DNA of 64,000 nt from Patellaria atrata CBS 101060 (GCA_010093705.1 MU006092.1:1444350-1508349), one strand, 5' to 3'; positions 1-64,000 are shown, counted from the stretch's first letter. Program-made: numbers and translations. The notes: a model not told the origin generated them from the sequence alone.

Positions 1-241
1 CAATAACGTTCGCTAAGCCTGGCAACAATATAGCTTAGTGCTACATAAATTGGAAACAAATGACTATTCTAAGCAAGGAAGAGCAGCCAACTCTTAGATT
101 CTTTGCATACCCTCATGCATCCTCATTGAGATCTGGAGCTAAATACTTCGATAGACGCCCCTTTACACCAATAGCCATCCTAAGATCAATACACCATCAA
201 ATGCAAAACATACATTAGACTACCCGTACCCATGAGAATGG

Positions 242-2097
242 TTAAAGTTTTGCTTTGGCTTTGCCCTCGATAATGGCGGCGTCACGCTTAGCCCAATCCT
301 TCATGACTTTACGCATGATTTTACCGCTAGCAAGCTGTGTTGATAGTTAGAATATGTGGTAGTAAGCTAGCCATAAAGGGACTGACCTTAGGGACTTCCT
401 CCACGAATGCTATACCACCTACGAGTTGCTTGTGCTTGGCTACTTTGCCCTTCATCCATTCCTGGATGATTTTCTGAGACAACTGGCCCTTGGCGTGCTC
501 TTTCAGTTGCACGTATGCACGTGGCCACTCTTGCTCATTCCTAATTACTGTTAGTTTTAATATAAGTAGTGGTTATTCAGAACATTGAGTATACAGTGTG
601 ATCCCGACGACTGCCGCGTCTGCTATGTCCTCGTGTTCTAACAACACCGCTTCTAATTCAGCTGGGGCTACTTGCAGTGCGTTGACTTTGATGAGCTCCT
701 AGATAGTGTTAGCTTGATAATTCTGAAAGTTTTATCCTATGAATCTTACCTTTTTCCGGTCCACAATCCAAAACCAACCCTCCTTAACGATAGCAACATC
801 TCCGGTTTTTAACCAACCATCCGGACTCAAAGACTCTTGTGTTGCACGTTCATTTCTCCAGTAACCTAAACACACCATGGGACCGCGTACATATATCTCG
901 CCAGGTTGTCCATCTGCGACCTCTTTGCCGTCGTCATCGAGAAGCATGATCTCGGAGTTTGGATCGAGTTGTCCAACGCTTCCAGAACTATTGACCATTA
1001 GCAGTGGTCTTAACAAAATAAATAAATACATACTCGTCCCAAAATCCAAAAGGAACGTGCACTGCTCCAGTTGTAACCTCCGTCATTCCCCAACCCTGAT
1101 GAATCGTCATGTTGAACCTCTTACCAACATCATTCTGCAGCTCCTTCGATAATGGAGCCGCACCGCATAGAACGTCTTTAACACTACTTATATCGTACTT
1201 GGCAGTTTCAGGGCGCTTGCTGAGCATAACCAGGATTGGAGGGGCTACATGCAAGTGTGTGATCTTATAAGTTTGTAGTACTCGTAGGAACTCCTCATAT
1301 CCGAACTGTTTCATAACATAAACAGGAACATGAAGCTTAATGGCCATGATATTGCACCATAACTGTCCGTAAGCATGATAAAGGGGCAAAAAGCCAACCC
1401 ATCGTTCTGGTTCTCTTTCTTTTACATGAATATATTTCATGAATATGTGCTGTTCGGCGTTAGCCACAAGGTTGTAATGGCTCACCATCACACCTTTCGG
1501 GAGCCCTGTAGTCCCAGAGGAATAGTTGACGGTGGCAACTGTTCTCTTGGATTCTTCCTCATCCATTCTTTTCCAGGAATACTGTTCGGCTTCTTCGGGC
1601 GTGCCGATCATACTACGCCAGTCTTGAACTCCATCAATCACGGGGTTAGGATAGTCTGAAAATGCAAATATCCTAGATTTGGGAAATTTCGCAGTCTCAG
1701 CAGCTTCTAAAGCTTTATTAACTAGGGATGGATGTACTAATATCACTCTTGCTTCCGAGTTTGTGATCTGGTGAGCCATTTCAGGGACTGTATAGATTGG
1801 GTTCGCGCCTGTGAATACCCTTCTTGATCCAACAGCCCCTAAATATGCGACAGGTACAAAGACGTGATTAGGGGTATATGTCATGAGGACTTCCCCGGGC
1901 TGTACCCCTAATCTGTCTAACCCTATTGCAAGTCTCTTGACCCACTGGAGAAGTTGTTTCGGCGATAAACTGGTGTTGGGGTTCTTGGAGTCGATCCATA
2001 TCGGGCTGTCTGAAGGTTTTGATCCAGTAGGAAAGAGATATGTGAGAATATCTACACCGGGGATGTCGATATCGGGAAAGGGCGATTTGTACACCAT
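242..2097 (-). CDS. 4-coumarate-CoA ligase-like acyl-CoA synthetase (ANL family), multi-exon, C-terminal PTS1 (AKL)
   Basis: Motifs YSSGTTGLPKG, QGWGMTE, GWLKTGD and IVDRKK across ORFs 988-2097, 732-1049 and 327-512. Last exon reads LASGKIMRKVMKDWAKRDAAIIEGKAKAKL*, stop at 242-244. Confidence 0.93.
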
Positions 2098-2310
2098 ATT
2101 TGTTTAGGGCGGTGGTTTTCGTCTAATGTATGAATGGCGGTCTGAACTGTTTGCCGTTCTGTAAAACTTCGAGACTGAAGCACCTGAACATTCAGCAAAT
2201 CCATAGCGATTCCCGTCCATCTTGAACATATCGAATTGATGGCTAGCGTTGCGGGAGCTTGGAGTTGCAGTGGTGAGCTGCCTGAGCTCTGGCGAGCCGG
2301 CTTTTGTCTG

Positions 2311-2316
2311 CCGAGG
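2311..2316. promoter_or_regulatory. CCGAGG (FarA/FarB core) in the divergent ligase/SDR promoter
   Basis: Exact hexamer in a ~350-bp intergenic region. Function inferred. Confidence 0.5.
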
Positions 2317-2450
2317 TCAAAGTGACAGAACGCATACGACTCCATACAGTACTACAGTACACCATTCACGATGATTCAAAAGAAGCTATCATTTGTTCAT
2401 TTTCATTTTTATCTTATTGCTAGTGAAGTGTCATATTTGTATCCACCATA

Positions 2451-3444
2451 ATGTCGGACCTTCCCAATTTCGAGCGCATGTTCCGCCTAGATGGCAAGAT
2501 TGCGGTGGTTACTGGAGGTGGGATACCATCCTAGGAGTTCTACAATAGCATATCTAATTCTGATATAGGTTCCAGAGGTCTCGGGCTTCACGCTGCGACC
2601 GCATTCCTACGCGCTGGCGCGAAGGCCGTCTTCATAACAGCTAGAAAAGCTGAGGGGGAGCAGGGCATCAATCAAGCTGTGGATAAGTTGAATAAGCTTG
2701 GACTTAAAGGCAAGGCCTTTGGTATACCGGCCAATGTTGCGCAAGAGTCGGAAATTGTTAGACTCGTTGAGGAAGTCAAGAAACATGAGGACAAGGTCGA
2801 TATTCTAGTCGCAAATGCAGGTGCGACCTGGGGATCTCGTTTTGAGGACGCCCCAGATTCGAGCTCCCAAAAGATTTTAGACCTAAACGTTCGAGGTGTC
2901 TTTAATCTCGCCCAAAAGTCCGTAAAAATCTCCTCTGCCCGTATACTGGACTCACTGACACTTTTGTCAGGTTTTCCCCCTTACTGGAGAAGGCGGGTAC
3001 GCACGATGATCCTTCCCGAATCATTATTGTGAGCTCTACCGCTGGCACAAACGTACCTCATGTGGGCGAACATGGCACCATCATGTACTCTGTATCAAAA
3101 GCAGCAGCGCATCATCTATCAAGAAATCTTGCGGTGGAGCTAGGACCGCGCAATATCACCACAAATACGGTCGCTCCAGGTTTCTTCCCATCCAAACTGG
3201 CAAATGGTCTTATTGAGATTCTAGGCGGTGAAAACGAACTGAATGACTCAAACCCTCGCCGTAGACTTGGTGTTCCAGAAGACATTGCGGGTGTGATGGT
3301 ATTCTTGTGTTCTCGCGCAGGGAATTACATGTATGTGGACCCCTTATACTCCTCAGCGAGTCACTAATCATAAGCAGAAATGGAGAGGATATTGCGGTGG
3401 ATGGTGGTGCACGCCTTGCAGCTGGTCGATTGACAAAGCTATGA
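2451..3444 (+). CDS. Short-chain dehydrogenase/reductase (RhlG-like), multi-exon, ends TKL
   Basis: ATG 2451 MSDLPNFERMFRLDGKIAVVTG|GSRGLG, ANAGATWG, YSVSK catalytic motif, APGFFPSK. Last exon NGEDIAVDGGARLAAGRLTKL*. Confidence 0.9.
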
Positions 3445-4157
3445 TAGCTTGACATATAAATACCCCATATCCGCTATTCCAAGATCCTGGTATATACTTT
3501 GTACTTATGTTAGGGATTTTTGTCTTTGTCTCAAACCTTTTCATAGCATTAGTTGAATTACTAAATTCGGACACTAAACCTTTAGCTCAAAAATAATTTC
3601 ATTACGAGTAATTTACGTTTCATATCTGAAATTTCCCCATACTTTCGAGTGTGGCGTCTCCCGCTTAACGTCTTCCATCCCCAACGCGCCTTTAAACCCT
3701 TTCACCTTTAAACCACACTACATGCTTGAACAACCGTGTAGACTGATTCGTGTTATAGCTTTGAGTTACTGGATCCGACTCAGTTCTCCCCACTCCCCAC
3801 ATTTGTCCCTCGCTGAACGTTTTGCGGGGTGTAGTTCTTGCGGAAATTCCAAGTGGATGACTTTATACGTTTCTGTATTGATCGCGAATAGCAATAGTCC
3901 AAGCTAACAGACCACCACCTAACATAGTCACGGGTTTGTATTCTCGAATGTACGGTTGTTCGGCTTATCACTACACCTTTATATTAGCTCCCAGGTGTGC
4001 TGACCTGATTTAGGGTATATCAACTCGAGCAAAATGGTTCTCACAATGTTTCCAACAACAATCTCTAAAAAATACTCGTGTCCGAGTTGAATCTTCAATT
4101 AGGGGCTGAGCATAGAGTAGGTCAGAGAGATCAGGAGATTATTATTCGACATACATC

Positions 4158-6026
4158 ATGGGGCTCGGAGCTGTTATCGCCTTAGGGAGCTTATTTTCTG
4201 TGAGATACTCATCTTCATACCACTCCGGCACAATCTAACTGTATACAGGGGTTTATTTACCTCGTTGGTCTCATTACCTATCGTCTCTATTTCCATCCTC
4301 TTGCCAAGTTTCCAGGACCAAAGGCGAATGCTATCAGTCCGATTCCTGGTATTCGTTCTCTACTAAGAGGTCGTCTTCCCCTCGACAACAAACTTCTTCA
4401 CGACAAATATGGCATGTTCCCACCAGGATGGCCTTTTTCGATGAAACTTCTGATCTTTTTCTAGGTTCTGTTGTCCGTGTATCCCCAAACGAGCTTTCAT
4501 ACAACTCGACTCAAGCATGGGAGGACATCTATGGCCACAGACAAGGCCTCCAAAATATGCACAAGGACCCAATCCACGTGGGCTCTGTCGACCCCATTCC
4601 CGGCGTCACGACCCTGACAATGGCGGATGATGCAAACCACGCCCGTCAACGACGAGCCCTAGCTTACTCCTTCTCCCAGAAAGCACTTGAGGGCCAAGAA
4701 CCCATTGTAAGGGGCTATGTCGACACCTTCGTGCGTAAACTCGGAGATATGGGAAAACGAGACGAAGAGTTCAACATGGTCAATTGGCTGAACTTCACAA
4801 CCTTCGACATTATCGGCGATCTCGCGTTCGGCGAACCCTTCGGTTGTCTCGCTCAGGGGGCTTTCCACGAATGGGTCGCGCTCATCTATGAGACTGTCAA
4901 AGCTGGTGCTATCGAGCAAGCGTAAGTCATTTCTCCCAAAACCCCTCCTCAATCTCCCCACTCCTCCACCAAAACCGACGCTGTCAGTTACTCACACTCT
5001 TCCGCAGGACCCGCCGCTTTGCCACCGCGGGCTCTCCTGTGCAAAACTTCCTCCTCAGCCTCGTCCCAAAAGACATCCGCTACCGCCGGCGCCAGCACCT
5101 CCTTCAATCCAAAGAAAAAGTCCTCCGCCGCCTCGAAAAGCAAACGGACCACAAAGACTTCATCTGGTACATCCTCAAGCAGCGAGAAAAACACGACCTC
5201 GTCGACGACGAGATCGTAGTCAACGGCGCCTTATTCATCGTCGCCGGCAGCGAGACGACCGCGAACCTCCTCTCCGGCCTGCTCGCGCGCTTGATCTGGA
5301 ACCCCGACAAGATGGAGAAGTTGACCGCGGAGATACGGTCAAGTTTTCCCAGCGAAGACGAAGTGACCAACGAGAATTTGATGAAGCTCACCTACCTCAA
5401 CGCGTGTATTGAGGAAGGGTTACGTATTCACCCGCCCGTCCCAACAGGTCTGTTACGCACCGTGCCTAAGGGCGGGAGCTACATCGACGGAGAATTCGTC
5501 GCCGAGGGTGTCAGCGTTGCCGTCAACAGTTGGGCCGCCAGCCACAACCCCATCAACTTCCGCGATTGCGATAGATTTGTCCCCGAGCGCTGGATCAGCG
5601 ACGAGTACAGCACGGATATCAAGAAGGGGATGCAGCCGTTTAGTCTTGGCCCGAGGGGGTGTATTGGGAGACAGTGAGTTACTTCCCTTCCTCCTCTCTT
5701 AAATTTAACCTTCATTCTTTATGCTAATCGTTATCCCCTTGTCCCAATTCTCAACCCCCAGATACTGTGAAACAGAACTAATACCCACGACTAGTCTTTC
5801 ATACATGGAAATGCGACTTATCCTCGGCCGTCTCCTCTGGAACTACGATATCGTAAGCACAGATGGCGCAGAGGAGTGGAACCCAGACGGCGAGATGAAA
5901 AATATGCGCGCCTTCATGAGTACGTTCTCCTTTCCACCCAAAATGTAGTCCCCCCATACCCCGCTAACAGACACAGCATGGGAGAAACCGAATCTAAACG
6001 TCAAAGTCAAGCCCGCGAAGAGGTGA
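4158..6026 (+). CDS. Cytochrome P450 (resembles CYP65/CYP60-type hydroxylases), multi-exon
   Basis: N-terminal TM plus [18 protein letters not shown]-helix, EEGLR (ExxR), PERW, heme motif [10 protein letters not shown]. Last exon [15 protein letters not shown]. Confidence 0.93.
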
Positions 6027-6762
6027 AAATGCAGTATCGCTTATGGGAACTAGCAATTCCTGTACAAGGTAGTTTATAGTTAGGGGGTAGATAGTCACGA
6101 ATAACAACGAAATCACATCTGTTCGTCTATATTTCCCACATTCGCACTTGAGCCCCGTGACATTCCAAGCATCTCATCCCACTAACCTACCTCGCCACTC
6201 CCAGACCCGCCGTCCTGGTACACAAAACGCGGTCCCACGCACCGTCATCGCCGGTACCGTGCAACCACCACACCCAGGCCACATCCGATACGAATACCAT
6301 TAAACTTCCCCCTCCGCTAAACCGCCATACCACCTTCCTTCTCTCGGTGGGTAAAAGTTGTATTTGCTTTTTATATATAAAGCTGTACCTATTGTATATG
6401 CGCCGTAGTTTGTGGCTTAAATACGAGATACGAGAGTTTGAGTTTGATTTTATTTTGGTATTGATGACTCCGGAGCTCCATGGGGTTAAGGCCTTCGGGG
6501 GCTGATGCAGGGTGTGCGGATCGGCGCGGGTTGGGGATCCGAGGGTGTGGTAAAGGCCTGAGATAGGTGAAGTACTGTAATATTATGAAGATCTGGTAGA
6601 TTAGTTGAAAGTGGAATTGTAGGACTATTTATGGAAACTGTGCTCGTGGGTTGTGGTAATTATGACACCATGCTATTTCTAGCTCTCTACTTTGCAGATT
6701 TACTTTAGAACAATACATCAACCTCATAGCTCAACTGACAACTATACTCTCTAACCACCATT

Positions 6763-8353
6763 CTAATACGTCAAATTGACCATGACAGTCTTCGGCTCCG
6801 TGAACGCCCTGAGCGCATGGACCCCACATTCCCTGCCGACACCTGACTCCTTGCTCCCGCCAAACGGGGCGACCATAAACATCAAGCTGACGCAATTGAC
6901 GCCGACCATACCGGAGTCGAACTCGGAGGCGACGCGCAGGGCTTTGTTGATGTCCTGGGTGAAGACGCCGGCCATGAGGCCGAAGTTGGTGTCGTTGGAG
7001 AGCTTCATGATCTCCTCCTCCGTCTTGAAGGAGCGCACGACGGAGACGGGGCCGAAGATCTCCTGCGTGTGGATCTCCGAGGTGGGGTCGACGTCTGTGA
7101 AGACAGTGGGTTCGAGGTAGAAGCCCTTTATCGTGCGTTAGTCATTGCTCTCATACTCTCATATAGTAAGATGGCACTTTTGAGGGCGTTTGCTTACCTT
7201 GTCACCGATCCTCTGTCCACCAACAAGCAGCTTGCCCTGTCCCTTCTGCCCTCTCTCGATAAATCCACTCACACGCTTAAACTGCGCCTCGTCAACCAGG
7301 GGTCCAATCTGCGTTCCCTCTTTCTCCGGATCCCCAACCGCCTTCGCCTTCTCCTTCATCGCCTGCTTGTACTTCTCGATGAACTTCTCATAGATGCCCT
7401 CCTGGACATACACTCTTGATGCCGCAAAGCACACCTGGCCTGTATTCGCCGTTATGGCATTCGCAGTCCATGTAACCGCATTCTCCAGATCCGCATCATC
7501 GAACACGACAGCGGGAGACTTACCCCCAAGCTCGAGCGTGACGCGCTTAAGGTTGCTCTTCGCCGCCATCTCCTGGATCTTCTTACCCGTTGGGATGGAA
7601 CCCGTGAAACTGACCTTCCTGACCCTCATGTGGCTCGCAATAAGCGCACCCGTGCTCCCATCACCGGACAAAACTTGGAACACGCCAGGGGGGAAACCGG
7701 CTTCTTTGATGAGAGCTCCAAGGGCAAGGGAGGCGAAGGGCGTCTTCTCTGAGGGCTTGAGGATAAAGCAGTTGCCTGTTGCGAGGGCAGGGCCAGCTTT
7801 GAGACCGATGGTCCCAAGGGGCCCATTCCAAGGAACAATGCCGGCGGTTACGCCGAGCGGCTCGTTGCGTACGATTTTGAGGAAGCCGTCTTCTTGCGGC
7901 CAGGATTCGCCGGCAAATTTATCGATCCACCCAGCGTTGTATTTGAAGGCCTAGTGTGAAGTTAAGATGTATGATAATCCTGATGATGGGAATAGTGCGA
8001 ACCTCAGACGCCAATCCAACTTCGAACGCGCCGAATGCCCCATAGGGAGCTCCGAGAGTGATTCTGGTAAGCTCTGCAAGTGCGATACCATTCTTTTCTA
8101 TCAGCTCAGCAAATTTGTACATGATGTTCCTGCGGTCTGCCGCTGAAGTCTTCCGCCATGCTGGAAAGGCCTTTTCTGCAGCATCTACTGCAGCATCGAC
8201 ATCTGCTTCTCCGGCCAAAGCAACATCATCAGCAACTAAGAAGCCATTTGCTGGATCTGTGAGAGTGAGTTTCTTGCTGTTTTTGGAATCGACGTATTCG
8301 TTGTTGATGAAGAGCTTCTTAGGGAGATTGTCCTTTGAGAAATTGAACGACAT
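6763..8353 (-). CDS. NAD(P)+-dependent aldehyde dehydrogenase, 3 exons
   Basis: GIVPWNGP, KPSEKTP, SFTGS, TLELGGKSP, catalytic Cys in GQVCFA, EIFGPV, PFGGSKESGVGRE. Confidence 0.95.
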
Positions 8354-9360
8354 TTTGGGTATTGTATGGAAGATTAACAACTAGGTAAGGGAGTATGACT
8401 TTTGGGAAGACAGAAAGAGATACAGAATGAATCACAGATAACTACCTAAATCTGTTAATGTCGTTTACACCGTTATTGTTACTAGATAGCCTAAGCGTAG
8501 AGTACAAGGCGGAGATGCCTACTAAGTCCGTTCCTTATGTGGAGAGGATTCGGTAACTCTAGGTTCCATGATACCATGGTGTCCATTTCCAACCCTCTAG
8601 ATGATTCGTAAAGCGTTCTTGAACTTCGCATGTCTTTTTCCGAGTGGGATGTAGTTCTCGAAGTGTTAAGATGGAAGTTCGAGTCAGTTCCCCACAACCA
8701 CCCCCCTCAACCTGACTAAGTGAGCTGAACGTACGAACGGGAACGAGACTGCAACAGAACGCCTCGAACCAAGCTCAGGGAATCATTGATACAGGATCGC
8801 TTGGGTCCATGGCATTTTCCCTTAAGGTATATGCAAGCTCGGAAGCCATCATCCTACTCCGTGACTCCATGTGACAGATTATGGAGGCAATCAGTTTCTG
8901 TTTCATCAACTCCGGATACGGGACCTTTCAGCCGGTTCCTCTCCGCCTCTGTTTAAGGCTGCGGGTGTACAACGGTAGTAATGCAAAGTCAGCCTACCTG
9001 TGCTTTCTAGAACATACCTAGAGAACTGGATTGTGCTTCTGAGTCGTGGCCCCGAGTTTGGGGTCTGTATCCCACGTGTTTTTGAATGTTCTTGAATTCA
9101 ATGTCCCACCACCTTGAGATGTTGAGCTTGGAGCATATGGCTGAGTCTACTGCACTGTCAAGAATACGGTTCGGGTAGATCAAGAAAGAGACAGTATGCT
9201 CAGAAGGAGAAATGGGTGGACAACTGAATGGAGAAGGTAGGAATGAAAAAGAAGAGGATATAAAGCGACCGGATGAAAGATGGAAATAAAAAATAAAATA
9301 AAAAATTAACTGTAAGATTTACAGTGATATTCATACCAGATACCAAATTTCAATCTGAAG

Positions 9361-10068
9361 ATGTCGCTCCCATCAGTTCCAGGTCTTTTCTTCGTGAACT
9401 CAGGCATAACTTCTCCCAACCTCAATACCACAGCATGGAATAGCTGGTACAACAATGAGCACATCCGCGACCTCCTCCAGACTTCAGAGGTCCATACTGC
9501 ATATCGTTATTACAGTACCTACCCCGAGGAGACCGATCAGCCATATCTTGCGTTCTACCCACTTCAACACGTCGCATGGCTAGAGTCTGAAGAGTTCATC
9601 ACGGTCCCCAATGTGAGCTCTACACTCAACGTCCCTGAGATAAATCAAGACCCAACAAGCTGTTACGACGTCGCCGATTTCGAGTTCAGGGCTTATTCAA
9701 CTGTCGGTGGATATTCTACTAGGGGAACCGCGCCCTATGTCGTCACTCTGACCTTCGATACCGATGACGAGGTTGATGAAGCCTGGGTCAACAGATATCT
9801 TCGAAGTTTGAAACGTACAAGGGGCTACAGAGGCGGAAAGGTCTATAAACATGAAAGTTCTTTCGGAGATGCTCCACCTGAAAGTCATGGCAGCTATTTC
9901 GCAATAGTAAGTTGCCAACCCGGAATTTGTGTCCCATAACTAAGACGATATAAGCATGGCTTCAATCATTATCCCAGGTACAATCTGAGGACAGAAAACA
10001 TGTATAATGTTGAAACCTCTTCATGGCAATTACTTGCCGCATTGGGTAACGTTCGAGCTGGCTATTGA
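9361..10068 (+). CDS. Hypothetical protein, EthD/dimeric alpha-beta-barrel-like (WYxxEHIxD motif), 2 exons
   Basis: WNSWYNNEHIRDLL..AYRY..PYLAFYPL. Intron 9907-9954 (gtaagt..ctaag..aag) gives exon 2 HGFNHY...SWQLLAALGNVRAGY*. TATA-like element near 9258. Confidence 0.65.
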
Positions 10069-10849
10069 TAGGTTACTGTTTCGAAGGTCCTGTTTAAGAG
10101 TTACAATAGCGACGGTTGGGTATATCTTGTGTTTAAACATCAAACTGTTGGAGTTCTTTTTAACACTTGTATCGTCTTACTATATCGACCAATATGTGAA
10201 AATAGGTGTCTACAGGTCCAGTTGTGATTCTGATTGATTTGCGACGGCGGATGAAAACCGGTTAAAACTCCTTTGTATGCATGTAAATTGCTGTTATTCT
10301 TGAGTTACGCATATTAGTCCGCAACCAAGACTATATTTGCCCTGGAGCACAATCTTTAGTTAGGAAATATAGGGGAATACTATTGTATAAGGAGCTAATT
10401 TTGGAAGGAGAGTTTTCCTGCAATGAAGGTGCTTGATGCTAGATCCAACCCCTAGAGATCTCACATTTACTTAGCAGTTGAGATTATCGAGCAGCGCTAA
10501 TTGGTAGTATCGCAAGTCTAAACGGTGTTAACGCGGAAGGTATATCCGCAGTAAAGATTTATGTGGGGGCTTGTTGCGGGGAACGCGAATATACCCCTTG
10601 GTTAACGTTTACCATTCAACTTCTGGAATAATGACGGAGGAGATTGCCCTACGGTATGGTTCTCTAACTGTCCGCGTTCTAGGGCTTAAGGCCCAAGTGT
10701 TGCCAGCGGGAAGACTGACGGCAATGCTCGTTGATAAAATATTCCAGGTTTAAATATTAGTTGACCCCATATAGCTGTAAAATAGACTGAGTAGCCGTAT
10801 TCTACAAACATTAATATTTCTAGGCGTACAATTCATCGTTCTCGCAAGG

Positions 10850-12073
10850 ATGGCAGAGAAGAATGCTCTGATTTTTGGCGCCTCTGGTGTTACCGGATGG
10901 GCATTCGTCAACGAGATACTCCATAACTACCCTAAGAAGAGTGTTTGGGGGAAGGTTCATGCGTTGACAAACCGACCATTGAAGCGAGAGGATTCCCTGT
11001 GGCCCGCAGACTCTCGGTTGAATATTGTCTCTGGAATAGATCTACTGAAGGGAAGTCAAGATGACCTTGAAAAGACGTTGAAGAGCGATATCGAAGGAAT
11101 CGAGAGGGTTACACATGTGTATTACCTAGGTAGGCTATACTTTGAAGAGTGTGTGGAAAAATGGCTGACCAAATTAGCTTATAAGGCATCCAAAGATCTT
11201 CAGCAGGAGCTTGAAGATGCTGTCGCGATGTTCAAGCGGTCAACGATCGCGATGGACCACCTTAGCCCAGTCTTAGAATTTGTCGTCCTCCAGACCGGCG
11301 CAAAGATGTATGGCTGCCACTTGTTAGAGAATCATCCCATTGATTACCTACATGTTCCGCATAAAGAGAATCAACCGCGATTGAAACAGCCATATCACGA
11401 CTTGCTCTTTTATCATCCTCAACTTGACTGGGTAACAGAATATGGGAAGGATAAGAAATGGAACTGGTGCGACACAAGACCTGACATCATTATCGGATTC
11501 GTCCCGAACCAGAACTTTTACTCCCTTGGAACCGTTATAGGAATCTATCTGTCCCTTTTTAAAGAAGTTGAAGGAGAGGGAGCGGAGTGCTCATTCCCGG
11601 GTACGAATAAGAGTTGGGTAGCGAAGAGTAATGACAGCTCAAGCGATATGATTGCCAGGCAAACCATTCACCTTTCGCTCAACCTCTCATCTGAGAGGAA
11701 AGGAGAAGGATTCAATGTCGCCGATGCGAAGGAACCGTCGAGTTGGGAGAAGAAGTGGCCTCTGCTATGTAGCTACTTTGGCCTGAAGGGAACGCCTCCT
11801 CTCAAGTCAAACCCACTCGAAATCCGGAAATATATCAAGGACCATATAGACACACAGAGAGGCATGGAGAAGAAATACGGATTGCAGACTGGACACGCAG
11901 ACTCACCGATGACTTTTGCGGGCTTCGAGTACTTTTTGATGACCCAGTTTGACTTTGATAGACAGTATGATATGACAAAGATCTATGATACTGGATTCAC
12001 TGAGGAAAGAGATACTTTGCAGGCTTGGGGAGGCGTATTTGACCGAATGAAGGCAGCTAAGATCATACCTTAG
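10850..12073 (+). CDS. PRISE-family (progesterone 5-beta-reductase/iridoid synthase-like, SirQ-like) atypical SDR, copy 1
   Basis: ALIFGASGVTGW, LQTGAKMYG, LFYHPQ, RPDIIIGFVP, C-terminal AAKIIP. Probable in-frame 48-nt intron 11130-11177. Confidence 0.9.
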   Translation: MAEKNALIFGASGVTGWAFVNEILHNYPKKSVWGKVHALTNRPLKREDSLWPADSRLNIVSGIDLLKGSQDDLEKTLKSDIEGIERVTHVYYLGRLYFEECVEKWLTKLAYKASKDLQQELEDAVAMFKRSTIAMDHLSPVLEFVVLQTGAKMYGCHLLENHPIDYLHVPHKENQPRLKQPYHDLLFYHPQLDWVTEYGKDKKWNWCDTRPDIIIGFVPNQNFYSLGTVIGIYLSLFKEVEGEGAECSFPGTNKSWVAKSNDSSSDMIARQTIHLSLNLSSERKGEGFNVADAKEPSSWEKKWPLLCSYFGLKGTPPLKSNPLEIRKYIKDHIDTQRGMEKKYGLQTGHADSPMTFAGFEYFLMTQFDFDRQYDMTKIYDTGFTEERDTLQAWGGVFDRMKAAKIIP

Positions 12074-13044
12074 ATGTAGTAACCGGAGAAGCAATGTATT
12101 TTTCAACCATCAACATTCTATGAGCGGTACCACTGCGGAGCGCAACTGAAATTACCTTCTCACAAGTCTGAATTTTCCATTCCTCTCTCGCTAGGTAATT
12201 CAACAGTCTTCATTTTGTATGACGCTTGTCTTAGGCTGGAGCCTCTTTCAAAGAACAGGAAGACGAGCGCAAGCGTAGATGAGGGCGCTATGAATGTGGC
12301 TAGAGTATGGGATGAGTAAATTAACAACCCTACTAATCGTATTGATGCTGTGTTGGATGGTCGAGTGGGGTCTTCTTTGATCGTTAAGGTAGTCAATACT
12401 GTAGTAGTACTCCGTACATCGTTCGCAAATCGGTACAGAGATGACGGGGTGTTTAGAACTTGAGCTCGGTATACTCATACAACACAAGTAGAGACACACG
12501 TGAAGGAAAAGAATAGAGTAGTACCTGACGGGCAATAGAAATTTACCCAGAACCGAGCGCTTGGCTCTGAAGATCACCAACTGAAGATCTTTGACAAGAC
12601 TGTCAGGGATCGACAATCTAACATCGATTTCTCGGGTACAACACGTGCCGCATACGGTAGTTAACCATGTCCACGCCGACGTTCACCTCACATAGAAGCA
12701 AAAGATGTTGATATCCTTGAATGCGCCATTCGTGACCAGCTGGTGCTAGAACACCTCCTCCACCTGGTTCAAGTGGAAAAAGGAGAGAATATCGGGCTAT
12801 GTGCAATGAATTCAAAACAAAACTGTAAACTCAGAACAAAGATCATGATTGCATAATAGCTTAGTTTATACGAATATATATAAGGTATAAACTAAAAGAT
12901 TATGTACAAGCTCAGCCACAAAGGCTTCAAGCTTTTAAAACAGAAATAAACGAGAGTAGTTATTGCTCTTTCCACCGATATTCACAGCAACTCTACATCA
13001 ACATCTTCCCACCAATATCTGGAGCCACTCTAACCAAAACCCTT

Positions 13045-13491
13045 CTATGCCATGAACCTTGACTTCTTCTTCCCGGAACCGGGAATGGTGCCGGTGAAAC
13101 AGCCGGTTTGAGGCTCATCTTCCGACAACCAGATACTCTCCGGATACTCGCCATTGGGATGCATGAAGGAGATACACCCGACCCCTGTAGCGCAGCCTTC
13201 TTGGGAATCGCAAATTCCGCACGTGTCGCCCCCGGATGGTTGGCAATTGACAATCCTATAGCGCTGTGTGCTCTCGCCGGGGATACCGATCTGAACGGAC
13301 CTGTATTGCAATCCGTTATCTGATCTCGCGGCGAGCCAGCATTCGCCCACTAAGGGCCGGGTGGTATCGAATTCGTGATTTTCGCTGGCGTAGCTGCCGC
13401 CGCAGTTTTCATCCTCCCAAAGAATAGCAAATTCGGCGCTAACGAAGGTATAGCAAGTGGCGAGTGGGATGAGGTAAGAGAGGAGCTTCAT
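13045..13491 (-). CDS. Small secreted cysteine-rich protein (effector-like), 148 aa
   Basis: Signal-peptide-like MKLLSYLIPLATCYTFVSA, 8 Cys in the mature part, single exon, TATAAA near 13683-13688 upstream. Confidence 0.75.
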   Translation of the reverse strand: MKLLSYLIPLATCYTFVSAEFAILWEDENCGGSYASENHEFDTTRPLVGECWLAARSDNGLQYRSVQIGIPGESTQRYRIVNCQPSGGDTCGICDSQEGCATGVGCISFMHPNGEYPESIWLSEDEPQTGCFTGTIPGSGKKKSRFMA

Positions 13492-13509
13492 TTTCGTTTA
13501 TGATGCTTG

Positions 13510-13623
13510 AAAGAGGAGCTTTGACAGAGTAACTTTGAGGAAGTAGCTTTGTGGGAGTAGCTTTGAAGGAGTAGCTTTGAAGGAGTAGCTTTGAAGGAGT
13601 AGCTTTGAAGGAGTAGCTTTGAG
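13510..13623. repeat. 14-bp minisatellite (GAAGGAGTAGCTTT), about 8 copies, 4 perfect
   Basis: Directly visible. Copies become more degenerate toward the ATG of the secreted-protein gene. Confidence 0.92.
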
Positions 13624-16099
13624 ATAAGGTGATGAAGTGAGTACTTGTGTTTCTTCAATTCCAATTGCCAAATCTTCGAGTCTTTATAGACATCATGCTC
13701 TTGGGCTCCGCGGACGTACGTACTATTACGTAGCTCTACAGGATGCTCTTCCAACCGACCGCATCCTCCCTGGTGTAAGATAGTTATTCTCCTCTTTCTA
13801 GGTTGTGTACCTAGTGAAATGCTCCATTTCTCTCTGATCCCTACCTGAGATGGTTGAGAACGTGGTTTTACACCTCGAAGGATGTGAGCCGATGTAACTC
13901 CACTCTCCCAGAGGGCCTGAAGATGCTACCACAGCTCTGGGCGGCCGATCAATCCTATTATGTTCCACTCGACCACACTAGGTTTTTGGTGTTGGAGTGA
14001 AATCTTTTCCCCATCTTCTCTAGGTTCGTCTTTGTTTTTCTGCGCACGTTCATGTTCTCCCTTGGCCAGAGAAATATTCTGAGACGAGCCAAGATGTGAC
14101 TTTAGATACCCTCAATGATCTACAGTTAAGGCTGCGGTAGCATCTTTAGGCCTTCTGGGATAGCTATTATGAAGCCGGCGACTCCGAGTTGGACGTATAG
14201 GACGGAACGAATTATGTATCCCGTTTCCACGTTAGTTGGGAAGATTGATAGCCCAGAGCGCTCCCTATTCTCCGGTACAAATGTAGCAAAGGGAGCACGT
14301 CTATTGGCTCGCAATGGAAGAAAAGAAGAGAGACGTTAAAGAACAGGGGTCATTATAGCGCTCTTGAAGACAGAATGAAGAGCTATAAACCTAGTTCGCC
14401 GAGACTTTGGAGGTGAGACGTCGTTATTGACCTGCCGATCTTCCGATAATTTGCTTTGAGGTTGAGAAGTACGATAGTATCTTATTGCATGCGGTGAATA
14501 GCGTGGTCCTTCCAGTAGCTTACACGACTTCCTTAATCACGTATTCTTCGATACGAATCATACGATGAAAGAAATTTAATTCACTCAAAACCCAAGAGGA
14601 TTGGATGATCAGCAACGCGAAGGAGCGCTATCCACGGTATGCAACAGGATGCTGTAGTTATCGATCTACAGCTCTCCTGGTTTAATTTACAAGCTGGAAT
14701 ATCGTAAGCATAACGTCTAAATATAAAACCGAGGAAGGAAGCTTAAGAGGACTAAGCATAACCTCTTCCATCTAAAAGTAGCTGCTTGAGTAGGAAAAGC
14801 GAGAAGTCTTCACTTTAGCTTTAGAAGAGCCCGAACTTCCATCTACGAAAGCTTTACATGACGTTGATACTCCTTGTCGAATACCCTAGTATTGAGTATT
14901 GGTAAGCTTTCTTTGCTTCAGTACTTATTCGACTTCTTCCTCGCTTTAGTACACGTATATCAAACACTAGCCGCCGTTTATAATATTGAAAGTGGACTCA
15001 AAAAAATACAGCAAAAGCGCCTAGAATGCTACCAAGCATCTGAATGTTTCGTTAGGGCGGCGTTGATGATGAAAAGGGAATGTTAGGGCAATGCTTACAG
15101 TACGCCTGGAGCGCATAGAACGGCACGCACAGGTACACATGGGATAGCGAGAATTGGATATTGGTACGGAGGTATGATGGATGGATATCGGAAGACGGAT
15201 CATGGATAAGTGAAAAGAGGGTTATTCAAAGACATTTCTGTGTTGGGGTTTACAGAAAAGGACTAAACTGAAAGGTGACGTAGAGAAATGACTGATGATC
15301 TTGAAGGTAAGTGAAACAAAAAAAAAAAAGAAAGAGGAAATTCTGAGAGGCTATGAGGCTCCATATGACGCTGTTGGTGACGCCGATGAGGGCGCCTTAC
15401 AATGCGAGAAAGACATTCAAGGTGTCTTGGTGGAGGAATTATAAGGGTGGTTCCAACTGCAACACACGGCTTGAATCCTCCTAATCGGCTACGTCGGCAT
15501 CCCCGGTATCTACGGAAGTGAAGATGGGAAAGAGAATTAAAAGAGGATGCGGAGACCGAAGCCGCCTCGCCAAAGCGCTCCAGGCCACACTCCAAGGGTG
15601 CGACCAAGGCTTGGTGAAATTAGTCGCCGGACTAACAAAAAGTTGTCTTTGACACTCAATTACGTATAGAAAATAAGACCTTTTTGAATTTTGAAAAGTA
15701 TAGTAGAATTCTTTAGGTCAAGAAGAATATTACAATCTATTTAGAATCATGAATCTCCTTGCGTGAAAGAGTATCTCGAAGGAAGTTGACCGGGATAGCA
15801 ACCACCAAAATCGATGAAAACTTACGAATAACTTATGCCTTCAGTTTAGTAGAATTCTACCACCCCTAATAAATATTTTTAAAATTTGAAATTATAAGCT
15901 TACTCTTCTAGATAAGGAGAACAATATAATCTATTTTATTTTTGATTCTTCCTTGATAAAACTAATAAAAAATTGCTCTAGAGTATGATAACTTTTTTGC
16001 TGTCCCGCGACTTATGTCGCCGAGCCTTGGTCCCTGTCCACTCCGAATTCGTTTGGAGAAGATGCTCCTATAGAACTATTCAACTTCTTGTCCTCTCAT

Positions 16100-16830
16100 C
16101 TTCTACATCACTCTTTCAACCTTGTATACCTTTCGCCGGGTCGAAAAACTACCACGGAGAATTGCAACAAGGTTACCGGATCTGAGCCCGAAAGGACGGT
16201 AGGTGCAGAGAGTACAGTACAAACATCGACTGACTTTGACGTCTTCAACGGCCCCTTTTCTGCAAGGAGAATGCGGGTCATTTGATCTCCAAACTCTGTT
16301 AGACAAGTCCTGATAGGTTGTATCTGCGGAGTATCTAGCCGTAGACTTGCTCACGCCTCGGACAGACGACGCCTCGCTCGATTTTAGGTCATTGCTGCCG
16401 GACGTGTTGGCTTTGCATCTTCACGATATACAAGAAATTGTTGGAAAATTCAAGCCATACCAACCCATTACCATACGGAGTACGGATTTTGGGTACAATG
16501 GCCTAAGCGCATGAAGCATCAATAGCCTCGTCAAGCGCCAATTCCGCACCCAACTCCCTCTTCTAGTGTATCGTCGTGTTGACGATAATCCTCCGACAAA
16601 ACTTTTCAATCACAGCGCTCATCTGGGCGGGCCAGCATTATGGAAAAGACTCTTCCTGACTGTACCAGCTAGAAACTTCCAGTTCACCGTTTAGGTACAA
16701 ATTAGGACTCCCGCTCATGGCGCCCATGAGGTTTGAGCCCTAGTTCTCCATGACATCCTGGACCAGCTTATAGAACGCGCAACGCCTCCACTTGCATGTT
16801 GATGATCGTCAACGCACTCTGGCCTGTTCG
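16100..16830 (-). pseudogene. Possible decayed coding relic of unknown family
   Basis: One minus-strand frame reads protein-like (FYKLVQDVMEN*GSNLMG...SAVIEKFCRRIIVNTTIH*KRELGAELALDEAIDASCA*AIVPKIRTPYG...) with scattered stops. Flanked by AT/TpA-rich DNA at 15.65-16.0 kb. Confidence 0.3.
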
Positions 16831-17695
16831 TTTTGTAGTTCGAGTGACGGTAGGTGTGATGTGCTTCTCGAGCCTCTTTGCGGACTGGAAAGAGGTTGAA
16901 CGATGCCGTGCCACTTATGTCGAGGAGGTTGCCTCGCAACTGTATGACAAGTCTTGATGCTTACATCCGCATTTGATGACTTGTGGTATAGCGTTTACTG
17001 AGGGCGCTATTGTTTGCTCTTGCAACGTGACGGAAGATACCTACAAGATCCAGTCAGCCAAGTCCTAATAACGCAAGGTGAGCACTGATTGGTACTATCA
17101 AAAAACTAGGTGGGAATGTACCGTACAGTACATAAGACTACAAGTACTTATAGACGCACGTGAAGGACGAAGAATATAAAAGTTGATTATGATGAGATGA
17201 GGTGGACGGAAGTACGGATTGATCTGCCCTCGCTGATTGGTCGACTCCTGGATCGATAACCATCTCTACCCCAGGCCGAGAAATGCATAAGGGAGTTCTA
17301 CCCCATAATCGGATGCCCAGGAGCAAATATGTACAAGCAATTAACCATGGAATTTTTTTTATATAAATCAACATCTGCTACTTTGAAGGTATTCGTGATT
17401 TTGAGAGTACAAGTTCCTTGAAGTTTACCAGGCAAAGGAAAAATAGATGAGAATTTCACGCTACGTAAACGGCGGAGCCGATTAGCGGAAAGTACAGCCT
17501 TCGACATCATACCGACGGTCAAGGACCAGAACCGGCTTCTTGGTCTCGGAGGAGCAGAAACGACATCATAACGGACTTCAGCTTCCTTGCTGACAATTGA
17601 AGTTACACACTGTGCACAGCAAACATTTCTATATCTATAGCATAGAATATAGATCTTCAGTAAAAGGAATATATCTATCTGCATGCTCGCTAATT

Positions 17696-18688
17696 ATGTC
17701 GGATTTTGGTGACCTCATCGTAAGTACCTCCTGTAGACGCACAGGATGGGGATTTGATGCTCACAAGATACAACTTAGGAGCTCGGCCTGGAAGGGTTCG
17801 ACCGCGTTACGGATAGCAAATACTTCGCCAGCGCGTATGACAAAGCGGCGAAAGCTACCATTCTCCCAAGGCGCGACAGTCAAAAGAAGCAACAACCGAA
17901 GAAAAATGAAAGATCGCGTAGTAATGACTCCCATCGGCGTAGAGATGGAGACAGGGACGAAAGAAGAGATGGTGACAGGGATGTAAGAAGAGACAGATCG
18001 CGACACTATGAATATGATGATGAACCCCCACAACGTAGACACTCCGGCTCTGATTACCATGCCAACGGTGGACACTACGAGGCATACCCAAGGGCACACT
18101 ATCAACTGGTACGATCCAGCCGTCATATTGGAGTAGGAACCAGTCTTTACTAATATTCTTTAGTATCCAGACGATCCGGCGAGATATCAACCTGCCTATC
18201 CCCCGCAAAGGCCTCCAGAGCAACAGATGACCTATCCCTATTATAACCAGCCGCTTGTTTATCCTTACCCTGAGCAGTACAACTATGGTTATTACGATGG
18301 TCCTGAAGAGAATTACTCACAGTATCCACGGCGGCGTGCACGGTCTGAAGACGGGTACGATAAAGATAGAGGTAGAGATTCACGCGAGGAGAAAAACAAC
18401 TCCGGACCAAGACCTAGAAAATGCGAGTTCACAGAAGGCCTAGGACATTCAGGTTTTGCTGCTGCGGTAGCGGGTGCACTTGCAGGCGGGTTCGTTGGTG
18501 ACAAGATGGGAAAGGGCAACAAAAGTGCTGCAATGGCTGGTGCAGTAGTTGGGGCTCTTGGAGCCGGTGCTGTGGAGAAGACGATTGAAAAGATGCAAGT
18601 AAAGAAGAAGGAAAAGAAATGGGAACAGAAATATGGAGATAGGGGTCGAGACGACGATGGGGGGAGAAGCAGGAGGCGTGATTACTAG
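17696..18688 (+). CDS. Glycine-zipper 2TM-domain protein with R/D/Y-rich low-complexity N-terminus, 3 exons
   Basis: MSDFGDLI|ELGLEGFDRV.. Introns 17720-17778 and 18109-18163 join in frame to ORF 18227-18688, which contains AAVAGALAGGFVG..AMAGAVVGALGAGAVEK. Confidence 0.8.
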
Positions 18689-20586
18689 GTATCTACCCCA
18701 TGATATATGGAGGCTTGGGAGTCTGGAAGAGACCAAGTTTGCCAAAAGCTACTGGGTGAATATTTGGAGTTGTTATGCATAAAATGACCGCATTCTACGA
18801 GTTACGAGACATGACTGGATGTATATTGAGGCTGCTAGGTTTTCCATGGACCTATTATACTGTACACTATGATTTCTATTTGGTGTATTCTGCGTAGTCT
18901 TTCACTCTTCACGGGTAGTAACCTTAGAATCCTGATTAGATATCTATCTTCCTGTATGACATTGTCCGCAGAGAGGCCTTATGGTAAGGTACTGCGGGCC
19001 GTACCTTTCGAGTTGCCCGACGGTTGCGATTACCAAGGATAGAAAGATCTTCTCTAATACTTTAGCTCCTCGGTCTATACAGGTAGCTACTGCTGTAAGG
19101 TAGATGCCGGTCTTTTTTAACTCTACAGTTACAAATATAGCTATCGCTTCTTACTTTCTTACCAAGAGACGCGAATTGTTCTCCTAAAGAACCTGAATCT
19201 GGGGGAAGTTGCGTCGAGGATCAAATCCTCAATCCCTTCAACTATTCGCGACTCTCAGGTTGCCATCTCAAGACAGAGACTCTGCTATATCGCGCGACAC
19301 GACGCCGTCGGTAACCTAAGCTCCTCTATCAGCGCCGAGTCTGTCGTTCGGACAGTCCGGTGTCTCATTTCTCTTTGCTTTTTGCTGATTCAGTCGCACT
19401 ACGTCTCCGCCATGAAAGTGTAAAAGCTGTGAACTAATAAAAATTCCGTTATACATTTAGTTACTACTCATCTGTCCTTTTCGACATCAGTCATGGTTGA
19501 TTGCTAGCAAACAATATCAGACCTCTGTCCTAACGATTTAGCCTGTTCGTTTGCATTTTAATTGACAAACCTTTTGTTTCATACTTTCCCCGGGTTTACG
19601 CCTTTAGACGGAACGAGTTACGGAGAGGGCTTTGAGAAAGGTCTGAAAGTGGCTTTCGATTGGGTGCTGGAGAGACTTGTTGCTGCAACGTGGAAGCAGA
19701 GAGCCCAAAGTGGACACTCTTCTGCTTGATGAGCACGGAATAATTGTAATGTGCGTGAACGCCAGAGTGGTGTAGTGTAAACCGGGAGATGTGCGATGCA
19801 GGAGCAGATCTCTCTCAGCTGTCAGCCTTATTACAGTGGGACTCAATGGAATTTCACCCTTTGTGCTTCCATGAGTCTTCTCGAAAAGCTTAAGCGACGC
19901 AATTACTGGTAAGCTCCCGGCGCTCGTGCCCGCCAAAGGTTCGCTGGCGTACGCTGGGGGAAGGGGACCGCATAATGAGGGACCAAAGCACCACCCGCCC
20001 TCTCTCTTTTTCGCCAGAAAGTCTGACGTCCTTCTGTAGTCTGTACTGATTCCAACGTGGACCCATTTTCTCCTCCCTTTCAGTTACATCCTATCCCAGA
20101 TACCTGTACTTGTGTGTGTGTCTTGCATTTGATGTTGCGCAACAGGCGCCCTCTTTTAGATCTGTTTCAGCATTCATAGTTCTATCCGCTTCCGCCTCTT
20201 TGAGAGCCTTATAACAAAAACGCCCCGCCAGAGATCATCGTAGACACTCAAGACACCTGACCGCTTAGAGTCGCTGCTGTGTCATAATCGCAGGAGCTCA
20301 TTGAGCTCTAGTTTCTAAGCGACGTCTTCTCAATCTCCTCCTTACGACTAAAAGACCCTCAGATGCAATCCATTCGTTTCCGGCAAAACTTGTTCTCGTG
20401 CATGTCTAGCTCTCGCGATCAATATACACAACTTGCGGCTATCCGCATTCCTCCAGAACGTTTACCGATAGACAAACGCCACGCCACTCTTTGACGACCT
20501 GACGCGTAAAATCTTTCTTTCTCCTGTTCGGACTGCATGTTGTGTAGGACCGTAATCGCCATTTCAAAACCTCCGCCATATCAGTG

Positions 20587-23555
20587 ATGCGTCGGTACAA
20601 CAGGGGCAGTTCAGGCCCAACTATTTATGCCAACAAGGCAAATGGTGGGCATGTACCTGACCCTATTTCGCTCATACGCTCATACGATTCCGACACGAAC
20701 AAGACGAGGCCGGTGCGACCATCTCCTTTAACGGCCTCGACGATCTCAGGTTTGCCTTTAGACCTATTGGATAGGTTGAGATCATTCCCCCTCTTCCTCA
20801 CCGCTCCAGACTCCTTTCTTGCCGCGATCGGTACGCACCTGCGACCCCAAGTACACTCTCCTCACTCATATATCTTGACTGAGGGTGACGATGCAAAGGC
20901 CATGTACTGGCTGGTACGCGGAGGCGTTAGGGTGACGTCAAGGGATGGCGAGAGCACATACGCCGAGCTTAAACCAGGTGCTTTCTTTGGAGAGATTGGT
21001 ATATTGATGGACATCCCTCGAACAGCGACAATCATCGCCAATGTGCGATCTTTGGTAGTACGATTGAACAAGGAGGACTTGAAGAAAGAGCTACCCAACT
21101 TTCCCGAAGTGGAAAGAGCGATCCGAGAAGAAGCACAAGAAAGATTGACGATATTAGAACGAAAGAAAAAGGAGTTGAGTGCAAAACAGGTTATACCAGA
21201 TGACGGCACGAGAGTATCAAGAAGCGGAAAGAGACAGCGTGAAAGAGCGGACGGAGATATTGAAATGAGTGATGCTGGTATCATCCTCGATAGAGAGCTT
21301 GTAGGAAGTTACAAGAAGAGAAAATCCCCAAGCCCTAGTTTGGTAGACGCAGCTGCTTCTAGCGCTCTGGGGACCGGTGCTGTCAGTGTAAGACAGCTGC
21401 TCATGGAATTACCTCTTTTTTCAAGTTTGCCTCCAGAAATCTTGCATTTTCTAGGCTTGAACGCGCAGCTGAGGACATATCCATCCTTCACGGACATTAT
21501 CCAGCAAGGTTCTCAAGGTCGTGACGTATTCTTCATAGTCCGCGGTGAGGTGGAAGTGCTCGCGCAAAGACCTAGTTCAGCAGAAGGAAAGAAGACGTAT
21601 TCAACAGGAGGTACAAACGACTCTCCACGTGAATTCAAGGCCCGTCTGAGGCCGGGTCAATATTTTGGTGAAGTGACGAGTCTCTCTCTTGCTCCACGAC
21701 GAACAGCAACAGTCCGCACAATTGCGGCAGTGGAATGTCTCGTGATCAGTGGGGATGTGCTCAACGAGTTATGGCAGCGTTGCTCTCCCAACCTCCGTCG
21801 TCAAGTTGAACAAACAGCGAGGAAACGTCTTGAAGCTGCTCGTGACTTTGACGTCCCAATGGCTGATGTCACTGATGGCACACCTGCGATTGATGAGCTC
21901 GCTATCGCTGATATCGGACCTCGTACTCCCAAGAAAGCTGTACCAACTGTCACCTTTTCAGATAGTGCTTTGGAAACACCGATCACACCTAGTCGAAAGG
22001 ATGACTGGTCTGTCATGGAGCCTTCGGATCCCGACCCTTTCCTCAATGTTGATCTAGACAACATACGCTCAAGATCCCGTCGAGGATCTCTCGCTCCTCC
22101 TTCGCCTTCCAGTGGAGATTCGACCCAATCAAACAGTGCCGAATCTTCAAAACCACAGAGTCCGATAAATGGCCAGGTCATCTTTCCCTCACCCTTGAAC
22201 ACAAAGCACGATGTAACTCCTCCCGATCCGGAACCTTTTTCGCGTAGCAAAAAACCAAAGATAATACGAAGAAGTAGCCGACAGAGCAAAGGAACTCTGC
22301 CGGATGACGTCCTTGTTAAAATATTTCAAAATCTAGATGTCTACGAATTAATGAAGCTCCGACAAGTATCTGTACATTGGATGAAGCTATTGACATCTTC
22401 AAACGATATTCTCCACCATCTAGATCTCACAAAGTACAATCGGAAAGTCACGGATATCGCACTTGCTAATGCAATATGTCCATTTGTCCAGAATAGGCCA
22501 CGTTCAGTGGATATAAGTAACTGCTTCCATGTCACAGACGAAGGATTTGCTGCCCTAGCAAATGCATGTGGCGCCAATGTCACCTCGTGGAAGATGAAGA
22601 GTGTATGGGATATCACGGGACAAGCTGTTCTTGAAATGGTGACTAAAGCGAAAGGATTAGAAGAAGTGGATCTCAGTAACTGCCGTAAAGTGGGCGATAA
22701 TCTACTCGCTCGCGTGGTAGGATGGGTTGTACCAGATCTACCCCCTTCTGTTCTCGCACAGCAATATCACCAGCAGCAGCAGCAAGCTCAACAACACAAA
22801 GGTCGAAGGGGCTTTAGCCAGTCTCAAGCAGTCCAGCAACCACCCCAGCCTCTTCCTCCTGGTACAGTAGTTGGATGTCCACGTCTAAAGAAACTCACAC
22901 TCTCGTATTGCAAACATATCACCGACCGGTCTATGGCACATATCGCGATTCACGCGGCAAACCGACTTGAACAAATAGATCTCACGCGCTGTACGACAAT
23001 CACGGATAACGGGTTTCAGCATTGGAGTGTGTATCCGTTCCCGAGACTTCAGAAGCTCACTTTAGCCGATTGCACTTATCTGACAGATAATGCTATTGTA
23101 TATCTTACTAATGCGGCGAAGTCGTTGCGTGAGCTTGATCTTGTGAGTATAACCTATCATCTCCCTGTTTGTGCCTGAGTGGCCTAGCTAATCTTTTTAC
23201 CTTCCAGTCCTTTTGCTGCGCTTTGTCAGATACCGCAACCGAAGTTCTCGCTCTCGGTTGCCCGAACTTAACTCACTTGAATCTCGCTTTCTGCGGTTCT
23301 GCCGTCTCAGATGGATCTCTTCGTTGCATAGGTCTCCATCTACTAGAACTCAAGGAACTTTCTGTCCGTGGTTGTGTGCGGGTGACTGGAATCGGTGTTG
23401 AAGCCGTAGTAGATGGGTGTCATAAGCTAGAGGTTTTCGATGTCTCGCAATGCAAGAATTTGCAGCGCTGGTTAGATCAAGGCGGAGTCAAGAGGAAGGG
23501 GAGAGGTATTCGATTTGAGACTGTTGCGGATGGTAAGTGGAGGACGGGAAAATAG
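20587..23555 (+). CDS. Protein with two cyclic-nucleotide-binding domains, an F-box and leucine-rich repeats, 2 exons
   Basis: Phosphate-binding cassettes FFGEIGILMDIPRTATI and YFGEVTSLSLAPRRTATV, F-box LPDDVLVKIFQNLDVYELMKLRQVSVHW, Cys-containing LRRs (LSYCKHITD, LTRCTTITD). Intron 23143-23207. Confidence 0.92.
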
Positions 23556-24457
23556 ATCCTGATTATGAAGCAACAGGACTACCGCAGAGCTTACCGGGAT
23601 CACTTACACGGAATGCTTCTCGCGAGATATGTTGGATCCAGTTATTAAAGAGGGGGATAGGATCACCAAAAGCTAATAAGCCACTCCTCCAGGAAAATTT
23701 CGGTTTACACCCACGATATCAGTTCGGTACAGCATCTGTTGTGGTATGATGTCACCAACAAAACATCAACAACGAAAACCTTAGACTGACAGTCTGCCAA
23801 AGTTCTGCGTCAGATACTCTACTAGTGCTCAGATCTGACCTATTTACAACATCTCCTTCTTATTATATTTCCTTCGCGATGTCAGGATTCCCTTTTTGCC
23901 ACTTCGTGGGGAGACGGAGTCTGGATGATATCACGAGTCACATGGTGCTATTTAGATCCTGAGCATCGGAGCGGCGTCATATATTCCTGTCTTTATCGCG
24001 GATGATTGAACGTTTTTCTATTTTTGATGTTTGGATGTATCATGGCTCAGGAGGAAGGGGAAATGGCTGGGCTGGGTAAGCTGGATAGATGTCTCTCACG
24101 CAATTTATAGATGTGAAATATATTTCATTTGAATAGTGTCTCTGGATATTATAGCACTTCATAACCAGTTGTGTCTTCGCTGTAGAAGGTGAGGTAAGGT
24201 CAAAGAGACAATGACTAAGCACCTCAGAATTTCCGCGACTGAAGACATCGCCGAACTTTACTTGAAACAAGCAAATATTTCACAGCGCGGTGAGCTACAA
24301 CAATACAGCAGAAGCTGTCTCAACGATCCTACAGGGGATTTTCAAATAAACATTGTTCAACTGGCTTTCCCAGGAAGAATCACAGCGGTCGACAAATAAT
24401 ATTTCAAGCTCACCTCCTCCCCGCGCAGCATACCTGCTACGAGCTCCACTTCCGACC

Positions 24458-25304
24458 ATGCCCCTCGATACATCTACTTACGCCCTCTCCCTCCTCCGCC
24501 TAGACGGTCGACGATGGAACGAACTAAGACGCATACACGCGCAGATCTCGACCCAAGCAGCTGCAGATGGGAGCGCGTACCTAGAAATGGGAAACACGAA
24601 GGTCATTTGCACCGTAAGCGGACCCAGCGAGGGACGGCGTGGGCAAGGGCAGGGCGGTGAAGGGGGAAAGGCTAGGATTGAGGTTGAGGTGAATTTGGCG
24701 GGTTTCGCTGGGGTGGAGAGGAAGAAACGGGCGAGAGGGGATAGGTGAGTGGTTCTCTTGGGGTTCATTGTAACATTACATTTTGGGAAGGTCTAGCAGG
24801 GTGGTTGAAAGTAGATTCTGATATGGATATAGGCGCATCGCAGAACTTCAACATACGCTTACCCAAGCTTACACCTCTACCCTCCTCACCCACCTCTATC
24901 CCCACTCCACCATCCTCATAACGCTACATATCCTTTCCCTTGACGGGTCACTCCTCGCCGCGACCCTCAACGCTGCAACTCTCGCCCTCATCGACGCGGG
25001 TATCCCCATGTCCAACTACCTTGTCGCCTGCACCGCGGGCTCAACAAGCTTCGAAGAGAGCGACAACGCAGACCCCTTGCTCGATTTGAACGGACAGGAG
25101 GAACAGGAGTTACCGTTTGTGACTGTGGGTATATTGGGGGACGGGGATAAGGTCAGTGTACTCGTTATGGAGAGTAGGGTACAGATGAGCAGGTTGGAGA
25201 CTATGCTGGTCGTGGCAGTAGATGGGTGTAAGAGAGTCAGGGAGATTTTAGATGGGGTTGTGAGGGAGCATGGGAGGAATATGGTTGAGGGAGCTGTGGG
25301 TTGA
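24458..25304 (+). CDS. RRP41: Exosome complex RNase PH-like subunit Rrp41/Ski6, 2 exons
   Basis: LLRLDGRRWNELRR, ADGSAYLEMGNTKVICTVSGP, LDGSLLAATLNAATLALIDAGIPM, PLLDLNGQEEQ. Intron 24745-24832. Confidence 0.92.
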
Positions 25305-26362
25305 GAGATGCGTGGACCTTCAGTATCACGGCTGGAAATAACTTCAAGAGAACCGAAAGTGATGCATGCGGTATACAGATCAAGATACCGCTACGGAGAA
25401 CTATATCTCCCTGCAGCTTTAAGCTCTTGTTCACTACGTCCCCAATAGGTAATGCTGTGGGTATTCTAGACCCTAGGAGCAACGAAGTGGATGCGGGATA
25501 GGATCTAGCAGAACTCTAGGTCGAGGAGAAGGCTGCTCTACAGTCTACAGAGTCTGATGCATACTTCTAGGACCAAAATGGTCAGGTCGCTTTTAGCAGA
25601 CGTGTTGAGTAGTACAGTGTTACTGTCTTGCGTCTACAGAGCATTTGTGCAACAGGACAAGGATGTCAAAACAGACAACAACTATATTCCCTCATAACAG
25701 ATTGTCTTGCGTATATCAACTCCATAAGTGACATTGAAGAAAAGATTTATGAACAATAAGATTTTTAGGCCACCAGTGAGACTTCGTCAGAGGTTAAAAC
25801 CCCTGTCTCCCCAAAACGACAAAGAGCAACCAACTTCAGTCCTTACTCAATGCTGATGCAGAATCTGAACGATATTCCAAGTAAAAGGCAGATAGTAAGG
25901 AACTAAAAAGTAGCATATTCAATATTGACACAATATTGCAGAGAAGATTCGGATGCTAATAATGCATAGGTCTAGCATATCACTTCCATCGCAACTCGAA
26001 CTAGACCCGTTCCGTATCCGCAAACTAGAAGACGTTTCTTGACTTCCCCAGACCGTTCACGCGTCTCTACAGATTGTATGGATGTCTAGAAGCTCTTGTC
26101 AAGCGCAAGAAAATATATATATTAAAAAAAAAAAAAAGAACCTCTGACGGTGTCCTATCTGAAATGGTGGCATGTCCGTTAGTGAGTCGTGTATGGATGT
26201 CAACTTCCGAAGACGACGCCACCAAGCAACTCCACACAAGACTTGTCAAATCTAGCTCCATTCACTCACTACTCCATACCAGCTTTACCAAGATGCTTGA
26301 GACATCTCTAGACACGAATCTATTAGACTAAAATGCCATATATCCATGATTCGGGGGAGTAT

Positions 26363-26368
26363 CCGAGG
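26363..26368. promoter_or_regulatory. CCGAGG (FarA/FarB core) upstream of the BVMO gene
   Basis: Exact hexamer about 280 bp before the ATG. Confidence 0.45.
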
Positions 26369-26648
26369 TCTTTCTCTTCCTCTTTCTCTTTCCCCAGTCT
26401 AGCCCCAGGTTTTCATGACTATTGGTAGCTTCCTCCAGAGCATTATCCTGACTCGCATAATGCAATCCGGGAAAAAGCGAGTGCTGTTGTACTGCCTTAT
26501 CTTATAGGTAATTTTTCAACTCTAGTGGCAGGAATATAAGGTATCGAACCTGCCTCCAACATGGAACTCTACAATACTCTTATATCTCTGTCCTGTAATA
26601 CTCTCTCCTATCACTTCCCTTGTCCCACTCCCCCCCTCATTCCACACT

Positions 26649-28654
26649 ATGGCAGACTTCATAGTTCCTTCAGCTAGCAAATCAGAAACAGACGCCGATA
26701 AGAGGCTTCGTGGCCCAATTCACGCGGAGAGACATGTGCGAGTTGTAGTTGTGGGAGCTGGTGCTTCCGGGTTGCTTATGGCCTACAAGCTCCAGAGACA
26801 CTTTGACAACTACAGCGTCACTGTTTACGAGAAGAACAAGGAGGTTTCGGGAACGTGGTTTGAGAATAAATATCCGGGGTAAGTCAATTTGGAGTTCTGT
26901 ATTTCGTAAGCTAGATGTTCGGAAATAGAAAGCCTTAAGACAGGCTATTATCACCATACCCAGTACTGTACCCCTTAGTCATACGTTGATAACGAACAAT
27001 TAATTCAATATTCCAGAATGGATTTAATCTTTGGCTAACATGGGTTGATATAGCTGCGCTTGCGACGTGCCATCGCATAACTACACTTGGTCATTCGAAC
27101 CAAAGTTGGACTGGTCCGCCGTGTACGCAGGGAGCAAGGAAATCTTCAATTACTTTGATAGTTTTGCTGAGAAGTATCATCTCAAGCAATACGTGAAGAC
27201 TGAGCATCAGGTTTCTGGCTGCTATTGGAATAAGGAGAAAGGCGGCTACGATGTCAAAGTCAGAGATTTGCAGAGAGGGGTTGATATCACAGATCACTGC
27301 GATATTTTGATCAATGCAGGTGGTATCCTAAACAACTGGAGATGGCCCGCTATTCCTGGACTTCATGACTATAAGGGCACTCTTCTGCATACAGCGAATT
27401 GGGATAACAATGTTAAGTTGGAGGGGAAGCACATCGGTCTCATTGGCAACGGGTAAGTTGAGTCATTCCCATTTTTCAGTCAACCATGCTGATAAGATAT
27501 ACAGGTCATCTGGTATCCAAGTACTCCCAACCATCCAACCAATAGTCGAGAAAGTAACTACTTTCATCCGCGAACCAACTTGGGTATCACCAGTCCAAGG
27601 ACTCGAGCAACATGTCTTTACCGACAAGGAGCGTCTCGAATTCGCCCAAAAGCCCGGCACGCTAACCCAATACCGCAAAGAAGTCGAAACTGGTCTCAAC
27701 GGCCAGTTCGCCATCTTCCTCAAGGACACCAAGACCAACAACGAAACACACGACTACATGGAAGGCCAGATGAAGGGAAAGCTGAAGAACTCCTACCTAG
27801 AAGAACGCCTGATCCCCGAATGGCATGTTGGCTGCCGTCGCCTCACTCCCGGGGTCGGCTACCTCGAAGCTCTCGGTAAGGAGAATGTGAACGTGGTGTA
27901 CGGCGAAATCGAGCGCATCACCGAGAGTGGCTGCGTTTGCGACAATGGTCAGGAATACCCCATCGACGTCCTCATCTGTGCGACAGGGTTTGACACCTCC
28001 TTCCGTCCCCGCTTCCCCGTCATCGGGCCTGATGGCACAAACCTCCAGGACCAGTGGCAGCAAGACCCGGAATCCTATTTCGGTATCGCCGCGGCCAATT
28101 TCCCCAACTACCTCATTTTCCTCGGCCCGAACTGTCCCATCGGCAATGGACCGGTGTTGAGCGCGATAGAGTGCCAGGCGGATTACATGTGCAAGCTCAT
28201 CGACCGCTATCAGACTCACAATATCACGACCTTCGCTCCGAGGCAGGACGCAATCAAAGACTTCATCGCGCACAAGGATTGGTTCATGCGGAAGACCGTG
28301 TGGGCGGATCCATGTCGGTCGTGGTATAAGTTGCGTCCCGACGGGCCCGTCACTGCGCTCTGGCCTGGATCAACGTTGCATTATATCGAGGCGTTGATGG
28401 AGGTTAGGCTGGAGGATTGGGAGGTCAAGTACGCGGGGAACAGGTTCGCGTGGTTGGGGAATGGATACTCTCAGACGGAGCTGGATGATACGGCGGATTG
28501 GGCGTATTATATCAGGGAGCAGGACGATGATGAGCCGTTGAGTAGGGGTAGGAGGAGGAAGTTGTTGACGAAGAGTGGGACCATGACGCCGATTAAGGGG
28601 ATTAATTTTAGTGGTAAGGATTCTGTGGAGAAGCAGGTGCAGGCGAAGATCTGA
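26649..28654 (+). CDS. Baeyer-Villiger-type flavin monooxygenase (StcW/MoxY-like), 3 exons, ends AKI
   Basis: GAGASG, GTWFENKYPG|CACDVPSHNY, fingerprint YKGTLLHTANWD, second Rossmann GNG|SSG, CATGFD. Introns approximately 26879-27052 and 27453-27503. Confidence 0.93.
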
Positions 28655-29554
28655 TGGGATGAAGGGTAAGTGGAGATTGGTAGGTGGAAAAATAACGGCG
28701 TTATTTGTATATATCTTTGTTACGTAGGTTGCATTGTGGGTTGTGATGGATTTTGATATCAGTTGTCTATATTTCGTTTTTTAAGGCCTAGTTCTGGTTT
28801 CTCCTAAATTGAGAATATATAACAGACAGTGTACAGTTTCTTTCTCTGGTTGCTCATCAACCCATCTCGTCTCTTACCTGGAGATATGGATATCAAGAAA
28901 GAGGTAGAGTACAGTTTCGCAGAACCATAGCAACCGATTCCCACCGCCAAAAAAAGTCCCACTAACCCCTATCACAAATATTACTAAAGCGTACCTTAGA
29001 ATCCATACAACAACCTAAATATGTTTGACGATAGCACAATCATTCGCCAAATTGCCCAGCGACTCATACATCTAACCCCGAACTTTAGACCTGACTCGAA
29101 TCGAACAATATTTTATCTCCATTACAGCCGACCCCGAACCCCACGTTCTGGAATCCCGGGGTCGGGGATGGGCGGAAAAGGTGTCCTTGAGCTATGTACT
29201 TTGCGGAGGTAGGGGAAGAGGGGGGCGAGTCATGGAGCTGTGGAGTAACTTTCCCCACAACGTGGTCTACCTTAGCTGTGGGATATCTTGGAACGAGAGA
29301 GACTGACCGGTTCCTGGAGAGTTGAGGGGGGATGTAAACACCAAGGTAAACAGAAATGAAGTAAGAGACGGCGGGGGAGTTATGTACATTCATATCTGTC
29401 TCTCTTTTCTGGTCAATTTCTGTCTCAATCCCTTTGTTTTCCACGGATTGATATCGCAACCTCCACCCCTCCCTCCAAAAAAAGGTATCCGTAGAGAGTA
29501 GAAAGAGCTTTGAATCAGATAAACATAAACTGTAAGAAGTAAGAATCAAATAAC

Positions 29555-30695
29555 ATGGCACGCGCCCTCCTCAGAGGCACCGCCTTCATCACGGGCGCTG
29601 GTTCAGGTATGCTATGCTCACCCTTCGCCATTCCCACCTTTCACCCTACGCCTGAAATACTGCCCTATACTGTACCCCATCACTAAACCCCCCCTGATAC
29701 CCCCCACAGGAATCGGCCAACACACCGCCTACGCCCTCGCAACCCACGGTATCTCCCGCCTCGCCCTCGCTGACATCTCCACGCCCTCTCTCCGCACCAC
29801 AATCTCCGCCCTGCAGCACGAGCACCCGGACATCGAAGTGCTGCCGCTCCAAATGAACGTCGCGAGCGAAGAGGATGTGAAGAGGGGTATTAGGGAGACG
29901 ATGAAAAGGTTTGGGAGATTGGACTGCGCGATCAACAATGCGGGGATCGGGGGCAGGTTGGCGCCGAGCACGGAGGTCGAGAGGGCGGAGTGGGAGAGCG
30001 TTATGAGTGTCAATTTGATGGGGTGCTGGTTGTGTTTGAGGGAGGAGGTGGCGGTTATGAGGGGGCAGGAGTGAGTCTTGGGGATTTTATTTTTTCGGGG
30101 GTGGATGTGAGGGATGAGGTGGAGGAAACGGGGAAAGGGAAGGGGAGAAAGGAAGGAGAGAGAACGACACGGCTGACCTTTGTTTGACAAACAGGATCCT
30201 CGACCCTCGCGAAGGACGCGGCGTCATCGTCAACGTGGCTAGCATGCTCGGCCTGCGCGCTTCGACGCCCAACACGCCCGCCACCGCGTATACAGCTAGC
30301 AAGCACGGTGTTATGGGATTGACGAAGACAGTGAGTTTTTTTTCCCTCTTTTCCTCTCCCTCCTCATCAGTCTCCCACCCCCCTCTTCTGTCCCTTCGAC
30401 ATCCCCTTACCCCTTTCACACCATATCCACCCCCTCTAACCCCTCCCCCCAGGACGCCCTCCAATACGCCCCCCTGCACATCCGCATCAACGCCATTTGC
30501 CCGGGCTACGTCGCCACGCCTTTACTCAAGGCGTCGGCCAGCAGCGAAGCTATGGCGAGAGAGATCGACCGTGTTCCGATGAAGAGACTTGGGGAAATGG
30601 AAGAGATTGCCGATGCGGTTGTGTTTTTGTGTTCGCGCATGTCGAGTTTTATGACGGGTACGGGATTGGTGGTTGATGGGGGGTGGACTGCGTGA
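29555..30695 (+). CDS. Classical short-chain dehydrogenase/reductase, 4 exons
   Basis: TGAGSG|IG, NNAGI, VNVAS, YTASKHG, INAICPGYVAT, VDGGWTA*. Introns 29607-29709, 30071-30194, 30331-30452. Confidence 0.9.
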
Positions 30696-31246
30696 GGTTG
30701 GACAGCGTAAGAGGTTGGATGGGGAGCGGTGGAGGGCGAGGGGAAGAGAGTGGGAATGGGCTAAAATGTACACATTCCTCATAAAGAATAAGACTGGTGT
30801 CTTTTTTTTTTTTTTGAAGAATAGAAAAGAAATAAACTCTACAATTGGTGTAGAAAGAAACAAACTAAGTGTATGCGTGCGTATGAATGATTTTACTATA
30901 CGAACCCTGTATCAGAAGACCGGGCGTGAGCTTTGCAAAAAGGGGCGGAAATCTGACAAAAGGGGCGTTTGTACGCGCTGATAGTGGAAAATATTATGAC
31001 AGCGATATGGTTTAGATAGTATTAGACAATAGGATAATAAAGAAATATGCATATCTTAGTCCTTTGGATATGTATACTTCAGTATATACAGTACAGCAAC
31101 GGTAGAAAAACCTACATTGTAGAACTAGACAAATGAGGAGAAAGCTGTCAAAACGCGTGGATAGTTAGTAATATGATGTGATATACTACACTCCCTTCGT
31201 ACTTAAAACACCCCAATAACGTATATCCAGAAATCGATAGTTAGGA

Positions 31247-34200
31247 TCATTCCTGCTGTTTCCGCTTCCCGAGTCTCAAGTTCTCTTTCCAAAAACAACA
31301 GATGCTATTCTCCTCGCACCACTTCTGCACCATCCAGCCCTGGACATTCAATTCGATTTCTTCCATCTCCTCCTCTCCATTCACCCAATCTCCCTCGCTG
31401 CCTTCCTCATCTACCTTCTTCCCCTTCCCCTTTCCATTTCCCATCTTCTTCTTGGTCTTCTTCTTCTTGACCTGCATCTTCACCTTAATCCCCTTACCAA
31501 CTAACCACCCCGTAAGTTCCTCCACAACAATAGGATCAAAAACCAGCATCCGCTCCCACCAACTCCATCCCCTCCCCTCCTTACTCCCCTCCCCGCTACT
31601 CCTCGGCTCCCCCTTCACCGTCCTCGTTATAAGCGGGAACAGCGTCCCCTTTATAGTATCCCAACACGCCTTTGCAGCGGCAGTAGCCGCGCCATTAGCC
31701 CTCCTTGACGCAGGCGCACCGGTCACTAATTCGAGCGTGGGCTCTGATGAAGCGGTGCCACGCTTACGCCGAGGAGGGGGAGAGGGCGTGGCTTCATCTT
31801 GCGAGTCCTCGATCTCGTCGATATGCTTCCAGCCCTCTGCATCAACGTCCCCGGGATCTTTGATCTTGAGTTTGCGTGGTATGAAGGATTTTGCGCTCGT
31901 GGCGCGTTTTCTGGGTTTAGGCGGCGCATTTGGTTCTTTAGGGGGACGGCCGCGGCGTTTTGCGGGGATAGATTGGGATTCTGCACCGGGAGCCTCGGAA
32001 ACGATTAAAGAGGAAGGAGCGGGAAGCAGGCCTTGGGGTAGAGTGGACATTTTGCGCGAAGTTTGCGGTTTGGCGAGCTTGATGTTCGAGGGGAGACGTT
32101 GGAGCGGTAGCCGGTCAGGCACGGAGGAGTGGAGGGGGGACCGGGGATTGGAAAGGGCGTTGTCGCGTGCTAGTTTTGCCGTACGGAAGGATTCCAGAAC
32201 TGTGGAAGGCGAGATGGGAGCCTTTGGAGGTGGTATAGATGTATCTGAGTCAGACGAAATCGATAGTGTAGGAGTTCCACGGCGTTCCACATTCGCTGCA
32301 TATCGCTCTTCTGCGTAACTCTCGATGTCTATGAAACTGGCATCTTCAAGTGGTTGCTCAGGAAACCCTTCGTGCTCGGGTACACACGATTGTTCCGACA
32401 CAGTTACATCATCCACGGCAGAAGTCCCGATAGTTGTCGGTTTATCAGCAATATTCTGATCATGTACAATGTCATCATATGATTCAATATTGACAAATAC
32501 ACCCTCTTCATTTGGACTATCCAGTTGTTGTTGAGGTCGCGGTTGTACCCTTTCAGGGGCAAGCAGAGAGTCATCAAAGTCTCTGGTTGCGGCTGACCAA
32601 AGGTGCCTCTTTGCTTGTATATCGGATAGCTTTGTACTTCTTAATGTTACTTGGGCATCATCCTCTTGGGGGAAAGCAATTGACTCTGATTCTCGCATCG
32701 CTTGTTGCAAGTCTCTGAGAAATGTCGGAGATTCCCCTCCAGCCAATTGACTGGAAGTACCGAATAAGATATCTTGATCAGGAAACCTACTCACAGCAGA
32801 CTCCGGAGAGAGTAATTTCAACCTCGATTGGGCAAGTTTCTTCTTGACGGTACTCTTCTTGGTCTTCTGTCCCCTATCCGTCTCCGCTCGTTTTCTTGGT
32901 GATTTATTCCGAGCTCTTTCTTTCAGATTGGTATATTGAACTTTATCTGCCTCACCAGCACCTGCAGAGCTAGCTACAGACCGAGGGGGAAAGGATTTAC
33001 GAACCGGAGCTGGTTCTAGGGTACCTGCTTCCCCAACCGGCGTTCTGTATTGAGCGGTCACCCTATCTGTGATTGTTACAGGCTTCTTCTTCGGCGGTTT
33101 AGCTCGTTTCTCTGTTGGCCCCTCAGTCGCAGCAGATTTCTTAAGGATTTCATTAGATGCAGCTGGTGTTACCGTAGGAAGCAGCTACTGAAATTAGAAT
33201 TGACAAATTAGGGATAGACAAGGGATATTACTTCGATCTTTCTCCGTTTCGTCACCGCCTCCCCAGACGCTTCTCTTGGAAGTACTGGAGCTTCGACTGT
33301 TACATTTTGAAAGCTAAAGTCCGCTAGGACATCACCAAAACCTAGTTTTGGTGTAATTTTCTGACCGATTTCATGGCATACTTGGGTTAAGCTTGGAGAG
33401 TCATCTTCAAGAGTTTTCTGGGTATCTTTCACTGGTGTCCAATCAGTTCGCCTTCTGATCGCCTTATCCAGTTTCAAGTTCTCTACTACCACCTGCTCTC
33501 CACCGACCGTCACAGTTTGAGCGAAATGAGATGAAGTAGTACCAGTAGATTTAGATTCCTTTCTCTTGGCCTCTGATACCTCCTTTAAAGCGCTCTTTTG
33601 CTTGTTCTTAGTCTCATTGTCCTTTCCAGGTTTTGTAACTTTGCCTTTCTTCAATTTCGTTTGGGACTCATCCTTCATCTTTTTTGTTCTAAGCTTCCTC
33701 ACCTTCGCGGGCGCTTTTGGTCCATCTACCTCATCCTCTTCCTGTTTCGCTACAGCCAATGTGCTCTGCTCTTTCTCTAGAACTTTATATACCTTAGGTT
33801 TGGATGTCCTCGGCTTCCTTGGCTTCTCTTTTTTTTCTACAGGTTCCTTCTCCACCACTCTCGCCTGAGACCTTTTTGTTGCTTGCTTAATGGCTTTTTT
33901 GACACCGGAGGAAGGCTCCAGATTGTATTGTTCGTAGATGTCCACACTTAGTTGCTTTGCTTTCAGGAGGTTACAAGCACTTTCGAAGCTCACAATTGCG
34001 CCCTCGGGGATTGCTGCCGCGCGAGATCCAGTCCTCAGCCCATTGACATTGGCATTATTACTCTTGATAAGCGAAGAAAGAGACGGTAGGTCTGAGGATA
34101 TAGTGGATTGTCCACATTGCGCGCTCGGAGGTGTCGCGACGAGATCGGACGGAAGTCGAGGTGGAGAGGATGAAAGCACGACTAGCTCCATTGTAGCCAT
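31247..34200 (-). CDS. SLX4: Structure-specific endonuclease scaffold subunit Slx4, 2 exons
   Basis: AIRRRTDWTPVKDT, KKKPVTITD, QDILFGTSSQL, LWSAATRD, C-terminal SWWERMLVFDPIVVEELTGWL..VQKWCEENSICCFWK. Intron about 33185-33231. Confidence 0.9.
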
Positions 34201-34870
34201 TTGGAGCAGCCTGCGAGTCGAACATAAGTTAAGCAACAGCGTAACGGTTTAGGGGCATAGAGAAAGGGAAAAATACAGCAAACAAAGGGAGGGGAGAACC
34301 GAACAAATCGTTGTTTACATTCGCCCGCTGTTGGAACAAAGATGAACTCGCCAAGGAATCCCCGATCAAAACGCGTCTTCACGGGTTGTCGCATTGCCTA
34401 TCCTGCTCAACTTCCCCATCGAGGATTGTACACTCGCTGTACAAACGATAGCGGACCGCAAATACTAACTCTTCGGTCAATATACACGTATTGTACATAT
34501 ACTGGTGTACTATCAACTTTTACCCTCTGGGATGTTCTCATATTCTATATCGTAGTCGGATATCTTTCCCAATGATAACCGTACAAGAAGTCGGAGTGCC
34601 AATAGCAAGTAAGGATTCTCTCGAAGCCCAGTATGAAGTATCCATTGACCCAGACTCCATGGGACTCAGGATTTGAACGCTATCATCCATACTACTAATC
34701 GTTCTAAGTGAGCTGGGGAGTTACTCTCTGTCCTGTCCACCTAGCAAGACATGGACAATATTCATTAATATTCAATCTACATCCATTAACTTGAGTATTA
34801 CTGAGGTTTCCAGCCAATACTCCCATTTAATCAACTGGAATTATTTACAAGGGACACGAATAAGACGCAC

Positions 34871-37016
34871 TCAAACTCTTCCCCGTCTGAGAAAAACGTT
34901 TGGAATATCAACATACTTAGCGCGGAGGTATTCCCCAACATTCTTTCCAAGTCCATCATACGTACTCGACGCATTGTAGGATCTATCTAGATGATCATGT
35001 AGTAGGAAATGTACTGCTTTGATTCCGGGCATCTCAAAACGATCAACGTCCTTCCCGTTGTACTCGGGACCAAGCAGCTGCTTGATTTTCGGGATCGTCA
35101 AGAGTGACTTCAGCCATTCATACTCATCGTCTCGTCGGACGAAGAAACCGACATTAGCATCAGATGCTAAAAGAGTCAGCACATGGAGAAACCAGAGATG
35201 CAAAGGACCACTTACCCTTATCACCAGAACGGCATAGTATAACCCAACCCAAAGGTCCCCTTGTTGTTGGTCCAAAACTCTTGAGGTCAACCGGATTTTG
35301 AGTCTCGTAGGACCACTGCCTAGGCTCGTACAGCTTGACACTCGGCGATGGTGGAACAGAGACCGTCTGGTTCGACCAGAGGAAGTTCACCTTGTGCTCT
35401 ATCTCCGACTGTGGAATCAAAGCTGCCCAGTACTCAAAGAACTCTTTCCCTGATGACTGACGGATGTCGTTCTCAATTGTTGCACCAGGACAGCTCTGAA
35501 GGAAATTTTCGATACACCATCTGTTTAGTCCGGGAGTCGCGTTATCTTTGGGTGCAACCAGGGATTGGTCCTTCGTCTGTGCGAATATTCTGAAGTCGAC
35601 AGTTGCGTAATCTTGATTCTCTGGATCCGGTTGGCTGTAGCCATTGACCGTAAAGTTAAGGACCGAAAATTTCTTTGCGTTTTCGCCCATAGATTTTAGA
35701 ATTTGTCTCTTAGTCCATTCTGCCTTTTGCTCGATATCTAGTCCGCTGTTGTGTTTGTTAGCTCTCTTCAAATTTTCTATGCATCCATCATTTGCTTACC
35801 AAAGATAGTAGTGGAATTCTGAAAGTCAATATGTTAGTTGTGTTGTCTGACTCTCCTTGGCATAGTAAACTTACCAGCTTGCCATCCCCCTTTAGCTGTT
35901 AAGCCGACTTTTGTCGTCGTTGGCGGTGGATTTCCTTTCACACCTGTAACAAGAACCTGATCTTTTCCTTCTTGAGTCATCTTCAGACCTTCAATATTTG
36001 CTACCACATCAGAGCCATAGTACAGAGGTCCCTGTATCTCGTAGAGCAATTGCGAAGCAACAGTACCGACGGAGATCTGTTCAATTAGTCCCATCATACC
36101 ACTCCAGACTACTTGAAAGACTTACCTCTCCACCAGTCCCAGGCTCCTTCTCCATCTTACAAGTGCCATCGCCGTATACTTCCGCAATTGGAAATCCAAG
36201 GTTTTCGCAACCATCGAACAACTCTTTAAACCCACTATAATACCCCCCACAAGCGTAACTAGAACACTCGATCAGATGCCCGGCCATCAATGCTCCAGCT
36301 ACCTGGTCATAATCACTATGCCTATCCCACCCATGCCACCACATGGCTGCGCCAACTGTTGGTGCTGCATCTGCAACGCGTCCACAGATTACGATATCAG
36401 CACCATGCTTGAACGCTTCTGCAATACCTGCGCCTCCTAGATAGCACTGTGCGGCTACAGGCTCGAAGCCCCAATTTTTGAGCTCCCCGCCAAAGCAGAT
36501 GTTTTCAAATTTCTCACCCTGCTTAAGGAGCTTATTGACGATATGAAGCACATCATCCCCCTCAATCCACGCAACCTTTAAATCATAACCCTCGCTCGCA
36601 ACCGTTTCTGCAATCTTCTTCGCTAACATTTCCGTATCGCTCGCCCCCGCGTTAACTGCCACCTTGATTCCCTTTTTGCTAATATTCGGCAGCGCCGGGA
36701 CAAAACTCCCCATGAAACTCGGGTCGTAGAGGCCCACTCTTTCCCCGCTATCTCCTTTCTTCGCGATCTCGGCTTTTGCGGCCCCTTGCCAGGACATCGT
36801 GCACTCGCTCATCCAATCCCCGACGATCACGTCGACGTCAAGTTTTGCGAGGTCGGCCATTGCGCGCTGTCGATCTGTGAAACCACCTGAAGCACCCGCG
36901 ATGCGGATGCCCCGTTTTGCCTCGCCGTTGGCGGCGGTGCGAGAACGTTTCGCGGTGCCGTTAGAGCCATTGGAAGTTCCATTGGTTGCCACTGCGGTTG
37001 CTGAACGTTTGGTCAT
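34871..37016 (-). CDS. Acyclic terpene utilisation AtuA family (DUF1446) protein with C-terminal SGDK domain, 5 exons including a 19-nt micro-exon
   Basis: IRIAGASGGFTDR, GDWMSE, GADIVICGRVADA, GHLIECS, QLLYEIQGPLY, RSGDK|ASDANVGFFVR, DGLGKNVGEYLRA. Confidence 0.92.
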
Positions 37017-38032
37017 AGTGGGAGGTGGGAGTACGAGAGTCTAGGGTTCGGGTAGGAAAGAGAGGATTGTAATTGAGAGAAGGGAACGAAGGGGAAGAAA
37101 AAAAGGGAGTGGTGATCAAAGAGTGAGAGCTGCAGTAGCTATGACAGCTTTACTTCAAACTTTTAGGTCCTACAGTAATTCATAAGGAAATATGGCTAAT
37201 CGGCTTGAACTGTCACAGGAGCAGAGCTACAAGGTCTCAGGACCTGATACCAAGAATTACGAGGTTCTAGATGAAATTCACGGACTTCTGACATGACACT
37301 CCAAATTCCACTACAACACACTTTCATGACAAAGCGTCTTTTCTGCAATAGACAACCGACAACACAGGGTCCGCGCGTCCTGATATCCAAACCTTTGCCG
37401 CGCGAGTCATAGTCAGGACCTCTCCGGCTTTATTCCGATTCAAGGTGTTCTGGACGTGGAGTTTGCGGAGATATGATAGCGGGGTGGACCTGTAGTGGAT
37501 GATGTTTTCCGGTGTGGAGTAGGAACAGCAACTGGACAAACTAGACTAAGGAAACGCTAATTTCGAAATGGAAAGAAAACAAATCTGTATTAAATGGAAA
37601 TGTAATGAGATCAAAGATTATAGTAATCGTCATCGCAGAGAGATAGTAGGGGTGATGTTCTAACTCCTTGAAGAACGTATAAAATAGCGAGATTATACTT
37701 CTCTGGGGTGGCGAATATCACGTTGAGGAGTTCGGATATGAACGCATGACAACTTCTATTATGACTTGTAGAAATCTCACTATTCGATGATAGGGTCTAC
37801 AGTAAGTACTCTTTTCATGAGGAAACCATTTAATCGACCATATGGATATGTGTGTTCTAGATATGCGCAGGCGTAGTCTCTATTCATATATGAGTTGTTA
37901 CATTAGTACCGCCGACTCGGAGGACTCTTCAAGAGCAGATGTATAATAAACTAGTAATGCTACCTTAAGTTAAAGGCACAGGTGAAAAATACATTCATAA
38001 ACGCCCAACTATATGCAAACCCTCCAAACCAC

Positions 38033-39470
38033 CTACAACAAATGTACCGGATCCCCCCTGATATACTCCGGCTCAACCCCCCATTTCGGTCCCAACTCCT
38101 CAAACCTATTCTGATACCGCTCATGACGTTCCTTGAACCCCTTCGCCGTCTTGATCTGATCCCTCCCCACCTGATGCCTATGCGCCGCATCGGGCCCATC
38201 CGCCACCCGCACAAATCTCGCATAAGTCCACAGCTCCGGCAACGGGGTGTGTTGCGTCAAACCCTGGCCGCCGAACATTTGCATGCACTCATCAATGATC
38301 TTCGCGGCGGCGAGCGGGACCATGATCTTGGACTGTGCGATCGCGTACCTGCCGGCCTTGTTCCCGAACTGGTCCATCGTGTCGGCCGCGTTCATGGTCA
38401 CGAGCCGCATCGCGTCGAGCTCCATGCGCATGTCGGCGATGCGCTCGATGTTGGAGTCAAAGTCGGCGATGCGCTTGCCACGTGGCTTCTTCCTCTCGTC
38501 AATCGCGCGGATCAGCGCCAGCTCGTAAGCTCGCTCCGATTGTCCCAGGAGACGCATGCAGTGGTGGATTCGACCGGGGCCGAGACGGCCTTGGGCGATT
38601 TCGAAGGCCCGTCCTTCGCCTAGGATGATGTTCTCGGCGGGGATTCGAACGTTCTCGTACACGTACTCGCCGTGGCCTTCGGGCGCCCAGTCCATGTTCA
38701 TGATCGTCAGGTTTCGAACCATCTTCAGCCCCGGGGTGTCCTTTGGCACGATGACTGTCGTGTGGCGGGCCCAGGGGTTCGGGTTCTCGGGGTCGGAGCA
38801 CCCCATCAGGATGTAGAATCCGAGATCCTCATTCCAGGCGGCGTTGCCGTAGAGCTTGCGGCCGTTGATGACGAGCGTGTCGCCGTCGCGCGTGATGCGG
38901 CAGTTTATGTTGGTTGCGTCGGAGGAGGCGACGTCCGGCTCCGTCATGGAGTAGGCGCTGGATGTCTCGCCGTCGAGGAGCGGTTGTAACCACTTCTTCT
39001 TTTGCGCTTCATTACAGAATTTGGCGAGGAGTTCGATGTTGCCTGTTTCGGGGGCGTGGCAGTTCATTGTCTGTTTTGATATTAGTCCTAATTCTTAGTA
39101 TATGGGGGACCAGAAATGAAGGGGGGGTTACCATTGGAGCCCAGTAACATCTTCCCATGATCTCAGCACAGCATGCATATTCGAGATTTGTGAGGCCGGG
39201 AGACTCCTTGAAGGTCCTAGGAAGGAAGAGATTGAATAGCCCCTGAGCCTTTGCCCTTTTCCTGAGCTCTTTGATATATGGGGGTGTTCTCCATTTCTTT
39301 GCAGCTACTTGGGCCTTTACGATGGGCTCGGCGGGTATACATTCATTCTCGACCCAGTCATAAACCTTTTTGATGGTTTCAATGGCTTTAGGTGAGCATT
39401 TTGCTAATACCCATGGGGGAATACGGGCGAGTCCTGGGTGATTGTCCTGGTTCAACAATGTCGGAGCCAT
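38033..39470 (-). CDS. Acyl-CoA dehydrogenase of the ACAD10/11 (IBR3/FadE2/LvaC-like) type, stand-alone, 2 exons
   Basis: GLFNLFLP, GLTNLEY, MNCHAPETGNIELL, MTEPDVASSDATNI, FEIAQGRLGPGRIHHCMR, RVADGPD. Confidence 0.93.
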
Positions 39471-39584
39471 TCTTGTGTGATTCTATAATTTGATGAATGA
39501 TGAGAGATTTTCAATTGAGTCTCAGAAAGAGACACTTTTACACGTCTATCCAAATTGTTCTCCATTTTGTGTACAAGCTCCAGT

Positions 39585-39590
39585 CCTCGG
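39585..39590. promoter_or_regulatory. CCTCGG (FarA/FarB core) in the divergent ACAD/esterase promoter
   Basis: Exact hexamer in a ~380-bp intergenic region. Confidence 0.5.
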
Positions 39591-39847
39591 TATGCGGGTG
39601 TTTAGGGCATTTCGCGGGGAGTCGGTTGTCAAGAACCGCAACCTCGCTCGGACCCTGGAATCCATCCCAAATGGAAAGGGGACAACCTTTAGCCCAAGCA
39701 ACTTCCCTTACTGTACGCAATGACTGGCGGCTTGACGTTAGAGTACATATTTGGAAGCCCCAATGGAGGGGCAAACGCTCTTGACATCGTGTATAGAGCT
39801 GTTGCTCCTCCAAACCAGTATCTATACCCATAAAACCGAGCGCAAGG

Positions 39848-40989
39848 ATGGGTGAGGACATCTTCCATCCCGACTGGCTACAGGTACGCAATAGCTATAT
39901 AGCTATTCAAATATTCGTTGAGGCTATGCTAATGCCATGGACAGTTCGAAAAAGAGATAGGCTACCGCCCTCTTCTCTATCCACCCTTTGTGCGCATCCA
40001 AGAGCAATTCCAGAAATTCGGCGGTATCCTTGTCTCGAAATATGAATTTCCAGCTCCAGACCCATCCGTCAAGACCGCTGACCATACCACCAAATCCGGA
40101 ATCAAGGTCCGCGTCTACACTCCGGAAAACTACAGCAGGAACAAGCCCGTAGGAGTCTACTTCCACGGTGGAGGGTGGGCCATGGGCTCCGTCGATGAGT
40201 ACGAGGCCGAATGCCGCACGATGGCGAAATTAGCGGACGTGGTGCTTGTCTCGGTGGATTACAGGCTTGCACCTGCGAGTAAATGGCCCGGCCCGATTAA
40301 TGATTGCTACGAGGGATATCTATGGGCGGTGGAGCATTCGAAGGAGATTGGGGGTAATGGGAAGTTGTTTACCACGGGTGTATCTGCCGGAGGGCATCTG
40401 GCGCTCAGCATCGCTTTGAAAGTAATCGACGATGGTAAGGGGGATTCTTTGAAAGGCGTCGCGGCCTTCATGCCGGTTACGTGCCATCCGAGTGCTTATC
40501 CTGCGGAATTGAGGGAAAAGTTTGAGGCGAGGGAGAAGTTTGCGGATTTGACGATTGATACCAAGGATGCGATGGATGAGTTCTGGAGTATGTCGAATGG
40601 CCCTGATACGCATTAGATTCATCTTCCTGTTATTGTGGATACTGATTAGTACAGACCTCTTCGGAGCACCCCCTGACCACAAATACGCTTCTAACCTTCT
40701 ACACACCAAGATCGGTTCGCTCCCCAAGGTTTACTTAAATGCAGCAGGCGTCGATACTCTCAGGGACGACGCCAGGGTTTTTAAAGAAATCTTGGATCAA
40801 AAGGGGTAGGAGATTCCATCTTTCTCCCACATTTCTTACCACTAACTTCTTTGTAGTGTTCCAAACAAGTATGATGAGTTCGAAAAAGTCCCACACTTTT
40901 TCTATGCATTCCCGGCTCCTTGCTTGAAGAAACTCAGTGAGGATTACTTTAGCAGAATCACGAAGGGGATTGAGTATGTTATTAGTTGA
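39848..40989 (+). CDS. HSL-family alpha/beta hydrolase (carboxylesterase/possible lactonase), 4 exons
   Basis: YFHGGGW oxyanion motif, GVSAGG nucleophile elbow, GVDTLRDD acid, VPHFF His. Ends IEYVIS*. Confidence 0.9.
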
Positions 40990-41969
40990 AGTGTTTGTCC
41001 ATGAGCGACAGAACTCTTTCAAGACAGGAGATTTTGTGTCGTAGACCTCAAATATGCAATTCAATGTTTATATTTCTATATTTACGAACGACCTATTTTG
41101 TTAGAGGTCACAAGATCAATGAAGCCACCTGCTCTTCAGCTTATCAACAAACGGTTCGTGACTTGTTTTCATAACCCAGTATCAGTGGACTAATGGTACA
41201 TATCTCCCATCACATCTAACAGGCCTAATACGAAAACAGGTCCTGAGGTCGACTCTCCGAGGGGGCACACAGACCCCATATTTCGGGGCCTGAGTTGGGG
41301 CCAATAATGTACCACGCCTTCCTCGGAGGGCATGAGAACTGTGTTACCCTTTTTTTTCTTTTTTCCTTTTTTTGTTGTTGTTGAGGAATAAGGAAGAGCT
41401 GCTAAGGATAACTATGAAGAAACATATCTCTGCGCCTAAATAAAGTGAAAGAACTATACCGACACACCAAATTATTTCTAACGGTCGAAAGGTAATAGAC
41501 AAATGCAGAAACAGATTTACTTCCCATTCCTCCACGTCTCTTGCTCTGACTTTGACTCCCCTAGGAGGACACCGGGGAGGTCGGACTACATTTTGGTTTC
41601 TTTTCTGTAACTCCTTGGGCTAACAAATCTTCAGCAGGTTCTGATATCAAGGGAATACTCGTAAATGAAACAGGAGAAGGGAAGAGGCGGAGAGGGGCGA
41701 CTGTTATTATAGTGATTGATTCGCTTAGTCATCTGCCCGTCTTTGAAGTTTAGCATGAAAGTCACTGGATGTTGGTATGTTTTCATGTTGTGAGTCTCTG
41801 TAGCTGATTGGAGTATGCTATTGATCAGATTTACAATTATTCTTCTTTTTCCTCATACGCTTTAAAACACAATTTTATTCAACGGATATGATGCTCGCAA
41901 GGACAGGTACGTTGTTCTCCGTCCATGTGATATCTGTACAAGAACGTTTATCTACTCTTCACATCTACG

Positions 41970-43204
41970 CTACGGAATAATCTTCGCCCTCCGAAATCTC
42001 TCAAACGCCGTCCACCATGTCTTCTTCGAATCCCATTCTTCTTTCAGATCTCCCCAAACCTCATGCGTCTTCGTCATATCCAGCTGACGATCAAAATCCA
42101 GCATCGTCATGATAAAGTACGGGAATCCACCAAAACTAATATCATTCCCGACCCTACCGGTCTGCAGCCCATACTCCTTCTCTAACTTGTGCCATTCATT
42201 GACATGGTCCCCGACATATTGGATCGGCTGCGGCGCCTGGCCTTCTGGTAGCGGCCCTGTGCCCTTCAGTCCGAAGAACTCACAGATGACGGGCCACTTC
42301 TGGGACCAGGAAGAGGGCTTAGAGTTGTCGCAGGTATTGTAGGCCTGATCACCCGTCTTATCCCCGTGCAAAGAGGCGCAGATGGCGAACTTAGCAATGA
42401 GATCCTGGCCAGAGTCATTGCTGAGATTCTTCCAACTCCTCTGCGTGCCTGGGAACGGACACTCCGCGCCCTTGCCCTCGATGCTAGCGTACAAGGTCAG
42501 ATACAACGCTAGTGCTTGCGCGAGACAGTAGATATTGTTGTTCGGAACAAAGCCAACGATCATGTCTGGCCGAACTTCGGCCCAGGTCCAGGATTTGCCC
42601 TTGGATAGGGACGCCAGCAGGTCGACTTGGTTGTAGTAGAACATTTCAGAGGCATAGGGCTCAGGAATACGGGGAAGGCTCTCTTTGCACGGCAGGTCGT
42701 TGGAGAATGGGAACTTGTCCAGAAGGTGCACGCCATACGCCTTGGTGCCAGTGGGGAGTATGACAAATTCGAGGGAGGAGGAGAGATTCTCGACGGCTCT
42801 GACGGCACGGGAGAGGAGTTCGACGTTGACGGATATCTCAGCGGAGGGCTCGGGTTTCATGATGTAGGCTGACGAAGATATTAGAGGGAAAACTTAGAAA
42901 TATGATTCTAGGTCGATTCCGTACCGAAGAAAAATACGTGAGAAACAGTGTCAATATTTTTCACTTTGCTCTTCATCTCCTCCTCTAGTCCCTTTTGTCC
43001 CTTCTCAGTGAGAAGGTCTAATCCGCTTACAACCTGGAGCTTTTCGCTCTCCGGCCATTGTGCTGCCTCCTTGCTCAGAGGTCTGTTTGTGAGGGCTGTG
43101 ACCTTTGAGAAGCTATCCTGGGATGGGTATCCTTCAAGCAATTGGTTGACAATCGCCCAACCTGTGATCCCACTGGCTCCGTATACCAAGGCGTGATTAC
43201 CCAT
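41970..43204 (-). CDS. PRISE-family atypical SDR, copy 2, 2 exons
   Basis: HALVYGASGITGW, LPTGTKAYG, MFYYNQ, RPDMIVGFVP, RAKIIP. Intron about 42868-42923. Confidence 0.9.
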
Positions 43205-43595
43205 GACTCTAGGGTTAAAAAAAATAGCTCTATAAGGAGAATAGATAAGAAATATTGGACAGAACAATCGAAGAACAGCAGCAATATAGTACCTTTTGAA
43301 CTACTAGACCACCATTGAATATGCTTACCTGCCCCGCCTTCAGAGCATGCTGCGGAACTGGAGGGGCGATATAGTGGAATTTTACAAGCGCACTATTATG
43401 ATTAGCGAATTGAGTCGCCATTCTCGTTGTATGATGGTTGATGGTTGAAGGAGAAAGTAATCCGAAGTCAGTCGGTAGCGTATGGTTCACGTTTCTAACT
43501 TGAAACGGAAAGGTGTAACGACGGGCTAGCTCTTCTCACCCTTGTCGGCAAATGACATGAAGCTTGCGGAGAAGATGCGGCGAGACTGGACACTC

Positions 43596-43601
43596 CCGAG
43601 G
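43596..43601. promoter_or_regulatory. CCGAGG (FarA/FarB core) in the divergent PRISE/APH promoter
   Basis: Exact hexamer, with nearby CGG triplets (gcgga..gcggcg). Confidence 0.5.
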
Positions 43602-43770
43602 CTCTGAAGCTATCGAGCTCTAACTGTTGCCTCTATTTTCAGCAACAATGCTGGAACAGCGTGAAAAAGGATTTTGTAGTCGCTCTGCATTCTTTTTTGT
43701 CAATCGCAATAGATCGCATTACTGTGCCACGACGTCGAACTTTACAAGGCTGTGAAAACTCCCGGTAAAT

Positions 43771-45002
43771 ATGGCAGGTCCTGTTCGACAGCCAATCGAT
43801 CTAAAGGTACTGGAAAGATATATTAACGTAACTGTACCTGAAATCAAAACTCCTTTATCGATCAAGCAGGTATGATTAACGAGCAGAACCTTGTTAGAGC
43901 AATTGTACTGATAGGGGGGTTCAAGTTCGGATTTGGACAATCGAATCCCACTTACCAGCTCACGGACAAAACTGGTAAAAAATATGTTATGCGAAAGAAG
44001 CCCCCGGGGAAACTCCTCTCGAAATCCGCGCATAAAGTAGAACGGGAATACCGAATAATACATGCTCTGGAACAAACTGATGTCCCGGCACCGAAAGCAT
44101 ATTGTCTTTGCACGGACGACAGCGTTGTCGGAACACCGTTCTATATCATGGAGTTTCTTGACGGCCGGATCATCACAGAACCTCATATGCCAGAAGTTTC
44201 ACCAGAAGACCGGAGAGAGATGTGGCATGATGCTGTTCGGACCTTAGCAAGACTACATCGTTTGAACCCGAAATCAATAGGGCTTGAAACGTTCGGAAAG
44301 CCAAGTGGGTTCTATAACCGCCAGATAGCAACATTCACCGTTCTAGGCAAAAATCAAGCTTCCGCAGTTGATTTAGAATCGAAGGAGCCGGTTGGACCAA
44401 TCCCTCACATGACTGAACTTGCAGAATTCTTCAAAGAAATAAGATACCAGCCGGAGGATCGTGCTGTGCCCATTCACGGCGATTATAAAATTGACAATCT
44501 GGTGTTTCATAAGACCGAACCTCGAGTAATCGGTATACTAGAGTAAGATGTCGATCCTAAGTACCCGTTTACCTTTGCTAAGTCAATTTCCAATAGTTGG
44601 GAAATGTCGACGATAGGTCATCCACTTTCTGACGTTTGTAATTTGGTCGCGCCATACACGATATCAAATGCGTTTTCTAAGCCACAAATGCATTGGTATC
44701 CGGAATTCCGCCCTGGAGGTATTCCAGAGGGTTTGCCTTCTCGCGATCAGTGCCTGGAATGGTATAGCGAGGTTGCTGGTTGGGATCCTCGTGCCGAACT
44801 AACCTGGGGAATCGCATTCGCGTTTTGGAGGGACAGTATAATTTTCCAGGGTATCGCCGCCCGGTACGCTGTGAGACAAGCAAGTAGTGTACAAGCGTAT
44901 AAAGTTGGACAAGAGAGGACACCATTTGCAGGGCTGTGCTGGAAACTTGTGCAGGAGGAGAAACAAAAAAGGAAGGGAGATAGAGTAAAAGCAACCTTGT
45001 GA
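43771..45002 (+). CDS. APH/choline-kinase-family phosphotransferase homologous to the ACAD10/11 N-terminal kinase domain (LvaA-like), 3 exons
   Basis: [10 protein letters not shown].., [71 protein letters not shown]. Confidence 0.93.
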
Positions 45003-47264
45003 GATAAAGAACCTTACGAGTAAGAGTTCAATTGGAACTGGATATTTCCGAAATGCTGGCCGATCATCAAGCCCAGAGACTTTATTATCAGACTTACTGT
45101 TACTCAATACGAAACATGAGTTTAGAGACGTTGTGCTGGTAGATTTGTGTATTGCGTTTGGGAGAGCCACGCGTGAAGAATGAGTGAGTTCCGCGATTCC
45201 CGCGCCGGTTTTGCTAGGAATGTGAATTTTATGCATTAATCAGTTATCGTGACCCCGACCATATTTGACTGGTTTTTGAGAAGAAGTAGTAGTCTAGGGA
45301 AACTGCCCTATGTTGTGTCTGGTCGGTTTATGAGTCGGCCGTTTCTGAGCAGGAACTACATGAGCTTTTCTTCGTGATGAATCACTCATGTCGCTTCGAG
45401 AGTAGCCATAATATTGAATGCATCAGAGTTGATGTTTGCTGTCGCACCATAATTGAGTCACGATGGACATACTCCCGCTACTGCTGAAGGCATCAAAACG
45501 ATATCGCGTTGAGCGAAGTTGAACGATGGTGTTCTCGTACTGTTGATGATGAGAAAAAGTTGCCGAAGGAGTCACTGTTGTTCAGAGCTTCATGAACAAG
45601 CTCAGTGACGTCTTTGCTCAATAATGGGAGCCTCGTCATAGGGCTGAAGTGCATTGAAACCCATCTGAGGAGAGATATGCTGTGATACAATACATCAGTA
45701 CAAATTCCAAGGTTTTGCGTCATCTTACATCCCAAAGCGCGTCAAATGGATCGGAAAGCTCAGAACGGTGAACCCAATGAGGCTCAAAGTGTTGGAGGCT
45801 CAAAACAAAGCCTCTCACAGGCCCATCCGTTCTGATTATCAGATGTAGCCGGAGGGGTGACCTGCAACCAAGCTGAGGTAAGTTATGATCGAAGGACAAG
45901 CGAAATGGACGAGAGGACGTGACGTGACGGGAAGGATTATTAAGACGCCGACACGTGATCTGTCTCACTAGTTCAATTTTCGAAACCCCTTCTTCCAGGT
46001 TCAAGTCCCGTCGTACCCACAGCAACAACAAAACATAAACTTTCAATTTTGTATGATGCCGTGATCCGCGCCGCTATAATGATCATCAAAACTTTCGTAC
46101 CGCTTCTTTTGAACATTTACGTTCGAGGCCTGGAAAACGATCAGATGTGATTGAACTGGTTCCCGCCGCCAAGGCGTAAAGGGGTTCATTAATGCTTACC
46201 CTTGTCTTTGACACGATGGTTGTCACAGACCATCAGCCTGTGTTCCACCTCGCGTTTCTGCTATTCTACCGTTTCTGCGTGTGTCGATTTCATTCTCGTT
46301 CTTCCTCTGATCAGTTTTACAAGCGGATTGCGCGCTCAATTGATGTTCTCATCGTTTAATGCGTGTATGAAGAGCGATCGTATTCGAACTTCACGTTCCA
46401 TCATGATAGCTACTTCATACAATTCTTCACTTTCTAACCGTCTCACTGACCGCGTTCAGGGTCAAAATAAGGTTGCCCCCTCTCAATCATTCTTTCACAT
46501 CAGCCCAATAGGAGACCGTAGACCTTGGCGCTTACCTCTTTGCGGAGAAGCTTGTTTCCTGGTCTTCGTGAGATGATACATTCGCTTGCATGTCCAAAGT
46601 CGCTGTAGGCGCGGAGGTTTTGCTTGCTCGAGCCTCATCGTCCTCACCATCCTCTCTCTTTGTTTTGAAAACGCCACCGTTCAGCCAAACTAGAGACGGG
46701 TTTTAAGCGTACCGGCCACGATCCCATGTCCTCCTCAACGCCCAGATCTAGGAACATGTCGCGCCAGCCGGATAAGGTTTGGTTTTCAATCCCCTCAAAC
46801 GTCTCTAGACCTAAAGCGCCTGTCAACCTTGATGACGATCTTGTGTTTGGCATCCGTCTTTGCTGCAGAACCTTGTAGGATGGGGTTTGAAAACAGAAGC
46901 TGCCACAGGTAATCTGCCACTTCAATGTCTATGCTCATCGTCCGGGGCACAGCCGGTCCGGTTCGTCAGCGGAACACATCTTATATCATATACCTTCATC
47001 CTGTTGATGTTTCTTTTCTATCACCACCACTCTGCTCTTGCTCGGTCGTCAACGATCTTTACTCGTAGCCTTTTTCACTTTCTTTCACATACCCACTGGC
47101 TGGGCTACATTCCATTCCTTAATCGCTAGACGACTTCAACTTTTACCATACAATCTTTTAATTTGAACATTCCTTTGACAGGATCTTCGAGCAATTGAAA
47201 TTGAACAAATACCCACAACTTTCATTTTCTAACAGTCCTTTACGGTTTCACATATATCAGAAAA

Positions 47265-48339
47265 ATGATTCAACCTCTACCTTCCCAGAACGCCTCCCCT
47301 GTGAGCGAGTACGACGGTAGTTCTAGTTCAGCAATCAGAGCACGCAAAATGTCTTCCACTGGTGGAAACAGATCTTGGTCTGAAGAAGAGGTATGTACTT
47401 CCTAACCAGAGTCTACAGTGTGTATTCTGATATGTGTTGTAGGAGAACTACCTACTGCAAACCAGAATGCAAAAGATGCCATACAAGCATATTGCTGCAC
47501 ATCTAAAGAAGACCGAACTTGCATGCCGCCTTCACTACCACCAACTGTCTCACGGTAGTCACCGCCGCAAGAGGACTACCTCTGTTTCTTCGTCTGTCTC
47601 TTCTGGATCCGCCAACGCATCTCCTCATATCCCTCAATACCAACTTCCTCACGAACGTGCTGAGTACACTCCCAGCGAATCTTCTCGACATGCCTCTCCC
47701 CTCACCTACAGCCCTCAGGTTCACTATACTGCTACTCACTCTTCCCCAAACCGTGTCCAACATAAAGTCTTGCTCCCAAAGCCCCGCCCCCACACCCCGG
47801 GCGAGTCCCCAGAGCCAATGAACGGTCTCCGTATTAATACCGCTGAAAGTGTCATCAACCCATCTCCCATCGACACCAACCGTCTTCGTGCCATATACGA
47901 GGCTCGCAGAGCCGACTTCTGGTCTTCCATTGCCGCTGAGTATGGTAGCCACGTCTCACCCGCTCAGCTCGAGGATATCTGGCGCCGGGGCAACAATATC
48001 GTCCGTCCCTTGACGCCCGATCACAGCCCTGATGGTAGCATCACCGCTCACCCGGTCCTTAAACCATCTCCGTTCCCCCAGTACTCTTCCTCCGCTGTCG
48101 AGCCATCAACCAAGAGCTTCAGCCCTATCAACCCCATTGTGAGCGCAGTCTCTGTTCCAGACAGGGTGAACTATGTTCTTCCGGCCCCTACTCCAAATCC
48201 TCAATTGTCGAGAACGAGTACCTGGAGCAGCACCTCCAGTGTCCCTGCTACATCGATCTCGGCGCTCTTGACTGAGGATAAGAGCCCCAGACCCGAGTAC
48301 AACCCGGACGTGGTGATGAGGGATGGGTACCACCATTAG
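47265..48339 (+). CDS. Myb/SANT-like DNA-binding protein, 2 exons
   Basis: RSWSEEE|ENYLLQTRMQKMPYKHIAAHLKKTELACRLHYHQL, second motif FWSSIAAEYG..LEDIWR. Intron 47391-47442. About 2.2 kb upstream non-coding region. Confidence 0.82.
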
Positions 48340-49259
48340 GATTTCCTTCCAAAACATGCCGTAAATACTGCACGATGATACGACCTCTATTTCTTTCTCT
48401 TGTTGTCTTCCACTCGATCGCTGGAAATTTTACCTATTTCTACGGAGTTCACACCTAGGGTATCGGAATTCGTTTATGTACCTTGAAGTCGGGCAACATC
48501 CAGCAGCATCAAAATTCTCCATTTTCTTATCTATTGTATCTTTCTCTTAGTTACTTGTCCTCAGCGTTATGACCTCGCCTGTATATTACACAAGCCGTGC
48601 GTGTTTGATGTTCTAAGGTACCCTACAGATATAGTGTGTAGTGTAGTACCCCCAACAATCGCTCAAATAGACCAAATATCAATCAGTTTGCCAACTAAGC
48701 CTCCAATCCCTTGGTGACAAAGTAGCCCACCTAAAACCCAAACACTGATATCGAAGATTTGACGTCTTGGTGCTAGGGGAAATGACAGGCATCCCACCTG
48801 CATCCAACCCCTGTCCTCTGTCCGCCTCGCCAGCGCGCCGGGACCACTCACAGCGCCGTAAGGAACCAGGATATGACGCTCCTATTTCGTGACAAAGGAG
48901 GAAGGCGTTTATGCGAATTGTTGGAATTCGGGCTTCCGGTTTGAGAGCGCAGTTTGGAGTTTCGAGGCCGGTCGATGTACCTTGTAGGAGTGGTTTGGGT
49001 GGATGTTTGAGGGGTGGATAAACCGCTTTGTTAGAGGGGGGTGTTTGTTTGTGTTTGGAGGGGATGCTGATGATGAGAAAGGAGATAGCTGGTAAGGAGG
49101 GGGAAGACAGTGAAGGTGTTGCGTTAGGAATTTCAAATTTCATATTCAGTATTTTCGACGTCAAAAAGGTAATTTTACAGAATGTTTTTTTTTTCATTAT
49201 TCTGTTCATCACTGAGAACTAAGCTGCATTGTCTTCATCATCTATCCCCTTCCCTTTCC

Positions 49260-52200
49260 TTAACCAACAACTCCAGGTAGTTTAACGAAAGCTTCCCAGA
49301 CGTCCTTATCGACATTAACAAGCCACTCATCTCTAAAGATCTGCTCCCCCCCAGCGGCAGCAATTCCAGCCCCCAGCGCCTCTCTCACAGCCGCAATGAC
49401 ATTGACCGTATGCACGTGGTCGGAGTAGATCAGATCCCTCCGTCTCGCATCCTCCGGCGCTTCGGGGCTGGTGGTAGGGTCGGGAAGCTCGGCGGCTGTG
49501 GGGCGGGACCAGACGAGGGAACTATGAGGACATTAGCTCTGGAATTCTTTCCTTTTCTGATTTTTTGAAGTGGAAGGAGAGAATGGGGGGGACATACTCT
49601 ACTGACTTGTCGTCCGCTCCATCTGTCAGTTCAACAATAACATCCGTCCACACCGTACAAAAGTCCTGCAGTCTCCCCATTGCCCATGTCCGGCCGAGCC
49701 CAAACAACCTCGTCAGTGCCAAACACATCAATTTCCTCCTCATAGGATCGGCGACGGCTTCAAAGTGATGAAACCACTCCGCTAGCAACCTCTCCAACGG
49801 GAGTGTAGGGCTCTCATTAGTCCCTTGGACTAAGCTCTCCATAGCGTTCAAGAACGTGCTCGGACTCGCAAGCACAAGTCGCGAGATAACAGAGAAGTAA
49901 TCCGTCTCCACGATCCCGTTGATGGCGTCTGCGACTTTGTCGATGCCGGTATCTCGCAGTTGCCACTCCGCATATGCGCCCATGACGCCCACAATCAGTT
50001 TGTGAATGACGCTGTTGTCTCTATATATCAGCATGTCTTGCGTTAGCAGATTAATAGCCCTTTCCCCGCCAATGGCGTCTGCGGTGCGAATGATTAGCTC
50101 GAGAAGGTTGCAGACGATGCCGTTGGGCTCATTCTTGAGTGTGCCTAAGAGATCACCCAGACGGGTGAGAAGTTGCGAGCGGATGTCTTCGCCAAGAATG
50201 TAGGAAGGGGTGAGGAGGAGATAGGAGTCAGTGATTTCAAGGGCTTGGCGGAGATTTTCATTAGAATATTCAAAAAGTGAGAAGATCCGAGGGAAGATGG
50301 ATATTAAGGCTTGTGAAGGAGGGGTTTCGGTCTGAGCAAGTATGGAATGCCATAAGTCCAGTGCATCCTCTTGAAGATAGACGTTAGTTTCCTATCAAAA
50401 TCGTATTAGCCCCTGTGTGAAGATCAATCCTGGATATCTTGGTAGACTTACTGAGCCTGGTTCTATGGCACTGTGAATGATAGGTAACGCAAGATCATGG
50501 AAACGGCGTGATTCGGATTTCATCGCATTGATAAGACGAGTAAGGATTGTAAGAATAGCCGTCTTCATGAGATGCTGATCCCCAGATTGATCCCATAGCG
50601 ACGGTAAGAGAGACACGATAGCGTCAGCGAAAGGAGTAATCTAAAACTCATCAGTGATGTTCTTTCCAGATGATATTGCGGTAATATATGGATACTCACA
50701 TTGTGCTCCGCTCGCTCAACTATTACACTTATAGTATTGAGGATTGCCATTTTGGTATCAATCAGCTCCACTTCAAGTATCAAGTTCATCAAAGCCTCCA
50801 GGATGGTTTTGGCGAAAGGGGTAAATAGCTGCCATGCAAACTCCCACTCATTGGCGATGTGGGAGAAGTGTCTTCCGGCTGTTACCCGAACAACAAGATC
50901 ATTCAATGGGACATTCTTATCAAGAAGATATTGGAAAATCCGATACACTACCGGCCTGTTTGCTTCTGCGACCTTAATAGGGATCCATTGGCCAAGAAGA
51001 ATTGCGATCCGTCTACGAAGGATGTTGTAGCCCGGTCTTTGAATCTGCACTTCTGGTACTAATGTTGCGGTGATGAATGTATCGAAATCGAGATGCTCGT
51101 GTATCACAGCAGCTGCTAGACCTACCGCAGAGTAGACTGATTCTTTGAGCTGGAGGTTGTTATTTTCCGGTGCTATTTGGAAATACATCAGTAATCTCCG
51201 CATTCATGAACTTCAGTTCGCAAGACAAAGAAAGTATTGGACGACGAGGAGAACCATATGATTACTTGCGATAATCGAAACGAGCAGTAGGACGACAAGG
51301 TATGACGTGAAAACAGAGCGAGTAATAGGAGTATATGCACGCTTACATGCGACAGAGTAGAACACATTCTTTAGTGGTTCCATAATCAACTCTTTATAGT
51401 TTATAGCAACTTCCAGGAATACCTTCTCAGAGCATGCTTTTACCGAGAACTCATACTTTTCCGACTCGCCTTCTTCCTTGACTTCCCATTCCTCTGGCTC
51501 TTCTTGCCATTGAGCCAGATCAACCTGACGGATCACAAAGAATCGAGTCACTATTACTTCCATTATCTCAGTGAGAAATGAGGGTGTGAACAACGAGTCC
51601 TTGATAAATTGAGTGGACTGCTTTTGCTCCTCCTTTTCATTTGCATGTCGGTATTTGAACGTTTGCGCTGGATTGAATATCATTTTGAAACATGCTCGCA
51701 GTATTAATAGGCCTTTTAGACTAAGTCGCGACTCAATTGGGCCTTGAGTCTCGTCAGTATCTCCATCACCTTCAATAATCTTTGAAGTATCAAGGGACTT
51801 TGAGCCAAAACTTTCCCCATATTTAGCGATGAGATTCCAGTAAGCTCGTACAAGATCTAGAGAGTCGGGAAGGAGCACAAAAGAAGCCGGATGGGTCTGA
51901 GCCATAGTAAAATGAAGTTTAGCTAGCTGCATGAGATGCTTCTCCACCAAGTTTTGCACAAGAGGTGATAGAGGAGAATCTGGATGAGATACGAAGCCCA
52001 GGAATTCGCCTAGATGGTTTCTGACATGAGGCCAGAATTCACGAATAGCATCTACACGATGGGGAAATTCGAACCCAGAGATTACGAGACGACGAATCAC
52101 CCTGATCGTGATCAAACTTTGGTCGATATCCTCTAGGGCTCCGCCCTCATCATCTCCTCCTTCGCGGAGGAACGTTTGCCATCTTTGAACTTTCTGGATG

Positions 52201-52898
52201 TAGATTTGGCCTAATATATGAAAGATTTCCGGCGCGATTGCTTGGAGATTCGCCCTTTGACGCTGTAATCGAGCTCGGGAAAGCTCTTTGATTACATGGT
52301 GTAGTATAAGTAGGATTCGTGGTAGATGCAAGTGGTATGCACCACTTTCAATTGATGCACGAAGACGGTTGACCACTTGTTCGATTGCATCCGGCCTGAA
52401 AACTGTCAGTTGCTCCTCCTTAGGTGGGATTCTAACTTACCATGCCGTGGGATAGTCAATTCTGACGACCTTGCCGATGATCAACGCATTTTGGAGAGCA
52501 AGCCGGCGGTCAGCCTCATTCAAACCACTGTCTATCAGCCGCGATCGAATGATATCCTTCTCATCCTTGTTCACAATGGAGCGACTGCCTCTCCAGAACG
52601 TGTCGATCCCGTTCTTTAGTTGAATGATAGCAAGATATCGAACCTCTACGGGAAGATATTTCTCCTGAAATACGGCCTAAGTTCAGTTAAAATCTGTTCA
52701 ACACAGAGATGAACCGTAACTTGTTACCTGAAGGAGAGTATGAAAACCAGATTTGTTTCGCCAATTATCCAGCTGTGTCGTGCCATGCCGGACCTGATCT
52801 GCATTAGTGGACGCTGAAGATCGTAAAATTTGAATTAATATCCCTTCTGTTAGGGGGTTTGCGGCAGCTGGAAGCTCGACAACAGAGTCTGTCTCCAT
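49260..52898 (-). CDS. KAP120: Importin-11 / Kap120 (importin-beta family), multi-exon
   Basis: VELPAAANPLT, RYLAIIQLKNGIDTFWR, KESVYSAVGLAA, ILRRRIAILLGQW, RRKLMCLALTRL, C-terminal WLVNVDKDVWEAFVKLPGVVG*. Confidence 0.88.
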
Positions 52899-53382
52899 CG
52901 TAACAGATGCTCTTACGTAGCTAACTCGATATTTTGTTGATGACGCCGTAGGCTTTACGGCAAATTAATCATGAGTAAGCGAAATCTAAGTTTGGAGTTA
53001 TCATAAGTCATGAGATGATCATTCATTCACATCATAACTCTCTATTTAGCTCTGATGGACGCATCAAATGCTGTTGCTCTGCGTATCCATTCCAAAAGAT
53101 GCAAATATTACTCGTGGAGCAAGCCGTAGGCGCAAAATATCTTACAGTCACGGAGTTTCTTCGGGAGATGTAGAAACTAAGGTATCTATTTGCGAGGTGC
53201 AGAGTAGAAAGAGAGTTTTCATCTTTCTCATCTGGCATTCTCCAACTTCAGTCGCCAAGTCATATGAGACCCATCAATCATTATTTAGAACTCTAGATGA
53301 CCATTTCTTAGAATTCGTCAATACTGGCGTGACGGGCTATCAATGCATCTTAAGAACCAGCTTCCCTCTAGCTCGTCTTTAA

Positions 53383-53388
53383 CCTCGG
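53383..53388. promoter_or_regulatory. CCTCGG (FarA/FarB core) upstream of PEX2
   Basis: Exact hexamer about 105 bp before the PEX2 ATG. Peroxin genes are known Far-motif carriers. Confidence 0.55.
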
Positions 53389-53493
53389 TTCATGAACTAC
53401 ACGAATAAATCGCGAGGCATGAGATGAGCCCTTCTTCTAACATAAAAGTACGATGCGCCTGGCTCAGCATCTCCATATCATAGTAACACAATC

Positions 53494-55076
53494 ATGCCTT
53501 CTTCTGCCGACTTTGCTCTCGCTCAGGAACGCCTAGCTGCTCGAAGACAAGCACGTGAAGCCTTCGCTCGCGCCGCCGTAGATGCTCAGCGCGCATCCCA
53601 CGCTCACTCGGAAGCTCTCTCCCGGCTACCATATCCTCTAAATACTATCAGCGCTGCCTCTCTCCGGACATGGGATAGTATTTCTGGACGTACGGGAACG
53701 AGACCTGCCTTTCGTGTCGGACAGGTGGACGCGGAGTTATTGGATGAAGAGTTACTGAGTCTCCTCAAAACTCAAGTCGGTGAAGGCCTCAAATACTATG
53801 GAAGTCATCTCCAGGACGAATGGAGTACGGAGATCCTGCTGGTGCTGAGAGCCATGCTCTGGAAACTCAGTATATGGGATCATGACGCGAGTTACGGTGC
53901 AAGTCTCCAGGGGTTGAGATATACAGACGCAAGAGGAGAGGCCAGGAGTAGAGGAAGGGAGAGACCGAAGCCTACGAAGTGGCAAAAAGGACTGTATGGA
54001 TTATTTAGTGTGGGAGGAAGATACACATGGAAGAAGTGGGAAGACTGGTTGGTGGAGAAAGAGGGAGGTTACGAAGAGGTATTGGGACGCCCACAAACTG
54101 CTTCTTACGAGCCAATTACTAACTCATGATATCTGTATAGCCCACACCACTCGTAGAACGCTTGTCCCGCATCACCCAATTCCTCACAACCGCGCATTCT
54201 ATAGGTGCTTTCGTCTCCTTCCTCGTATTTTTAACCAATGGCCGCTATCGTACCCTGCTCGATCGCTTCCTACGTCTCCGCCTCACACCCACATCCTCAA
54301 AACTATCCCGAGAAGTATCTTTCGAATACCTAAATCGTCAGCTCGTCTGGCACGCTTTTACCGAATTTCTACTATTCCTGTTACCTTTAGTTGGCATATC
54401 AAGATGGAGAAGGATATTATCAAGGACATGGCGGAAAATACGAAGATTCATTTTCAATAGAAAGAAGGCAGATGACGACGACGAAGATGTGAGAAAAGGG
54501 GGAGAGCTTGGTTTCCTTCCCGAACGCACATGCGCTATATGCTATTCCGGCCAAAACCCAACCACAGTATCGGAAACTTCAATTTTGGCTGCATCAGCAG
54601 GAGGAGGCGGCGTAATTGGCTCAGCGCAAACAGATATCACGAATCCTTACGAAGCGATACCCTGTGGCGACCTCTACTGTTTCGCCTGTATAGCTCAGAA
54701 GATTGAGGCAGAAGAAGGTGAAGGATGGACGTGCCTAAGATGTGGCGATATCGTGAAGGAATGCAAACCATGGCATGGCGATGTCGTCGAGGAAGTTGAA
54801 AGACCACCTAGTAATGGAAAGAGTGTGGGGTTCGCGGATGAGAAGACGGAAAGCGATACACCTGAGATGAGGGATGTGGAACCCATTCCAGAACCGGATG
54901 ATGCGACCTTAGAGGTTAATAAGAGTGTTTTGAGAAGAGTCGAAGCAGAAACGCCTGCTGGGAAGACGATGGAAGAGTCGGAATGGTCAAGGGCTGATCC
55001 ATCCGACTCTGACGAGCAGAGTGAGGAATACGATGAAGAAGAGGAAGAATTGGCTGATTTTGAAGCGGCGCAGTAG
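53494..55076 (+). CDS. PEX2: Peroxin 2 (RING peroxin), 2 exons
   Basis: FRVGQVDAELLDEEL, ASYGASLQGLRY, VSFEYLNRQLVWHAFTEFLLFLLP, RING CAIC..PCGDLYCFAC..CLRC. Intron 54079-54140. Confidence 0.95.
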
Positions 55077-58000
55077 AGTTTAGTAACATACTCAAAATGA
55101 TCCTAGAACTGTACAACAGCATAATGAATGTCGTTCAGTCTAACATGCTGCGATATATAATTAACATGTGCGATTGAGGACAGCATCATTGGAGGCATCT
55201 GATCGCTCTCCAATACGAGTTACAACACTTTTCACATGGCACTTCAGAAACTCCCCAGTTCTCCTCTCTTCCTCGATACTTCCGGAAGACAACGATATCG
55301 AGTGGGATGGCATAGGAGTCAAGAATAAATCATTTTGTCCCTAAGGCTTGTCCCTACCTACCAAATTGTTTCTGAGTTACATCCTCGAGCTAGAGTTCTA
55401 TCCTCACACTTTCTTCGATTCCAAACATAGATCTACAAGGTGATGGGCATCATCAATATCGCATATTGCAGGTTTTTATTCGCATTTGATGTTGCTACTT
55501 AGTTTCATTCCACTCAAGGCCTAGAGTAATCCGACGGACCAAGGTGAACATTTCCTCACGCACTCAAACCCTTTTTTAAGTACTTTCCGATCCTAACGCA
55601 CAAGAAATCGTCGGTGGATGAACAACTCCCTTATCATAATGGAGTCTGATTTTCTCTATGACTCTGCGGTTTCGACATGTCTGCAGTTGATAGCTTCCTG
55701 TGGTGGGTCGATTGAGACTTGTTCGTTAGAAAAGAGCTATCTATGTCCAAAGTAGACATCCCTACGATTCCCACAACTCATTAGTACGGGTTCACACGAA
55801 TTATTTGTTTCGCGTAGGCATTAGTCATTTGTTCCAGATTTCGGCAAGATGTGGGACTCGAGATTCGATAGGTAGCATGATAATTTGAGCTCAAGTTCTC
55901 TATCATGTGCTCCTAAGCACCCTTCTCGCTCCGATATATAAGCCTAATCTACATTATGCTTCCTCTTCTTCTTCAAGCAATCTTTTCCTCTACATAGGAT
56001 AACCGGTAACCAAAATCGTTTTCGCCCTGACATATGGAGCTCGCGGACGGCTTCAAGATACCAGCAATTGTCATCGGGCATAGTTGTGACGATAAGGCTA
56101 CCAGCTTAGATTTCAAGGGATTCCTTGCATTTTGATGTTGGGACGTCGGTTCATGTCTCCCCTTCACTCCTGACGACTACGTTTCTCATGACTCCCCAGA
56201 TGACAGGAGAAAGACCGAGAATAGTGATGCTCTTCAACCTGAAGCATCAATGGTATTCACCATCATTATCAGAGACGACATCCGTCGGTGTTCCGTTCCT
56301 AATGTTCATGGGTTTCAAGGCCGCGGGCCACAGTTCTCTCCAGCCAACAATGGCGCGAACAGACTGTTCCGAACGCTCGCAGGCTTTATGGAGCGTAATT
56401 TCAATGTTAATGAAATCGGAACTCAACCACCAGAAGTTATATATATCGGACTGGTGAGGCGGTAAGGAGAGAGTAGAATATGACCTATCAGTCTGAAGAA
56501 CCTGCATGAATCAGCGCATGATTCCTTTCATGTCTTCTGGTTTTGTCATGCGGAAGAGTGCCGGTTCATATATTCATTCCAACACCTTTATCTGCAAATA
56601 TACGGTATCACAGCTCACACTTCCTCACTTTTTTTTCCCTTTTCCGAATCAAGTTGTAACACTATTGGCAAGATCCGGATGGCGGTGAAGTTGATTTCTG
56701 GTTGACGACTTCATTGGTGGATCTGTGTCCCTTATTAGATACAGATGCTGTTGGTGGTTGACATTTCCCGGCATGGCATCCAGGTATTACTGCGTTTCTT
56801 TTCTCTACCTCACTTTTACGGAATTTGTCTCACTGATAATCATCAGTGCAGATGAATAATAATAGGGATGAGCATCATATCGTGATACTAAGAATGAGTC
56901 AACATGAGGTCCCGCATCTAGGATGCCCAATTATTGAAACCCGAATGTAATTCCAGATGGAAGAACAAGGAGCAAATGAGTTTACTTGGGGCTCCGCAAC
57001 CCCTAGTGCCCGTTCAGAGTCCCTGGTATCCAACACAACAATTTGAATCATTGCGTCTGGAAAATTAGTATTCATTTTTCCTCTTTTCCACCCTCGCCTT
57101 GAGAGGTTGTTAGAAACCAAACTCAAGGCAAGGGGATTAAGACCTATTCAAGCTCGTCCTAGGAAGCGGAGTCATTGGAAAGATGATCATTCTTGTCATG
57201 TGTTTCTGCGAAGTGCGGTATTAGTCATATTTTCCAGAATATCCGCAATATATCATGCGTTCTTACTGCATACGCGGTTACATCAACCGTTTCACTTCTA
57301 TTGATTCGAGACCAATTGTCCAGTAGCAAAGCTAGTTTCCCATTTCCTAAATCTTAACGAATAAACTTGGTTCCTAAGAAGAAGCTACAGAATGGATTCA
57401 TACACTTTCTACATTCGATTGGGACCGCTGAAGGGTCAGTTAAGGACCCATTTTGTTTCTTCTATTGCCGTATCATCTTGCTATATCCCCTTAACGTGGT
57501 ATATAGATTATTTGCTCTCAAATACTCTAGAACATCAGTTGGTATAACGTGCAAGATGCCGTCACTTAAGATTCCTGATGGTGAAGTACATATGAGTCAG
57601 TTCCTATTGCCCTTCATCGTTCCCTGGTCTCAAATGCTTTTTGCCATTAGTAGCCAACTTGTATACAATTCGACTTCCTGGGACCTGGGTCAAGGCCGCC
57701 CGCCAGTTAGTTCTGATAAGGAGGACCACATCAGTTGCGTGTGGGAAAGAAGAACATTGGCATTCCACCCTTTCACGCCTTTGCAATGCAGGAGAGGTTC
57801 AAACTACTTGGGGAGAATTCAGAAAGATATTTTTACCCCATATTTCAGTATAGTCTCAAAGTCTTGGGAAAATCACTCTCATTAGGCCTCATAACCACGT
57901 CATACCTGCAGCTGCTTATGTCTATCTAACTGACCACGGATCAGAATAACGTCCGCTGAATGGCCCCCTGAATAGTTCATGCGGCAACGGACAACCGTCA

Positions 58001-58982
58001 AGGTCTTGTATGCTACTGTACAGGATTGTCTTTGGATCAGCTCTTTAAACTCCATCTTGCAAAGGACGTGGAACGATAGTCTTGATTTAGCAGACAAATT
58101 CGGAAGGAGCAAATGAATTTCACCAGTCCAATTGTGCTTTTCTTTTTGGAGTTTCTCCGACAACTACTGCTCGTTACCGCACAATCGCTTTCTATAGGCG
58201 GTATGTCACCATCGAATGTTAACTGCGGCGCTCCCAATAGTTACCTACAGATGGTGATGGAAACCGCCTGCGTCACTTCTCGCTGACCGTCGGCATTGTA
58301 CGGTATCCAATTGTCAACCCGAATTGGATTTCAGAACTCCCATGCCTGGGACGAACTATTCAGAACCTCAAATCAACTCCACGAGGCAAATATCAACGGA
58401 ACGGTGTGTCCCTAAAATCACGTTTCATTTCCGCCAACAAACCAAAACCTAGCATCAAAGACTGAACATGTCGAAAACTGAACATGGAAGTGGTGGCAGA
58501 TATTATATTCTTGTAAAAGGGTCAAATTCATGCTATTGACATCAATCTGCAGCTTCTCATTCTGCGCCGGGTGACTCAATAAGTGTCCTTATCTCGGAAT
58601 AATCCATAAAAGGGGTCATACGTGACCATTTCACTCTGCGTATGAGGTCCCGTGCTCCTATGTCCTGATTTCTCTCCTTCAACTATAGAATTTAGACTCT
58701 CTTAAAATCAAATCAACTTACAATCTGGTGGAAGTTACTATGACAACTCTTATTAGTGTCTCTTTATAAATTTCCAGATATGGAAAGGCTTGCGTGATCC
58801 GGCTTCGAGCTGGAGAACTATGCATTTGGGCGGCTGCGTGGTCGAGTGAGTTGGCCCATTGGGAAGGGTCTCTCTAAATAAATAAAGTGTTGGGATGGTC
58901 TGAGGAAGACCTTTTCTTGAAAGTAAAAGGGGGAAGTACCGGAACAATCATAGTGAACACCACTATCACTTCGTTGCAGTGA

Positions 58983-59051
58983 ATTACCCCTGAATATACC
59001 ATTCCCCCTGGTTATACCATTACCCCTGAATATATCATTACCACTGAATTT
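58983..59051. repeat. 18-bp degenerate tandem repeat (ATTACCCCTGAATATACC), nearly 4 copies
   Basis: Directly visible units at 58983, 59001, 59019 and 59037. Confidence 0.85.
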
Positions 59052-62000
59052 GTCACAACGCGCTCGATAATCATGAAGTCATGAACGTGGTTTAGGCCTC
59101 TCCCACTACTATATAAAACCGAGACTTGTCGACAATTTCCACCTCTTCTTGCATGAGTAGTATTATTCTTCTTGTCTTGGTTGAGAAGTATCATTGGGTT
59201 GAAAGACGCATTGATTTCAGACATGGAAAGATATTGTCTTCAAATTGTAGGCACAGCAACCACGGGCCACTGTGGTGTGGAAAAGTCGAAAGACCGGTGG
59301 CAGACTACTCTTCTGTGCGCTGTGGTGGTATAAGAAACCAAAATTTCCTCGAAGTTTCGGAGACAGGATAGAAGGAAGTTAGCAGTGCTTTAGAGCATTA
59401 CCACTTCACTATGATGAAGATCACTGAAGGATTACACACTAGTATAAATCCTCGTCTATTTGGTTGAAGATAAGCTCTCAGAGATCCCAGAGTAGCAATA
59501 GTGAGCCCAAAGTTTGTTGTAACCCAGCAATCGGCCGCAAAGTTTGGCTTTCAAAACTCACCCACGGAATATCCCTATTCTGTGGATCTTCAATCTGAAG
59601 CTTTCTACGGCTGAAGACTGAGGTGTAATTGAAGCATCATCTTTATAGAAGAAGACTACAGGCGGTCTCATGCTTCCCATAGTCATGCCTCTTACTATGG
59701 CCCGCAGTGTCGTAATATCATATCCCATGAATAAGCCATACGGTACCTGATATATCTTTCAACATTAGAAGTTTAAATTCTCTCCGCTAATATAAATTCA
59801 CCTCACTTACCTCCCTTCCATCTTCTTCTCGAATCGGGATTAGGATCTTTGGGAAGTTTGAGCTTGAAGGTGATAGACAAGATTACCGCACGTTCCAGGA
59901 CTGCCCTTACTGCGGCTCTTTCCACATTTGTGGTCCGGGCCACGCGGACAACATCATACTCATTGCCTTGCTCTCTGAAGAGCATATTTGAAAGACCTGG
60001 CTTTGAAACCGGGTAAGAAGAGACATGGGGAGCAGGCAGTGATGAATAATAACAATTTTCCTTCAAAATACGCCTGGGTAGATGGTAAACATCATCATCA
60101 ATCCGGCGACGAATGGCCGTATTTCTTACTAAAGGTCCAAAATGGTTATCACAAACCGCAGAGACAATTTAATTTCACGAACTGATTGGTCAGATCCAAT
60201 TACAACCACACAGGCTCTACCAAGCGTCCCAATTGAGAAGCTGTGCGCTATGATGCTGGAGTTGAGGGTTGAGTCTTCGGTGGAGGAAGCAGGTCTATAT
60301 GTTGTAGAACTCCTCATGCCTAATATGTCACACCATCTTCCTCAAATGACTTATGACCTCTACCTCTTACCTTATGCTGCAATTCCTGAGCAATATGGTC
60401 ATATTCACTTAATAATGACAGAGATACCCCATTGAACATAGAACGCAGCAGCTGACTTACTTCAGTGGTTCTCTCTTTCAACTATATAGATCACTGTATG
60501 ATCGCCCTCTTCTACTTCTTCTCCCGATCAGAAGCAGAGGATTGAGACAAGGATAAAGATGTCATGAAGGACATTGACTGAAATTGACAATCACAGTCAA
60601 GCAATTCTCTGCTTTGAGCGGGTCAAATGGGCCGTAAATATCAATACTTATCGGGGTCTACGAACATTCGAGAGAATGAGTTGGACGTGTGTAATAGGTG
60701 ATTAAGAGTTTATTGTCCTGCAATGGAATGTTCCTTATACAATACCCTATTGAGTGTCTCTCTCTTTAAAATAACACTTAGAATTTTCTCATGGTTTCTT
60801 CCTAGAAAAATCAAGACATATTTGGACGGTTCAAGTTTTATATATAGCCTGGTGTCTCTCACATATTATGCGGTGTCGGTTGATGACGTTCATTTTATCG
60901 CCTTCGCTTGTGACTTTATATGGGAGAAACATCACAACATCAGTCGAACAAGTTCAGGGATTAATGGAGGATGATGAAAAGATTCATTACTCTCTATACT
61001 GAAGACTATTCGCGTGATTGAATGATGGCATACTTCACTACCAATCGAGATTAATGTCCCATTCTAATGTACAATACTGTAGTATCACCGCAGCTAAATC
61101 ACTTGATGCTTTCTGTTCGTTCCAGCGAACACTGTGGTAAAACCCGGAGGTACATCTACAAGTTAATTTCCATTGCTATACAATGTAAGTCATGTTTCCC
61201 AATGGAAATGGGAACTCACGCTGTTCTCCTCAGAACTTCTCCGTTGCAATAAGTTCTGAGGATGAGGAGGCAGGTTTATATAGACCTCTCGGAGCGGACT
61301 TCATACTCAATAGGTCACGCATTTTGTACAGATGACTGCCCTAGTGTTTGACTCATGACGAGTGTTCTCGCCTTTTTGTGTCATGTTCCTTTGTCCAACT
61401 GACAGTTGGTATGTTGACGTACCCCTGAACAGGTCATGCAGCAACAAACACGTTCCAGGGGCACTGTTTCTACTATATAAGACTATCTCTTGCCATTTTC
61501 TCCACTCTTCATTTAATTATGAGCAGTCTTTGATCATTTGCTGACGTGAAGCAAATAATCAATTTGTGGAAATAGCAAGCTATGGCAAGTTCGTTCTTCC
61601 TTGGAGGAATCATTCAAACGAGTGACGTATTAGTAGAGCCTTGAAGTACCTACAAATACTACTGCTGTAGCCGCCACCGGCAATATGGTATTAACAAAGA
61701 CGTTCCCCAAACAAAGAAGGGAGAGGAACTGAAGGAATGATGGTGACGATGTACAGCATCATCACACCTCTTCTATGGAACGAATATACGCGACATGATA
61801 ATTCTCTCCCTCATTGTTCTGGAGGTAGTCGGTTGCTACAACCCCGAGTTCTTTAGTCCTCCCGTCGCCCGTCGCCACGAAGGCGAATATCCTGAAAGTA
61901 GGCAACGCCAATCATGTTGTTGCGGACGAACCACACAGGCAATTCAACACGCGTAAATATTTTTACTTGAAGTCAGGCAAGCAATTTCCTACACTGATAT

Positions 62001-62879
62001 TTCGATGTTGAAGTCTCCAATTCAGACCTTCTCTGCTGGAGGGCAATTTTGGTCAAGGAAGTGGGTTTCTATAGAAGTTATAGGGCGGGCTTTATGCAGA
62101 CTGGATCATGCTTCTTGCACATATGACTTGTTTATATCTTATCCGGTGATGGTATTCTTGGATTAATCCGTTCCGTTCAGCTGATACGTTTAACGGGTTT
62201 ACGCATACTCAGATAGGGAGCGTATAGGGACCAATAGGTGTTCACCAACAGATGATATGTATATCAGATCAACGTACATTGGTTGAAATTCTAGAGAAAC
62301 AATGGACAGGACTGCGCTGTAATACAGTCGAAGAATGGTATGGGGTGGACATGGAGTTATAATACAACACCTGAAAAGAGATAAACTCATGTGAACTGTT
62401 AGAAATTCTCTCCGGCATCCCGTACAGTACACTGTAACGTTCAGCTATCGTACAGAGTCTAGAGAAAGCAGAAGTTCGGAGTTCAGCAAAAGTACGTATA
62501 ATCTTACAGTCCTTAATTCAAATAAAGAGTGAACGAGGGGATCCACAGTCGCGTGCCATTGTACTCCTATACAACATATGGGAAGACGAAACCTTCCCTC
62601 CCATCAAATCAGGCATGAACAACCTCAAAAGCCCCCAATCTGGCGCCGTAGACGCGCATTTCTGCGGCGCAGCCACTGGACCTCACACTGCAGACCTCGG
62701 TTGTCGTTCTGCAGCAACGCCATTGCCCTGCTGGTATGTTAGAGTCTCCACTCAAGACTTGAGCAGTACTAGTTCGCGTGAACCAACTTGCCGCGCGTTT
62801 GCTTGTACAGTATTTTGCAATGCTATAGAACTGAATCATGAGCCGGCGGGAAAAGATGAGCTGGCACAAGACCGGAGCG

Positions 62880-63085
62880 TACGGAGTGCGGCGTTGTAGG
62901 GCGGGTACTGGGTATATGGCGCTGGTTGGTGCGGAGCCAGTTGCGGGTACAGAGACGGGCCCACAGTACTGAGTGGTCCAACTGTACCAGGCTCGTTGGG
63001 CGTACTGAGACTGTTGGTACGGGGTCTACCGGTTGTACTGGGCCCGCTGATTGTACGGCACGTGCTGGATGTACGCTGCTTGCTG
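62880..63085 (-). pseudogene. Degenerate Q/P/Y-rich repeat-coding segment with ~15-18-nt GTAC periodicity
   Basis: Minus strand reads QAAYIQHVPYNQRAQYNR*TPYQQSQYAQRAWYSWTTQY then, after a frame change, LYPQLAPHQPAPYTQYPPYN. It is preceded by a branch/acceptor-like gctaattccataccag. Confidence 0.35.
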
Positions 63086-64000
63086 GTATGGAATTAGCTT
63101 ATTGTACCGCGCTTGCCGGATGCACGAGAGCGGATTGTGCTGTGTTCTGTACCAACCTTGCTAGAATAAGAACATCGAGGGCTAGTTGGCGGCTGGCGCT
63201 TAGGTACGAGGCACGAAGGAGGGAGAAAGTTGTGTGTGTATACTCTTAGGACTTGTAGCATAGAAGAGGTACGTAGCTGCGACAAGAGCTTTTAAGGAAT
63301 GGGATAGGCTATCTCACGCATGTACCAGATTCTAACAGTATAGATTAGTATCAGGATAAAAAATTACAGAAGAAAACCACATTGTGTCTGACATGTCGGA
63401 CCCGGGAGGCAAAAGGTTGTGGGCTTAGCTGAATGAGTAAACAAAGGCTCGGTGGTCAAGTGGAAGGGTATATGGTAGTGGCCTGGAAAATCTGCTGGTG
63501 AAGTAGAACTAGTGAAGGAAGGTCTAATGTGAGGTAATCAACCCTATTGAGATCTAATATCGTGACGTATCCTATCGGTATCGCAATAAATGGAGCTTGA
63601 TACGGCTCGATACCATTTGATATGCTTTCGCATTACAACCTCCGTATGCTGTAGAGCGGGCGCAGTATTTTCCGCTGTACCGTATGATACAACATACGAT
63701 AATTAACTGCGCGTCAGAAGTGGACGGGTTCTCGAGCTTTCTCTTGAACAAACACGGGTCCAACCTCATCCTGGAAAGCCTATGAATGGGTTGAAAATTT
63801 CATGGAAGCCAACATCTTCAGACCAGGCGAGCGAAGAGTGAACGGAGAGTGATTCAAGTACTGCTTCGACAGAAGAGCTTGAAAAACTGGTGAGAAAAGA
63901 ATGTTCTTCCTGATGCTCTTTACCCTTATTTTATCTCGCTGTATGAAAACAAGACTGGTGTAGGAATCGGGAATGAAAATAACCGCCCTTAGACGGTCGT

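Follow-up and report, generated by a model that had tools for sequence, protein, structure and literature searches.

The question raised by this locus is whether five enzyme genes that sit side by side in Patellaria atrata CBS 101060 belong together metabolically and, if so, which compounds they help to break down. The genes lie at positions 34871-45002 of a stretch of 64,000 nucleotides analysed as a whole (the window), all contain introns, and they encode an AtuA-like protein, a protein of the acyl-CoA dehydrogenase fold (ACAD), an esterase, a PRISE reductase and an APH kinase. We incline slightly towards reading them as a real metabolic gene group having at its core a split ACAD11, the animal enzyme that strips fatty acids of a blocking hydroxyl group, and set in a catabolic neighbourhood for ketones, enones, lactones and possibly terpenoids, in which the kinase-ACAD pair would clear 4-hydroxyacyl-CoA. 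A literature search found no published description of this fungal cluster.

Gene content of the locus

The gene models were built by hand with GT..AG introns, and a profile search of the window recovered all five families by Pfam on the strands given here. The AtuA-like gene (34871-37016, minus strand; exons 37016-36126, 36076-35875, 35776-35216 and 35166-34871) encodes 649 aa and combines DUF1446 with a fused AtuA ferredoxin-like domain. It is followed by the ACAD10/11-type gene (38033-39470, minus strand; exons 39470-39132 and 39070-38033; 458 aa), a predicted 4-phosphoacyl-CoA phosphate eliminase, and by a carboxylesterase of the HSL family (Abhydrolase_3; 39848-40989, plus strand; exons 39848-39883, 39945-40587, 40655-40805 and 40857-40989; 320 aa), a candidate lactone or ester hydrolase. 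The PRISE-family reductase PRISE1 (41970-43204, minus strand; exons 43204-42925 and 42868-41970; 392 aa) and an APH kinase of the ACAD10/11/LvaA type (43771-45002, plus strand; exons 43771-43869, 43926-44542 and 44597-45002; 373 aa), predicted to act on 4-hydroxyacyl-CoA, complete the group. For the ACAD (P0121), the esterase (P0251) and the kinase (P0001) the models are letter-identical to deposited P. atrata CBS 101060 proteins. The region 34500-45300 is covered, with no difference, by contigs from two DNA runs of a single sample; these runs may be source data of the assembly and therefore do not constitute independent support.

An earlier sequence-only reading had described five contiguous enzyme genes with no housekeeping gene among them and with two divergent pairs, and the gene models agree with it. 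No other gene lies between the five, the start codons of the ACAD and esterase genes are separated by a divergent promoter region of 377 bp (39471-39847) and those of PRISE1 and the kinase by one of 566 bp (43205-43770), and the span proposed at the time runs exactly from the AtuA stop to the APH stop. Slx4 (31247-34248) borders the group on one side, and on the other stands a Myb-like gene (47443-48339). The five genes include neither a transcription factor nor a transporter, and no common promoter word was found across their promoters.

A kinase and an ACAD that resemble a divided ACAD11

The ACAD gene contains three Acyl-CoA_dh domains (Pfam), and its second exon matches PDB entries 4hr3 (8.8e-81) and ACAD11 (2wbi, 5.7e-79; 8v3u, 2.9e-78); it is thus nearer to ACAD11 and 4hr3 (E 1e-78 to 1e-81) than to the best classical ACAD, MCAD (1.5e-29). 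PMC12440821 assigns phosphate-handling and catalytic roles in ACAD11 to R626, HCMR (H634..R637) and D753. In the alignment with mouse ACAD11 (8v3u), the equivalents of R626, H634, R637 and D753 are all kept. A catalytic Asp stands in place of the usual ACAD Glu, with 'RVADGPD' of the window aligned on 'RLADGPD' of 8v3u (chain index 752, corresponding to D753), and 'QGRLGPGRIHHCMR', which holds HCMR and the upstream Arg, has the same letters in the window ACAD and in 8v3u (chain indices 623-636). This HCMR and upstream Arg stretch is invariant across 14 fungal relatives.

The kinase gene is assigned to APH by Pfam (2.7e-34), its best PDB match being 3dxp (1.4e-45), and it matches ACAD11 at 1.6e-36. 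Equivalents of ACAD11 D220, N225 and R176 are retained: 'HGDYKIDN' aligns with 'HGDFKLDN' of 8v3v (catalytic Asp and Asn, D220 and N225), and 'YNRQIATF', which carries the CoA-contacting Arg, aligns with 'CKRQVSTW' (chain index 175, corresponding to R176). R176 is implicated in CoA binding in ACAD11, where R86 is also named (PMC12440821); an R86 equivalent was not located by chain numbering. The metal motif DWE is found in P0001 as 'ILDWEMS', an Arg replaces the beta3 Lys ('YVMRKKPPG' versus 'YVLRKKPPG'), and a further motif of 11 letters is present alongside VMRKKP. P0001 contains all three motifs set out in PMC13596139, beta3 Arg, HxDxK and DWE, the last two of which PMC12440821 describes as well.

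Because the catalytic and substrate-binding residues of ACAD11 are kept, a split enzyme is very probable, the one protein acting as 4-hydroxyacyl-CoA kinase and the other as 4-phosphoacyl-CoA phosphate eliminase. This is also what the sequence-only reading had proposed in naming a split ACAD10/11: both domains of mammalian ACAD10/ACAD11 are homologous to the fungal pair (E ~1e-78 for the ACAD and ~1e-36 for the kinase), and the hallmark catalytic residues are common to both. The fungal pair differs from ACAD10/ACAD11 in consisting of two genes on opposite strands, with start codons 4.3 kb apart, two other genes between them and no HAD domain, rather than one polypeptide, and in having esterase, PRISE reductase and AtuA-type lyase genes around it. 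Plant IBR3 is, going by protein names, the counterpart of ACAD10/11. In Pezizomycotina it is common for the kinase to stand alone, at 360-375 aa: among 3398 scored candidates, all of them 122-391 aa long, 3226 reach E <= 1e-10.

ACAD11 is described as the peroxisomal form (PMC11342911), and by a relaxed PTS1 pattern of our own definition, 99 of 103 full-length kinase relatives have a PTS1-like end. The compartment is probably the peroxisome. In P. atrata itself, neither the -HLL at the end of the ACAD nor the -ATL at the end of the kinase is a canonical PTS1.

Esterase, reductase and AtuA-like protein

The esterase belongs to Abhydrolase_3 (Pfam, 4.6e-33) and matches esterases in the PDB at up to 2.6e-32 and vibralactone cyclase at 1.8e-26. 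Its HGGG oxyanion motif ('YFHGGGW') and G-x-S-x-G nucleophile ('GVSAGG') are readable in P0251, and by motif the triad Asp probably lies in 'GVDTLRDD' and the His in 'VPHFF'. PRISE1 matches the PRISE profile at 5.7e-125 and 4.9e-41, covering profile positions 1-90 and 90-394, and its PDB matches are 5-beta-reductases and iridoid synthases (1.4e-20 to 1e-13). The translation contains 'GASGITG', 'TGTKAYG' and 'MFYYNQ', presumably the NADPH site and the catalytic Lys and Tyr, and the enzyme is predicted to reduce activated C=C bonds with NADPH.

The AtuA-like gene matches AtuA and AtuA_ferredoxin in Pfam (E 1.5e-98 on exon 1). In a family alignment of 46 sequences, its protein keeps all 13 columns that are invariant and 33 of the 38 that are nearly so. 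It also has the fold of citramalate lyase subunit A (CmlA), at an identity of only 13-16%; PDB entries 9erq and 9evf are, judging by their names, CmlA-type citramalate lyases. A CmlA-type C-C lyase is therefore the predicted function. The earlier suggestion that AtuA handles a branched terpenoid-type chain fits in so far as a branched-chain role is concerned, but the chemistry named by the CmlA fold, C-C cleavage, is a different one.

Co-localisation in other fungi

In Dothideomycetes, the esterase gene stands one to three accessions or locus tags from the ACAD or kinase gene in 13 of 13 species for which both positions could be compared, these species having been preselected for already matching contig sizes. 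This use of accession distance was validated on the window genes themselves (ACAD ..027, esterase ..028, kinase ..030). Kinase and ACAD are linked in 10 of 12 species, and seven more cases have same-size contigs (4.8-19.8 kb) common to esterase and ACAD or kinase matches. In most Pleosporales looked up, esterase and kinase are two accessions apart, leaving room for one gene, presumably the ACAD. A kinase tree of 52 rows places all linked kinases, including that of P. atrata, in one clade of 21 rows (clade A, SH-aLRT 99), with second-copy and unlinked kinases in the other clade. The ACAD tree groups the Patellaria ACAD with Fonsecaea and Capnodiales, outside the clade of 18 rows that holds the remaining linked ACADs; joining it to that clade is not rejected (AU test, p 0.32).

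Longer loci from fungal metagenomes extend the association. One contig (L004) carries, in this order, an aldehyde dehydrogenase (ALDH), Zn-ADH, AtuA, esterase, ACAD, PRISE1 and a type I Baeyer-Villiger monooxygenase (BVMO), with orthologue identities of 70-74% for AtuA, 64-73% for PRISE1, 69-73% for BVMO and 82% for ALDH, and only 43-47% for the esterase. Another (L003) contains ACAD, a Zn2Cys6 factor, a P450, PRISE and AtuA, and beside its ACAD also a TRI12-like MFS transporter, with two P450s in all; a third (L005) contains PRISE2, esterase and ACAD. The divergent ACAD/esterase pair is found again in L004 and L005, and in L002 the kinase is followed by the ACAD in tandem. No partner genes occur on the single long side of L006. 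The flanking Slx4 and Myb genes do not accompany the cluster genes in L003-L005. Co-localisation beyond general synteny is therefore conserved in part: it holds for esterase, ACAD and kinase, and partly for PRISE, AtuA, BVMO, ALDH and P450, which accompany the ACAD in varying combinations. The conserved co-localisation anticipated from the sequence stands for the trio in many Dothideomycetes and for PRISE and AtuA near the ACAD in 3/4 and 2/4, respectively, of the long loci (L003-L006); it fails for the five-gene arrangement, whose exact order has no second example among the loci compared, and for the kinase, which in none of the four comes within 10 kb of the ACAD.

This pattern leaves room for a narrower explanation, which we regard as possible but doubtful, namely that only the esterase, ACAD and kinase are functional together, salvaging 4-hydroxy acids and gamma-lactones from ordinary peroxisomal beta-oxidation, with PRISE and AtuA as bystanders. 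The trio is indeed the sole part found in many named genomes, L003 and L005 carry, close to the ACAD, PRISE paralogues other than PRISE1, and chance neighbours are to be expected from fungal families as large as PRISE, P450 and ALDH. However, the AtuA, PRISE1, BVMO and ALDH orthologues of L004 are contiguous with esterase and ACAD, and all of them also occur within the 64-kb window. AtuA, moreover, is a small family, with 2220 representatives at E <= 0.001 among 1.84 billion, and its two recurrences beside the ACAD in four long loci are for this reason unlikely to be due to chance.

Candidate extensions within the window

Other genes of the window may belong to the larger, five-gene group. A BVMO gene (27049-28654, plus strand; Pfam FMO-like) is a probable extension. 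It is 69-73% identical to the L004 monooxygenase, a direct neighbour of PRISE, ACAD, esterase and AtuA there, which in turn matches cyclohexanone, phenylacetone and steroid monooxygenases. In the window it lies 6 kb from the five genes, with one short-chain dehydrogenase (SDR) gene and Slx4 in between. This SDR (29529-30695, plus strand; Pfam adh_short), 4 kb from the five genes, is a possible extension; no orthologue was evident in the other loci, where matches reached only 27-40%. Slx4, a housekeeping gene, separates both from the five genes.

A more remote patch, 23-34 kb away, holds four possible distant members: the ALDH gene (6187-8380, minus strand; Pfam), 82% identical to the L004 ALDH, which is 2.6 kb from the L004 AtuA; a cytochrome P450 gene (4239-5677, plus strand; Pfam), 58-60% identical to the L003 P450 that adjoins PRISE and AtuA; PRISE2 (10781-12073, plus strand; Pfam PRISE 2.7e-164), 43% identical to PRISE1 and 62% identical to the L005 PRISE that adjoins esterase and ACAD; and a 4CL-like acyl-CoA ligase of the AMP-binding type (327-2103, minus strand, lower end uncertain; Pfam 2e-60 and 1.3e-11), which has no orthologue in loci L001-L006. 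The five genes lack a CoA-activation step, and this ligase is a candidate for it. Another SDR gene lies at 2.5-3.4 kb. The cluster is not self-contained, as orthologues of the window BVMO, ALDH, P450 and PRISE2 sit inside the cluster in other fungi.

With P450s and a monooxygenase at hand, the ACAD-fold enzyme, reductase and esterase could instead be the tailoring enzymes of a biosynthetic cluster that modifies a polyketide or terpenoid. We hold this to be quite unlikely. The Zn2Cys6 regulator, TRI12-like transporter and two P450s of L003 are usual features of secondary-metabolite clusters, HSL-type hydrolases such as vibralactone cyclase, which matches our esterase, can build lactones, and a Fusarium verticillioides gene run with a polyketide synthase has an adjacent esterase and acyl-CoA dehydrogenase, compared by name only (PMC10512309). 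Nevertheless, none of the scanned ORFs of the window and of L003-L005 contains a domain of a polyketide synthase, NRPS or terpene cyclase, the sole adenylating enzyme is the short 4CL-like ligase, kinase and ACAD retain the residues of a catabolic enzyme pair, and the PTS1-like end of most kinase relatives points to the site of beta-oxidation.

Relation to known systems

The five-gene group, read as a catabolic unit, shares parts with several described systems. In Pseudomonas putida's lva operon (LvaA kinase, LvaC ACAD, LvaD reductase, LvaE CoA ligase), kinase and ACAD are likewise separate and encoded nearby, and the chemistry of the pair is the same as in ACAD10/11 (PMC12440821 and PMC11342911). 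By gene inventory, the five fungal genes differ in having no ligase, SDR or small LvaB-like ORF among them (an SDR is 4 kb and a ligase 33 kb away), and, with introns and divergent promoters, they are not an operon. A kinase homologue stands beside the ACAD in 18 of 44 bacterial loci, but AtuA and PRISE occur there in none of the 44 and an esterase in one, as a weak match; this argues for a gene association that is fungal rather than one descended from an lva-like operon.

The AtuA-like protein recalls CmlAB and the AtuA of the Pseudomonas acyclic-terpene (atu) cluster, with the two subunits fused in the fungus; unlike in the atu cluster, the ACAD next to it belongs to the ACAD10/11 type and is not AtuD-like, and there is no carboxylase. 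Bacterial degradation of cyclohexanone and monoterpene ketones combines a Baeyer-Villiger monooxygenase with a lactone or ester hydrolase. Similarly, L004 has a cyclohexanone-type monooxygenase beside an alpha/beta hydrolase, dehydrogenases and an enone reductase, whereas the setting is here fungal and the window BVMO lies off beyond Slx4. Our searches turned up no description of a link between such a pathway, a 4-hydroxyacyl-CoA kinase/eliminase pair and a lyase of the AtuA type.

The kinase domain also has relatives of another activity, and a kinase of 1-O-alkylglycerol (or another lipid alcohol), with the esterase acting on matching lipid esters, is likewise quite unlikely: such activity is reported for ACAD10 and several prokaryotic homologues in PMC13596139, which has 3dxp among its closest structures and whose motifs are all present here, but the kinase stays beside an ACAD with the phosphate-handling Arg/HCMR/Asp set, which has no role in ether-lipid salvage, the CoA-associated R176 of ACAD11 (PMC12440821) is conserved, and the two activities are not mutually exclusive.

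A possible pathway

Under the catabolic reading of the five genes and their likely extensions, PRISE would act first and saturate the activated C=C bond in an enone, enal or butenolide, and BVMO would convert the ketone to a lactone or ester. The esterase may then open this product and could also re-open gamma-lactones formed spontaneously from 4-hydroxyacyl-CoA. Dehydrogenases and the ligase would supply the acyl-CoA, which would undergo beta-oxidation until the hydroxyl sits at C4. At this point the kinase would phosphorylate the 4-hydroxyacyl-CoA and the ACAD eliminate the phosphate, giving a 2-enoyl-CoA for further beta-oxidation, and the AtuA/CmlA-type lyase might cleave acetate from a tertiary carbinol and so bypass a methyl branch.

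If the pathway runs in this way, oxygenated and possibly branched (terpenoid) ketones and lactones would be its likely substrates. Since parts of the grouping recur in many related fungi, the locus has the appearance of a pathway, so far undescribed, that breaks down lactones or branched ketones.

The five-gene block and its neighborhood

The DNA is fungal, with short GT..AG introns in its genes and three gene models that match deposited Patellaria atrata CBS 101060 proteins letter for letter. The five enzyme families that the sequence-only reading had placed at 34871-45002 were confirmed to the base by Pfam, on the strands it gave. Pfam and gene models together describe an AtuA-like protein of 649 aa (37016-34871, minus strand), in which an AtuA domain is fused to an AtuA ferredoxin-like domain, an ACAD of 458 aa (39470-38033, minus), an HSL-type esterase of 320 aa (39848-40989, plus), a PRISE protein of 392 aa (PRISE1; 43204-41970, minus), and an APH kinase of 373 aa (43771-45002, plus). 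The two divergent gene pairs of that reading also stand, with start codons 377 bp apart for ACAD and esterase and 566 bp apart for PRISE and kinase. The block is flanked by Slx4 (31247-34248) and a Myb-like gene. Contigs from two DNA runs of one sample showed zero differences over 34500-45300; the comparison passed over a simple repeat between the esterase and PRISE genes (41346-41392). A frameshift in the kinase gene was considered and rejected: the deposited kinase protein (P0001) is spliced at an acceptor 11 bases beyond the first candidate (intron 43870-43925), which leaves an intact gene.

Matches to genes on three fungal metagenome or MAG contigs (L003, L004, and L005) show that the genes adjoining the ACAD in other fungi are spread over three patches of the window. 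Patch 1 (0.3-12 kb) holds a 4CL-like acyl-CoA ligase (327-2103, minus; lower end uncertain), an SDR (2535-3367, plus), a P450 (4239-5677, plus), an ALDH (6187-8380, minus), an ORF without family (9328-9939), and a second PRISE gene, PRISE2 (10781-12073, plus). Three of these genes have orthologues adjoining the ACAD elsewhere: the P450 is 58-60% identical to that of L003, the ALDH 82% identical to that of L004, and PRISE2 62% identical to the PRISE of L005. Patch 2 (27-30.7 kb) comprises a type I Baeyer-Villiger monooxygenase (BVMO) and an SDR (27049-30695), directly upstream of Slx4 and separated from AtuA by 6 kb; the BVMO (27049-28654) is 69-73% identical to the L004 monooxygenase, which lies within the cluster there. 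Patch 3 is the five-gene block itself. The boundaries first proposed are right for the contiguous block and too narrow for the biology. The patches are separated by housekeeping genes. Another gene between patches (20548-23178) is large, has a single exon, and encodes a cyclic-nucleotide-binding F-box/LRR protein; it is unrelated to the cluster. A shared-word search of eight upstream regions returned one 7-mer present in five regions and no 8-mers or 9-mers; CGG..CCG pairs are scattered.

The kinase-ACAD pair

Exon 2 of the ACAD matches the mycobacterial ACAD 4hr3 (E 8.8e-81) and the ACAD11 structures 2wbi (5.7e-79) and 8v3u (2.9e-78) in the PDB, against 1.5e-29 for its top classical ACAD match. 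In one ACAD11 structure study, phosphate handling is ascribed to a catalytic Asp, to an HCMR motif specific to ACAD10/11, and to an Arg upstream (PMC12440821). Counted along the 8v3u alignment, ACAD11 residues R626, H634, R637, and D753 are identical in the window ACAD. The window kinase matches structure 3dxp (1.4e-45) and the ACAD11 kinase domain (1.6e-36), and the equivalents of ACAD11 D220, N225, and R176 are conserved in it. Motifs listed for the kinase family in a second source, namely the beta3 Arg-for-Lys exchange, HxDxK, and DWE (PMC13596139), are all found in it as well. Because these catalytic residues and kinase motifs are kept, we read the two proteins as the separated halves of a 4-hydroxyacyl-CoA kinase/4-phosphoacyl-CoA eliminase, a function predicted from residues. 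The pair is predicted on that basis to work like ACAD11; however, the ACAD11 family is fused, whereas the kinase and ACAD of the window are separate proteins and differ from it in architecture. The database annotation of the pair already reads 'ACAD family member 10/11'.

A tree of 52 kinases puts every linked copy, the window kinase and two from Onygenales among them, into one clade (21 rows, SH-aLRT 99), and the other clade contains second copies of Pleosporales together with copies of Leotiomycetes, Eurotiales, and lichen fungi. Since the linked copies are confined to one clade and second copies lie in the other, the cluster apparently has a kinase paralogue of its own. The tree of ACADs gives a less clear picture: every other linked ACAD lies within an 18-row clade (support 96) and the Patellaria ACAD groups outside it with Fonsecaea and Capnodiales, although an AU test did not reject joining it to that clade (p 0.32). 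The Onygenales Polytolypa hystricis and Myotisia sp. carry kinases (P0002, P0021) and ACADs (P0157, P0176) that nest among the linked Dothideomycete copies, with one further gene between kinase and ACAD in both; these copies could have arrived by horizontal transfer, or descend from an old paralogue that other lineages lost.

Scored with a relaxed PTS1 pattern of our own making, a PTS1-like tripeptide ends 99 of 103 full-length kinases; among ACADs the figure is 23 of 62, and among esterases 2 of 40. Stand-alone fungal kinases nearly always end in -AKL, -GKL, -ARL, -SKL, or similar (proteins P0001-P0120); the Patellaria kinase ends in -ATL and its ACAD in -HLL. The preponderance of such ends among the kinases suggests that this family is targeted to the peroxisome.

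The AtuA-like protein

To our knowledge, the AtuA family has no assigned function outside a newly solved citramalate lyase (PDB 9erq/9evf). A plain sequence search of the PDB with the AtuA protein gave zero matches, and a protein atlas search only clusters of its own family; CmlA was reached only through family profile and fold. The profile matches a sequence deposited as 'AtuA family protein' and 'Citramalate lyase, subunit A (cmlA)' (E 8.8e-6), and all 13 invariant family columns are kept in the window protein. The predicted structure of protein P0394, built with a 46-sequence alignment of fused, full-length AtuA relatives, is confident (pLDDT 87.4, pTM 0.89). We infer that the AtuA-like protein is a predicted C-C lyase releasing acetate from a tertiary carbinol. 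Acetate release of this kind was once proposed for AtuA in terpene breakdown. According to a preprint that uses the enzyme, CmlAB splits citramalate directly into pyruvate and acetate, and a 2015 paper mentions an unexplained DUF1446 gene within an enterobacterial methylaspartate cluster. In the three bacterial AtuA loci scanned for ORFs (L055, L057, and L058), AtuA stands beside classical ACADs, joined in two of them by acyl-CoA carboxylase subunits.

Conservation of the grouping

Conservation in other fungi was judged by three indirect routes, namely accession order, equal contig sizes, and six metagenome or MAG contigs. The first is validated by P. atrata itself, whose accessions (ACAD KAF2841027, esterase ..028, kinase ..030) follow gene order. 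The esterase lies one to three positions from ACAD or kinase in 13/13 species for which both positions were obtained (Patellaria, Aaosphaeria, Zopfia, Lophiotrema, Lophium, Mytilinidion, Massarina, Cucurbitaria, Amniculicola, Polyplosphaeria, Trichodelitschia, Verruconis, and Alternaria ventricosa), which is not an unbiased rate because the species were preselected by matching contig sizes. In Lojkania and Venturia effusa, the esterase and the sole kinase among the matches listed (of the other kinase lineage, clade B) are on different contigs. Kinase and ACAD are one to three positions apart in 10 of 12 species and unlinked in Pycnora and Aspergillus floccosus; one extra gene separates them in Polytolypa, Myotisia, Tothia, Mytilinidion, and Lophium. 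Equal-sized contigs of 4.8, 7.9, 8.3, 14.2, 14.6, 17.9, and 19.8 kb, common to esterase and ACAD/kinase matches, point to tight linkage in further fungi.

Among the six contigs, L002 carries kinase then ACAD in tandem, which is the domain order of ACAD11. L003 carries ACAD, a Zn2Cys6 factor, P450, PRISE, and AtuA; L004 carries ALDH, Zn-ADH, AtuA, esterase, ACAD, PRISE1, and a type I BVMO; and L005 carries PRISE2, esterase, and ACAD. No partner genes were seen near the ACAD in L001 and L006. Contig L006 comes from a MAG labelled Deltaproteobacteria. The ACAD it encodes shares 72% identity with the fungal protein, against 38-51% for the bacterial loci in the same search; the match begins only at residue 114, an intron position in the window gene. 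L006 is probably fungal DNA that was wrongly assigned to a bacterial MAG.

Two peptide patterns derived from fungal sequences, and hence a biased sample, gave 44 bacterial loci in which the ACAD neighbors a kinase in 18, an esterase in one (a weak match), and AtuA or PRISE in none. Bacterial ACADs at 38-43% identity without a kinase may belong to another ACAD subfamily. AtuA was found in 4 of 5 bacterial genomes checked from this set, and in the three genomes with both positions it was either megabases distant from the ACAD10/11-like locus or on a different contig. Because AtuA and PRISE are missing and the esterase nearly so among the 44 loci, the wider association of AtuA, PRISE, and esterase with the pair is apparently a fungal assembly.

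How much of this assembly acts together is a separate matter. That the functional unit is only the trio of esterase, ACAD, and kinase is possible, though we think it unlikely; the 13 species with a linked esterase are consistent with it, while at the four fungal loci that extend 10 kb from the ACAD in one direction or both, the ACAD is accompanied by PRISE in 3/4, esterase in 2/4, AtuA in 2/4, and kinase in 0/4.

Proposed pathway and its implications

In the reading that we consider most likely, a route using the wider set would begin with the BVMO converting ketones into lactones or esters, which the esterase would open, and dehydrogenases and ligase would then make the acyl-CoA. Beta-oxidation would shorten the chain until the hydroxyl stood at C4, where the thioester would be blocked and prone to lactonize. 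Kinase and ACAD would convert the 4-hydroxyacyl-CoA to 2-enoyl-CoA, the esterase would recycle escaped gamma-lactone, and the AtuA-type lyase would handle methyl-branched tertiary carbinols. PRISE enzymes reduce the activated C=C bonds of 1,4-enones (PMC11643720). Oxygenated, possibly terpenoid, ketones or lactones would fit as substrates, as would 4-hydroxy-alkenal-derived acids. A more far-reaching version holds that Dothideomycetes, and some Onygenales through transfer or an ancient paralogue, combine a dedicated second 4-hydroxyacyl-CoA kinase, an ACAD, a lactone-opening esterase, a BVMO, PRISE reductases of enones, and a C-C lyase of fused CmlAB/AtuA type into an undescribed route in the peroxisome by which branched (terpenoid) ketones and lactones are broken down, the lyase clearing the methyl-branch block as acetate and the kinase and ACAD clearing the gamma-hydroxyl block; taken whole, it is tentative and rather improbable.

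A biosynthetic tailoring cluster is quite improbable. For Fusarium verticillioides, one study lists FVEG_12524 (esterase), FVEG_17290 (acyl-CoA dehydrogenase), and FVEG_17291 (hypothetical protein) as neighbors within a stretch of genes that includes a polyketide synthase; these three, which could correspond to the trio, were uninduced by the lactams and lactones tested (PMC10512309). About equally improbable is a kinase acting on alkylglycerols, as newly reported for ACAD10.

In the openly accessible literature searched, no fungal account of the kinase-ACAD pair or of the cluster was found, and the accessible parts of an A. oryzae levulinate transcriptome, an F. sacchari ACAD survey, and an A. 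nidulans suberin study do not mention either. New leads that can be tested would appear to be the conservation of the trio, the kinase clade dedicated to the cluster, the association with BVMO, PRISE, and AtuA, and the reading of AtuA as a lyase.

Only in 2024-2025 was the chemistry of ACAD10/11 elucidated, for mammals and a single Pseudomonas operon. The neighborhood described here suggests where a fungal 4-hydroxyacyl-CoA may come from, namely lactones or esters that are formed through Baeyer-Villiger oxidation or that the fungus acquires from plants, and it offers a compact, testable gene set that includes an AtuA-family protein. Practical angles may include fungal turnover of aroma lactones, of biomass levulinate and gamma-valerolactone, and of terpenoid ketones. 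If the branched ketone and lactone route is true, it would provide the first assigned eukaryotic role for the AtuA family and a defined natural substrate source for ACAD10/11-type enzymes.
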